A stretch of DNA of 63,364 nt, filler included, from Octopus bimaculoides (GCF_001194135.2; 6 parts of 6 records of this genome joined end to end with filler, not necessarily neighbours in it), one strand, 5' to 3'; positions 1 through 63,364 are shown, counted from the first letter of the whole stretch. The notes: generated by a model from the sequence alone, not told the origin. A program made the numbers and translations.

Positions 1-988
1 AGCCAGATGCCTGCACCAGGCTCCAATCTGATCTGGCAGAGTTTCTACAGCTGGATGCTCTTCCTAATACCAACCACTCCGAGAATGTAGTGGGTGTTTT
101 TACATGCCACCTGCACAGGAGCCAGTCCATCGGCACTGGCAACGACCTCGCTCGAATGTTGTTTTTCACATGCCACCGGCACAAGTGCCAGTAAGGTGAC
201 GCTGGTAACAATCACGCTCAAATGGTGCATTTTATGTGCCACCAGCATGGGAGCTAGTCAGTGCCCCTGGCAACGATCACGCTCGGACAGTGCTCTTAGC
301 ACTCCACTAGCATGGATGCCAGTCATGCTGTGCTGTCATCGAATTTGATTTCGATTTCACTTGCCTCAATAGGACTTTGCAAGCAGAGTTTAGTGTCCGA
401 TGAAGGAAAGGTACGCATAAATGGGCTGGTTACACCACTGGCATAGGCCAGAGGTTATGGTCTCACTTGCCTTGCTGGATCTTCTCAAGCACAGCATATC
501 TCCAAAGGTCTCGGTCACTGGTCATTGCTTCGGTGAAGCCTAATGTTCGAAGGTCGTGCTTCACCACCTCATTCCAGGCCTTCATGAGTCTACCTCTTCC
601 ACAAGTTTCCTCAACCACTAGGGTGTGACACTTTTTCACACAGCTATCCTCATCCATTCTCACCACATGACCATACCGGTGCAGTCGTCTCTCTTGTACA
701 CCACATCTGATGCTTCTTAGGTCCAACTTTTCTCTCAAGGTACTTACACTCTGTCGAGTATGCACACTGACATTACACATCCATCGGAGCATACTGGCTT
801 CGTTCCTTGCAAGCTTACGCATGTCCTCAGCAGTTTCACTGCCATGTAGCATGGCTGTTTGTACACATGTTTCATACAGTCTACCTTTTACTCTGAGCGA
901 GAGGCCCTTTGTCACCAGCAGAGGTAGGAGCTCTCAGAACTTTGCCTAGGCTATTCTTATTCTAGCAGCTACACTTTCAGAGCACCCA
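1..988 (-). mobile_element. 5'-truncated RTE-clade LINE (ORF C-terminus plus 3' UTR, continuing off the left edge)
   Basis: ORF 463-915 reads LSLRVKGRLY...MLRWMC...RRLHRYGHVVRM...RGR...W, the typical RTE C-terminus. The 3' UTR matches other copies in the window. Confidence 0.88.
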
Positions 989-1054
989 TATATATACATA
1001 TATACATACACATTTAAATATATACATAATATGTGCATGTATATAGATGCATAC

Positions 1055-1325
1055 CATCTTCATCATCATCATTTAACGTCCGTTTTCCATGGTAGCATGG
1101 GTTGGATGGTTTACAAGGGCCAACAAGCCAGGGGCTACGTCTGGCACCCGTCTGGTTTGGCATTATTTTTGTGGGTGGATGTCCTTCCTAACGCCACCAC
1201 TTTACAGCGTGGAGTGAGTGCGTTTACGTGGCACCACACGGAAGCATTGTTTCAACAGCTGAATACCCTTCCTAATGTCACCACTTTACAGCATGGACAG
1301 GATGCTTTTATGTGACACCAACTCG
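1055..1325 (-). mobile_element. RTE-type 3' tail (divergent subfamily)
   Basis: (CAT)n-ttaacgtccgttttccatg...gggttgga...ggatgtccttcctaacgcca, homologous to the RTE 3' end. Confidence 0.6.
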
Positions 1326-1326
1326 G

Positions 1327-1377
<51 letters not shown>

Positions 1378-1725
1378 CACACACATATATATATAAGTGC
1401 ATATATATATGTATTATATATANNNNNNNNNNNNNNNNNNNNNNNNNNNNNNNNNNNNNNNNNNNNNNNNNNNNNNNNNNNNNNNNNNNNNNNNNNNNNN
1501 NNNNNNNNNNNNNNNNNNNNNNNNNNNNNNNNNNNNNNNNNNNNNNNNNNNNNNNNNNNNNNNNNNNNNNNNNNNNNNNNNNNNNNNNNNNNNNNNNNNN
1601 NNNNNNNNNNNNNNNNNNNNNNNNNNNNNNNNNNNNNNNNNNNNNNNNNNNNNNNNNNNNNNNNNNNNNNNNNNNNNNNNNNNNNNNNNNNNNNNNNNNN
1701 NNNNNNNNNNNNNNNNNNNNNNNNN

Positions 1726-1955
1726 GGGTGGCACATAAAAGACACCATTTCGTGCGTGGCCGTTTTCGTGCGGGTGACACGTAAAAGCACCCACTACACT
1801 CTCTGAGTGGTTGGCGTTAGGAAGGGCATCCAGCTGTAGAAACTCTGCCAAATTAGACTGGAGCCTGGTGTTGCCATCCGGTTTCACCAGTCCTCAGTCA
1901 AATCGTCCAACCCATGCGAGCATGGAAAGCGGACGTTAAACGATGATGATGATGA
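1726..1955 (+). mobile_element. RTE LINE 3' end with (GAT)n tail
   Basis: Reverse complement of the 3' UTR at 6625-6915 and 11795-12000; ends ggacgttaaacgatgatgatg. Confidence 0.85.
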
Positions 1956-2710
1956 TATATATACACACACACACATACACATACATACACACATATATAC
2001 ATCATATACACAATCATACAGATACATACATATATATATATACACATACACACACACACCTATACATATATATGCATACATATATATATGCACACACACC
2101 CACATACACATTATACTCTGATTTAAATAAACTGAAAGGCAGCCCATCCTTAACATGGCTGTTTAGTTTATTAGAAATTGCAGTTATTAAACATACAAAA
2201 CAGCCTATATTCTGATCTCCTAATATGCCGCAAAGGGAAAAAAAGTCTTTTGCAATATATTAAGTGGTGAGATTAGTTGATAGCACCTGAAAACAAAACG
2301 TGCAAAAAAAAATAACTCCGATGTGGTGGGGAGGAATTTCCGAGGTGCAGATTGACTGGGAACCTGGGGCCCACCAAAACTGTTCCCAGTTGGGCTCTGC
2401 ACCTCCTAAGGCCGGCCCTGTATTGTGGAATGGAACCTGGAACTACATGGTTGCTTCTTAAACCAACCTGTCATGCCTTTCAGATATTTTTGTTCTTAAA
2501 CTCTCCTGCACCAATTCATTCAAATTGCCTTTTTTCCCCATTTTTTTGACTGAGAAAGTTGTGCTTGCAAGTCAGGATCTAGAGTGTGTCTGTAAGTGCC
2601 TTTATGAGAACAATTTTGTAAAAACATAGAAGGGAAAACAAACAAGTAAAGAAAACTATATTCAGTTATTATCAATCATTTTCATAACTTTTCAAACTGT
2701 CTGTTTTTAG

Positions 2711-2896
2711 GTTCTGGGTTGTGTCATGGTGGCCATGAGTATGGTAACACGTTTGCAGCGTGAAGAAATCAGTCTGTTTGAGTCTATCGATATGGATCCT
2801 GTATACTTTGTATTAGGAATGGGTGCTTTTGTTGTATTTATTAGTCTTCTTGGCTGCCTTGGAGCTTTAAGGGAAAGTGTTTGGACTCTTCATTTT
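2711..2896 (+). CDS. Tetraspanin (TspanC8-like) coding exon: end of TM1, EC1, TM2 (gene is 5'-partial; the first coding exon lies upstream of the window)
   Basis: tttttag acceptor and gtaagt donor; 186 nt, phase 0. Translates VLGCVMVAMSMVTRLQREEISLFESIDMDPVYFVLGMGAFVVFISLLGCLGALRESVWTLHF, with the tetraspanin GCLGALRE motif. Confidence 0.93.
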
Positions 2897-5242
2897 GTAA
2901 GTATTTAGTTCTACATTATACATTTTATTTTCCTTTTTATGCTTTTCAACTAAGTATTACTCCTGAATTTCACCCTTCAATCATCTGGCATCTTAAATGA
3001 CCTGATTACAACAGTCAAGGTACCTTGGCTCTGGGGTATCTTAACCATCTAGGAGAGTTGCAATGCAAACAGTAACACAGAATGTAGCAGTAGAGAGATA
3101 TCCAGGAATCATGACCTGAAAGTGACTCAGGCCGTTAGAGTGTAATTGCTAAAACATTTGCCTAAGTTTGGGGGCTTCTTCTTTGAAGACCTTCAGCTCT
3201 TCAGCTCTCCTTAGTGTTTCTTATTACCTACATTTCATTTTAATTCTTTTGCTTTACAACTGAATGCTACCCCTAAACCTCAGAAAATAAAGTCTTATTT
3301 TTGCACGATATTTCTCTGTTTCAGTTTATTTAGAAAATAATCAAGAATTTGGACAGATTTAGTGAAATAACTAATCATGACATAATTTAGCTAATGTTTT
3401 GAAGATAACAAAAAGTTTCTTTTTTTCTTTTCATTTTCTTTGCTGGATCTAGAGAAAGAGACAATACCCATGGTCTTGTCTGGTTCTTTAGGATTGGTGT
3501 GATTAATGCCATCAATGTTTCTCTTGAACCTTTCTTACAAAGGTTCAAAAGAAAAAACATTGACTTGCTCAACACCAGTGGGAAAGATATAAGCTGAGAG
3601 GAAGTTCCAGATGGCTGATTTCCTGGGAAGGATAGAATGGACATAGAGATTTGTGTGGAGCTATGGGGTGGACACAACAAGGGTGATGAGAGGAGAAGAG
3701 AAAAGTGGGTTGGTATTGTCTGAATAAAGATGGCATGAACCCAACGAGGTCTGGGAAGCAGAGACCATTATAATAGTGATAGGGAAAACAGAGAAATAGG
3801 GAGACAGTGTACTTGTGAGTCAGAGCTGGAGCATGTCAACGAGAGACTTCAGGCCAAACAGACAAGTGATCCTTTTCTTATTGCAGTCAAGGATATATTG
3901 TGTGTAGCAGCAGTACTGGCTAAGATTTTCTTCATACACCATCAGACAGTGACAAAGTGAAATAAATTGTTGAAGCATACATGAATAGCATTTAAGGCTC
4001 TTAGATTCAATGTCCCAAAATATAAGATATTAGGTTTCAGGGTAATTGTTTATCAGTTTGTATTCCATTCCAAAATCAACAAAGAAAACCTTAGTAACAT
4101 GGATATTTAACTGTTCTCTTTCATAATTGCTAGTGGCAGTAGGGTAAGATTCTGCTCATAGTTGCACTCTAATAGTGCGCACCATTTCATATTTAAAATT
4201 ATCCCTGTATCTGTGTGCATATGTGTACACATAACACAGACAGACAGAGGCAGTGAATTAGCAGACTTGTTTAAGCGTTGGCTAAAATGACTGATGGTAT
4301 TTATTTTAGCTTCTTGCATTATGGATTCAAATCCCTCTGAGTCAACTTTACCTTTTATCATTCTGGGAAAAATAAAGCGCCAATCTCAGGTGGCAGATTG
4401 ATAGATTTGTTTGACTGGATGCTTTGTAATGTTTGTTCCAGTTTTTTGCTTTCTGAGTTCAAGTCATGCCATAGCCTACTTGGGTGGTAAACTTAATCTG
4501 TCACCCAGTTTATCACCACCAATTGGCCCTCAGGTGTCTTTAGTAGAATTCATTCTGTTGCAAGCATTTGAGCTAGGTCTCAGATTTGAGGACACTTCTC
4601 TCTCTCTTTCTTTCTCCCACCCCATACCCTACCCTCCTACCAACTCCCTACCCCACTTTCCCATCTGTCTCAGATGCTCTGAGAAGGGTCATGGGCACTG
4701 CTCTTCCCTCTTGACTAAATGGTAAAAAAAAAAGAAAAGGTATCTAGCATATCTCTCTTTTCCAATTTGAATTCAGTTTCTTTTTCACCATTGGCCTGCA
4801 TATTTTATACTTTACTTATATAAATATATATATAAAGCATAGTAACAAGTACATTTTCCTAGCTAATTCTTTATAAATTGTTTCAGTTATATTGCTTTTT
4901 CCCCATATGTATCTTGTTGTTTTGAAGTTCTACTCAGTTGTTTGTGTAGATCTAGAGAAAAATGTCTTATTGACTATCTGGCAATATCATATCAGTACAA
5001 TTGACAATATATACTATGATTATCACTGCATGTTCCATATAATTGCAGTATAAAGCTCTAATACTGAGTTTGTATTCAAGAAATTAAAATTTCTAAGTAT
5101 TCACCTTCTTATATGTATTTTTTTCAATTTTTTTATATGGATTCTCTGGTCATGATTAAAAGTAGTTTTCTCTCTTCATTTGAGTATCTATGTGAATAAT
5201 CTTTTTTGCTATGATTTCAGTTGTAATATTTATTCTTTACAG

Positions 5243-5413
5243 TTCTGTATTTGTGTGATGATGATATTCTTGCTAGAAATTGTCACATTTGTCTTTGCCC
5301 TCACACTAATGTCAAACATCCAAGGAAATATAACTCACAGTATCAGCAAAGGTATCAAACAATATGGATTGAATCAGAAAAAAGATGCTGTACTTGATGA
5401 CCTTCAACAAAAG
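5243..5413 (+). CDS. Tetraspanin coding exon: TM3 and start of EC2
   Basis: ttacag acceptor and gtaagc donor; 171 nt, phase 0. Translates FCICVMMIFLLEIVTFVFALTLMSNIQGNITHSISKGIKQYGLNQKKDAVLDDLQQK, with the polar Glu in TM3 and D-x-LQ before CCG. Confidence 0.92.
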
Positions 5414-6624
5414 GTAAGCTTAATATTGATTTCTTACAAATATCACAAGGACATGTATAGGGGGAAGGTATAATTGGCAGTTTATTGTAACTGTTGTTGT
5501 TGCAGTCCCAAGTTACCGGTTGTTGAACATATCTATGACATACAATACTACAGATAACATCTTCCTCTGATGAACAGATCTGCTTGAAATTGTAGAATTT
5601 TCTTCTTCCTCATCGAAAACCAATTTCTTTCACATTTAAATTGATTATACTCACTAACTGGCAATGCAAACCAGAGCTAGTTACCCCTAGATCCTACTGT
5701 TTCTCTCATTGCTCTGTTACAGGTGTTTGGGTTGATTGGGTTTGATAGTAGTAACATGCTACTTACTATAGATTACTGGGTAGCGGTTCCTAGTAGGAGA
5801 AATGATATTTGGATTAATGAAAGCAACAAATAGGTTAAGTAAGATGGAGATGAAATCAGAGGATTCCTGTGAGCAAAATATTGTAGAGCAATAGTCTGTA
5901 AATAAAGTAGATTTTTTTTGTATTTAATGTCATCAAGGTTATTGAAGGGCAGGTATATGACTATACCGGTGGATGACTAATATATTCATATCCATTCTTT
6001 GTTTTTGAAGCTGATCAAGACTCACTGCTTAGATACTGAAAGCATTTCTTAAAGAATATTGTCAATAAAGTAAGCAACCATGTAGGTAATCTGAGATTAA
6101 GGATGGCTCCTGTCTATATACCTTCCATGTGCTCCCATGAGTTATGTAACTATGGAAATGTTAATATTTCATTGTTGCACATGTCTGTGATACCCCAACA
6201 ACCACAATGAAAGATCCACTATTTATTTGTGGTTTGAAGAAATTTGATATTTTATTTATGCTGGAAAAGTTTTAACAGGCATTTGATTTGAATTTTAGTG
6301 ACGGAGGGTTGCACTTAATTAGCCTCCCTTTCTCATCTCTGTCTTCTCAATGCAATGCCAAGGAATGTCAGAGACAACACTGGATATATCAGGGATCTAG
6401 TGAGATGGCTAATGTGTCTCACTGTGCTCTGAATTATGTGTGCTACAGTGACATTGCTGGATATTACCTTTCTGACCACTGAATCTTGGCCTGCAATGGT
6501 TGAGTCTTTTCGCACAGCACAGTCCATTGGAAAGCCAGTCTTAGTATGCATCTTAAACATGTATTCATACACAGTATTGACTGGCCACTACACTTCTGAA
6601 TTTATCTGCCCTTTGAAAGGTTTT

Positions 6625-7870
6625 CATCATCATCATCATCATCATCATTTAACGTCCGCTTTCCATGCTGACATGGGTTGGACAGTTTGACTGAGGACTG
6701 GCGAGCCAGATGGCTGCACCAGACTTCAATCTGATCTGGCAGAGTTTCTACAGCTGGATGCCCTTCCTAATGCCAACCACTCCAAGAGTGTTGTGGGTGC
6801 TTTTACATGCCACTGGCACGAGGGCCAATCAGGCAGTACTGGCAACGGCCACGCTCAACTGGTGTATTTTACGTGCCACCTGCACAGGTGCCAGTCCAGC
6901 AGCACTGGCAATGACNNNNNNNNNNNNNNNNNNNNNNNNNNNNNNNNNNNNNNNNNNNNNNNNNNNNNNNNNNNNNNNNNNNNNNNNNNNNNNNNNNNNN
7001 NNNNNNNNNNNNNNNNNNNNNNNNNNNNNNNNNNNNNNNNNNNNNNNNNNNNNNNNNNNNNNNNNNNNNNNNNNNNNNNNNNNNNNNNNNNNNNNNNNNN
7101 NNNNNNNNNNNNNNNNNNNNNNNNNNNNNNNNNNNNNNNNNNNNNNNNNNNNNNNNNNNNNNNNNNNNNNNNNNNNNNNNNNNNNNNNNNNNNNNNNNNN
7201 NNNNNNNNNNNNNNNNNNNNNNNNNNNNNNNNNNNNNNNNNNNNNNNNNNNNNNNNNNNNNNNNNNNNNNNNNNNNNNNNNNNNNNNNNNNNNNNNNNNN
7301 NNNNNNNATTTCCAAAGGTCTTGGTCACAAGTCATTGCCTCGGTGAAGCCTAATGTTCGAAGGTCGTGCTTCACCACCTCATCCCAGGCCTTCCTGGGTC
7401 TACCTCTTCCACAGGTTCCCTCAACTGCTAGGGTGTGGCACTTTTTCACACAGCTATCCTCATCCATTCTCGCCACATGACCATACCAGTGCAGTCGTCT
7501 CTCTTGCACACCACATCTGATGCTTCTTAGGTCCAACTTTTCTCTCAAGGTACTTACACTCTATTGAGTATGCACACTGACATTACACATCCATCGGAGC
7601 ATACTGGTTTCATTCCTTGAAAACTTATGCATGTTTCACTGCATTCGTACACATGCATCATACAGTCTACATTTTACTCTGAGCGAGAGGCCCTTTTTCA
7701 CCAGCAGAGGTAAGAGCTCTCTGAACTTTGCCCAGGCTATTCTTATTCTAGCAGCTACACTTTCAGTACACCCACTCCCGCTACTGACTTGGCACCAAGG
7801 TAATGGAAGCTATCAACTACTTCTAGTTTTTCTTCCTGGAATGTGGCAGAAGTTGTTCTCTGGACATTTT
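6625..7870 (-). mobile_element. 5'-truncated RTE LINE with internal N gap
   Basis: (CAT)n tail at the left; 7308-7870 closely matches 495-985 (ERRLHWYGHVARM; RIRIAWAKFRELLPLL). Confidence 0.88.
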
Positions 7871-8851
7871 CAATGTTTTATTTTTCATATTGCAGTGTAT
7901 CGAAAACCTTTCTCATGAAGCAGGTTTAAGGGGGTTGCCAGTTCAGTTGCTAATGACCCCAGTCGTGCAAGAGGTTGTACTGGGTATTTATTTGCCTATA
8001 ACATTCTATTGTTGTGACAACTATTCAGGAAGCAGGGAGGAAACTGTCAACATTGAGCTATTCTTAGTTGTATCAAATTTGTCTCATAAGTAATGAACCA
8101 ATGGGAAAGCTTGAATATATTATTTTAATGTTATGAAACTTCAATAACATACCATTAATGTAACTCTGGTAGCTATCAGAAAACGAAAAGTCACAAGCTG
8201 AGGGAAAAGAATCTCCAAACTGGGATGTGTTTGATAACGTACCTTGAAAGGGAAAATTTCTTTTCAATTTATGTCATAAGTTAATTCATGTTTTATTTGA
8301 TTTGCTTTTCAAGCTTACGTTTCATGTTTTTAAGTTTAACAGATTTAAAACAAAGTATAATGCTCTGTATAAGCGATATACTTTTCTTTTATCATTATGC
8401 AATATATTAACTATTTAAGTGATTATCTGGTTGTTGTGATCAGTAAACTTTGTTATACATCAGTTTTACAATGTGATAAGTCCAATGTTTTATTAGTTAG
8501 TTATGAAGAGAGAAGTAAAAAGAGGTTGGTATACTCAATGTTCAATTTAGATTGTTAGGAATTTCTTATTGAAGAGTTTACATGGGGAAAGAGAAATTCT
8601 GTGAAAGATTTAGTACCCTGTTTATTATAAGATCCACTGGGAGATACTAATTTTAGACCAATAGCTCATAACTTGAGTGATTGTACACCCTTATGGGTGT
8701 TGTGAGCTTACAAATATCAAAGAAATGTAAACAAGGCACTGAGTACTTGGAAGAGCTGTAATGTTTCTTAGAAATAAAATTTTAAAATTAGATATGATAC
8801 TGATATTTTTAACACAGTTTCAAACATAAACTTTCGGCACAATTAGAATAT

Positions 8852-9073
8852 ACTCTTTTACTCTTTTACTTGTTTCAGTCATTTGACTGTGGCTATGCTG
8901 GAGCACCGCCTTTAGTCGAGCAAATTGACCCCAGAACTTATTCTTTGCAAGCCTAGTACTTATTCTATCGGTCTCTTTTGCCGAACTGCTAAGTTACGGG
9001 GACCTAAGCACACCAGCATCTGTTGTCAAGTGATGTTGGGGGTGGGGGGCACAAACACAGTCACAAAAAACAT

Positions 9074-9108
<35 letters not shown>

Positions 9109-9280
9109 CATATATACGACGGGCTTCTTTCAGTTTCCATCTACCAAATCCACTCACAAGGTTTTGGTCGGCCCAAGACTATAGAAGAAGACACTTGCCC
9201 AATGTGCCACGCAGTGGGACTGAACCCAGAACCATGTGGTTGGTAAGCAAGCTACTTACAACACAGCCACTCCTACGCCT
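8852..9280 (-). mobile_element. Full-length tRNA-derived SINE family A (CORE-like centre, internal microsatellite, (AAAAGAGT)n tail)
   Basis: Head aggcgtaggagtggctgtg..gggttcagtccc (A/B boxes), a ttgggcaagtgtctt CORE-like segment, and many copies in the window. Resemblance to octopus OR2-type CORE-SINEs is from memory. Confidence 0.8.
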
Positions 9281-9656
9281 GAGAAGGACATTTTGTTATC
9301 AGCAAACAGAAATATGACAAATGATATAAGCCCTTGCCATTAGTAATTTTCATAAAAATTTAACATAGCAGGGCATTAGTTCAACCAAATATTTAAACAA
9401 ATACACATACTGGAGGGTATAGAATATGAAAATATAGATAATAAACCACTAGCTTCTGTTCAAATTAAAATAATTTGGGAAGTGAAATGGTGTTTTATAA
9501 ATGTGCTGAGCTACACTGGTTTAACCAACAGGAAAATGGGAGGTAAGAGCACTGACTGGGTTTATGGAGAAAATATATAATCAATAACTTTAGAAGAAAT
9601 GGAACTCCTCAGATCTCATTGACTGTATGAAATCTAAGTAGTGGAGAGAGCAGGTA

Positions 9657-9863
9657 CAAGAAGGTGCTAAAATTACTTGGCTTTGGGTAAGAGAAAATAC
9701 ATGAGGGTCAGTTAATTATGATTTTATTGAACATATTCCCCTTTCAGATTCACACACTTATTGCAGTGGTCCTTCAGTTTTTCTGAGCCTTATAAAAGAA
9801 CTCAGAAAATTGGGTCTCCAACCAGGCCTTTTGCAATACCAGGAACTTTTCAGCACCCCCTTT
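9657..9863. mobile_element. Tc1/mariner-type MITE (~210 bp)
   Basis: Homologous to 19005-19221; imperfect ~29-bp TIRs; TA flanks. Confidence 0.65.
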
Positions 9864-10133
9864 TAGTTGCTCTGAAATCCTTGTGTTGATGAATGAGGAT
9901 TTCTTATCAAGTGTGCAGCCTTTTTTATGCGGACAATATTCTGGAGTATGTATCTGCATAAATGGTTCACTGAACTAGACATATGATCAGTATTGTGTAT
10001 AATCAGTTTTGTATAGCATATCTGTGCCTCATATAGAGACAGAAACTATTTAGAAGTGAAATATTTCAAGATTCTTGAAAGGAACCTAATCTTTTGTTAA
10101 ATGATGTGTGATCACTGTGAAAGGTTATCAGAT

Positions 10134-10274
10134 ATTCTTTTCTACTCTAGGCACAAGGCCTGAAATTTTTGGGGAGTGGGGGCCAGTTGATTAGATCAAC
10201 CCCAGTATGCAACTGGTACTTAATCTATTGACACTGAAAGGACGAAAGGCAAAATCGACCTTGGCGGAATTGAA
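10134..10274 (-). mobile_element. SINE family B (Deu/Nin-domain-like), partial
   Basis: Reverse complement of gcctttcgtcctttc..gtcaatagattaagtaccag..., ending in the gtgcctagagtagaaaaga tail. Confidence 0.7.
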
Positions 10275-11794
10275 AGGTTATCAGATATTATAATGCAGTG
10301 GTTCTTAATTTGGGTGACAGTATTCTCTTGGAGGCATTTTGAGCTCATAAGGAGGCTCTTTTATTGGAGGGGCTGGGTGTTTAGAAGGATCATATTTTTT
10401 CTTAGAAATAAAATATTTAGACTAGGTACAATATTTATATTTCAAACACATTAAGAAAATATTTGTTGGGACTGAAATATAAATAGAATATTGTGTTGCC
10501 TGTGATCAGAAATGAGATGTTGTACTGAAGTCCAATGTAATTTCATTGTATAAGATGTCACCTTGTTTTAATAATTTCCATGAAAATTTAATATTGGGGG
10601 TACTAATCTGTGCAAATATCTAAAAAGTGACATACAGAATGGTATAGTATACAAAAATATGGATAATAAGATCATTGAGTAAAATTAATTTCTGTCTCTC
10701 TGTTTGAATAAATCAATTTGCTATTGCTTCTATTATTTTTTATTAACATGGGAAAGTGGTATTTGTAAAACACTATTTGTGAAAGTTGGTGCTGAGTTAC
10801 AAATGGTTGAGAATCACTGTTTTAAAGTATTATATTTGTGATAATTTTAACTGTATGTCGATTATGATTTTAAAAAGGCGTACATATTGTGGATTTGATT
10901 TTCACATTTCAATACTTGCCAGTACCTGCAATAAGGTTTATTTTGTTGAAATTAAAAGCATTAGTATCCGTTAAAAACAAACTATGAGTTAATTACAGTT
11001 GTGTGACTTCCTTAGGTTTGCAAATATATATCATAGTTATCATTAATAGTTTTATACCAACAAAAGTAGTAATGGTTAAGTAGATATATTGTTGTAGGTT
11101 GCTGCCTTCAGGTTGTAAGTTTGAAACATTTAGAGGGATGCTAACAGTGAAGTTCTTGTCATCTTTGGTGGCTCACCTTACGAAGGTGTCAGGTGAAGCC
11201 CATGAGGGTGCTTGGCAGTTCCAATGCCATAGCCTCATCATCACCCCTGGTAATGCTGTGAGCATGTTGGCATGCTTCAATAGGTTCTGTTGAACCTTGT
11301 GGTGTGCAACCAATTGAAGCATGTAGTGTTGAATTGATATTTTTTCTTTCTTTTTCAATCTTTTTTCCTCTTTTTCCTTTTTTATTCTTTTTTTTCTTTC
11401 TTCATTTATGTTTGTGTTTTCTTCTGTTTTGTATTTGTATTTTAATGTGAGTTTTATATTATATATGTATCATATACATGTATGTTGCATATGTAATTAT
11501 TAAATTATCTCAATTTTCAACAAAGTGGTCTGAAAATAGAAAAAAGTTCAAAACTTCCAGTCATAAGTTGTATTTTGGGGCATGATATTTAATCCTTATT
11601 TATTTAAATTTTGACGCATATTTAAGGGTAATTAAGAAATTGATATATTTATTTTAATTATTTTACATATGTGTAATTTACTTTTACAAAAACATTGTGC
11701 AATATTTTTACCTATGTTATTACATCTTGTATTATTACTTCACTATTCTTCGCTATTAATCTATACTTTTACTTAGCTTATGGATTACTACAGA

Positions 11795-12430
11795 TCATCA
11801 TCATCATCATCATCGTTTAATGTCTGCTTTCTATGCTGGCATGGGTTGGACGATTTGACTGAGGACTGGTGAACCAGATGGTTACACCAGGCTCCAATCT
11901 GATCTGGCAGAGTTTCTACAGCTGGATGCCCTTCCTAACACCAACCACTCCGAGAGTGTAGTGGGTGCTTTTACGTGCCACCGGCACGAAGGCCAGTCAG
12001 GCAGTACTGGCAACGGCCATGCTCAAAATGGTGTATTTTACGTGCCACCTGCACAGGAGCCAGTCCAGTGGCACTGGCAATGATCTCGCTCGAATGTCTT
12101 TACACGTGCCACCAGCACAAGTGCCAAGAAGTCGACACTGGGCACAGGTGCCGTCACGATTTCGTTTTCGCTTGCCCCAACAGGTCTTCACAAGCCGAGT
12201 TTCGTGTCCTGCATAGGAGCCAGTCCAGCGGCACTGGCAACGATCTCACTTGAATGTCTTTACACATGCCACTGGAACAAGTGCCAGGAAGGCGACGCTG
12301 GGAACAGATGCCATCACGATTTCGCTTTCGCTTGTTCCAACAGGTTTTCACAAGCCAAGTTTCATGTCCAATGGAGGAGACGACGTTGGCATGGGTGCCA
12401 GTCCTCGAATTTAGTTCGATTTCAATTCCG
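11795..12430 (-). mobile_element. RTE LINE 3' UTR copy with a 160-bp internal tandem duplication
   Basis: (CAT)n tail; units starting at 12048 and 12208 (cctgca..ggagccagtccag..ggcactggcaa) are direct repeats. Confidence 0.85.
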
Positions 12431-13444
12431 ATAACTGTCAGTAATTCATATATTGTCACAGGCACAGCATATTATTTATAGCCAAGATCATGTGATTCTT
12501 ATTGCCTCAGTTTATGTAACTGTAAAGAGATACTATAATGAGTAGGTATATCTCACTTCTCTAAACACTGAAAGCATTTTTAATTAACAAGTGCTTCATC
12601 AGCTTGCTGTGCTGAGTTCCAAATGCTCTTATGGACTAGGTTAAGTTGGTTAGAAATCACTCAGGTACTCAGTGTCAAATCAGAATCTACAGCCACTACA
12701 TTCAGCTTTACTATTGAATCTGAATCCTGGTTTTGGTTATAACTTGCAAATGATGACTGAGGTATAAACGTTTCACTCTACTTTGAACTCACCATGAACA
12801 GATTAAGAACAATCATTATGGATTCCTGGAAGATTACAAAGAAGAGATACATTTTACATTATTTATATAACCAAGTGGTTGGAGTGTAGGGCTCATGATC
12901 ATAAGTTTGTGTGTTCAATTCCTAGACCAAGCAGTGCATTATCTCTTTAAGCAAGCACACTATATCATGTTGTGCTAATTAACATGGTTAAAAATGAGTA
13001 CCAGCCCAGTGCTTGCACTGCCTTCTCTCTTTCCAGCTTTCACATCCTGAATCTTCTTTTGAGCGAAAGATGGGAGAACAGAGGGTGTACTTATATTTGC
13101 TTAAGACTACATAGGTATTTAAAACAGTTGTAAAAAATGTAGAACAAATACTAAGTGTTATTGGTTGTAAGAGATGGCTATGCTTCCATGCTATTTTTTC
13201 ACTGAAGTGACTATTGTAGTTGCATATTTTTATACTGTTAAAATCATCATATATATATATATANNNNNNNNNNNNNNNNNNNNNNNNNNNNNNNNNNNNN
13301 NNNNNNNNNNNNNNNNNNNNNNNNNNNNNNNNNNNNNNNNNNNNNNNNNNNNNNNNNNNNNNNNNNNNNNNNNNNNNNNNNNNNNNNNNNNNNNNNNNNN
13401 NNNNNNNNNNTATATATATATATATATATATTCCTTTAATTCAG

Positions 13445-13609
13445 TATAGTTGTTGTGGTACTAAGACATATGAAGATTGGAATTTTAATCCATTCTTCAA
13501 CTGCAGTGCTCATGGACATCTTACATGTAAGGTACCAGATTCTTGCTGCCACCCACCAGTCATTACTCGATGTGGATTACTATGGAATTTGCCACGAACA
13601 AGTCACAGT
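13445..13609 (+). CDS. Tetraspanin coding exon: EC2 CCG domain
   Basis: ttcag acceptor and gtaagt donor; 165 nt, phase 0. Translates YSCCGTKTYEDWNFNPFFNCSAHGHLTCKVPDSCCHPPVITRCGLLWNLPRTSHS, with CCG, DWxxNxFFNC and PxSCC motifs. Confidence 0.94.
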
Positions 13610-14156
13610 GTAAGTTATATCAGTACCTTAATTTCTTTCATAAAAATTTCTTTTAATTAAATCTGCCTGTAATGAGCTGTTTTTGTTTTCAAGTGTGTAT
13701 TTACAATATTTAAAAATATCTGTTTTGCTGAGTTTAATCACTAATTGTCTTTTCCTTGATATGTGCATGTTCCCAGACTGGATTCAAACTAGGGACCATT
13801 ATTTGTAAACTAAATAGTGTCTTTATCTGCTAAGTCAACAACACATGTAAATGTGCCAATAGCTGCATTCAATTCCAAATTGAGACTAGGTATATATCCA
13901 GGAATAAGACACTAGATAACAAAGGGAAATCAAACTGATTAACATACAGTGTAGATATAAATATTGTAAATATTCACCCTAAAGATAAGCTTAGCCTGGA
14001 AAATTATAATTTTAACTTGGTCTTTATTCAATGTCAATCCTATGTTAGGAACAATTATTTTGTAGTAGTATATCCTTTATTTCATGCTAAAATGAGTGGA
14101 ATGGTCTTTGCATGCTTGCATATTTTTTACTAAAGTGTTTTATGGTTGGATGTCTC

Positions 14157-14308
14157 AAGAACTGCTGAGAGTGGAGCCTATTTACAACTAAGTATACTGA
14201 GACAAGTAAGCATGCTATATTTTCTCTTTCTCTGAGAACTGCTGAGAGTGGAGCCTATTTACAGTTAAGTATACAGAGGCAAGTAGGCATGCTATCTTTT
14301 CTCTTTGT
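14157..14308. repeat. 77-bp tandem duplication in tetraspanin intron
   Basis: gaactgctgagagtggagcctatttaca... begins at 14159 and again at 14236. Confidence 0.9.
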
Positions 14309-14594
14309 CTTTTCTGTTGTTGCTGTAATGGCCTCTGTTCCTTAAAGTTACCATTCTCATAGCTCCTCCACTCAAGCACCTCCAACCCACTCATCTCTTT
14401 ACCCCTCATTACCCTTGTTGCATCTACCTCCTGATCCTACACAAACAACCATTACCAGTCTTTATTCCTCAGAACATCTTCTGTGGGAATGATATGAGCA
14501 GGAAAGAAATTCCAGAAGTTCAACATTCTGAGAAAGAAAGATTGTGTATAGTGATTTGTGTGAGGCCAGAAACTGAAGAGTGAAACAGAAACAT

Positions 14595-14831
14595 AAGGCG
14601 GCGAGCTGGTAGAAACGTTAGCACGCAGGGCGAAATGCTTAGTGGTATTTCGTCTGCTGTTACGTTCTGAGTTCAAATTCCGCCAAGGTCGACTTTGCCT
14701 TTCATCCTTTCGGGGTCGATAAATTAAGTACCAGTTATGCACTGGGGTCGATGTAATCGACTTAATACCTTTGTCTGTCCTTGTTTGTCCCCTCAATGTT
14801 TAGCCCCTTGTGGGTAATAAAGAAATAAGAA
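14595..14831 (+). mobile_element. Full-length tRNA-derived SINE family B (Deu/Nin-domain-like)
   Basis: A box (tggtagaaacgttag) and B box (gagttcaaattcc). The centre gcctttcatcctttcggggtcgataaattaagtaccag resembles the DeuSINE/Nin domain (from memory). Tail aaagaaataagaa. Confidence 0.82.
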
Positions 14832-15324
14832 ACTGAAGAGTGGATACAAGGGAGAATGGAGGAGGAGAGATGAGTGAGGTGGCATGAACACAGCTAGTTC
14901 CATAGAATGGAGGCCAACATAGTTGTGGTGGAAAAGGCATATAAAGAGGAGATGGTATGTCTGTGGGCCAGAGGCTGGTGTGTATCTGTGAGTGACTTTA
15001 TGTCAATTTGTTTGGTAATATCTTTCTGTTACAATATCATTGTTATTTTAGTTAATAGATTCTAGTCTTTGTGAGGTAATGAATATATAAATACAATTGT
15101 CACAGCTTGTTACTATTAGTTGCCACACAGGTGTAAACATCCTAGTATGATATTAATTTCTCAGTTGATAGATACTGTAGCATAAAAAATAAGATTCTAT
15201 GGAAGTAAATCTCAACTCAAGTTCAGTACCTGGTTTTGCTATTTTCTCTTTACTAATATATTTGGAAAAGGTATATGTGCCACAACATTACCCCAACTAC
15301 TGTAACTACTCAAGCTAATCAACC

Positions 15325-15560
15325 CATCATTCGTCATCATTTAACATTCACTTTTCCATGCTAGCATGGGTAAGATGGAATTTGTAGAAGTGGAGTTTTT
15401 TTTATATCTGGATGCCCTTCCTGTCACCAACCCTCATCTGTTTCCAAGCAAGGTAATATTTCCCCATGAGCAGACATACTTTCACAGAGTACTGGAAATG
15501 AAAGAAACTGCTTGCATGATAGTGATATTGGTTTACAGCTATTACATAAAGTCCAAGCTA
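15325..15560 (-). mobile_element. RTE-type 3' tail (divergent subfamily)
   Basis: catcatttaac...ttttccatgctagcatggg...ggatgcccttcctgtcaccaacc. Confidence 0.55.
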
Positions 15561-16872
15561 GGAGATAGTAACTCACCCACACACATACATATACTTATGT
15601 ACACACGCATACATATACTTATGTACACACACACACGATGTGCTTCTTTCAATTTCTGTGTACCAAATCCACTCACAGCGCTTTAGTTGGCCTGGAGCTA
15701 AGGCACTTATCTGATGTGCCATGCAAATGAACTGAACCTGAGATTATATCGGTGGGAGATTACAAAAGGCTAAAGTTTAAACTTTGTCTCCTTAGAGGAT
15801 AGGGTAACTAAGCATATATCCTTATGTAAGGAGTCACATAATTAAACACTAGTTGATTCCAGGTCCCAGCTTCAGACTAGAAATTATTTTGCTTTAGAAT
15901 TCATAGTTTGTGAATTAAATTATTTCCATATGATTCTTTAACTCTTTTGTTAACATATACAAATTAAAAGATATTGCCTTTGTTTCAATTAATTTTGAAG
16001 TAATGAAGGATTTAGTGAAATAACTATCATTATTAAGCTGGTGTTTGGAATATATGTGAAAGTGCTGGGAGCAATCTCAGGCAAATTGGTATCAAAAAGG
16101 CTAAACTTTGTATTTGATAAGAATAAAGACAATCAAGATTTAAGTTTGCTTTCTGACTTCCACATGGTTCTATAAATAGTACAACAGTTTTTTAATGAAT
16201 AGATTGGCACATTTTTATCCTATATTGTGTTAAATTTTATTTTCACGGGGATAAGAAGCTTATCTCTGTTTTTGTACATAATTTATATATTTTCATACAT
16301 TCATAGCTTTATATCAATATATATTTTAGTCAGAAGTGCAATAGTATTAAATATGTTTTCAGATTTTAATGCAAAATAATGAATTCCAAAGTTCAGATTT
16401 TAATTACTGATGAATATTAAATGAAGAACATTTGAAAAGACAAAAAGAAAGATTATCTTTCTGATATCTTGTAAATCATTCTAAATATATTAATATTCAG
16501 TTTTAATGCTTTATAATTCAATATGCTTTTAATATGTCCTTAATTTAATATGTAAAGGCATGTGGCCCAATGTTTATGGTGTTGGCCTGATGACTATTAG
16601 GTTGTGGCTTCAATTCTTGAACTGAGTGGATCATTGTATCCTTGAGTAAGATTTCAATTCACATATGTTCTGTACTCAGCTGAAAATGAGTTCCATTGGC
16701 ATCTGGAGGTTTGACTCTGTAATGGACTTGTGTCCTCTTTGGGGAGTGTTCTTGTATACTCAGTTTAAACACCTTGAAAATCTGTTTAAGCTCTGGTTTC
16801 ATGTACCTGTAGGCTGGAGGTAGGCCTTTTTTTAAAATTGAATATTTTTCTTTTTTTTTTTATTCTTGACAG

Positions 16873-16983
16873 AATCCAAACAAACGCATTTTCATACAAG
16901 GTTGTGTTCCCGTTTTGATGAATATCTTCAAAATGAATGCAGTCATAATTGGTTTGTCCATGTTAGTAATAGCACTATTGGAG
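16873..16983 (+). CDS. Tetraspanin coding exon: end of EC2 (GC) and start of TM4
   Basis: ttgacag acceptor and gtgagc donor; 111 nt, phase 0. Translates NPNKRIFIQGCVPVLMNIFKMNAVIIGLSMLVIALLE. Not in the ORF track in this frame. Confidence 0.9.
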
Positions 16984-17017
16984 GTGAGCTTCAATATTTT
17001 TGTTGTTCTCTACACGT

Positions 17018-17328
17018 CAGGAGTCCCCAACCACAGGGCCACAGAGTGGTGAATCATTTTGTACTGGGTCACAGAGAAAGAATAAATTTTAAAATTTCAT
17101 TTCCATTTTATTTACTATCATAGTCTGCAGGGTATTTTACTTTGAAAAATTACTACATCCATTTGTGTCTCTTTCTCCCATGTTTGTCTTAGTTTTTTTT
17201 TTGTGCACTGACAAACTAAGCCCAGAAACTAACTGTAACAATAATAAGAATGCATGATCCTATAATCTGTAGAAAAATTGACTTGCATGAAACCAGTCTG
17301 TGGTGCAAAAAAAGATTGGGAACTACTG
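17018..17328. mobile_element. hAT-like MITE, degenerate
   Basis: Ends CAGGAGTCCCCAACC ... GATTGGGAACTACTG resemble hAT termini; no clean 8-bp TSD remains. Confidence 0.5.
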
Positions 17329-17674
17329 CTCTGTACCATCCAATATATATTTAAATTGTATATGTTCAGCATTAGAGTCAATGCCAGCAGCAATGTTTTT
17401 TTTTTGTTCTGATCAGAAAGTCACCTTGGAGTCATCATAAATGCTTTAAAAAAATAGGTTTACTAGCTGTGATTATATATAGGAAACAAGTTTCACTATT
17501 TCCTAGAATGGTTGTTTTGAAAGTCAGAAAACCTGGGTATGGTATTGGTTTTGTAATCAGATGGATTATTCAGCACTAGCACTGATCCAATCTGAATCTC
17601 ACAACTTTTGGTGTAGCTATTTGGCTCAGACTTCATCACCATTTTATCTGGTGATATCCAATGGTGCCCTCCAT

Positions 17675-18825
17675 TATATGGGGGAAGTAAAAAATTATCT
17701 GCACTTTCATTAAAACTTTCTTCAGGCTGGGTGCACTGCCTTCAGTGTTCATGTGTTTGAAGGTGTTTGACCTTGACTCTTTCTGTTTTTTTCTTGTGTT
17801 ACAGAGTAAACATGGCCACTCCACTGGAAGTGTGCACCAAGGAAGAACAGAGATCATTGATTTAATTTCTGTAGTCTGAAGGTGTGTCAGGGGCTGAAAT
17901 TCATTGCAAGCTTGCAGTACAATACAGGGACAGTGCTCTACTGCATAGAAATGTGTATGAGTAGATTGAGATGTATGAAGAAGGAGCAGGACACCCACCA
18001 ACCCCCCACCACGGATATGAAGATTCAAAATGCTTGTGAGATGGTTTTGGTTAACTGACAAGTGATCATTGATGAGGTGGGATGTTCTCTGCAAATTAGT
18101 TGTGGTCCCACATACAAAATCATTCACAACAATATTCACTTCTGTAAAGTCTATGTGTGATGGGTGCCAAGAGAGCTTACCGAAGTGCGTAAGCAAAATT
18201 GTGTGGAGATCTGTCAGTGCTTACTTGACCACTACAATGATGAAGTTGAAGCCTTTTTGGAGTGAATAGCCATGGGAGATCAGAGCTGGGTCCATCACTT
18301 TGAGACAGAATCCAAAAGGCAGAGTATGGAGAAGAAACAGTATTGCTAGGACAAAAGAAATTCAAGCCTCAACCTTCCACAGAAAAAGTGATACTAACCA
18401 TTTAGGATGCAAAAGGGCCTACGCCTTTAGAAAAAGGGTCACCAGTGTAGGCTACAGTGAAATACTGGCCAACAAACTGAAACCAACAATTCACACCAAA
18501 TGACGAGGCCTATTGTTAAAGCAAGTGTTATTGTTGCAGGACAATCCATGCTCACATACAGCCACTGACACCATTGAATCCACTGAAAAATTGTATTTTT
18601 AGTTGCTGGAACACTTTGCATACAGTCCAGATCTCACCCCTTCCAAATATCACCTCTTTGGACTGCTCAAACATCCTTTATGAGGTTGTCAATTTGCTAC
18701 AGATGAAGAAGCACAGGAAGTGGTGCATAAATGACTGCATGACTAGTAAAAATACTTCTTCTCTGATGGAATAAGCAAATTTCTGGACCACTGGAAAAAG
18801 TGCATTGTAAAATAAGGAGTTTATG
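17675..18825 (+). pseudogene. Decayed mariner transposase
   Basis: A TIR-like start near 17675 and ATG at 17812 (MATPLEVCTKEEQR..GAEIH), then WVPREL, GDQSWVHH, DN, YSPDL and F..DEE motifs broken by stops and frameshifts. Confidence 0.85.
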
Positions 18826-19004
18826 CCAACCCCTGCTTTTGTTTTAATAAATTACAAAAGGGTGAAGGTTATCAATTTGTTATGGCCAAAGTGCAGGAAA
18901 AGGTGCATAAATAGCAGTGTGACCAGCTGAAAGCCTTCTCCAATAATAATGTAATTGTTAAATTCCTTTTGTTTTAATATATTACAGAAACAAGAGTGGA
19001 TATA

Positions 19005-19221
19005 CAAGGGATTGCTGAAAAGTTCCTGGCTTTGGGTAAAAGAAAATACAGGAGGATCAGTTAATTATGATTTTATTGAACATATACCCCTCTCAGATTC
19101 ACACAATTATTGCAGTGGTCCTTCAGTTTTTCTAAGCCCTATAAAAGAACTTGGAAGATTGAGCCTCCAAACAGGCCTGTCATAATACCCTTAAAGCCAG
19201 AAACTTTCTAGCACCCTCTTG
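19005..19221. mobile_element. Tc1/mariner-type MITE (217 bp) with TA duplication
   Basis: TA-CAAGGGATTGCTGAAAAGTTCCTGGCTTT ... AAAGCCAGAAACTTTCTAGCACCCTCTTG-TA; 23 of 29 TIR positions match. Confidence 0.78.
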
Positions 19222-19334
19222 TAAATTTTGACTTACCTTTGTAAATATGTGTGTGTGTGTGTGTGTGTGTGTGTACTGATTTTCATGTTAATTGTTTAGA
19301 TCTTCTGACTAAATATTTTGATCTTTATTTACAG

Positions 19335-19418
19335 ATTGTATCAGTTGTACTAGCCTATCTGACCATCAAAGGTATCTACGAGAAGAACTCAGAACAACCA
19401 TTTCCTTCTTCAATTTGA
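19335..19418 (+). CDS. Tetraspanin last coding exon: end of TM4, cytoplasmic tail, stop
   Basis: tttacag acceptor; translates IVSVVLAYLTIKGIYEKNSEQPFPSSI-TGA and completes TM4 in frame with the previous exon. Confidence 0.82.
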   Translation: MVSVVLAYLTIKGIYEKNSEQPFPSSI

Positions 19419-19596
19419 ATTACTGTATTACCTAAATGAAAAGGCCAGATATTAAAGAAAATCTATATTTCCTACATAACACTTCATTTAGAAAATAGAC
19501 TTCTCATTGAAAACAAAAATTCTTTTGCTATTTTCTTCTTAGATGCATTAAACTATAAATTTCCTTCATTTTCAAGTAGATTTGTTTGGAACTTAA

Positions 19597-19597
<1 letters not shown>

Positions 19598-19657
<60 letters not shown>

Positions 19658-19975
19658 AAGAGAGAGAGAGAAAGAGAGAGAGAGAGAGTGTGTGTATGTG
19701 TGTGCGTACATGCACATATTTGAATTTTTATACATATGTATGTATGTGTATATATAAAGGTATATATATGTATACATACATATATACATACATATATGTA
19801 TATATATATATATATAAACATATATATGTATATATATATGTATACATACATATATATATACATACATACATGTATGTATATACATGTATGTATATCTGTC
19901 TATACATACAAACACACACACACACATATATATGATGATGATATATATATATATATTTATATATGTAATATACAT
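19598..19975. repeat. Compound (TG)n(AG)n/(TA,CA)n microsatellite after the tetraspanin stop
   Basis: Direct reading. Confidence 0.9.
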
Positions 19976-20647
19976 CTGTAATATATATATCTGTAATATA
20001 ATACTTTGATTGCCTCGATAACTGATGAGATGCTGGGGTAGGTTTCTGCCCTGACATCTGAAACTCTTATTATGGCAACCGAATAATTGTTACATATATT
20101 ACAGATAAATTCTTCTATTTACATAATATTGAGGTCTCTTTCATTCTTTTGTTGNNNNNNNNNNNNNNNNNNNNNNNNNNNNNNNNNNNNNNNNNNNNNN
20201 NNNNNNNNNNNNNNNNNNNNNNNNNNNNNNNNNNNNNNNNNNNNNNNNNNNNNNNNNNNNNNNNNNNNNNNNNNNNNNNNNNNNNNNNNNNNNNNNNNNN
20301 NNNNNNNNNNNNNNNNNNNNNNNNNNNNNNNNNNNNNNNNNNNNNNNNNNNNNNNNNNNNNNNNNNNNNNNNNNNNNNNNNNNNNNNNNNNNNNNNNNNN
20401 NNNNNNNNNNNNNNNNNNNNNNNNNNNNNNNNNNNNNNNNNNNNNNNNNNNNNNNNNNNNNNNNNNNNNNNNNNNNNNNNNNNNNNNNNNNNNNNNNNNN
20501 NNNNNNNNNNNNNNNNNNNNNNNNNNNNNNNNNNNNNNNNNNNNNNNNNNNNNNNNNNNNNNNNNNNNNNNNNNNNNNNNNNNNNNNNNNNNNNNNNNNN
20601 NNNNNNNNNNNNNNNNNNNNNNNNNNNNNNNNNNNNNNNNNNNNNNC

Positions 20648-20696
20648 CAAAGCCTTGTGAGTGGATCTGGTAGACAGAAATTGAAAGAAGCTTGTC

Positions 20697-20753
<57 letters not shown>

Positions 20754-21003
20754 TATATACACCCATATGTATATATTTATGTAGGTGTGTGTTTGTCACC
20801 CCCACACACATACCATCGCTTGACAACTGTTGTTGGTGTGTTTGCATCCACATAACTTAGTAGTTCAGAAATAGAGGCCGATAGAATAAGCACTAGGCTT
20901 ACAAAGAATAAGTCCTGAGATCGAATTGTTCAACTAAAACCCGTTGAGGCAATGCTCCAGCTTGGCCACAGTCAAATGACTGAAATAAGTAAAATAATAA
21001 AAG
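20648..21003 (+). mobile_element. SINE family A, 5' part lost in gap
   Basis: ccaaagccttgtgagtggat...(TA)n...gcaatgctccagcttggccacagtcaaatgactgaaa. Confidence 0.75.
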
Positions 21004-21769
21004 AAAAGAATATATATATGTATGTATATATGTATGTATGTATGTATAAGATGAAGATGATTTATATAAGATGTATTAGTATAAGGAAAGTCTATGAAAG
21101 TTACTTTCTTTGTTTATGAAAAAAAATAAGGTTAAAATATGAAGTAATAAGAGAGGTATACAGATAAAGGTTCCAGATTTGTCTCAGTGGTTAAAGAATA
21201 TTTAAATATTGGGTTGTAAGAAAGATGTATTTTGATAACTTAAAAAATTATTTGACAGATTTGTATAGAAGTGTATATCAAAATAAATTAGCTTACTAAA
21301 TGCTCCTTTTATGCTTTTAGTGATATTCTTTTGAAAAATATTTTTAAAGGTAATGCAAAAAACAAATGGTATAGGATTTATTTTTGTGGGGCAATGACTT
21401 AAAATAATCTGATATATTTCCTTCTAACTATATGTTAAAACAGGATTATGTTAAATATTCCTTTTGTGTTTATAGTGATACTTAAAAAACATATTTTAGT
21501 ACAATTATAGGAAAAAAAACAAGAACGAATAAGTAGTGTAAGATTTATCTTGATGGGATGTAATGTTATGTAAGATATATTTTTGTACTATATAAATATG
21601 TATGTATATGAGTGTATATGTATATGAGTGTATATGTACATGTATGAATGTACTTATGTATGCATGTATATATATGAGTGTGTGTATGAATGAATCTATG
21701 TGTGTATATTCTCTTATATATGTTTAAATACATTTACCAAGGTTATTGTAAAATATATTCATTTTTGTG

Positions 21770-21770
<1 letters not shown>

Positions 21771-21845
<75 letters not shown>
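21771..21845. repeat. (AAT)n microsatellite
   Basis: Pure AAT run of about 25 units. Confidence 0.95.
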
Positions 21846-21846
<1 letters not shown>

Positions 21847-22574
21847 TGATACAAATTGTTATGGTAAAAATATATAGAGATCATTTTCAAAGATTTAATA
21901 GTTATTAATAGCATGAAATAGTTTTCAAGTTTCTCTATACTTGACCTTTTTGTTCCTCTACTTGATAACAAATTCTAAAGTTTCAGAGTTACACTTGTCT
22001 AGGAAGTGGCTTGACTTGAGACCTTGTGTTGAAACTGAACCAACTATATCACGGAAGAGCCATCTAAAAACACACACACAAAAATTTTTTTAATTCAATT
22101 TAAACTTGTCGTGGGGTGTCAAAATTGCATGAGTGTCCTGGTAACTGAAGCAATTCCAGTGCAATTACACACACACACTCACATATGTGCATACACATGC
22201 ACACACATGCACACACACACATGTATATACACACACATGCACACCCACATACACACATGCACACACACACACACATGGTGGACTCCTGTCATATATGACT
22301 GATAAGAGTTCTGCAATTTCTTGCTGAACAACCAGCATGGATGTTATGTTCAGAGTGATAAAATGTTTGTGCCACACATGAGCTCTCTGGCTCCATGAAA
22401 TCAATATTGCCTGCACAGTTGCTTGGTGTGCCACATGTCAGGTGTCTAAGTGACTGCAGAGCAACATGAAAGGAAGTGTTTTGCTCAAGAACACTATGTA
22501 CTGTCCGGTTTGGGAAATGAAATCATGATTACACAATTGTGTATGTGATGCCTTAAGAACCAGACCACACACGT

Positions 22575-22622
<48 letters not shown>

Positions 22623-23539
22623 ATGTGCATGTGTGTGTGTGTGAGTGTGTCTGTGTATATAAATAAGAGATAGCTCTTTTCAAGGTTGTCTTATATCCAA
22701 GCATCCCCCAGTTTATCTATATATTGGTGAATTTACTGGAATTTGTTTCTCTGAGTTAGTATTAGTGTTTATTAGATACTAGTACTATACACATTATAGA
22801 GTTCTAGTAGTTCATATAGATGTTTTCATCTGATTTGATATATGTGAACATAATTTCAGTAGTATAATGTAAAGAAAATGGAGAGTTTGCATACAGTAAA
22901 ATCAATTTATTTACATAACTGTTGATCACATAAGGCCTATGATTGTTTCAATATAGACCTTCATTCATTTTACAATTAATAATTGCATTATGAATTTAAA
23001 AGGTAGAGATCTTTTCAGGGCTAAAATCAACATGTTTCTTTACACCTTAATAGACTGAGTGTTCATTATAAACTGAGATAGCAGCATGCATTTTTTTGGT
23101 GTGTATGAGTGTATGTTAGCAATTTTTCCTTAAAGCTGAATTGCTCTATGTGTCTTTTTTTATGTATGTGTGTGCGTCAGATTGTCTTGGGAATTCTGTC
23201 CGAAAAATAGCCAAAATTTAAAGTGGCAGGACAGTGGCTAGTTGTCATCCTGGAGAATTTAGGTCATACTACCATTCCCCCTAAAGGAATTTATATTGGT
23301 TTTTAGAATTTGGATGTCGTTTTACTCCCTACCAACTCACCAATGGATTTGAAGACCATACAATATATATATTTTTATATATGTAGTTATTTTTATTAAT
23401 ATAATTTTAATGAGATTATCATTTCAAAATCAAACAGTCTAGATATTAATTTATTCACATCATGTCTCTTAAATTATACCATTATTATTATTAGATGTAT
23501 ATTTGAATAGTGTCTATTTACTTTACAATCATTTTATTT

Positions 23540-24240
23540 AAAATATACCTATTGAATGTGTATTTAATTCTGTGTGGGCAACAAAATCCTTTTTCTCTCT
23601 TTTTGTCGATCAATTTATGCTTGGATGTGATGATCTGGAAAATTTCCTCCTTGCATGTCACACCTCTTGTCCCCAAGTACTAAAATATTTTGTTCTGCTA
23701 ATACTTTGCACTTCAGTGTATAGTTCTTATTTTTTCTTTTATCTTCCAAATTAATCTACTTAGGTTAATGCTAGCTATTTTCCTCTTGACTTTGAAGGTG
23801 TTTTCATGGTTGACTATCCTTCTTTTTATGTAGTTTTCAGCAGCACTTATATAGTAGTAATTTACCCATATATTAGACCTTTTCCTTTACAAAACTTTCT
23901 TAATGGATATTGGCTTTTAATTTTGCAACGACAATTTTTATTTCCATTATCTTCTGTTGTTTCCTTATTAATGATGTCATGTCTGTTTTTCCTATTTTCT
24001 GGGTTATTTTTGTTACGTTTATTTTTGTATTTTGGGTCTTAAGTAGTGGTTTATCTCCTTGCTCATTCCATTTCTTATTTGTCTTAATGTGTATATTGTT
24101 ACCTATTTTATGTTCGTTGCTACCATTATACGTATCAACATTATTTCTAATATTATCATTTATATTATTATTGTTACGTTTATTCTTTCTCTTTTTCATA
24201 GGTTGTAAGTTTATATTATTTGCTCCTAGATTTTAGCTCT
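23540..24240 (-). mobile_element. Penelope-like element fragment (GIY-YIG endonuclease C-terminus)
   Basis: Degenerate YYISAAENYIKRRIVNHENTFK..INLSRLIWKIKE...CKEEIFQII..KLIDKKRE..CCPHRIKY matches the PLE pattern YIG..FK.R..NH..SF..LS..IW.LK..C.LC..E..LN.R.E..C.H. Confidence 0.6.
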
Positions 24241-24412
24241 GAAGAGATCTCTACTTTTAAATTCATAATGCAATTATTGATCATAAAATGAATGAAGGTA
24301 GATATTGAAACGATCATAGGCCTTATGTAATTGACAGTTATGTAAATATATTGATTTTACTGCATTCCAACTCCCAACTTTCTTTATATTGTGTGCACAT
24401 TAGTGGTCAACG

Positions 24413-24454
<42 letters not shown>

Positions 24455-24559
24455 NNNNNNNNNNNNNNNNNNNNNNNNNNNNNNNNNNNNNNNNNNNNTT
24501 AATTAATTAANNNNNNNNNNNNNNNNNNNNNNNNNNNNNNNNNNNNNNNNNNNNAGGTT

Positions 24560-25075
24560 TTCAGTGCTTCATTTTGGTCAAACCATTGTGAAGAACGCTT
24601 TTTTTTTTATTATTGTACAGAATCCCTTTTTCTTCACAAGTTACAATACGGTCAAGAAATGGATCGGTCTGGTTATGGAGAAGAAGCAACAAGCAAATTT
24701 CATATCTGCACATTTTCTGATTTTCATTCAAATCATTTGTCGAGCTTTTTTGATTTTCTAATCACATGCGAATGGTTGTAGGCAGTTTTCTGGCTAACTT
24801 GAAGTTCTTTTGCCAGTTCTCGAGTGGTTTTACATGAATCTTTCTCAATGATTGTCTTTAATTGACCACTATTGATGACGGATGGGCGTCCACTATGCTC
24901 ACAATCTCCCTCCACTGCAAAATTGTTTAAACCATTTTCAAGCTGACCACTCACTGGTCATTTCCTCACCAAATGTTTCATTGATATTGCAAGCGATGTC
25001 AGCTGCTTTACATCCTTTTTCAAAGTTGAATAGCAAAATTGCTTCAATACTGCACTTTGACTGTTCCGTTTCAGA
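24560..25075 (-). pseudogene. Mariner transposase N-terminal (HTH) fragment
   Basis: SGRPSVINSGQLKTIIEKDSCKTTRELAKELQVSQKTAYNH...KKLDKW, a Mos1-like second HTH. Confidence 0.8.
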
Positions 25076-25094
25076 TGATTCTGACAACATCATC

Positions 25095-25235
25095 ACTATC
25101 ATCATCGTTTAACGTCTGCTCTACATGCTAGCATGGGTTGGACGATTTGACTGAGGACTGGCAAACCAGAAGGCTGCACCAGGCTCCAATCTGATCTGGC
25201 AGAGTTTCTACAGCTGGATGCCCTTCCTAACGCCA
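25095..25235 (-). mobile_element. Short RTE 3' tail
   Basis: catcatcgtttaacgtc...ggatgcccttcctaacgcca. Confidence 0.8.
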
Positions 25236-25359
25236 ATGGTGAAAAAAATATCAATGTTAATTTATTGATGCATTTTGGCAAGTCTATGTCTGTTATTTCA
25301 AAACTCTGCAAAAATCAGGTACAAATTTTTCATGGTTCAAAATGTTGCTTACATTTTAC

Positions 25360-26279
25360 TCATGCCAGTGCCCCTGGACTGGCTTATGCGTGGGCGACAC
25401 ATGAAAAAATTTTTCGTGCGAGATCGTTGCCAGNNNNNNNNNNNNNNNNNNNNNNNNNNNNNNNNNNNNNNNNNNNNNNNNNNNNNNNNNNNNNNNNNNN
25501 NNNNNNNNNNNNNNNNNNNNNNNNNNNNNNNNNNNNNNNNNNNNNNNNNNNNNNNNNNNNNNNNNNNNNNNNNNNNNNNNNNNNNNNNNNNNNNNNNNNN
25601 NNNNNNNNNNNNNNNNNNNNNNNNNNNNNNNNNNNNNNNNNNNNNNNNNNNNNNNNNNNNNNNNNNNNNNNNNNNNNNNNNNNNNNNNNNNNNNNNNNNN
25701 NNNNNNNNNNNNNNNNNNNNNNNNNNNNNNNNNNNNNNNNNNNNNNNNNNNNNNNNNNNNNNNNNNNNNNNNNNNNNNNNNNNNNNNNNNNNNNNNNNNN
25801 NNNNNNNNNNNNNNNNNNNNNNNNNNNNNNNNNNNNNNNNNNNNNNNNNNNNNNNNNNNNNNNNNNNNNNNNNNNNNNNNNNNNNNNNNNNNNNNNNNNN
25901 NNNNNNNNNNNNNNNNNNNNNNNNNNNNNNNNNNNNNNNNNNNNNNNNNNNNNNNNNNNNNNNNNNNNNNNNNNNNNGGCCTTCGTGGGATTTTCGATCA
26001 AGATCGTTGCCAGTGCCCCTGGACTGGCTCTTGTGCGGGTGACGCATGAAATGCACCATTTTGAGCGTGGCCGTTGCCAGTACCACCTGACTGGCCTTCG
26101 TGCGGGTGACACGTAAAAGCACCCACTACACTCTCTGAGTGGTTGGCGTTAGGAAGGGCATCCAGCTGTAGAAACTCTGCCAAATCAGATTGGAGCCTGG
26201 TGTAGCCATCTGGTTTCACCAGTACTCAGTCAAATCATCCAACCCATGCTAGCATGGAAAGCAGACGTAAAACGACGAC

Positions 26280-26324
<45 letters not shown>

Positions 26325-26325
26325 A
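25360..26325 (+). mobile_element. RTE 3' UTR with N gap and long (GAT)n tail
   Basis: gccagtgcccctggactggc modules on both sides of the gap; ends in (GAT)n at ~26280-26325. Confidence 0.8.
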
Positions 26326-26436
26326 TATATATATAATTAATAATATAAGGGTAATAACAATTTTAGAAATTTTTTTACTACCAGTGGTCTAGTGTGTAGA
26401 AAAATTAGTCAATAGATTATATATTATTCATATAAA

Positions 26437-26786
26437 TACAGTGTACATTTAAATACATAAGAGGTATCCATCATAGGATTCCTAACACTCTAGAAGGAAT
26501 GGCTAAAATCCAAACTACTATTAGGGATAAACTTCAAAGGGAATGAAAAATAAAAACATTTACCCTCTATCTCCTGGACCATGGTTTCTGACTTTTTCTA
26601 GCAAATAAAATAATTTGCTAGGCGAAGTCTTCATCAACAGGTATGCCTACATTGATAGATGGTAAATGTTTTTATTTTTCATTCCCTTCGAAGTTTATTC
26701 CTAATAGTGGTTTGGATTTTGGCTGTTCCTTCTAGCGTGCCAGGAATCCTATGACAGATACCTGTTACATGTTTAAATGTACACTC

Positions 26787-26790
<4 letters not shown>
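26437..26790. mobile_element. Fold-back MITE with ~135-bp inverted arms
   Basis: 26439-26571 is the reverse complement of 26654-26788 with scattered, mostly transition, mismatches; TA-CAG...GTGTAC termini. Confidence 0.8.
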
Positions 26791-26817
<27 letters not shown>

Positions 26818-26821
26818 ATGT

Positions 26822-26872
<51 letters not shown>

Positions 26873-27015
26873 TGAGTGTGTGTATCGTCTATAAAGATAA
26901 ATCTGAAAAAAGAAGCACACTTTAAGTTATAGANNNNNNNNNNGTGTGAGTGAGTGTGTGTATCGTCTATAAAGATAAATCTGAAAAAAGAAGCACACTT
27001 TAAGTTATAGAGCAG

Positions 27016-27094
27016 TATATATTAAAGTTAGATAGGGCTGGTTTAGGAGATTAACTTAGGTAATCTCATAAACCAGCCTTATCTAACTTTAATA

Positions 27095-27098
<4 letters not shown>
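27016..27098. repeat. Near-perfect 83-nt palindrome/hairpin
   Basis: 38-nt arms (27016-27053 and 27061-27098) pair at 36 Watson-Crick positions plus one G-U; 7-nt loop. Confidence 0.85.
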
Positions 27099-27130
<32 letters not shown>

Positions 27131-27159
27131 TAGATATAGATATAGATATACATACATAT

Positions 27160-27562
27160 GTGTGTGTTTGTGTGTGTACTTGTGCTTGCCTCGACTACTT
27201 CTTGAGAACTGGTGTTGGTTTGTTTACATCCTAGTAGCTTAGCAGTTCAGCATAAGGGACTAATAATAAAAGTAGCAGTTTTAAAAACGGCATACATACT
27301 GGGGTTGAATTTCTTGCCTAAACCCATCAAGACAATATCCCAGTATGGCTACGGTCCAATGACAGAAACAAGTAAAATATAAAAAGTGACACATACAGAT
27401 TTATAGGTGCAGGCATGGCTGTCTGGTAAGAAGCTTGCTTCCCAACCATGTGGTTCTGGGTTCAGTTCCGCTGCATGGCATCTTGGGCCAGTGTCTTCTA
27501 CTATAGCCTCGGGCCGACCAAAGCCTTGTGAGTGGATTTGGTAAATGGAAACTGAAAGAAGA
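27160..27562 (+). mobile_element. SINE family A fragments (degenerate tail followed by a head)
   Basis: Tail at ~27160-27390; head taggtgcaggcatggctg...gaaactgaaagaag at ~27405-27562. Confidence 0.65.
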
Positions 27563-27564
27563 AT

Positions 27565-27765
27565 GCTACTGAAAGATCATTAGTGAAATCAACCAAATTC
27601 AAATGTGTATCCGTCAATTTGAATCATTTTAAAATAAACATTATGCGTACAGTCACAATTTTTCTTCCATTCCTGATCGCAACTGCCTGACGAACGGGAA
27701 AGGGAAACACTGAGTAGCAGTTTTTTTGTAACGTTTTTGCTGCTTTATTAATAAAGTATATATAC
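27565..27765 (+). mobile_element. Probable Penelope-like 3' end with hammerhead-like motif
   Basis: Short coding-like stretch, then aactgc-CTGACGA...GAAAC...GTA-gcagtt and aataaa. Confidence 0.45.
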
Positions 27766-27936
27766 TCTTTTACTCTTTTACTNNNNNNNNNNNNNNNNNN
27801 NNNNNNNNNNNNNNNNNNNNNNNNNNTTAATTAATTAANNNNNNNNNNNNNNNNNNNNNNNNNNNNNNNNNNNNNNNNNNNNATATATATACACACACAC
27901 ACGCTCACACATATATACATAAGAACATGTGCGTAA

Positions 27937-27973
<37 letters not shown>

Positions 27974-28689
27974 ATATGTAGTGATTGCTTTTAAAATTTG
28001 CCACCTAAATAGAATATTCTTAGCTGAGAAGATGTGAGACTGAAACTAGTCTCTTGCTTTCACTAATTAACTTTAAAGACAAGATCTACTCCAATCTGCA
28101 TAGGCTTTATTTGACAAAAGTTTCCATTAGCTGATTCTAATTTGCATGAATAATGTCAGTGACTCCAATTTAAATACACACACGCCAAGCGCTAAAATAT
28201 CTCTCGTTGGCCACCAGCCCTGACAATGTCTCTTCCATTACATTCAAACATTGTTCCACAAAACTTACTCGTGTACCAACCAAATTCTTAAATCACTCAC
28301 TTTCTACGAAGATAAACAGGGTCTTTTGAAACACACAATCTCTCTGACTCAACCAGCTATCGTACTATAGCACTTATTTTCAACATTTCTAAGGTAATGG
28401 AGACAGCCTTTAACAATGACATTTACGACACCTTGAATCACTCTTTCCCCCTTTTTTCTCTCTCTTTAGTCCTCTCTCACATTCTCCTCAATGACCACCA
28501 ACACGGCTTCCGTATAGTCAGATCCTCTAGAAACCTCTCTTATGTAATTCACCAGTAGGCTCTCGCTTCAGAGAAGTTTGACGAAAGCAATGTTGTTGCC
28601 CTCCAATGGTTCCCAAACTTTTGAGAGACGCGACCCACTATTTATGACACCAGTTTATGGCGACCCACTTAACTCTACAAAAAAATCAA

Positions 28690-28860
28690 CTGAAGCAAAC
28701 ACAAAGAATGGAATAAGAACAGTGAACCCGCGTGGATCAAATAAAGGGTCGAAATTCCGATACAACTGAGTTGGACAGAAGACACCCGAAGAAGGCTGGA
28801 ACATACTACAGCCTAAACATAGTGAAAGCAGTCCCACTAACACAAACTGTATACATAAAA
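28690..28860 (+). mobile_element. Probable Penelope-like 3' end
   Basis: KNGIRTVNPRGSNKG resembles the PLE I..L.T..P.GLN motif; followed by a decayed CTGAAGA/GAAAC motif with a GGCTG/CAGCC stem. Confidence 0.45.
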
Positions 28861-28930
28861 CACGAGAGAGGTGTCTCTATGTAATCACTCAACCTGCTAA
28901 AGATAGCAACTAAACCTCTCAGATTACACT

Positions 28931-29401
28931 CTCTTATTCTTCTACTCTAGGTATAAGGCCCGTTTTTTTTTTGGGGGGGGGGGGTCCAGTCGATTAGATC
29001 GACCACAGTACGCAACTGGTACTTAATTCATCGACACCGAAAAGATGAAAGTCAAAGTCGACCTCGGCGGAATTTGAACTCAGAACGTAACGGCAGACGA
29101 AATACTGATAAGCATTTCGCCCGGCACNNNNNNNNNNAGCATTGCGCCCGGCGTGCTAACGTTTCTTATTTCTTTACTGCCCACAAGGGGTTAAACATAG
29201 AGGTGACAAACGCGGACAGACAAAGGGATTAAGTCGATTACATCGACCCCAGTGTGTAACTAGTACTTAATTTATCGACTCCGAAAGGATGAAAAGCAAA
29301 GTCGACCTCGGTGGAATTTGAACTCAGAACGTAACGGCAGACGAAATACTGATAAGCATTTCGCCCGGCACGCTAACGTTTCTGCCAACTCGCCGCTTTA
29401 A
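28931..29401 (-). mobile_element. Tandem pair of family B SINEs bounded by a 13-bp target-site duplication
   Basis: ctcagattacact at 28918-28930 and 29402-29414; two B bodies with different 3' tails. Confidence 0.75.
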
Positions 29402-30819
29402 CTCAGATTACACTTTACCGTTTTTCAATGGGCAGGGACACATTGGATACTGTTATCTTAGACACGAAATTCCAAAGACAATAGCGTGCTAGTCATGGCT
29501 AGAATACCTTCATAAAATGTCTGCTCAATCAAGATAAGCAACAGGAATGAAGTTACGAGCCAAAACGGATAGCCGCTATGTTATATCAGATAACGCCAAA
29601 GTGGTCGATATCGATCCTTAGGGATCGATAGTACTGTCTTTCGGGTTGATGAATACCTCAAAGTCAAAAGTATATCAACTGAACGTTTGCTGTTGAAAGT
29701 CGATATAAGAATAAAAATACATAAAATATTAAATAAGATACAATTTGCTGCTATATATTTCGTATATAAATACATAATTAGTTGTTATTGTCTCTTTATA
29801 CTGTTTCCTGAAACAAGAATAAAGTAATAAAAATTTATCCTTAAGTGGAATCACGGAACAATGAAATACATATATTTCCCGTTTCCACACATAACTTTAT
29901 TTAGTTTTTCTTCTCTCATAAGCTCTATGTTTTGGGGGGTTTTTTGTTTATTTTATATCTTGGAGTATCCAATATGCAAATTATTTGTTTTTTTCATCAC
30001 TAGCATTGTTTCCTTGTAGCATTTTAGAATATTTTGGTTTGACCTTAACATTGTTTTCAATTATGTAACAAAAATCCGAGGCTGAATTTATCGGCCATGT
30101 CATTTTCCCTGCTACGTTGCCAAATTACAAAACGATTTAGTGCAACCAGTGAATATTCAACACACACGGCTATTCATAATCATGGCTTCCACTTTTAACT
30201 TCCACTTTAAAAATCGTTACAGATCGCTCATTGTAGACTCAAATTTAGGTCAATTTAAATGCGTAAAAATGTCAGACATATATGCTACCATATATAGCCA
30301 GAGAAAGCTATTGGACCATACGCTCCCTGGAATGATTCTTTTTCAAGAAAAATAGTTAACAACTCGAATATTCTAATACACAACTTGAATATCATATGTA
30401 CTTTGCAGCCAGATTGCCAACACACTTCAGAATGAAAGAGTAGTTGTCCATGGGCATACGCGCGCGCACACGCACACACAATACACACACACACTCACAC
30501 ACACACACTCGACCCGATAAAAACATGAATTTAAAAGGTGAGCTTTTAGTAAAAATAACTGCTTTCACTGGCTTTTCCAGTGTCATCTTCAATTTTCGTG
30601 ACATCTGTCTTGTGAACGCTTCTCTATATAAGTAGTAACGAGTCCATTTGATATTTGTTATCATACATTGAATACTGGTTGAGCATAGGCATGACGAAAT
30701 GCCACATAATCTATTCACAATATAAAGTATTCATAGCAACAAGTTTTGAACCTTGCTCTGCCATTGATATTTTCGTCTTTGCGGTTAAGTATTAAATTTC
30801 AGAAATAAAAAGCAAAACA

Positions 30820-30855
<36 letters not shown>

Positions 30856-31798
30856 CACGCCAGCAGTCACTGAATATTCAAAATGTTTCTTGTGGAAGGT
30901 GTGACATTGTTGGGGTTGACCATGCATTAGAAGTGTATAAAGTTTCGGACAAAAATTTTATTAGTCTTATAGTGAATAATAATATATTTTACACTGTAGC
31001 CGTTTCACTTTTTAAACTCAGTTTATGCATGACTACCAAAATTTAATTTATCCAAGACGCCAGCAACCCATGGCCGATCTTGGCAGAGAATATCTGCTAG
31101 TGTTCTTTTGGTGCCGTATTTTTATCGAGTGCGTCTCAGCAAGCTTCAGCTTCATTTCACTTCCTTAAAAACCTTTGCCTTCTGCTAAGCCTCTAGCCAG
31201 AACGAGCTCATGGAATGTCCTCCTACTGCTTGACTGTCTCATCTGTTTGTATAGTCATAACTAATTTCCAATGTTTTTTTTTTCAAGAAGGTTGGTTGTG
31301 ATTTGAGGGAGATTTGACTGTAACTCCTAGCAGGTCAGACAACCATGTAGAGGTACCTTGGCTCGATAAGTGTGTGTATTTTTTTTTATGGGTGAAAGCA
31401 GTTTGCACAAAACCAGTTTATTTCGTGAGGTAGGATGGGATATAGTCGATCAAAGTACCAGCCAAGTACTCTTATTTAACTGGTACTTATTTTATTGACC
31501 AGGATGGTTAAAAAGCAGAGTCGATCCAACACTCCACTAATTCTCGCATTGCAATGTTAAAGCAGTTTTACTATTTCCCAATAATTAAGCTAGTATTACC
31601 GTAGTTAACGAAGGAGCATAAAAGAAGCCAACATGAAAATATTATGCGGTGAAGATTCACCCCCCACTTTTACCCATATATCAAAAAGCATACAAAGAAT
31701 GTTTATGCACTTCCCTTACTTATCCCACAACCAGCTTTCGTAATATTTAAATATATTTCAGTTCCTCTGATTCACGCCGTGTTGTGCATAAAATGTAT

Positions 31799-32014
31799 AT
31801 TCTTTTCTACTCTAGGCACAAGGCCCGAAATTTTGAGGAGGGATCCAGTCGATTAGATCGACTCCAGTACGCAACTGGTACTTAATTTATCGACCCCGAA
31901 AGGATGAAAGGCAAAGTCGACCTCGGCGGAATTTGAACTCAGAACGTAAAGACAGACGAAATACCACTAAGCATTTCGCCCGGCGTGCTAACGTTTCTGC
32001 CATCTCGCCGCCTT
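31799..32014 (-). mobile_element. Full-length SINE family B
   Basis: Head aaggcggcgagatggcagaaacgttagc, B box, Deu-like centre and tail. Confidence 0.85.
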
Positions 32015-33569
32015 GTGACTGCAATACATTATACAATGTCGACTCCCACCCTTACTGCCATTTTACAGTCCTCATTTAAGTTCATTAAATTCACTGACCT
32101 TTTCCTTAGTTCTGCTGCCTCTGCAAAGCTTTTTCTTTTTAAATTTTCGTCCATCTTTTTGATAGCTCTGACCAGTTCCTCCTCTGAAGAGGACAATTCT
32201 GTTTCACTGGGGTCTGAACATACACGACTTCCACTCGCCATCCCTCAGTACCACCGAGAGACGGCACAACAACTCAAAACCCGCTGCAAACGCAGCACAA
32301 ACAAACAAGCTCGTACAACTCACAGAGACGGGATACCGCCAAGCAGTTCGCCCGGCGTGCTAACGTTTCTGCCATATCGCCGCCTTCATAAAATATATAT
32401 TGTATTATTAATGATCAACCGTCAGATATGAAAATTAGGCAATTCACTTCGGTGCTAGCTTAATTCGTAACTATTTATAACTGCTTTATACGATAGTTAT
32501 GGTTTTATGCTCTGTGTTGAAGAAGGAAGCCTGGTATGTTTTTCTCTGAGCTGCAATCAACAAATCACGAAACGGTCCCCCCCCCACACACACACATAAA
32601 AAAAAGCTTTGAAGGAATATGTTTCCATTCTTTTTATTTCTCCAACAACCAGGCAAATGTAGAGGACAATTTGGTACATGTTTCGTCTTTATCATAACTT
32701 GATCTCATGAGTATAACCGCAGATACTACCACAAATGTACCTAATCAGCACACAATTTGATTTATAGCTTATAAGGATTGCAAATAATATTCAAATTAGC
32801 TGTTAGCGACAGTAGCAGTATTGGTAACGATTAATATTAGTTCCCCCAACATAACTGTATGTGTTGTGGAGATCACCTTTAAACTGTTACTAACGCCCAG
32901 AGATACACTCGCGTGTCGACATGTGCTGACTATATCGGCTGACGAGACAGTCGTCTGTACCGATGGATAGCACAACCTTATCACGTGATTTCACTGTTTT
33001 CTGTGGATCTTCGCTCTGTAGATCAGCGTCGTACCTAATGCCAGAACAAAAATCAGTCGAACCGATATAGTATAATAATGGCCAAACAGCCTGTGATATC
33101 TCAAAAAGCCAGCAGGCCACGAATGAATTAGCTATTAGCAACGGCCTGTAGATAATTTTTAATTCTTTTACTTGTTTCAGTCATTGGACTTAACAGGTTT
33201 GGTCGAAGAAATCAACCTTAATACTTATTCTACGTTTGGTACTAAACCGCTAAATTACCTGACGTAACCAAACTTACGTCAAGAAGTGGAGAGACAAACA
33301 CGCGCGCGCGCGCAAACGATGGTGTTCCCTACTAAATTCAGTTCACAAAGCGTTAGTTGGTCTGGTTTGCAGTGGAAGACACTTGTCCAAAGTACCGCGC
33401 AGGGATACATTTTAACCACACAGCTATATCTGCAAGGGAAATTAACAGCAATTGGTCAATAGCATACATTTGCATAAGTTAAGAGTCAAAAGGCGAGACA
33501 TGAGTTTTACAATATTTGCAATATGTGCTATTTTGCGGCAAGTATATCACGTGAACGAAGCATTTCAAG

Positions 33570-33860
33570 CCGTGGAAGGTACCTGCTGAGGCTGGTAGTA
33601 TCATGGTAGTTGCTGCGCAGACATGTTGTGCATTGCTTCACTCCGTATGTGATTTGAAAGCTGCACAGATGAACGTGCAACATAATCTATTTCAGGAAAT
33701 TATGCTTTACGAGTTCAGCCATACCGTCGCGGAAGCAACCAAATGCGAAAGGTAAAGCGCAGTCGATCAGAGGACAGTATTAAGATGGTTCGAGATATTT
33801 CGTTCGGGTTTCAAGAACCTTGATTCCGGGGCCATGTTCCAAACCGTACAGGCAAATCTA
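33570..33860 (+). mobile_element. Mariner-derived remnant (first HTH)
   Basis: Degenerate IMLYEF..HTVAEATK..AVDQRTVLRWFEIFRSGFKNLD. Confidence 0.55.
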
Positions 33861-33994
33861 GGGAGTAGCGGCAAAAATAGCTAGCGTTAGTTAGCAAAAT
33901 GCAAGATCTGCAGAAAGACAATGCAAGAACTCATACCGCTTGAACGACCCGTGATAAATAAGAACACATTTGTGGCATAGGTAATTTGCATAGT

Positions 33995-34340
33995 GGAGGC
34001 GCAATGGCCCAGTGGTTAGGGCAGCGGAATCGCGGTCATAGGATCGCAGTTTCGATTCCCAGACCGGGCGTTGTGAGTGTTTATTGAGCGAAAACACCTA
34101 AAGCTCCCTGCTGTACTCTTTCAACACAACTTTCTCTCACTCTATCTTCCTATTTCTGTTGTGCCTGTAATTCAAAGGGTCAGCCTTGTCACACTGTGTC
34201 ACGCTGAATATCCCCGAGGGTACACGTGTCTGTGGAGTGCGCAGCCACTTGCACGTTAATTTCACGAGCAGGCTGTTCCGTTGATCGGTTCAACTGGAAC
34301 CCTCGACGTCGTAAGCGACGGAGTGCCAACAACAACAACA
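33995..34340 (+). mobile_element. tRNA-derived SINE family C with (CAA)n tail
   Basis: Head ggaggcgcaatggcccagtggttagg...gtttcgattcc (A/B boxes) runs into a non-tRNA body ending gacggagtgccaacaacaacaac. Confidence 0.75.
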
Positions 34341-34850
34341 TGTTTAAATTGATATCTGTAGAAAAAACACGAGAAAGGAGGAAATTCTTGAAGGTTAATG
34401 TTCTGGAGGGAAAAAATGTAGGGGAATAAATTATGTGAGCCTTTCTTCGTCCGGTTTCTTCAGGAATAGAAGTTCATTACCTATGACCCTTTATTTTTCA
34501 GGACCTCCGCGACTTGTGAGAGGAAAGGAGAAAGGTATCTTCAGACCAGAGACCTCATCCGAATGCTTGCAGCAGAGTCAGCACTGCAAAAGGCAACCAA
34601 AGACCAAGTGCGAGTGTTAAACCAGACTAAGCCTGGTTGATACGTCTCAATAGAAGCGATGCGAAGAGGAGAGATAGCAGGGGGACCAAGTGCTAATCTA
34701 CGTATGCTGTGGTTGAGAGGTCGCTGTATGTTGCTTTGCTCGGAGGCCTATAACGCTGTAAAGACGGTCCTGTTGTAGAGGAAGCTCGGTTGGAGTTGGT
34801 GTACAACTAGTTAGTTCCGAGGAGTAGATGTAATAGTAACTGAATAAGAT

Positions 34851-34856
<6 letters not shown>

Positions 34857-34933
<77 letters not shown>
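34857..34933. repeat. (AG)n microsatellite
   Basis: Direct reading. Confidence 0.95.
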
Positions 34934-34936
<3 letters not shown>

Positions 34937-35137
34937 TCTGTGAAGTGTGTTCACGAGTCATTGCCAATCGGTTGCACGACTATTTTGGAGGTATGGTTTA
35001 GGAGATTTGTTGCGACTTGGAAGGTTGGATGTAGCACAATACTTAGAGATCGCCTTGAGATTGTTTCCGTGATGTGGGCAGTGGTTGTGTCTGTATGCTT
35101 TTAAAAGAGACATTTTTTTCTAATGATAACATATCTA

Positions 35138-35751
35138 GGATCTTGTTCAAAACGGGGGCACCAGTTTTCATTAATGTTTTACGTAGTGTTTTTGGTACCG
35201 AAAGACTTTCAAACTTCGTATACTTATCTATTTTGTGTTATAGAACACAAAAAAATTTTTGTATTCGAATTTATTTCATGTAAAAAATTGTCTTATTTCG
35301 ATAATTTCAATCAATCACTGACAAGTATTCAGCTGTTTATACTTACTCCTTTGGCAGTTTAAGCGGTGTAAAGCGTATTTAATCTCCATTTATAATTTCG
35401 TTAACATCTGCCTGAACTGTATGAAAGGTTTATTAGCTACTGCCTAACCCTAACCCTAACCATACTGCCAATATGCTTCAGTCATTTTTTGACAAGGAAA
35501 TAATAATTTTATCACCGCCAGAATCGTTTGTTTACGTAGTCAGCACTTAATGTATTCGGCTGAATGGACGTCAGTCATTGGTTGAAATTACAGAAATACG
35601 ACAACTTTAACATGAAATAACTTGCGATGTACGTTTTTTTGTTAAGAAGACTAAGAGAAAAAGATGTTTTATATGACACATTCTACCAGTGTCCCAAGTT
35701 TCAAAGTGTTTCGTTAAGAAAATACTGGTGCCCCCGTTTTGAACAAGATCC
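35138..35751. mobile_element. MITE with 28-bp perfect TIRs and 8-bp TSD (Merlin- or MULE-type)
   Basis: CATATCTA-GGATCTTGTTCAAAACGGGGGCACCAGT ... ACTGGTGCCCCCGTTTTGAACAAGATCC-CATATCTA; imperfect inverted similarity continues about 150 bp inward. Confidence 0.88.
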
Positions 35752-36779
35752 CATATCTAGATATGTATATGTAACATACAGATACTATGGTGTATGCTGT
35801 GAATAATGATTATATTAGTGAGAATAATATCAATCGTAGTAGTTTGGTGGTAATGATGATTCCGCAGTCACCTATGTTGAAAAGCATCTCAGCTGAGAAC
35901 GCAGTCTTTTTAGGTGTTGGTAAGAACTGCATTATCTAACATGCTCTTCGCTTATGAATGACAGTAGGCGCTCTTTTGAAAGAGATTGAACTGCTAAAGC
36001 AGGTTGGTTGTCAACGTAGAGGCCCTCTAGTAGTCGTCGTCGTACTAGTAGTTATTTAAACCCAGGCAAACCTTGGTCAAAGCGCTCCGACCATGACCAT
36101 TCCATCATGTTTTATATTTCTGATCGCTTAGTCCTTTATGTGCTTTGATATATAAGGACTATTTGAGGAAAATTAGGTTGCTATACCGAGCAAGCGGAGC
36201 GGCTACGCACAGGAGTCCTCGTAAGGACGGTGCTGATGAAGATGGTGATGATGGCGGGGATGGTAATGACGATGATTAAAACAGACGTGAAAAAGAGATG
36301 TTGTGAACTATGAGCGGGTATAATAAAGCGGAAGAATAAGAATTATGCTGTTTATGACTAATTGTATTGTGGACGGGTACTGTATATGTGTGTAGCCACG
36401 TGTGTATGTGTGTGATCAATCGGATTAGAGTGTAAGAAAAAATGAAAGAATAATTAAAAATAAGCAGTCAGTAATGTAGTAAGCAAGTAAGAAACACAGA
36501 GAAAGGCAGAGAAAGAGAGAGAAATAAAAAGGAGAGGAAAGAAAGACTGTAAACGAATGAGGATCGGCTGCGAAATCTAATAATATTGCCCGTTTCCAAC
36601 TGAATTGTCAGCACAACGAGGAGGAGGGACTAAAGAAGGATGGGAGACGGAGAAAGCGAGAGAAAAAGAGAGAGAGGTGTGAAGTGGTGTCAGAGAAAGA
36701 AAGAGAGAACGAAGTCGGTGATGTAGAGAGTGAGAGATAAAATAAAAGTGGGTAGTCGGGGAGAGGTAGGATTAACTGC

Positions 36780-36812
36780 TATATAAACGAGGTTTCACGC
36801 ACTGACGTCAGT
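36780..36812 (+). promoter_or_regulatory. Alpha-tubulin core promoter: TATA box plus Inr overlapping a CRE palindrome
   Basis: TATATAAA at 36780-36787, TGACGTCA at 36803-36810, and TCAGT (Inr-like) at 36808-36812, about 30 nt after the TATA and 120 nt before the ATG. Confidence 0.7.
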
Positions 36813-36929
36813 ATTCAAACTCACGAAAGATACCTCATATCTGTGTGAGCACGAACGTGCCGCTGTAATTTACCAGCCCCACAAAATCTCTTTAATTCTT
36901 CACTTCGACTGAAAAGACATCAAGACATC

Positions 36930-36932
36930 ATG
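36930..36932 (+). CDS. TUBA: Alpha-tubulin first coding exon (ATG only)
   Basis: acatcATG followed directly by gtaagt. An intron right after the initiator codon is the conserved metazoan alpha-tubulin arrangement and supplies the missing M of MREC. Confidence 0.85.
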
Positions 36933-39900
36933 GTAAGTTATGTAACAATAATAGCAAACAGTTATTCTTGTTATATTGAAATTATTATTATTTCATTTAC
37001 GCACAACAGATAAGTCTGTTCGAAAAAATTCCTAACATAGGGCTAATTACTATTAGCAAATATCTTCCCTATTGAGAAGGCTCATTGCATACCGTTTTTA
37101 TTTTTTTCTTGTCTGTTTTTTTTTCTCTCTCTCCCTGTTGGTATTTCTGCGTAAATACCAACCATTTCTGTCATTTCTCCTATAGGTTTTGACAGATTTG
37201 AAATCTTCGTTCTAGCGTTGAAAAATACCTTGTTATGTCTGTTCCAATTCTTATTCTGAGTTCAAATTCCGCTAAGTAACTTTTGTCCTTCCGAAGTCGT
37301 TGAAACGGAGACTAGTCAAACACCAAGTGCGATTTAACTACACCCCCCCCCCTAAAATTTGCGGCATTGTGCATTATATCAGTAATTAGCCTGTTAAGGG
37401 CATAAGCACTCCACTGTACTGTAGATTTGGTTAGTGTTTTATACAGAATGTAGGCGAACTGTTTGCTTGGCATTCTTCGATATTTTTTCCTCATACCTCG
37501 TATCAGGAACTATAAATGATTTGGCACTATTTTGGTGTCCGTTTATTTCACAACGTTTGAAATTATATTGAGTTGAATCATTATTTCGCCTTCTTACCAT
37601 GGTGTTGTCATTTATGAAAGCTACATCGTTTAGTGTACGAAACCATGTTCTTTTTCTTTTACCTTAAATAACTGAAGCCCCCCCCCCCATAATAACTGTA
37701 GAATAAGTGATGAACGAGAGGCATTCAAGTGTTTAAGATTTTTTTTTCTAGTTAAAACACTGGTTCTTTATAACCTTTTATATTCTAGGATATTTTACAG
37801 GAACGTAATTTGACTAGTATTTCATTTTTTTTTTCTTTATTGTCACCAGAAAGGCAGTTTCCCTCGGTAGGATCTAAATGCCGCAAAGGCGCTTTAGCGA
37901 ATCTTCCTTCTGCTTACGTTATCGCTATTCTTATCCTTTCCAGGTGGTGTAGGGGTTCAATAAATTAAGTTTCCTATCTAGGAATGTAGTCGACTAAATC
38001 GATCGCTTGCACTACATCCACAGATATGTGGTTGTACTTACGTATATCTGGAAACTAGTTTGAAAAATCTCGATGCGCTATTTTGCACATCATTTAGCCA
38101 CCAACAACTATCGAGCTCGTTTTACCTTCAAAAACAAATTTTGCTTTCTTCATTTACGCATTGATCAAACAAAATGGTCAAATCCCATAAGGAAAGAGTG
38201 AGTAATTTAACAAGTGCCCTTCCCTATCACTGCTGTACAAAATACTTGTGATTTCATCTTGCTTCAACCGCCCATGTGCTAATCTGTGATGAGTTTTTTT
38301 TTTCTGAGGGAAATAATTTCGGTGGAGATGGAGTATATGTAATCTGGGTGAACCCCCCCCCCTTAAAATTTTTTTTTTTTTTTTTAACGGAATCCTATGT
38401 TTCAGACCATGGAGAATCCAATTCTGAAAAAAAAATTTCAAAAATCTCAATTTCAAAATTTCGATCCCTCCCACCCGGTTTTTATATAGATCCACAGGGT
38501 AAACCTAACCCTAACACTTGTTTTGTGAGATTTGGCTGTTATTTCTAGCATGTAAATAGCCTGCTTGGTGGTGGTGGGGGGGAATTGAAATTTGCTACAT
38601 AAATTTTGTAATTCTTCGTTTGTAGTATATTTCAAAACTTTTCCGATACCTCGTGAGAAACCCAACGAACATCGCTTCATTGAATGAAATACTGTCGCGC
38701 GCTGAAAAATGGACGTTGCTTTTGCTAATAATACCTGCTATCAACAGCCGCCGACGTTGTATCTGAAAGTAGACCAATTGCTTATGCTGTAAGCAAATTT
38801 CCACTGAATGAATATAATCAGCATGTACAGATAAGTTCATTAGAAATTTTAGAATGAATGATTCGTGTGGAGAGAACGTACAAAAGTGTTCTCTGCGTTT
38901 ATGTAGAAATAATTTAATTCTTAATTGCTTTAAATTAGATTGCCAATATATTACAATAAATGTGAGAACAGAATATTTTCTCGGATTGTTAATTTGTTTT
39001 TGGTCATTTCGCCTTTTGTGAATTATAGACAATGGCTATTACTATTCACATTGCCTAGAAAACGTTTGGTGCTCTTGTGTCTGCGCTAATTCAAATCACT
39101 TGTCTTACATGCAACACGCACCTGATTAACATCAGTAACATTTTTTAAACAAGATCTGAAATTCCTGAAAAAAAATGTTGAATATTACAGTGTGCGGCTT
39201 ATTCCGAAATTCTTTCCTTTTAATTTTGGCGTAGAGATGTTATTTCTGCACTGACTTCGACCTAAGACATGATTAGCATTTGAAATAAACTTAAATCTCA
39301 TATACAATGTAAGTTGCCTGATAGGAATATTAAATCAACACCAGTACGTGACTGACTTTATTTTTACTGGGCTTCAGAAGGATGAAAAAATAAAGTTGAC
39401 GAACAGCGGGGTTTTTGGCGGCAAGACATTTTTGTCCGACACTATATTACGAATTTCTATTTCGTAATTAGGTGGCATAAAGTTACGATTTAAAAATAAG
39501 TGAATATAATTATTTTCGTTTATTAAATTTCTGTTGTATAAACTAAATCCACTTAATAGAATTTAAGTACAGTTTTCTTTGTGGTATAATCATCAGAATA
39601 AAGTCGTTGGATTAGAAAGGCGGGCGCTATTATCTGTATCATCAGCTGCTAGTTTTGTTAGATTTTAGGTTGTCTGACAGCTAGTTGACTCACCAAGGAT
39701 TTTCGAATACTTTTTAACTATCCTGCCCTACACACACTCAATGTATGTATGTGGGTGTGTGAATAGATACCGCGCAGCAATCTCCGCCATTTTTAAATAT
39801 CTTTTTACATCCTCCGCCTCTCTTGTAACTTGACCTTAACGGTCAATCTTTTGCGACTAGCTAGAAGTAGCAGCTAAATCATCATACTCTATTCTCTTAA

Positions 39901-40881
39901 AAGAAAGGATTCCAAGTCATTAATACACTCTTTAGTTCCATCACTATCATCTGTTGAAAGCTATTTGTCATCATTTCGTGCCTCGTGATTGCATTGCGGA
40001 AGAAATACCGCATTCGCTACCGCTATACAATAAACGGTTATATTTAGACCTGAGCGGCGGGGTTGGGAGAAATTAAAATTATTGATTATTGCTATATGTA
40101 CATTATGAACCATTGTCGACATGATACCGCAGATGTTCTGCTAATATTAGTTATTACTTTTAAACCAAGCCACTCCAACCTTCAGCCATTATTTCTAGGT
40201 TGGCCTGGTACAGTATTCAAAATTACTGCGTGTGAGAATGACTGATAAGAGAGACGTGACATGCCGCATTTTTTTATTTATTTAATTTTTTTTTTTGATA
40301 AATGAATATCAGTTTCAGAAGCCTTGATAAGTTTTTTTTATTTCTAAATGATGACATACAATAATAAAAAATATATTGTAATATTTAGTTCTTGTTGATT
40401 GGTCTCGCCTTATGTATAATATCCCAAATAATCTCAAAGAAAAAATGGCAGATGTTTTTTTTTTTTTTTTTAATAAAATGTAATCTTTTGCCTGCATTTG
40501 TGTAATAAATGCATTGAAGTGCTGAAATTATGTCAGTTAATAAGAATCTAGGAGTAAACGTATTTATATTTAGACGAAGCCTGGCTTTTTCTGATGGCGT
40601 TGTTGCTGTTGACAATGATTTTTAAAGAAGCTATATTAACCAACAACCAGATGAGGGAAGGGGGGCGGCATCATTAAGAAATTCGGTCACAACCTAGTCG
40701 CCACGAATTCGATCCCACTGCAGTGCTGTATAATGTTCTCTGCAATATCTTCGTATTGACTAACCGTTGAAAAGATTGAATTTCGGCGGTTTGAGAAAAG
40801 GAAAAGAAACTGCGCAGTCACCCTACTCCCAAGAAATTGACGTTGTACATTTAGTATTGTGTACATTGGCTTTGTCGGTTT

Positions 40882-41071
40882 GACGAGCTGGAAGAATCGT
40901 TAGCACGCCGGACAAAGTGCTTAGTGGCATTTCTTCGGGCTTTAGTTTGCGAGTTCGAATTCCGCCGAGGTCGATTTTTTTCCTTTTCGGATTGATAAAG
41001 GAAGTACCAGTTGATTACATCAACCTCATATCTTCGAAAATTTCAGACCTTGTACCTATAGTAGAAAGAAT
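40882..41071 (+). mobile_element. Degenerate SINE family B in tubulin intron 1
   Basis: gacgagctggaagaatcgttagcacgccgg...gagttcgaattccgccgaggtcga...gtacctatagtagaaagaat. Confidence 0.7.
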
Positions 41072-41309
41072 TTTATTTTATTGTATATTCATAGAGCAAA
41101 AGGCAACCGATTCGTAAAGTGAGTAAAATATTTAGAGCTGAAACCGAGTGTCAAGCAATTTCATTTCTCAAAAGACTTGCGTTCTTATATGGAAAACCAC
41201 TAACATATGTTCTGTTTTGTCTGTCATGCATCTAGAATTAATATTGCAACTCTAGTATGGAGCTCAGATTATTAATATTTAGTTAGTATTATCAACTAGA
41301 GGAATGTAA

Positions 41310-41675
<366 letters not shown>

Positions 41676-42469
41676 TAATTCACNNNNNNNNNNNNNNNNN
41701 NNNNNNNNNNNNNNNNNNNNNNNNNNNNNNNNNNNNNNNNNNNNNNNNNNNNNNNNNNNNNNNNNNNNNNNNNNNNNNNNNNNNNNNNNNNNNNNNNNNN
41801 NNNNNNNNNNNNNNNNNNNNNNNNNNNNNNNNNNNNNNNNNNNNNNNNNNNNNNNNNNNNNNNNNNNNNNNNNNNNNNNNNNNNNNNNNNNNNNNNNNNN
41901 NNNNNNNNNNNNNNNNNNNNNNNNNNNNNNNNNNNNNNNNNNNNNNNNNNNNNNNNNNNNNNNNNNNNNNNNNNNNNNNNNNNNNNNNNNNNNNNNNNNN
42001 NNNNNNNNNNNNNNNNNNNNNNNNNNNNNNNNNNNNNNNNNNNNNNNNNNNNNNNNNNNNNNNNNNNNNNNNNNNNNNNNNNNNNNNNNNNNNNNNNNNN
42101 NNNNNNNNNNNNNNNNNNNNNNNNNNNNNNNNNNNNNNNNNNNNNNNNNNNNNNNNNNNNNNNNNNNNNNNNNNNNNNNNNNNNNNNNNNNNNNNNNNNN
42201 NNNNNNNNNNNNNNNNNNNNNNNNNNNNNNNNNNNNNNNNNNNNNNNNNNNNNNNNNNNNNNNNNNNNNNNNNNNNNNNNNNNNNNNNNNNNNNNNNNNN
42301 NNNNNNNNNNNNNNNNNNNNNNNNNNNNNNNNNNNNNNNNNNNNNNNNNNNNNNNNNNNNNNNNNNNNNNNNNNNNNNNNNNNNNNNNNNNNNNNNNNNN
42401 NNNNNNNNNNNNNNNNNNNNNNNNNNNNNNNNNNNNNNNNNNNNNNNNNNNNNNNNNNNNNNNNNNNNN

Positions 42470-42804
<335 letters not shown>

Positions 42805-42839
42805 ATAATTTAAACACTGGTACAACAGAGTTAGCTGAA

Positions 42840-42845
42840 AATAAA
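42840..42845 (+). terminator. Probable polyadenylation signal of alpha-tubulin
   Basis: AATAAA 36 nt after the stop, followed by a T/GT-rich tract near 42870-42890. Confidence 0.6.
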
Positions 42846-44530
42846 AGCAATCATATCAGCTACAAAGTTCTTTTTGTTTTACTTTATTTCTTTAACGGTT
42901 CTAACACTAGCTAGAAATTGAACTGTAAGGAAAAGTAGAAACCAATGACTTCACATTTTAAAGCAATTCAACTCTGGACATTTTTCTTTTTTTACAACTT
43001 CATTAATGATACTAAATTGCATAAAAAGTAAATAAGAATATTAACTAGTGAGAATCTTTAAAATCTGTTTTGTATATATCTACAAAAGCTATGGAAATGT
43101 TACAAGGGGTAGATGATGGTAATAATTGTAGCTATGTATTCAAAATACTGGCAACTAGGAGCAGTTGAGCTACCTGGTAATCGTGCAGTCTGTTGGACAT
43201 TAGTTAAATATCCATCAAATTTCTCGAGAAAGAAGCATTTATTAATGTAATCCTTGACATAATGTCGTCTGAAAGATGGGATGGTCAAGTCTGCAGTTCA
43301 CTAGAAGCATTTTTAACATGACAAGGGACGTTATTTCCGAGTTCTAGCATGTTCCTTCCCTTTTAATTTTGATATACAAATTATTTATGCCTAGTTGTAT
43401 ATACATAGACTTTTTTTTTCTGTCTTTTCTTCACAATGACATTGGTAAATACATCCCAGCTTGCCAGCATGGAGAAAGAATGCTTATTGTATACAAAATT
43501 TTGGTTATTTGGAGAAACAAAAACTATCAAAAGGGGAGATAATTTCAATTCAGTAAGCTACATTTACAGGATTTAGGGGAAAAATATAATCTTTGTTTAG
43601 TGTACAACTAAGCACGTAATTTGGTCTTATTGGTTAGCATACAGTAAATTGATGTTGGCATAAAGAGCTTACAAATGAAATTTGCCTTATGGGGAGATAA
43701 TTTTACTTGTAACTATTTAAAGGCATGGTTGCATGATTAAATTTGTTTGAAATCAAGTTTAGCCTTTGGCCGAACTGCATTGCACAATTGTCTTAGTTCG
43801 CCAATACCTTGTAAATGAAATTTAAAAGATGAAACTTGTTCAGTTGATATATTATCTGTGACAAGCTGGTCCTTTACAAACTAAAGAGGTTCTCTGAAGT
43901 GACTTAGATGTCTTGTATCTTTAAAAATGCAGTGACAGGCCTGTTGATGTAACCAGCTCCATTATATTAATAGGCTGGCTGCTAATATATGTACCCTTAA
44001 ATCTCAGCAATTAACAAAACTGGGTTTTTTTTTATTTGACAGTCTTGTATAAATTTTCCAAATCACTGATTTAAAAGGAAAAAACAATTAAGCTTGAGAT
44101 ATTGCCAGGTTTGGCTGAACTATATTTAATGTTTTCCCAAACGTTGATCTGGTTGAATTCCAGACCAACTTGATGGAATTAGTCTGACATTTCCAAAAGT
44201 TAATTGTGTCACAATTATATCTATTAAGGAAAGCCTCAGCAAATGAGAGGATGTGTGAAGACTAGAGGAACGAAGTTGGTATGCTTTGCTAGATGTGCAA
44301 TGTTAGTGTGTATGTTCAACAGTGCTGGTGTATTGAGAGAAAAGTTCAGCATAAGAATATGTAGTGTGCACTAGTTAGGTCACATGGTGCAGATCGATGA
44401 AAGTTGTAGGAGACCCAGGAAGATCACAATGACTGAAATATTGGTGCATTGCTGTACTCAAGATCTGCCCACCACAATTGATATCCTAAAGCGAAGGTGC
44501 CACATAGGCACTCAATAATATACTCTGTAT

Positions 44531-45497
44531 AGGGCTTTCCTATAAGGTGTTATCCACCCCTGATTGGAATTCTCCCGTATGACATGTACGCATGCTCAGT
44601 GACTTACTTTAACAGTTGCAATCAGCTGAATGCACATTGCCAGTGACATAATTACCCACACTCTGTGGTCAGGATTCTTTTTTTGGTTTGATGTCGGTAT
44701 CGAAGGGATTACCNNNNNNNNNNNNNNNNNNNNNNNNNNNNNNNNNNNNNNNNNNNNNNNNNNNNNNNNNNNNNNNNNNNNNNNNNNNNNNNNNNNNNNN
44801 NNNNNNNNNNNNNNNNNNNNNNNNNNNNNNNNNNNNNNNNNNNNNNNNNNNNNNNNNNNNNNNNNNNNNNNNNNNNNNNNNNNNNNNNNNNNNNNNNNNN
44901 NNNNNNNNNNNNNNNNNNNNNNNNNNNNNNNNNNNNNNNNNNNNNNNNNNNNNNNNNNNNNNNNNNNNNNNNNNNNNNNNNNNNNNNNNNNNNNNNNNNN
45001 NNNNNNNNNNNNNNNNNNNNNNNNNNNNNNNNNNNNNNNNNNNNNNNNNNNNNNNNNNNNNNNNNNNNNNNNNNNNNNNNNNNNNNNNNNNNNNNNNNNN
45101 NNNNNNNNNNNNNNNNNNNNNNNNNNNNNNNNNNNNNNNNNNNNNNNNNNNNNNNNGGCAATACTTCACCGAGAGGAGATATAAGCTTCTGCTTGTTCCT
45201 GTCTGAAGTATCGTCCGATGAATTTACTTTGTTGACATTCTTCATCGACAGAATTTTTATCCCTTTCAACCTTTCAGTCAAGTCCGCCTTTCTTCCAGTA
45301 ACATACTGTCCATATAATCTTAAATATTTCTTTAACTCAGGCACAGTAAGTACTTCGATAGCTGAATCATCAAGCTGCTTTATATCCATGATAAGACGTA
45401 AAGCAATAACAATGGCGTGGGTTAGCCTCCGGAAGTTTAATTATCTACATGGAGTGCCGCCTAGCCAAGGGAGATAACCTACTTATAGGAAAGCCCT
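44531..45497 (-). mobile_element. TIR DNA transposon carrying a SAP-domain ORF (ISL2EU/PHIS-like candidate)
   Basis: AT-AGGGCTTTCCTATAAG ... CTTATAGGAAAGCCCT-AT (16-bp perfect TIR); the centre (44714-45156) is N. Confidence 0.72.
45157..45389 (-). CDS. SAP-domain protein N-terminus (3'-partial, runs into N gap)
   Basis: MDIKQLDDSAIEVLTVPELKKYLRLYGQYVTGRKADLTERLKGIK... fits the SAP pattern LTVxELKxxLxxxGxxxxGxKxxLxxRL; open to the gap. Confidence 0.7.
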
Positions 45498-46050
45498 ATA
45501 GTGGTTGGTGTTAGGATTGACATCCACTTGTAAAAAGCACTTGGACCTGGTGTGGGCCCTGTCAATCCATCTAATCTTTGCCAGGATGGAAAACTGGCAT
45601 TGAATGATAAAATCAAGTTGCATGTTACTTGTGACCTGCACAGTGCTGCCATTGCAATTATCAAGATGAATTATCACCCTTGGACTTTGTGGTACACTAA
45701 GAAGCAAATTTATGGGGTGACTAGCAGCAAGTTGTCCCTAACATTCTGTGGGCCTGTGATTAAAAGCAGTCCTTGCATTGATATAACTTTTAACGGATAA
45801 TGCAGGACTACATTATCTGATGTCATACTTATTTAAAATGATAATGTGTTTTGAGAGACTTGTCTCATATTTCTAACATGTTTCATAAGAGGGTTAGTTG
45901 GTGATATTAATGGTTGTTAAGGAGTTAGTTTTGCCATTAAATGCAATTCTGAAATAAGAAACTAACATATCAAATAGTACATTTTATTGTTTAACAAATA
46001 TATTACACATTTTAGGATTAATATTTCTGCCAAACTGGAATTTCAGCTAC

Positions 46051-46310
46051 TCAAGGAGTGAACTTGGTGCTACTTTGCAGACACTGGTAGTAGTCAGCTG
46101 CCACGTTTATGTTCCACCTGCCTTGATATCTAGTCTCCATGGTGCCAGTATCTTGGAATTTTTCTCCTTGCTCATCATTCATTGAACCAAGATTTACAAG
46201 GAATGCACTTTTACACTCGTGTTGCAGCCCAGTGCTCAAAGACTGAACAGGATCTGCACAAATTCCTCATGATTTGACTACTTCCTCTTTTTCTAGGAAA
46301 TTAGACACAG
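46051..46310 (-). pseudogene. DDE transposase C-terminal fossil (Chapaev3/CMC-like)
   Basis: FLVNLGSMNDEQGEKFQDTGTMETRYQGRWNINVAADY resembles the recalled motif FPENLGAVSDEQGERFHQDI..ME.RYQGRW...M.DY. Confidence 0.6.
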
Positions 46311-47597
46311 CAGCAAAAGCATTCATGCTTTTTTTTTTTTCTTTTTTCTTTTTTCTTCCCCTCTTCAATGCTTGACATGGTCTCCAGACTACTCACCCTG
46401 CAATAGCTGCCTATTCTGTTGACACACTAACCTTAATTTTCTTACAAGACAAAGCTAGAAACTTTCTGCTTAGGCATTTTTTTTTTTAATATTTCAATGT
46501 CTCAACTCCTGCATTAAACACTATATGGGGTGTTCAGACCCAGCTTCATGTCAAAGCAAGATAAGCTTTCTTTACAAAATCTGATTTTTTTTTTTTCCCC
46601 TGCCGAGCTAAAGTGTAACCTCCACAAATACAGCAGACATTGGGATTACTTTTGCATTTTCTTCTCTCACAACTCGTATTTCTGAAATATAAAACATGTA
46701 TTCAAGCCAGTTGTTACCTGAGAAAAGAATTTCTCAAAATTGTCAAGTTACAAATTAAGGAAATTCAGATTTGTGATGGTAAAGTTTCGTAAGGAGTATA
46801 TATACCATGAAGTTCTTTGACCAAGCTAGACAAAATAACTTTGACTCATGTGACCTCACCATTTCAACATTAAATGGTCATTCAGATTACCAGAATTTTA
46901 ACTGTTTCTATTTCTTATGAAATAGAGGGTTCAACATCACATGTCTCACCTGGTTTACAATGATAGTCACACTAAGTCAAGCACTGGGCATAACTGCAAA
47001 TTTCACAAATATGGAACGTGATGCCAAGGACCACAGCAACATGTTTATTAACATCTGATTACATACAGGACATTTCTATTATCATCATGACATTTAAAAC
47101 TGGTTAGATTGAAAATAGTGAAAGTTGCTTAAGTTTGGTGCTTTTTATTCACTGAAGATACTTAAATCATGACTTTTGTGGTTGCATTTGTTTTAAATGA
47201 CTGAAAAAAAAAAACTGTTTTCAAAGTTATGTCTAGCTCCTTACATGTATCGGAATTTGAAGCAGCCAAATCTGTCCTTAGATATGGTGACAACCCTGGA
47301 AATGTTGAAAAATCTTGATGTGACAGCTAAATGGGTTTCATTTTTGAAACTGGCATACCCAAATTATCAGGAAACATCTCCAACACCAAACAAAACCCAT
47401 GTTTCCTAGTGTCGTCTATCATCACTTGAAAGAAGCCTACTCAGAGGATGTGGAGTGTCTCTTATCTTGCCCAACAAACAGGATATTCGTCACTTTTGGA
47501 TGCAACAATCCTGCACCTGCTCATGGGTTGCTCTTTGCGTTTTATTTGTATTTACTCATAGAGACATCTGCATACCCTATAACCTTTTGCAATATGT

Positions 47598-50305
47598 CTT
47601 TTACTCTCTTTTACTTGTTTCAGTCATTTGACTGCGGCCATGCTGGAGCACCGCCTTTTTAGTCAAGCAAATCGACCCCAGGACTTATTCTTTTGGAAGC
47701 ACAGTACTTATTCTATCGGTCCCTTTTACCGAACCGCTAAGTTACAGGGACATAAACACACCAGCATCGGTTGTCAAGCAATGTTGGGGGGACAAACACA
47801 CACACATATATATATACATATATACAACGGGCTTCTTTCAGTTTCCGTCTACCAAATTCACTCACAAGGCTTTGGCCGGCCCGAGGCTATAGTAGAAGAC
47901 ATGTGGTTGGCAAGCAAGCTACTTACCACACAGCCACTCCTACACCTGTTTTTATATAAATTAATTTGTTTTGGTGGTAAATAAAAAAAATTATTTGGAT
48001 TGACAAAAACGTCTTGCAGTGTTTAGGTATGTTTAGGTATGGAGATTTTGGTTGCTGTTAGCTACTGGCTGGGCATCCACGTAGAGACAACCTCAATCGT
48101 TGCTGCCATAGTCACGATTTCAAATTTTTGCCACAAGGGCAGCTTAGGGGAGGAGAATAAGTTGATTACATGGACCTCAGTGTGTAACTGGTACATATTT
48201 AATCGACCCCAAAAGGATGAAAGGCAAAGTCAACCTCAGCAGAATTTGAACTCAGAATGTAGCAACAGAAGAAATACCATTAAGTATTTTGTCCAGTGCG
48301 CTACCGATTCTGCCAGCTTGCCATCCTATGTACCCTTCATAATAATGGCAATGGAAGCTGCCTATCATAATCACACAATGTTAGAGATCAAGCCTACTTA
48401 CAGTATGTAAAGTACTGGGGTCGATGTAATTGACTATCCCTTTCCCCAAAATTTCAGGCCTTGTGCCTACAGTAGAAAGAATTATTACTTATATTACTCA
48501 GGTGAAGGGATGACAAAATTGTTAGAGCATCAGTGGGATCAACTAACCCCTCCCCTCAAAACTGTTGGCCTTGTGCCAAACTCCGAAATCATTGACTATT
48601 ATCAAAGCGGTGAGCTGGCAGAATCGCTAGGGAGTCGACAAAACTACTTAGCAGAGTTATTTTACAGAATGCAGCGAGCTGGCAGAAACGTTAGCACACC
48701 GGGTGAAATGCTTGGCAGTATTTTGTCTGCCATTACGTTCTGAGTTCAAATTCCACCGAGGTCGACTTTGCCTTTCGTCCTTTCGGGGTCGATAAATTAA
48801 GTAGCAGTTACGTACTGGGGTCGATCTAATCGACTTAATCCCTTTGTCCTTTTTTTGTCCCCTCTTGTGGGCAATAAAGAAATAAGAATTATTTTATAGT
48901 TCTTTATATTCTGAGTTCACATCCTGCAGAGGCCAGTTTCACCTTACATCTCTCTGAGGTCAATAATATAAATTGTCAGTCAAGTACTGGGATTGATGAT
49001 ATCAATTAATCCTCCTCTACTCAAAATTGCTGGCCTTGTGCCATATTTAGAAATTAGGGTTAATAATATTTATTTCTTTATTGCCCAGAAGGGGCTAAAC
49101 ATAGAGGGGACAGACAAAGGGATTAAGTCGATTACATCGACCTCAGTGCTTAACTGGTACTTGTTTAATCGACCCTGAAAGGATGAAAGGCATAGTCGAC
49201 CTCGGCGGAATTTGAACTAAGAATGTAAACGGCAGACAAAATACCACTAAGCATTTCGCCCGGCGTGCTGACGATTCTACCAGCTCGCCGCCCTAGGGTT
49301 AAAAATATTAATACCGGTAGTAAGGCGGCGAGCTGGCAGAATTGTTAACACTACGGGCAAAATGCTTAGCAATATTTATTTCGTCTGTATTTACGTTGTG
49401 AGTTCAAATTCTGCTGAGGTTGACTTTTTCCTTTCATCCTTTCGGGGTCAATAAAATAGGTACCAGTTGAGTACTGAGGTCGAGGTAATCGACTTGCCCC
49501 CTTCCCCNNNNNNNNNNNNNNNNNNNNNNNNNNNNNNNNNNNNNNNNNNNNNNNNNNNNNNNNNNNNNNNNNNNNNNNNNNNNNNNNNNNNNNNNNNNNN
49601 NNNNNNNNNNNNNNNNNNNNNNNNNNNNNNNNNNNNNNNNNNNNNNNNNNNNNNNNNNNNNNNNNNNNNNNNNNNNNNNNNNNNNNNNNNNNNNNNNNNN
49701 NNNNNNNNNNNNNNNNNNNNNNNNNNNNNNNNNNNNNNNNNNNNNNNNNNNNNNNNNNNNNNNNNNNNNNNNNNNNNNNNNNNNNNNNNNNNNNNNNNNN
49801 NNNNNNNNNNNNNNNNNNNNNNNNNNNNNNNNNNNNNNNNNNNNNNNNNNNNNNNNNNNNNNNNNNNNNNNNNNNNNGTATATATACATATATACGACGA
49901 GCTTCTTTCAATTTCCATCTACCAAATCCATTCACAAGGCTTTGGTCGGCCCGAGGCTATAGTAGCAGACACTTGCCCAAAGTGCCACGCAGTGGGACTG
50001 AACCAGGAACCATGTGGTTCGTTAGCAAGCTACTATTATTTCAATAAATTTCGCCATTAATGGCGTTACATAGAGGGGACAGACAAAGGCAGACAGACAT
50101 AAAGTAGCTGCGGGCTGGACATGGACATTAATGAGATGAGGGTGATAAGAATGAAACAAATAATAAGAGAGGCACCAGCGCCCGCCGACTGATAACCCCT
50201 CGAAAACATTGTTCTTTCCCCCCCCCCTTTTAAAATTACAATTTTTACACAATTTCAATACATTAACAAAGCAAGCTACTTACCACACAGCCACTCCTAC
50301 GCCTA
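47598..50305. mobile_element. Dense SINE cluster (families A and B, both orientations)
   Basis: Family A at ~47598-47948(-), 49890-50030(-) and 50270-50305(-). Family B at ~48140-48325(-), 48405-48485(+), 48672-48886(+), 49070-49293(-) and 49321-49506(+). Confidence 0.8.
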
Positions 50306-51518
50306 TTCATTTATATCATACGGTGTGTTTTCGTTTATTTATTTATTTTAGTAACAACCTTGTTAGGGACACCATTGCTGGTTTGCTGTATATAACAATC
50401 CCTACATGCGTAGGTCTTCTTGACCAATGACTTTGGAAACCATTTGGAACATTTGATGTCTTCCATGCGAAGTGAAACTTTTGTTGAGGTGACCACAAGG
50501 ACCACGAACTATCTGGATCCAAACAATTCTAAATAGCTCTTTCTCCCTACAAAGGTTTGTAAGCTCTGCAGATATATTATTGACCAGATCAAAATATGTA
50601 CATGTAGTAAGCTCTCTTTTCCCATGACAACGGTGATTGTAACTGTCGTCTTTATATTTATTAGTGGAGATCGCTTTTCATAATCATAAGGTCGTCAAAC
50701 GATGATTGGATCCTAAATAAGCTCAGGTTATATCAAAAGTTATCATCCGGTTATTGCTATCTAAAAGGTTCTGTCCCGAAGTTATCAATATAATCAGCTT
50801 CTGTTGTATTTATGTTGTCAAATAAATGATTTGAAAACAACTTTCGTTACCTATAAAAAAAAAAAAGATAAAAAAATTGAGAAATTAAATATATAGTGTA
50901 GGGGAGAGAACTCAATTGTATCTGCACGATTTCAAAACCAGTTCAGATGTTTAGCATTTTTCACAAATAAGATTGTGTTGGGCGAGTTTCTTCTTGTAGA
51001 GTTCTGGGATGACCAAATAACGAATAGAAAGGGCATCTCAACATAAAGCGTCTACTTCAATGAATTCTGTTTGAACTATGCAAGCATAGAAAAGTGGACA
51101 TTTAAATGATGATGATAATATANNNNNNNNNNNNNNNNNNNNNNNNNNNNNNNNNNNNNNNNNNNNTTAATTAATTAANNNNNNNNNNNNNNNNNNNNNN
51201 NNNNNNNNNNNNNNNNNNNNNNCTTAATTCTACTATATACTCACGGTGAGGGGGTAAAGTTCCCAATGTAATGGCAATAGAATTAAATTGGTAGACTTTC
51301 AAGAAGACTACCCGCCGATAGCCACAACAGTAACAATGAGGATAAATACATTTTCATCTAAACATATCTATATATACACCCTTATACACATTATGTCCCC
51401 TCATATATACCCATACTTATTCATAAATACACAACTGTGTGGCCAACTATCATTACATCCGCATGTACACAACTACATACCTACCTACATACTCACCTAT
51501 ACATATACACATACATAA

Positions 51519-51553
<35 letters not shown>

Positions 51554-53466
51554 TAGATGTACACACACACACACATACTTATACATGTATACATACACAC
51601 ATATACATATACCTACACATACACATACACATATATACACACATATATATATATACATATATATACATACATATATACATATACATACATCCATATAGAT
51701 ATCCACATCCACATACGCACATGCACGAACATACATCCACATATGCACTCACAAGCAAATAGATATGCATGTGCATACACACAGGAGGAGTAACTCTAGT
51801 AATAGAAGACCAACGACAACAAGAACAATACCAACGACAACACATGTAGGTACATCTACATGTGCACACACATACACACATAGCTATACGCATAGCCACC
51901 TCTATTATTTATTTCTATCTTATTTTTGCTGTTGTTTTTCTTCTGGTCTCTACCACACCTCTGTTTTTACCTCTTGCTCTACATTTGTATGAAACCCTTT
52001 GTGAATCTCTGAAGAGGCCTAGCGGTTCGGGCATGTANNNNNNNNNNNNNNNNNNNNNNNNNNNNNNNNNNNNNNNNNNNNNNNNNNNNNNNNNNNNNNN
52101 NNNNNNNNNNNNNNNNNNNNNNNNNNNNNNNNNNNNNNNNNNNNNNNNNNNNNNNNNNNNNNNNNNNNNNNNNNNNNNNNNNNNNNNNNNNNNNNNNNNN
52201 NNNNNNNNNNNNNNNNNNNNNNNNNNNNNNNNNNNNNNNNNNNNNNNNNNNNNNNNNNNNNNNNNNNNNNNNNNNNNNNNNNNNNNNNNNNNNNNNNNNN
52301 NNNNNNNNNNNNNNNNNNNNNNNNNNNNNNNNNNNNNNNNNNNNNNNNNNNNNNNNNNNNNNNNNNNNNNNNNNNNNNNNNNNNNNNNNNNNNNNNNNNN
52401 NNNNNNNNNNNNNNNNNNNNNNNNNNNNNNNNNNNNNNNNNNNNNNNNNNNNNNNNNNNNNNNNNNNNNNNNNNNNNNNNNNNNNNNNNNNNNNNNNNNN
52501 NNNNNNNNNNNNNNNNNNNNNNNNNNNNNNNNNNNNNNNNNNNNNNNNNNNNNNNNNNNNNNNNNNNNNNNNNNNNNNNNNNNNNNNNNNNNNNNNNNNN
52601 NNNNNNNNNNNNNNNNNNNNNNNNNNNNNNNNNNNNNNNNNNNNNNNNNNNNNNNNNNNNNNNNNNNNNNNNNNNNNNNNNNNNNNNNNNNNNNNNNNNN
52701 NNNNNNNNNNNNNNNNNNNNNNNNNNNNNNNNNNNNNNNNNNNNNNNNNNNNNNNNNNNNNNNNTATATATATGAGTATATGCATATATATGTACATGTA
52801 TGTACATACCTTCATCTACATGTACATACCTTCATCTACATGTACATATGGATACATATCTGGGTACATGACGTTGCAAAAAAAACATGGACAAAATTAT
52901 AAACAAGGTACAAAAAACACGCAGGCCACATAGAGAACATATCCTTCATCAGCTGCCACTATTATAACACTGGCGTTTCGAGCACGGGGCAATCACATTA
53001 TGGAAGAAACCTTTTTAGCATTTAAGAACACACAAAAACTATCTTATAGTTGCACTTTTTGTTAAGTTGTAATATTCGTCACATCTCTACGATTTATTCA
53101 CTAATATAATTCCGCTCCTGCTGACGAAATTAGCCACTGACAAGTTTCTATAGGCCTTAGAGATACACTTCTTTACTCTCTTTTTACTCCTTTCTCTTTC
53201 TTTATTTTTTCGATGAATCCTTGAATATACGTATCTGTGTTACATGTGTTATGTTGTTTGACCTCTTCGCACGAGTCACCTTAGGCACTTTTAGGTTCGG
53301 TTACTCTGTTTGTTAATAAACTTGTACGTGTCACTACTACCATTCCACTTTATTTTCTATCATTCTCTTTATTTGTCATAATGGTAGGTCTTCAATGTTA
53401 GCAGACATCGTTCGCTATGTATGTATGTATGTATGTAGGTAGGTAGGTAGGTAGGTAGGTAGGTAG

Positions 53467-54862
53467 ATATGCATTTCATTATTCAGTTTATTTCAAGATT
53501 TCTTGGCAATAGAAAAAGAATCGGTTTCTAACCTAGATCCAAGGCTCCTTCATTGGAATTTCAACGACAACAGGGTATTTTTGTTTGTATGTATGTATGT
53601 ATGTATGTATGTATGTATGTATGTATGTATGTATGTATGNNNNNNNNNNTCATTGGAATTTCAACGACAACAGGGTATTTTTGTTTGTATGTATGTATGT
53701 ATGTATGTGCAGATTTGTATGTTTTATGTATGTATTTTCATGCATATAGTTGCATATCTAGACATGCTCATATATATTTAAATGATAAACTTCTGGAAAG
53801 TTTTACAGACTATTACAGTTCCAGTGATGGATTGGATGTGTAGTCTTCGAATTAGCTTTCTCCTTTCTGGTTTTGAGAAGCCTAATTTCTCAAAATTGGT
53901 ATGTAGGCAGTGTGTTACATATCCTAGGGCCCCAATAATTACAGGTATAAACCTGAACTTGTAATATGGATAAAGTAACTGCAGCTTTCTCAATAGTTCA
54001 GCATAGGTGTTCTCTTTTTCACTGTTCTTCAGCTTTATGTTAACATCCGTTGGCAGCTAATTTCCACAAATGTGCACAGTTTTTCTTCTCTATCCCAAAT
54101 CATTATATCAGGTCTGTTGTGCTTACATCTTATTGAGATTTTCGCTGGTATAGTCCACCAGTATTCCTTTTTATTATGAGTGGCTGTGGCTTCTACCATA
54201 TTATGGGTCTGTTTTTTCCTTTGTCCTCGGTCTTATCCTTCCGATTCATTTCATTATAGAGTATCCTAGCTACAACATCATGTCTCATCGGTAGATAATA
54301 CCGTGGTGACATTCTCGGACAACTGCTTATGATGTGGCTGATATCTTCAGTTTGAACTCCACAAAGTCTGCATCGGTTGTCACATTTTACGACTTTTCCC
54401 GCATCTCTATCCCTTTTGTGCATCAGGCACCTGATTGATATTTCCTGTTCCTGGATTGCAAACGCATACCCTTCTAAGTGGGGGGAGTAATTCGACTATT
54501 CGTCCATGATAAACTGCTTTGATTATCAATGTTACTATCATCACGGAGCTTTCTACTAGCATATCCATGCATAGTCTTTTGCTCATATAGGCTCATCCTT
54601 TCAGCTGATGACACGTTACGGTAGAGTCGTGCGACTTCTTTGGGCATGTATTCTAGGTTATCAGACAAAGTGTATTGCTCAAAGAGCTGCCTTCCAAGTC
54701 TTATGATGTTATCAGCTTCATGTATGCAAACTTGGTCAAGAGATGCACTTCGACACCCGGTGGTTAAAAGATGTTGCCGAAGGGATATGACGCGACATTC
54801 AAAGGCATTTTGGATCGTCTTATTTTCATTTTCCAGGTTAAAAATCTGTAGTGGAGGAAAGG
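53467..54862 (-). mobile_element. 5'-truncated R4/Dong-like non-LTR retrotransposon (RLE endonuclease)
   Basis: Frameshifted ORF with K.MHGY, a CCHC knuckle (CRLCGVQTEDISHIISSC..RHDVV), RLE motif HNRPDIMIWD..VEISC and PVIIGALG; 3' UTR ends in (CATA/CCTA)n. Confidence 0.85.
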
Positions 54863-55599
54863 TGCAGAATAATTATTAAGAAATAATAAATTAAATCACA
54901 CACATGTGAATATATCGGAAAAGCACACACTTCTATATACCCACACGCAATTGTGTGTGTGTGTGTGTAAAGAGAGAGAGAAAGAGGGAGATGAGAGAGA
55001 GAGATCGTCGAACAATATATTACAAGTTATAACATATAACTGGTTAGAATATTACCGTCGAGGTCACGCCGAATATTGCCACTGGTCAAAATTAACATCC
55101 TTTGAGATATGTCTGAAGAGACATCATTGTGGATAGTTATATGCTATAAGTAGTAATATATTATTTGACAATATAAAAGCATACCCGCTCTTTTATATTG
55201 AGTGTGCTTTTTTTCTGACTTACGAACAACTAACTGACATTATGACTGTGAGCTTGTGAGTGTATGCATGCATGTATGTATGTATGCATGCATGTATGTA
55301 TGTATGTATGCATGCATGTATGTATGTAAGTAGGTAGGTAGGTACGTACGTACGTATATGTATATATTGTCAGGTCACTCTTTGTACTATCGGTAACATG
55401 TAACCCAGTACAACCTATCACATGCTCAGGTTGTCAGCGACTAAACTGGTAACCTTACCTAGCCTGCTTGGTAAAGAGGTTGGTTTTCATTTGACACCTT
55501 GTAGGACAAAAAGCAAAATTTGTCATGACCATTCAACAGTTGAAAGCGAGAGACCTTTAGTCTTTGTTTAGACATGTCTTCATGCAGGGCCGGCACTAG

Positions 55600-56220
55600 G
55601 TAGTGCGGGGCCCAATTAGATAATTGTCAATGAGGCCTTCTACTGTACAAAGGCTGAAGACTAATGTTTGATTCGTCATGTAGTACGCCAATCCCAGTCA
55701 AAAAGCGTTGAGGGCTTAAGGCTCCACCATTAGTCACAATAGTGTGCAAAATACCATAAAAGCAGATAATAGCAGCTGAGTTATGATTAGCAATGAACGC
55801 TTGTGCGAGGAACAATTCACCTGATTTATATGGTCTGCTCTACGGGTTTTATGAATATATGACAGATTTGTTATCCTTGTACAAGCACTTTGTATGTGAC
55901 GCCTTTCCTAATAGCCTCTTCGAGTTTCCTACTACCTTCTCCAAGATATTGTTCTCTAGTATCAGTTCTTTATTATGGTTAATTAATTCTGTTAACCTTT
56001 AATGAGCCCTTCCACCTCTTGTTGATTCTCACGTAACCAGCTTATCAATCCATTCTCTGTAGTCTTTCAGTACTGGGAACAGCGCGTTCAGTTTCCAGTA
56101 ACGGGATTCTTGTCTATTTAATCTATTTAAGTTTACCGTGTTGATCATAGATTTGCAATATGTGCAGCTAAGGATCTTGAATTGTGGACACCTTAGGCTG
56201 TCCATGCCTGTTGATCTAGT
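55600..56220 (-). mobile_element. Degenerate L1/Tx1-like ORF2 fragment
   Basis: RCPQFKILSCT...RQESRYWKLNALFPVLKDYREWI contains the WKLN motif that follows the APE domain in L1/Tx1; interrupted by stops. Confidence 0.55.
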
Positions 56221-56334
56221 GAAAACTTTATTTACATACGATGTAGGAGGCTAGCTATGGTTTATCTAAATCCACGTTTGCGCATGCGTCTCCCAGTCTC
56301 AACGTGCATTTAAGATACTATTCTAACTCTCACT

Positions 56335-56810
56335 AATATAGGCTTCAAATTTTTGGTAAGGTACTAGTAATTTCGGGGCGGGGGAGTAAATCGATTACAT
56401 CGACTTCAATGCTCAAATAGTACTTATTTTATCGACCCCCAAGAGGATGCAAGGCAAGGTCGACCTCGGCGGAATTTGAAGTCAGAACAAACAGATGGAC
56501 GAAATGCCGCTAAGCATTTTGCCCGGCGTGCTTACGATTCTGCCAGCTTGTTGTCTTAACTCTCACTAATATCGAACGATAAGATAGGGCGGCAAGCTAG
56601 CAGAATCGTTAGCACTCTGGGAAAACTGCTTAGCGGCATTTCGTCCGCCTTTAGGTTCTAAGTTCAAATTCCGCTGATATCGACTTAGCCTTGCATCCTT
56701 TCGAGGTCGATATAATAAGTACCAGTTGAGTACTGACTGCTGAAGTCGATGTAATTGACTAACCCATCCCCCGAAATTACTGGTCTTGTGCCAAAATTTG
56801 AATCCAATAT
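56335..56810. mobile_element. Two family B SINEs head-to-head (- then +)
   Basis: ~56335-56550(-) and ~56586-56810(+), separated by about 35 nt. Confidence 0.8.
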
Positions 56811-56999
56811 TAAAAGATGAGGTATTTCTCCGAAAGTTTACAGATGCCTAAAAACGCAACGTATACTCACCTAACCCATATTTGAGCACAAACAGTCACC
56901 AATTGCGAGACATTGTATTTACCATTATACGTCTAGAACCAACTATTAACAAACATAATATTGAAACATGCAGCGGCACGCACACATACGTATGTGTGT

Positions 57000-57220
57000 G
57001 TGTCCCTCGCCACCGCCTAACAACCGGTGTTGGTGTGGTAACGTCCCCGTAACTTAACGATTCGGCAAAAAGAATCCGATAGAATAAATACCAGTACTTT
57101 AAAATATATATATATATATATATTAAGTACTGAGGTTGGTTCATTCGAGTAAAAATTCTTCAAAGTAGAGCCCCAGCATGACCGCAGTCTAATGACTGTG
57201 ACAAGCAAAAAATAAAATAT
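57000..57220 (+). mobile_element. SINE family A 3' half
   Basis: acaaccggtgttggtgtg..cgtccccgtaacttaacgattcggcaaaaagaatccgatagaataa...ccagcatgaccgcagtc. Confidence 0.7.
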
Positions 57221-57266
57221 GATACAAAGACACCTCCCTCTTCCCTTTTCCCTCCCCTCCCTCCTT

Positions 57267-57589
57267 CTGTGTATGTGTGCATGTGTGTATGTATCTGCGT
57301 GTGTATGTGTGTGTATATGTCTGCGCTTGTGTATATGTGTCTGTGCCTATGTATATGTGTGTATGTGTATGTGTGTGTTTGTGCGTGTATTTGTGTGTGT
57401 CTGTGCCTATGTTTCTGTGTGCATGTGTGTATGTATATGTGTGTCTGTGCGTGTATATGTGCATGTGTGCATGTGTATATGTGTATGTGTGTGTGTCTGT
57501 GTGTATTTGTGTGTCTGTGTGCATGTGTCTGTGTGAATGTACGTATGTATGTCTGTGCGTGTATGTGTGTATGTGTATGTGTCTATGTA

Positions 57590-57625
<36 letters not shown>

Positions 57626-57862
57626 CGTGTGTGTGTGTATGTGCGTATGTATATGCGTGTATGTGTGTATGTGTGTGCATATACATGTGAGTGTGTATGT
57701 GTCTGTGCGTATGTGCGTATGCATATGTATCTGTGCGTGTATGTGTGTATGTGTATCTATGTGTCTGTGTGTATGTGTGTGTGTGTATATATACGTGTGT
57801 GTATATATACGTGTGTGTATATATACGTGTGTGTGTATATACGTGTGCGTATGTGTGTGTGT
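57267..57862. repeat. Long degenerate (TG/TA)n low-complexity block
   Basis: Direct reading. Similar blocks lie at ~51470-51800 and ~60350-60870. Confidence 0.9.
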
Positions 57863-58624
57863 TTCATGCGTGTCGTGTCAACGTGAATTCTCTTTTCCGG
57901 AAGGTAAACAGACTAAATACTCCAAAACCTCTGTGAATCCAGTAATATAATAATTCTAGACGAATTATTCGAGTCTTACATTAAACCTGAATACAAAATG
58001 ACACTTTCTCGTGAATTTCTCGAAAGACTGACGATTTGTTTAGTAACTATGTTGACTCCAATTTCGTGTGTGTATGCATTTATGAATGTTTGTATGTGTG
58101 CACATACAAACACACACACAAATACATATTCATACATATGTGTGTCTGTGCATTTGTACCTGTGTATGTATGTGTGTGCGTATGCGTGCGTATCTATACA
58201 AATGCACATATAGTTATCTATATATATAAAAATGAGAATGTGTGTCTGTCTGTCTGTCTGTCTGTCTGTGTGTGTGTGTGAATCCCTAAAACTCGAGAAC
58301 TACGCAACCAATTTCATTCAAATGTTACAGATGCCTTACTTAGGGTTCCAGTTGTGTTTTAGTCAAAGAAAATTTAACTTCTTGCAGAGTTCGAGCCCAC
58401 AGCAACATAATATCTCCTCCACTATTTAAGTATTACGTGTCAAAAGTGAAACAAAAACACTCATGTCAAATACTTTCACTTTAAAAATGAAACTATTCTA
58501 CTAACTNNNNNNNNNNNNNNNNNNNNNNNNNNNNNNNNNNNNNNNNNNNNTTAATTAATTAANNNNNNNNNNNNNNNNNNNNNNNNNNNNNNNNNNNNNN
58601 NNNNNNATATATATATATATATAT

Positions 58625-58800
58625 ATAGACACGACGGGCTCCTTTCAGTTTCCATCTACCAACTCCACTCACAAGGCTTTGGTTGGCCCGAAGCTATAGT
58701 AGAAGACACTTGTCCAAGGTGCCATGCAGTGAGACTGAACCCGAAACCCGGACCATGTGATTGCGAAGCTTCTTACCACACAGCAACGCATGCGCCTATA
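58625..58800 (-). mobile_element. SINE family A head/centre
   Basis: cgacgggctcctttcagtttcc...gaagacacttgtccaaggtgccatgcagtg. Confidence 0.75.
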
Positions 58801-58883
58801 CTGTTGACACTGTTGTTATCATGTTTTGTTGTTGTTGTTGTTGTTGATGATGATGCCGTCGTCGTTATCGACGGTTTAACCCA

Positions 58884-58982
58884 AGCCGACCTTGACCGAG
58901 CCGACCCTGACCGAGCCGACCTTGACCGAGTCGACCCTGACCGAGTCGACCCTGACCGAGCCGACCCTGACCGAGCCGACCT
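58884..58982. repeat. 15-bp minisatellite, ~6.5 units
   Basis: (GACCGAGCCGACCCT)n with C/T variants. Confidence 0.9.
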
Positions 58983-60352
58983 ATTGGTGCAAGCAGGGCT
59001 GTGTGATTAAGAACCTCGTTTCACAGCTACGTTGATCGGGGTTCGATCCTATTGTGTTCCAATCACCTCCGAGAACAAATGTCCTCTACCATAGCTTCCA
59101 AAACTATATAAATGAACATTAATTGACAGAAACCGACGAAATCAGCCTGGTGAAGACTGACGTAGCTAGAGAGTGTGCCACCTGGGGCAGCTTTTGTGTT
59201 TGCTGTCCAGAGAGACAGATAGGAAACGGTGAAGGGGAGAAAAAGGGAATAGAGAAGAATGGGGAGAAAACGGTATGTAGTAGAGTCGCATCAAAAAGGT
59301 TAAGATCAACATACTTGGAAATGGACGAGTGGCGTTCAGTTAGATAATTATATAAATAATATATATATGTGTATGTGTGTATGTGTGTGTGCGTGTGTGT
59401 GCATATATGGGTACAGGACGTCACCAACTGTGTAAACAACATGAAGTACGAAAACAAACGAGTTAAATACGCAAACAACCAGAGAAAACAATGGAAAACA
59501 GGACAAGTATGTATACAGAAAGTGAGAAATGATCAGAATATGATTTAACTTATTAAACATAGTTCAACAAATTCATATTTATGTAATGAAGGAGATTAGC
59601 TGTTAAAATGGATTATAGTTTTTATTATTCATGTTACTATACAATTTGTTTCATACAAAAAGACTCAGATATTCATAATAGAAAATCGGAATCGTCAAAT
59701 TTGTACTCGTCGGTAGCTGGGATAAAAACCAAGACGTTAGAAGTACATAGGTTTTCTCTTAGTAATCATATTGTAATAATGTGTTCGTTCTTGAAGTCAT
59801 GCCTATTTTAAACAAGACTAAAAAAAATATATGATTGGGTGCGAAAAAAAACTGACATTCTCCCTATGAATTTCTATATGTGAGTCTATTTAAAACTCCA
59901 TAAATGAATTATATCAACCGGTCAGGCTGTGTTTGTATTTACGAGGAGGAATCCAAATAAGGAAGTGAGAGAATTTCCAAACTCAAACTTAGTTTTTACT
60001 TCACCGTCAATTATCCTTTTGACTTCAGAAATTATTGGGGAAAAAATGTTTAATAGCAATGGATAATAATTCCAGGTTTATGAAATTTATACTTTAAGTA
60101 TTTATTGTAAATAATAGGTCTAATATTCATAGACAAAAATAAGTGTTACATGTTGTAATGATTATCTAGTCACAGTGTTGGAATGTTTTTGAGAAAATTT
60201 AGGAATAGATACTATACGAGTAATAAGGTTTGAAAAACAATTTGAAATAAAAGGGGGGGGGTACTTACGTAATCAACTGATAAATATATATAATCGTCTG
60301 TGGAGCGATATAAATAAGAAAGGTTTTTTTTGATAGTTAATATCGAAAATAT

Positions 60353-60392
<40 letters not shown>

Positions 60393-60713
60393 TATATACG
60401 TATATATATATTTATATGTATATACATATAAATATAAATATATATATATATGTATACATATATATATATATGTATATATATATGCATGTAATGTATGTAT
60501 GGATGTCTACACCATCTGTCTTCGACTTTTGTTTTTTTTCTGTGAATTCTCCCCTATATATAGAGATAAATATATAGATATATATGTGTGTGTGTGTGTG
60601 TGTTTACGTATATATTCATACAAATATGTGTAAGTGTAAATATACATGTATACATATATATGTTTTATATATATATATATATATATACACACGCACACAA
60701 ATATATATATATG

Positions 60714-60755
<42 letters not shown>

Positions 60756-61289
60756 AATACATATATACTTATACACATACACACACACACANNNNNNNNN
60801 NNNTATATATATATATATATATACACACGCACACAAATATATATATATGTATATATATGTGTGTGTGTGTGCGCGCGATAAAAGCGTACGAACGTGTATG
60901 CCAGTAGACGTTATGAAGGAGCCTGTTTGTATATGTCAGGACATTATTTCTCCGTTGACATTTTCACTCCTATATACACTAATATAACGATGCTCTTTGT
61001 TTATCATGATATATAAATGTGTGTGTGTGTGTGTGTGAGGGAGGGAGACCGAGGAGGGACGGGTGTGTTGGGAAGTAAATATTTCGAAATGCATGTGGCT
61101 TATAAAAGTCACTCAGTACACATTAGTGATACCCTAAAAAGAAAATCTGTGTAGGGTTATTGGGTTCAAATCGCGACGAACTCAGCTCACAAAGTGAGTG
61201 AAACAACAGCTGTAATCTACACGGCTGATGTTGGCTGTTTTGGATCCTCGAACAGAAGAAGCGTCGAGCGACTCGCTTAGCTAAGGGCT

Positions 61290-61349
<60 letters not shown>

Positions 61350-61719
61350 TACCTAAAGTCTGGTTTCNNNNNNNNNNNNNNNNNNNNNNNNNNNNNNNNN
61401 NNNNNNNNNNNTTAATTAATTAANNNNNNNNNNNNNNNNNNNNNNNNNNNNNNNNNNNNNNNNNNNNGAGTCTGTGGTGTTTTGTTGTTGTTGTTGTTGT
61501 TGTTGTTGTTTCGCCCCCAGGTCAGTACTGATCCAGCAAATCAACCATTGCAAGAGTTTTCCCGTCTTATATCCAGCCACAGTTTATCTAAGACTACACC
61601 AACTAATGTATACCCGCCCTTGGCGCTACCTAATGACACAAAGAATATGATATGAGGGGCCGATTCGAATATTTCCCATCCTCCTCATTGTATATCTTGT
61701 ATACTTACATCTATTATCA

Positions 61720-61810
<91 letters not shown>

Positions 61811-62139
61811 CTTTATCATTTCATTGTGTGTAAACCCCTGCACTGTACGTCTGTTTTGTATTGTCAGCCTCATCCTTCGCCCTGGTGGCAAATAAATGAA
61901 ATCATTATTATTAATATTATTATTATTATTATATTTATTATTATTAGTGTTGTACTTGTTGTTGTTGTTGCTGTTGTTAGCTCTTGGTTATTTTGTCGAA
62001 GTCCTTTTCGTCACAAAACGTGTGACGAAAGAACTCTGACATAATAAGCAATAATTAATAACAATAAAGCTGAAGTCAAGGTCAAATAGTGCGTGTGCCC
62101 ATTGGCAAAACGAACATCTCCAAATAAAACAATGTACTT

Positions 62140-62640
62140 ATATATATATATACATATATACGACAGGCTTCTTTCAGTTTCCGTCTACCAAATCCACTCA
62201 CAAGGCTTTGGTCGGCCCGAGGCTATAGTAGAAGACACTTGCCCAAGGTGCCACGCGGTGGGACTGAACCCGGAACCATGTGGTTGGTAAGCAAGCTACT
62301 TACCACACAGCCACTCCTGCGCATATATATATATTTGNNNNNNNNNNCTCTTTAGCCGAACTGCTAAGTTACAGGGGACGTAAACATGCCAGCATCGGTT
62401 GTCAAGCGATGTTGGGGGGACACAGACACAAACATATACACACACATACATATATATATATACATATATACGACAGGCTTCTTTCAGTTTCCGTCTACCA
62501 AATCCACTCACAAGGCTTTGGTCGGCCCGAGGCTATAGTAGAAGACACTTGCCCAAGGTGCCACGCGGTGGGACTGAACCCGGAACCATGTGGTTGGTAA
62601 GCAAGCTACTTACCACACAGCCACTCCTGCGCATATATAT
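62140..62640 (-). mobile_element. SINE family A, young copy (head appears twice around a 10-N gap)
   Basis: CpG-intact consensus-like sequence. Segments ~62140-62337 and ~62450-62645 are identical. Confidence 0.8.
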
Positions 62641-62902
62641 ATATTTGTATATATTAATATTATACATATATATAATATATGTATGTGTGTGTGTGTGTGT
62701 CAGCGCGTATGTGTGTTTTTGTCTGTGTATGTACATAGGTGACACGAGACAAAATACCCACCCATTCACCCATCCACACACACACACACACACACGTGTG
62801 TGTACTTAGTTTCTGTCAACATTAAACAAAACGCATTGTGCGAAATACAATACAAAATGTATATATATGTATATACACTCACTCACACACATCCTACCCT
62901 AT

Positions 62903-62934
<32 letters not shown>

Positions 62935-63184
62935 GAACACGAACACACGACTTGCTTCCGTTTCATTTCCGAAAATTCCCTTCTCACAAGACAAAACATA
63001 TTGCACATTTGATCTGATTTCTTTGGACTGTCCAATCCTTTCAAAACCACAGCCGAAGGAACTAGCGTCACGTGGTTGACCGCGAACCAGTTCTACTTCC
63101 ACGACCCCATTACCACCGCCACCACCACCACTACCACCACCACCATCACCACAATCCCACCTAATGCCCTCTCCACACACACTC

Positions 63185-63217
<33 letters not shown>

Positions 63218-63364
63218 TCCTGTTTCTGCCCTCAATGGTCCTCAGTGCTATTGTCTCAACGACAACGCTTGCTTCCAGTACCAATGTTGCCATATTTCAT
63301 GAAGTCACAAATGAAACCAGGACAACTTCCGGAAAATTCCTTAACCTCATTCGATGTGAATTAT

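What the first reader, a model, noticed from the sequence alone, without database searches (positions are those of the whole stretch)
44531..45497. TIR-bounded element with an AT duplication encoding a SAP-domain protein
Seen: a perfect 16-bp TIR (AGGGCTTTCCTATAAG) with AT on both flanks, and an ORF from 45389 open to the gap with a clear SAP fold pattern. Both subtermini carry promoter-like motifs (CCGGAAGT ETS site at 45429; GATTGG and GTACGCATGCTCAG near 44560-44600). Removing the element rejoins the flanks into a decayed copy of the RTE-tail repeat (tactctgt-AT-agtggttggtgttagga; compare 1795-1830), so it is a nested insertion. Knowledge, from memory: ISL2EU (PHIS group) elements have RR..YY ends, 2-bp TSDs and a second ORF with a YqaJ-type exonuclease; Zisupton elements also encode SAP. 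Inference: a probably non-autonomous two-gene DNA transposon, possibly an uncatalogued cephalopod family. The 443-N gap may hide much more sequence.
Basis: partly seen in the sequence, partly recalled or inferred. Interest (0 to 1): 0.75.

Follow-up and report, generated by a model that had tools for sequence, protein, structure and literature searches.

The report
Broken ISL2EU jumping gene in octopus
This is a decayed, internally deleted copy of an ISL2EU-type cut-and-paste DNA transposon, almost certainly in Octopus bimaculoides. It keeps both ends and the first third of the family's accessory gene, and it is an ordinary repeat rather than a new kind of element.

Summary
A perfect inverted repeat lies at 44531-44546 and 45482-45497. 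AT lies outside each arm. An inward-reading ORF starts at 45389 and has a SAP domain above Pfam's threshold.

The ISL2EU call is supported, but "two-gene" is not. The SAP ORF is itself the N-terminus of the YqaJ accessory gene (ORF2, SAP-SWIM-YqaJ). Full-length mollusc relatives carry this gene convergent with a transposase gene (THAP, HTH_Tnp_4 and DDE_Tnp_4 together in Mya arenaria and Sinanodonta woodiana), between AT-flanked 16-bp terminal inverted repeats (TIRs). The Sinanodonta TIR matches the octopus TIR at 14 of 16 positions.

The window copy keeps the 5' end and ORF2 up to the first CxC of the SWIM finger. After the donor of the conserved intron it jumps to the last ~68 nt of the transposase-side end. 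The YqaJ domain and the transposase are absent.

At least 23 O. bimaculoides gene models derive from this family. Those that reach the end of the exon stop at the same "CNC*".

The gap could not be closed because the reads tool was shut. Collinearity predicts about 207 nt rather than 443. No octopus autonomous partner was found. It is a new member of a known kind, of low interest.

The parts
44529..44530 (.). AT dinucleotide outside the left TIR, presumed one copy of the 2-bp target-site duplication.
   Evidence: All six Mya copies carry AT outside the left TIR and five of six outside the right, with unrelated DNA beyond. The literature gives AT as the ISL2EU target-site duplication.
44531..44546 (+). 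Left TIR AGGGCTTTCCTATAAG, at the transposase-side end of the ancestral element.
   Evidence: It matches the Sinanodonta TIR AGGGCATTCCAATAAG at 14 of 16 positions.
44547..44598 (+). Subterminal remnant of the transposase-side end, which is the transposase promoter region in relatives. It holds GATTGG (44562-44567) and GCATGC (44590-44595).
   Evidence: Alignment A2. It aligns with the last ~70-100 nt of the Sinanodonta and Mya elements, with 59% identity to Sinanodonta over 96 nt.
44599..44607 (-). GTAAGTCAC on the minus strand. This is the donor site of the conserved ORF2 intron, followed immediately by the internal-deletion breakpoint at about 44598/44599.
   Evidence: The exon end aligns with Sinanodonta, Pinctada, Gigantopelta and Mya (...TGY xCAGCTGG|GTAAGT).
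44609..44713 (-). Tail of the ORF2 exon remnant. It encodes VIPSIPTSNQKKNPDHRVWVIMS, then after a 7-nt deletion TGNVHSADCNC, then the stop TAA (44609-44611). The deletion lies at about 44644/44645 and shifts the frame relative to family members. The remnant ends after the first CxC of the SWIM finger.
44714..45156 (.). Assembly gap of 443 N (nominal length). Expected content is the middle of the same exon, matching Sinanodonta ORF2 residues 78-146, about 207 nt.
   Evidence: It was not closed because the reads tool was shut.
45157..45389 (-). Head of the ORF2 remnant, 77 codons from ATG 45389. The SAP domain covers residues 13-42, which is 45264-45353.
   Evidence: It is 47% identical over 72 aa to residues 4-75 of Sinanodonta ORF2 protein P0037, and 85-100% identical to O. 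bimaculoides gene models.
45390..45481 (-). 5' leader and promoter of ORF2, with an ETS-like ACTTCCGG on the minus strand (45429-45436).
   Evidence: CTTCCGG is invariant in alignment A1 of five mollusc species. Its position is given.
45482..45497 (-). Right TIR, at the ORF2-side end.
45498..45499 (.). AT dinucleotide outside the right TIR, presumed the second copy of the target-site duplication.

Best explanation
The feature is a non-autonomous, internally deleted and partly decayed copy of an ISL2EU-group DNA transposon (PHIS, or Harbinger-like, superfamily). The host is Octopus bimaculoides or a very close relative.

**Ancestral element (shown in relatives).** The layout is AT | 16-bp TIR | short ETS-containing promoter | ORF2 (SAP-SWIM-YqaJ exonuclease, with one conserved intron inside the SWIM finger). 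ORF2 is convergent with ORF1, the transposase gene (THAP-HTH-DDE in Mya and Sinanodonta). Then come a short promoter, a 16-bp TIR and AT.

**Octopus copy (shown).** It keeps about 108 nt of the ORF2-side end and most or all of ORF2's first exon. It also keeps 9 nt of the intron, beginning with its GTAAGT donor. It then jumps to the last ~68 nt of the transposase-side end. About 3.8 kb (Sinanodonta) to 5.4 kb (Mya) is missing, by comparison with those relatives.

**Mechanism (inferred).** Such a copy can move only if a THAP-HTH-DDE transposase from an autonomous relative binds its TIRs. The transposase would excise it and reinsert it at an AT, with a 2-nt staggered cut that repair turns into the AT duplication.

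**Coding capacity (inferred).** The remaining ORF has no exonuclease domain and only half a SWIM finger. It stops after about 93-100 aa in gap-free family members. This copy also carries a 7-nt frameshifting deletion. It is therefore most likely an inert repeat about 1.7 kb downstream of an alpha-tubulin gene.
For: 1. TIR, AT flanks and SAP ORF are confirmed.
2. The 77-aa ORF finds full-length mollusc proteins with SAP, SWIM and YqaJ domains. An example is Sinanodonta P0037: 565 aa, YqaJ E = 3e-18, 47% identity over the ORF. The DNA left of the gap encodes the continuation of the same protein, up to ADCNC at the start of the SWIM finger.
3. In Mya arenaria the homologous gene lies in a 6,484-bp element. 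Seven copies were seen, on six loci, about 99.9% identical to each other. In each copy it is convergent with a transposase gene, THAP-HTH_Tnp_4-DDE_Tnp_4 in five gene models and HTH/DDE only in two. My own Pfam scan of one Mya copy gave THAP 36 bits and DDE_Tnp_4 144 bits. The pairing recurs in Sinanodonta (THAP, HTH, DDE), Pinctada (HTH, DDE only) and Gigantopelta, where the neighbouring gene is cut by the locus end and shows THAP and HTH only.
4. Those elements end in AT plus a 16-bp TIR. Mya has TGTCCTTTCCGATAAC, Sinanodonta AGGGCATTCCAATAAG (14 of 16 identical to octopus), Gigantopelta AGCCTTGTTCGATAAC and Pinctada AGCTAAATACGAAAAC. Flanking DNA beyond the AT is unrelated. Two tandem Mya copies are separated by a single AT, which fits AT as target rather than element sequence.
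5. The subterminal DNA aligns across species. The first 49 nt are 36/49 identical between octopus and Sinanodonta, and CTTCCGG is invariant.
6. The stop and the GTAAGT sit exactly at the conserved intron position of the relatives.
7. At least 23 O. bimaculoides gene models share this ORF. Sixteen were read as sequences and a further six are listed only as cluster members. Twelve of the 16 end in the same CNC*.
8. Published definition of ISL2EU: AT duplication, a DDE+HTH+THAP transposase, a second ORF with YqaJ, and TIRs of 6-259 bp (PMC4482050; PMC4122938; PMC9179366).
Against: - No empty site was available, so the AT duplication of this particular insertion is inferred, not shown.
- The two halves are joined across an unread gap inside a repeat with more than 20 copies. 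They could belong to two different copies.
- No octopus or other cephalopod autonomous partner appeared among the listed protein hits, neither a THAP-DDE transposase nor a full-length YqaJ ORF2.
- The TIR starts AG, whereas the literature says ISL2EU TIRs usually start GG.
- DNA of other octopus copies could not be fetched. Copy number, deletion junction and flanks of the family rest on protein models only.
Confidence: 0.9

Rival explanations
1. The 'element' is a scaffolding artefact. The left arm and the right arm come from two different copies of the same repeat family, joined across the gap. The true local insertion would then be different, for example a solo end or a longer copy.
For: The gap lies inside a repeat with at least 23 copies. 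The nominal 443 N is about twice the ~207 nt predicted by collinearity.
Against: The two arms have the order, orientation and complementary content expected of a single copy: head and tail of the same exon, and opposite ends of the element. The TIRs are identical at 16 of 16 positions. The identity of the family would not change in any case.
Confidence: 0.08
2. The gap hides much more sequence, so this is a full autonomous two-gene element with the YqaJ domain and the transposase.
For: The gap length is only an estimate.
Against: Both gap edges fall within ORF2's first exon, at positions matching Sinanodonta residues 77 and 147. The deletion junction, running from the intron donor straight into the transposase-side terminus, is visible outside the gap at about 44598/44599. 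A transposase could therefore sit in the gap only as an unrelated nested insertion.
Confidence: 0.02
3. It is a single-copy host gene for a SAP-domain protein, and the inverted repeat is coincidental.
For: UniProt names the paralogues 'SAP domain-containing protein'.
Against: There are at least 23 paralogous gene models at 85-100% identity. A perfect 19-nt inverted repeat is present. The termini are homologous to the TIRs of mollusc transposons. The ORF is truncated and frameshifted.
Confidence: 0.01
4. It belongs to another DNA-transposon superfamily: Tc1/mariner with a TA duplication, PIF/Harbinger proper, Spy, or Zisupton.
For: The flank TATA...TATA is palindromic, so TA or TATA duplications fit this one copy. 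From memory, Zisupton proteins have SWIM-like fingers.
Against: In the six Mya loci only AT...AT fits as a direct repeat. Relatives carry THAP-HTH-DDE_Tnp_4 plus YqaJ. They lack a Myb/SANT ORF and a TWA duplication, which define Harbinger. They are not TSD-less AAA|TTT inserters, which define Spy. From memory, Zisupton makes 8-bp duplications.
Confidence: 0.02
5. The truncated SAP protein is functional. It would be a KP-like regulator, a DNA-binding fragment that competes with full-length ORF2 or transposase at the ends. Alternatively it would be an exapted exon or promoter for host genes.
For: Many copies keep the first ~40-60 codons almost unchanged, with an ETS-type promoter motif conserved across molluscs. 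One O. bimaculoides model (P0024) splices the transposon exons to a Kazal-domain host region.
Against: Similarity among copies is as expected for a moderately young repeat family. No expression data could be obtained. This copy is frameshifted. Gene models over repeats are often artefacts.
Confidence: 0.05

Closest known systems
ISL2EU group of the PHIS (PIF/Harbinger-ISL2EU-Spy) superfamily, for example the oyster families ISL2EU-1_CGig / ISL2EU-8_CGi (PMC4482050)
   Same: AT flanks. Short TIRs. The ORF is homologous to the YqaJ-bearing second ORF. Full-length mollusc relatives pair it with a THAP-HTH-DDE_Tnp_4 transposase (Mya, Sinanodonta). Element size in relatives is about 4.6-6.5 kb, against about 5 kb for the oyster families.
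   Different: The octopus copy has lost the YqaJ domain and the transposase. Its TIR begins AG rather than the usual GG. The insertion-site context is T|AT|A rather than the reported preferred A|AT|T. The SAP and SWIM parts of ORF2 are not spelled out in the papers I read.
Autonomous SAP-SWIM-YqaJ / THAP-DDE elements of Sinanodonta woodiana (L007) and Mya arenaria (L001-L006)
   Same: TIR identical at 14 of 16 (Sinanodonta) and 11 of 16 (Mya) positions. The same subterminal CTTCCGG and GCATGC motifs. The same ORF2 start about 85-108 nt from the end. The same intron position.
   Different: Protein identity is only about 47%. Synonymous sites are as diverged as between bivalves and gastropods, so the relationship is ancient and not a recent transfer. 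These relatives are complete, and in Mya about 99.9% identical between copies, which means recently active.
Internal-deletion derivatives of cut-and-paste transposons, such as the KP elements of the Drosophila P element and the Ds elements of Ac (from general knowledge)
   Same: Both termini are kept, the interior is lost, movement depends on transposase supplied in trans, and the derivative can outnumber its parent.
   Different: No repressor activity or mobility is shown here. What is retained is a fragment of the accessory gene, not of the transposase.
PIF/Harbinger proper
   Same: Two-gene layout and a DDE_Tnp_4-type transposase in the relatives.
   Different: Harbinger has a 3-bp TWA duplication and a Myb/SANT second ORF. 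Neither is seen here.

Membership tests
ISL2EU (PHIS superfamily) | A 2-bp target-site duplication, typically AT. | tested here: met
   AT lies outside both TIRs in the window. In six Mya loci the left flank is AT in all six and the right in five, with otherwise unrelated flanks. Sinanodonta, Pinctada and Gigantopelta also have AT flanks. That AT is duplicated target rather than element sequence was not shown for the octopus copy, because no empty site was available. It is supported by the single AT between tandem Mya copies and by the literature.
ISL2EU (PHIS superfamily) | Terminal inverted repeats of 6-259 bp, usually starting GG. | tested here: met
   A perfect 16-bp TIR is present. It starts AGGG, so the first base departs from the usual GG. 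Relatives also start AG or TG.
ISL2EU (PHIS superfamily) | [quoted passage not shown] | tested here: inconclusive
   The window ORF is homologous to the N-terminal ~180 residues of SAP-SWIM-YqaJ proteins. The YqaJ domain itself is deleted from this copy, and it is absent from all 16 octopus gene models read.
ISL2EU (PHIS superfamily) | A transposase with DDE (DDE_Tnp_4), HTH and THAP domains. | tested here: not met
   It is absent from the window copy, because the deletion junction at about 44598/44599 removes it. It is present next to the homologous ORF2 in Mya and Sinanodonta with all three domains, in Pinctada with HTH and DDE only, and in Gigantopelta (gene cut by the locus end) with THAP and HTH only. 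This is the expected state of a non-autonomous member. No octopus transposase was found.
ISL2EU (PHIS superfamily) | Multiple dispersed copies in the genome. | tested here: met
   At least 23 distinct O. bimaculoides UniProt gene models carry the ORF. DNA of those copies was not retrievable.
PIF/Harbinger proper | A 3-bp TWA duplication and a Myb/SANT second ORF. | tested here: not met
   The flanks are AT, and the second ORF of the relatives is SAP-SWIM-YqaJ.
Zisupton | An 8-bp duplication, long TIRs and a Zisupton-type transposase (recalled from memory). | tested here: not met
   No 8-bp direct repeat flanks the TIRs. Relatives carry a DDE_Tnp_4 transposase. The family definition is from memory and was not checked in a paper.

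The most novel reading that the evidence does not exclude
The octopus family is an amplified 'SAP-only' derivative. Its short protein, the SAP DNA-binding domain without nuclease, would be expressed from a conserved ETS-type terminal promoter. It would act as a KP-like modulator of ISL2EU transposition, or it would have been recruited as a promoter and first exon by host genes, as in the P0024 model with its Kazal-domain fusion.
Probability: 0.05. Interest if true: 0.5.

Novelty: new member of a known kind. Interest (0 to 1): 0.2.

Why it matters
The main value is for annotation. About two dozen "SAP domain-containing protein" entries for O. bimaculoides in UniProt are fragments of one transposon family, not host genes.

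Two smaller points follow:
- The ISL2EU accessory protein of molluscs has a defined SAP - SWIM - YqaJ architecture, with one conserved intron inside the SWIM finger.
- The outermost ~50-100 nt of each end are conserved at the DNA level across bivalves, gastropods and an octopus. This includes the TIR, a CTTCCGG motif and, in part, a GCATGC motif. The conservation is at least as strong as in the coding DNA: 60-73% against about 56%. This marks likely transposase-binding and promoter sequences, which could guide a reconstitution assay for a superfamily whose ORF2 function is still unknown.

Tried and rejected
- **Fetching DNA of other octopus copies.** The look-up of encoding contigs on P0001 and P0002 found nothing on record. 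A metagenome scan with the TIR plus subterminal pattern gave 0 hits. Copy-level duplication statistics, the family consensus and the deletion junction in other copies are therefore missing.
- **Paralogous empty site or second copy of the flanks inside the piece.** None was found.
- **Octopus autonomous partner.** Two protein searches were run, one with Sinanodonta ORF2 and one with its transposase exon. Neither listed a named cephalopod protein among the best 120. Many hits are unnamed, so this is absence of evidence only.
- **Recent horizontal transfer between bivalves and octopus.** This is not supported. Third-position identity at conserved residues is 23/55 for octopus against Sinanodonta, the same range as between bivalves and gastropods.
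- **Haliotis locus L008.** No clear TIR and no called transposase neighbour were found. It was left aside.
- **Literature.** No paper holds both 'ISL2EU' and 'octopus'. One broad search was uninformative.
- **Rfam and tRNA scans of the piece.** Nothing was found.

Full report

Yes. The repeat finder reports a 100% complementary 19-nt inverted pair, TATAGGGCTTTCCTATAAG, at 44528-44546 and 45482-45500. The 16-mer occurs exactly twice in the window. Only 0.30 matches are expected even when three mismatches are allowed.

On the minus strand an ATG at 45389 opens a frame that runs 77 codons to the gap edge. It passes Pfam's SAP threshold with 26.2 bits against a cut-off of 23.9, over residues 13-42.

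**2. The gap.**

Indirect evidence:
- With the nominal 443 N the two sides are out of frame. The nominal frame from 45389 meets a TAA at 44709-44711.
- The right edge encodes ...LISPLGEVL.
- The left edge encodes VIPSIPTSNQKKNPDHRVWVIMS... on the same strand.
- In full-length relatives these are residues ~74-77 and ~147 onwards of one uninterrupted exon.

The sides therefore have the order and orientation of a single copy. Collinearity with the closest relative predicts about 69 codons, or about 207 nt, between them.

Gap-free octopus paralogues show that the family ORF is not continuous across this region anyway. P0001-P0003 run 16 codons beyond GEVL and then stop (...PDLKIFVSCRISQIMT*). Gene models that include the downstream part skip this stretch as an "intron".

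A mis-join of two copies of the same repeat cannot be excluded.

**3. What the ORF is.**

The word-indexed search with the 77 residues found 12 clusters. All are O. bimaculoides UniProt "SAP domain-containing" models of 63-133 aa at 85-100% identity. Cluster look-ups raise this to at least 23 distinct entries. The host is therefore O. bimaculoides or a very close relative, and the sequence is a repeat. Sixteen of these models were read as sequences. Twelve of them end ...VIPSIPTSNQKKNPDHRVWVIMSNVTGNVHSADCNC*.

The exhaustive representative search found proteins that match the whole query and are much longer. P0037 from the freshwater mussel Sinanodonta woodiana is 565 aa and has three domains:
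- SAP at residues 13-40;
- a SWIM finger at 159-197, which is weak at 17.5 bits;
- a YqaJ exonuclease domain at 339-498, E = 3e-18.

It is 47% identical to the window ORF over 72 residues. The alignment places the octopus pieces on residues 1 to ~180 of these proteins. They end at the first CxC of the SWIM CxCxnCxH motif. Relative to the family, the window copy has lost 7 nt (AAATGTC, at about 44644/44645), which shifts the frame.

**4. What the full-length relatives are.**

P0037-like proteins are widespread and multi-copy in bivalves and gastropods.

*Mya arenaria.* The gene for P0141 (581 aa) was retrieved at six loci, one of which holds two copies. In each of the seven copies it is convergent with a transposase gene. 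Five gene models, 484-521 aa, hit THAP, HTH_Tnp_4 and DDE_Tnp_4, and two shorter 462-aa models hit HTH and DDE only. I confirmed all three domains on the exons of one copy: THAP 36 bits, HTH_Tnp_4 57 bits, DDE_Tnp_4 144 bits. The copies are about 99.9% identical over 6,484 bp. They end AT|TGTCCTTTCCGATAAC ... GTTATCGGAAAGGACA|AT, and the DNA beyond is unrelated. In five of the six loci both flanks read AT. L005 has TG on the right.

*Other species.*
- Sinanodonta: same pairing, with THAP, HTH and DDE; ends AT|AGGGCATTCCAATAAG.
- Pinctada: the neighbouring gene shows HTH and DDE only; ends AT|AGCTAAATACGAAAAC.
- Gigantopelta: the neighbouring gene is cut by the locus end and shows THAP and HTH only; ends AT|AGCCTTGTTCGATAAC.

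This is the published definition of ISL2EU:
- AT duplications;
- a DDE+HTH+THAP transposase;
- a second ORF with a YqaJ exonuclease domain;
- TIRs of 6-259 bp.

These come from PMC4482050, PMC4122938 and PMC9179366. Oyster ISL2EU families of about 5 kb with YqaJ ORF2s are already catalogued.

**5. The termini link the octopus copy to that family.**

The octopus TIR AGGGCTTTCCTATAAG matches the Sinanodonta TIR at 14 of 16 positions. These positions were fixed independently by each element's own inverted repeat. The first 49 nt of the ORF2-side ends are 36/49 identical without gaps.

In the five-species alignment of ORF2-side ends, three features are invariant:
- the AT;
- several TIR positions;
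- a CTTCCGG motif about 30-45 nt upstream of the ATG.

On the other end the octopus sequence aligns with the transposase-side termini. GCATGC is shared with Sinanodonta and Mya. GATTGG is not conserved.

**6. Anatomy of the deletion.**

ORF2 of Sinanodonta, Pinctada and Gigantopelta has one intron, directly after CxCxAG. Mya has that intron plus one more.

The octopus minus strand reads ...GATTGCAACTGT TAAA GTAAGTCAC TGAGCATGCGTAC.... The relatives read ...TGY xCAGCTGG|GTAAGT.... From this:
- the exon end and the intron donor are retained (GTAAGT at 44607-44602);
- a stop (TAA, 44611-44609) sits just before the donor;
- 3 nt after the donor hexamer the sequence switches to the last ~68 nt of the transposase-side end.

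The breakpoint is at about 44598/44599. The deletion removed the rest of the SWIM finger, the YqaJ domain, the intergenic region and the whole transposase gene. The size of the loss is estimated as each relative's element length minus the predicted ~730-nt octopus element, which gives about 3.8 kb for Sinanodonta and about 5.4 kb for Mya once its extra intron is allowed for. The expected intact length of the octopus element is about 730 nt (341 + ~207 + 183).

**7. How it works.**

*Shown:*
- the structure described above;
- the copy number;
- the homology of the ends and of the ORF to autonomous ISL2EU elements in other molluscs.

*Inferred from what is known of PHIS and IS5-type DDE transposases:* mobilisation in trans by a THAP-HTH-DDE transposase that recognises the TIRs and subterminal sites, followed by cut-and-paste with a 2-nt stagger at AT.

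*Unknown:* the role of SAP-SWIM-YqaJ. By analogy with Harbinger's Myb-like ORF2 it may tether or import the transposase. Its nuclease may process ends.

The octopus remnant can encode at most a ~93-100-aa SAP peptide. In this copy the downstream part is also frameshifted. I consider it inert.

**8. Points for and against novelty.**

No octopus autonomous partner was seen, but the listings are truncated and partly unnamed. Synonymous-site identity between octopus and Sinanodonta is 23/55. This is no higher than between bivalves and gastropods. The similarity therefore reflects old common descent with constraint on the termini, not recent transfer.

No paper in the library links ISL2EU to octopus, and the 2015 PHIS survey does not include octopus. 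Repbase and Dfam could not be consulted.

**9. Verdict.**

The element is a non-autonomous internal-deletion derivative, not a two-gene element, and it is unlikely to hide much in the gap. It is a new member of a known kind, at most, and of low interest. Its practical consequence is that a set of octopus "SAP domain proteins" should be re-labelled as transposon fragments.

Noticed in passing
window 41370-41600 (+) and 42472-42801 (+): Two exons of an alpha-tubulin gene. The first begins [28 protein letters not shown].... The second runs ...[22 protein letters not shown]... to ...EEEGDEY*. An assembly gap (41684-42469) separates them. The transposon lies about 1.7 kb downstream of the stop codon. 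The long minus-strand 'ORF' at 41680-42825 is just antisense to this exon plus N.
   Followed up: partly
window 28980-29414, 31839-32017, 32326-32387, 40877-41030, 48152-48327, 48653-48848, 49113-49503: An interspersed repeat of about 180-200 nt occurs in at least 8 copies, in both orientations, at 64-90% identity. Typical sequence...GGCGAGCTGGCAGAA.CGTTAGCAC.CCGGGCGAAATGCTTAG...GAGTTCAAATTCCGCCGAGGTCGAC.... It looks like a SINE, but neither ARAGORN nor Rfam recognises a tRNA or other RNA in it.
   Followed up: partly
L002 (Mya arenaria CP111013.1) about 9914-22559: Two complete copies of the 6.5-kb ISL2EU element lie head to tail, separated by a single shared AT (...GGACA AT TGTCC...). Possible causes are insertion of one copy into the AT duplication of the other, or a tandem or assembly duplication. 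The single AT fits AT being target sequence rather than part of the element.
   Followed up: partly
P0024 (UniProt A0A0L8I7X3, O. bimaculoides; not in the window): A 278-aa gene model joins the transposon's SAP exon and the 'KQQLRSGIFYHDRHVHSIEYHDVSESCSHCIVRCL' part to a Kazal_2 domain and a hydrophobic, acidic tail. This is either exonisation or promoter capture of a host gene, or an annotation artefact.
   Followed up: no
L001-L006 (Mya arenaria): The element copies are about 99.9% identical to each other over 6.5 kb, with both gene models called in every copy (two transposase models lack THAP). This suggests very recent or ongoing ISL2EU activity in the soft-shell clam. L001 carries an extra ~260-bp insertion at about 10702.
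   Followed up: no
L008 (Haliotis cracherodii) 5977-5990 and 11339-11352: The ORF2 homologue has no called transposase neighbour and no clear TIR. A 14-nt ACTTCCGCCGAGTA motif (ETS-like) is repeated in inverted orientation about 5.4 kb apart. It may mark the two promoters of a degraded or differently bounded element.
   Followed up: no
window 34847-34935: A long (AG)n microsatellite.
   Followed up: no
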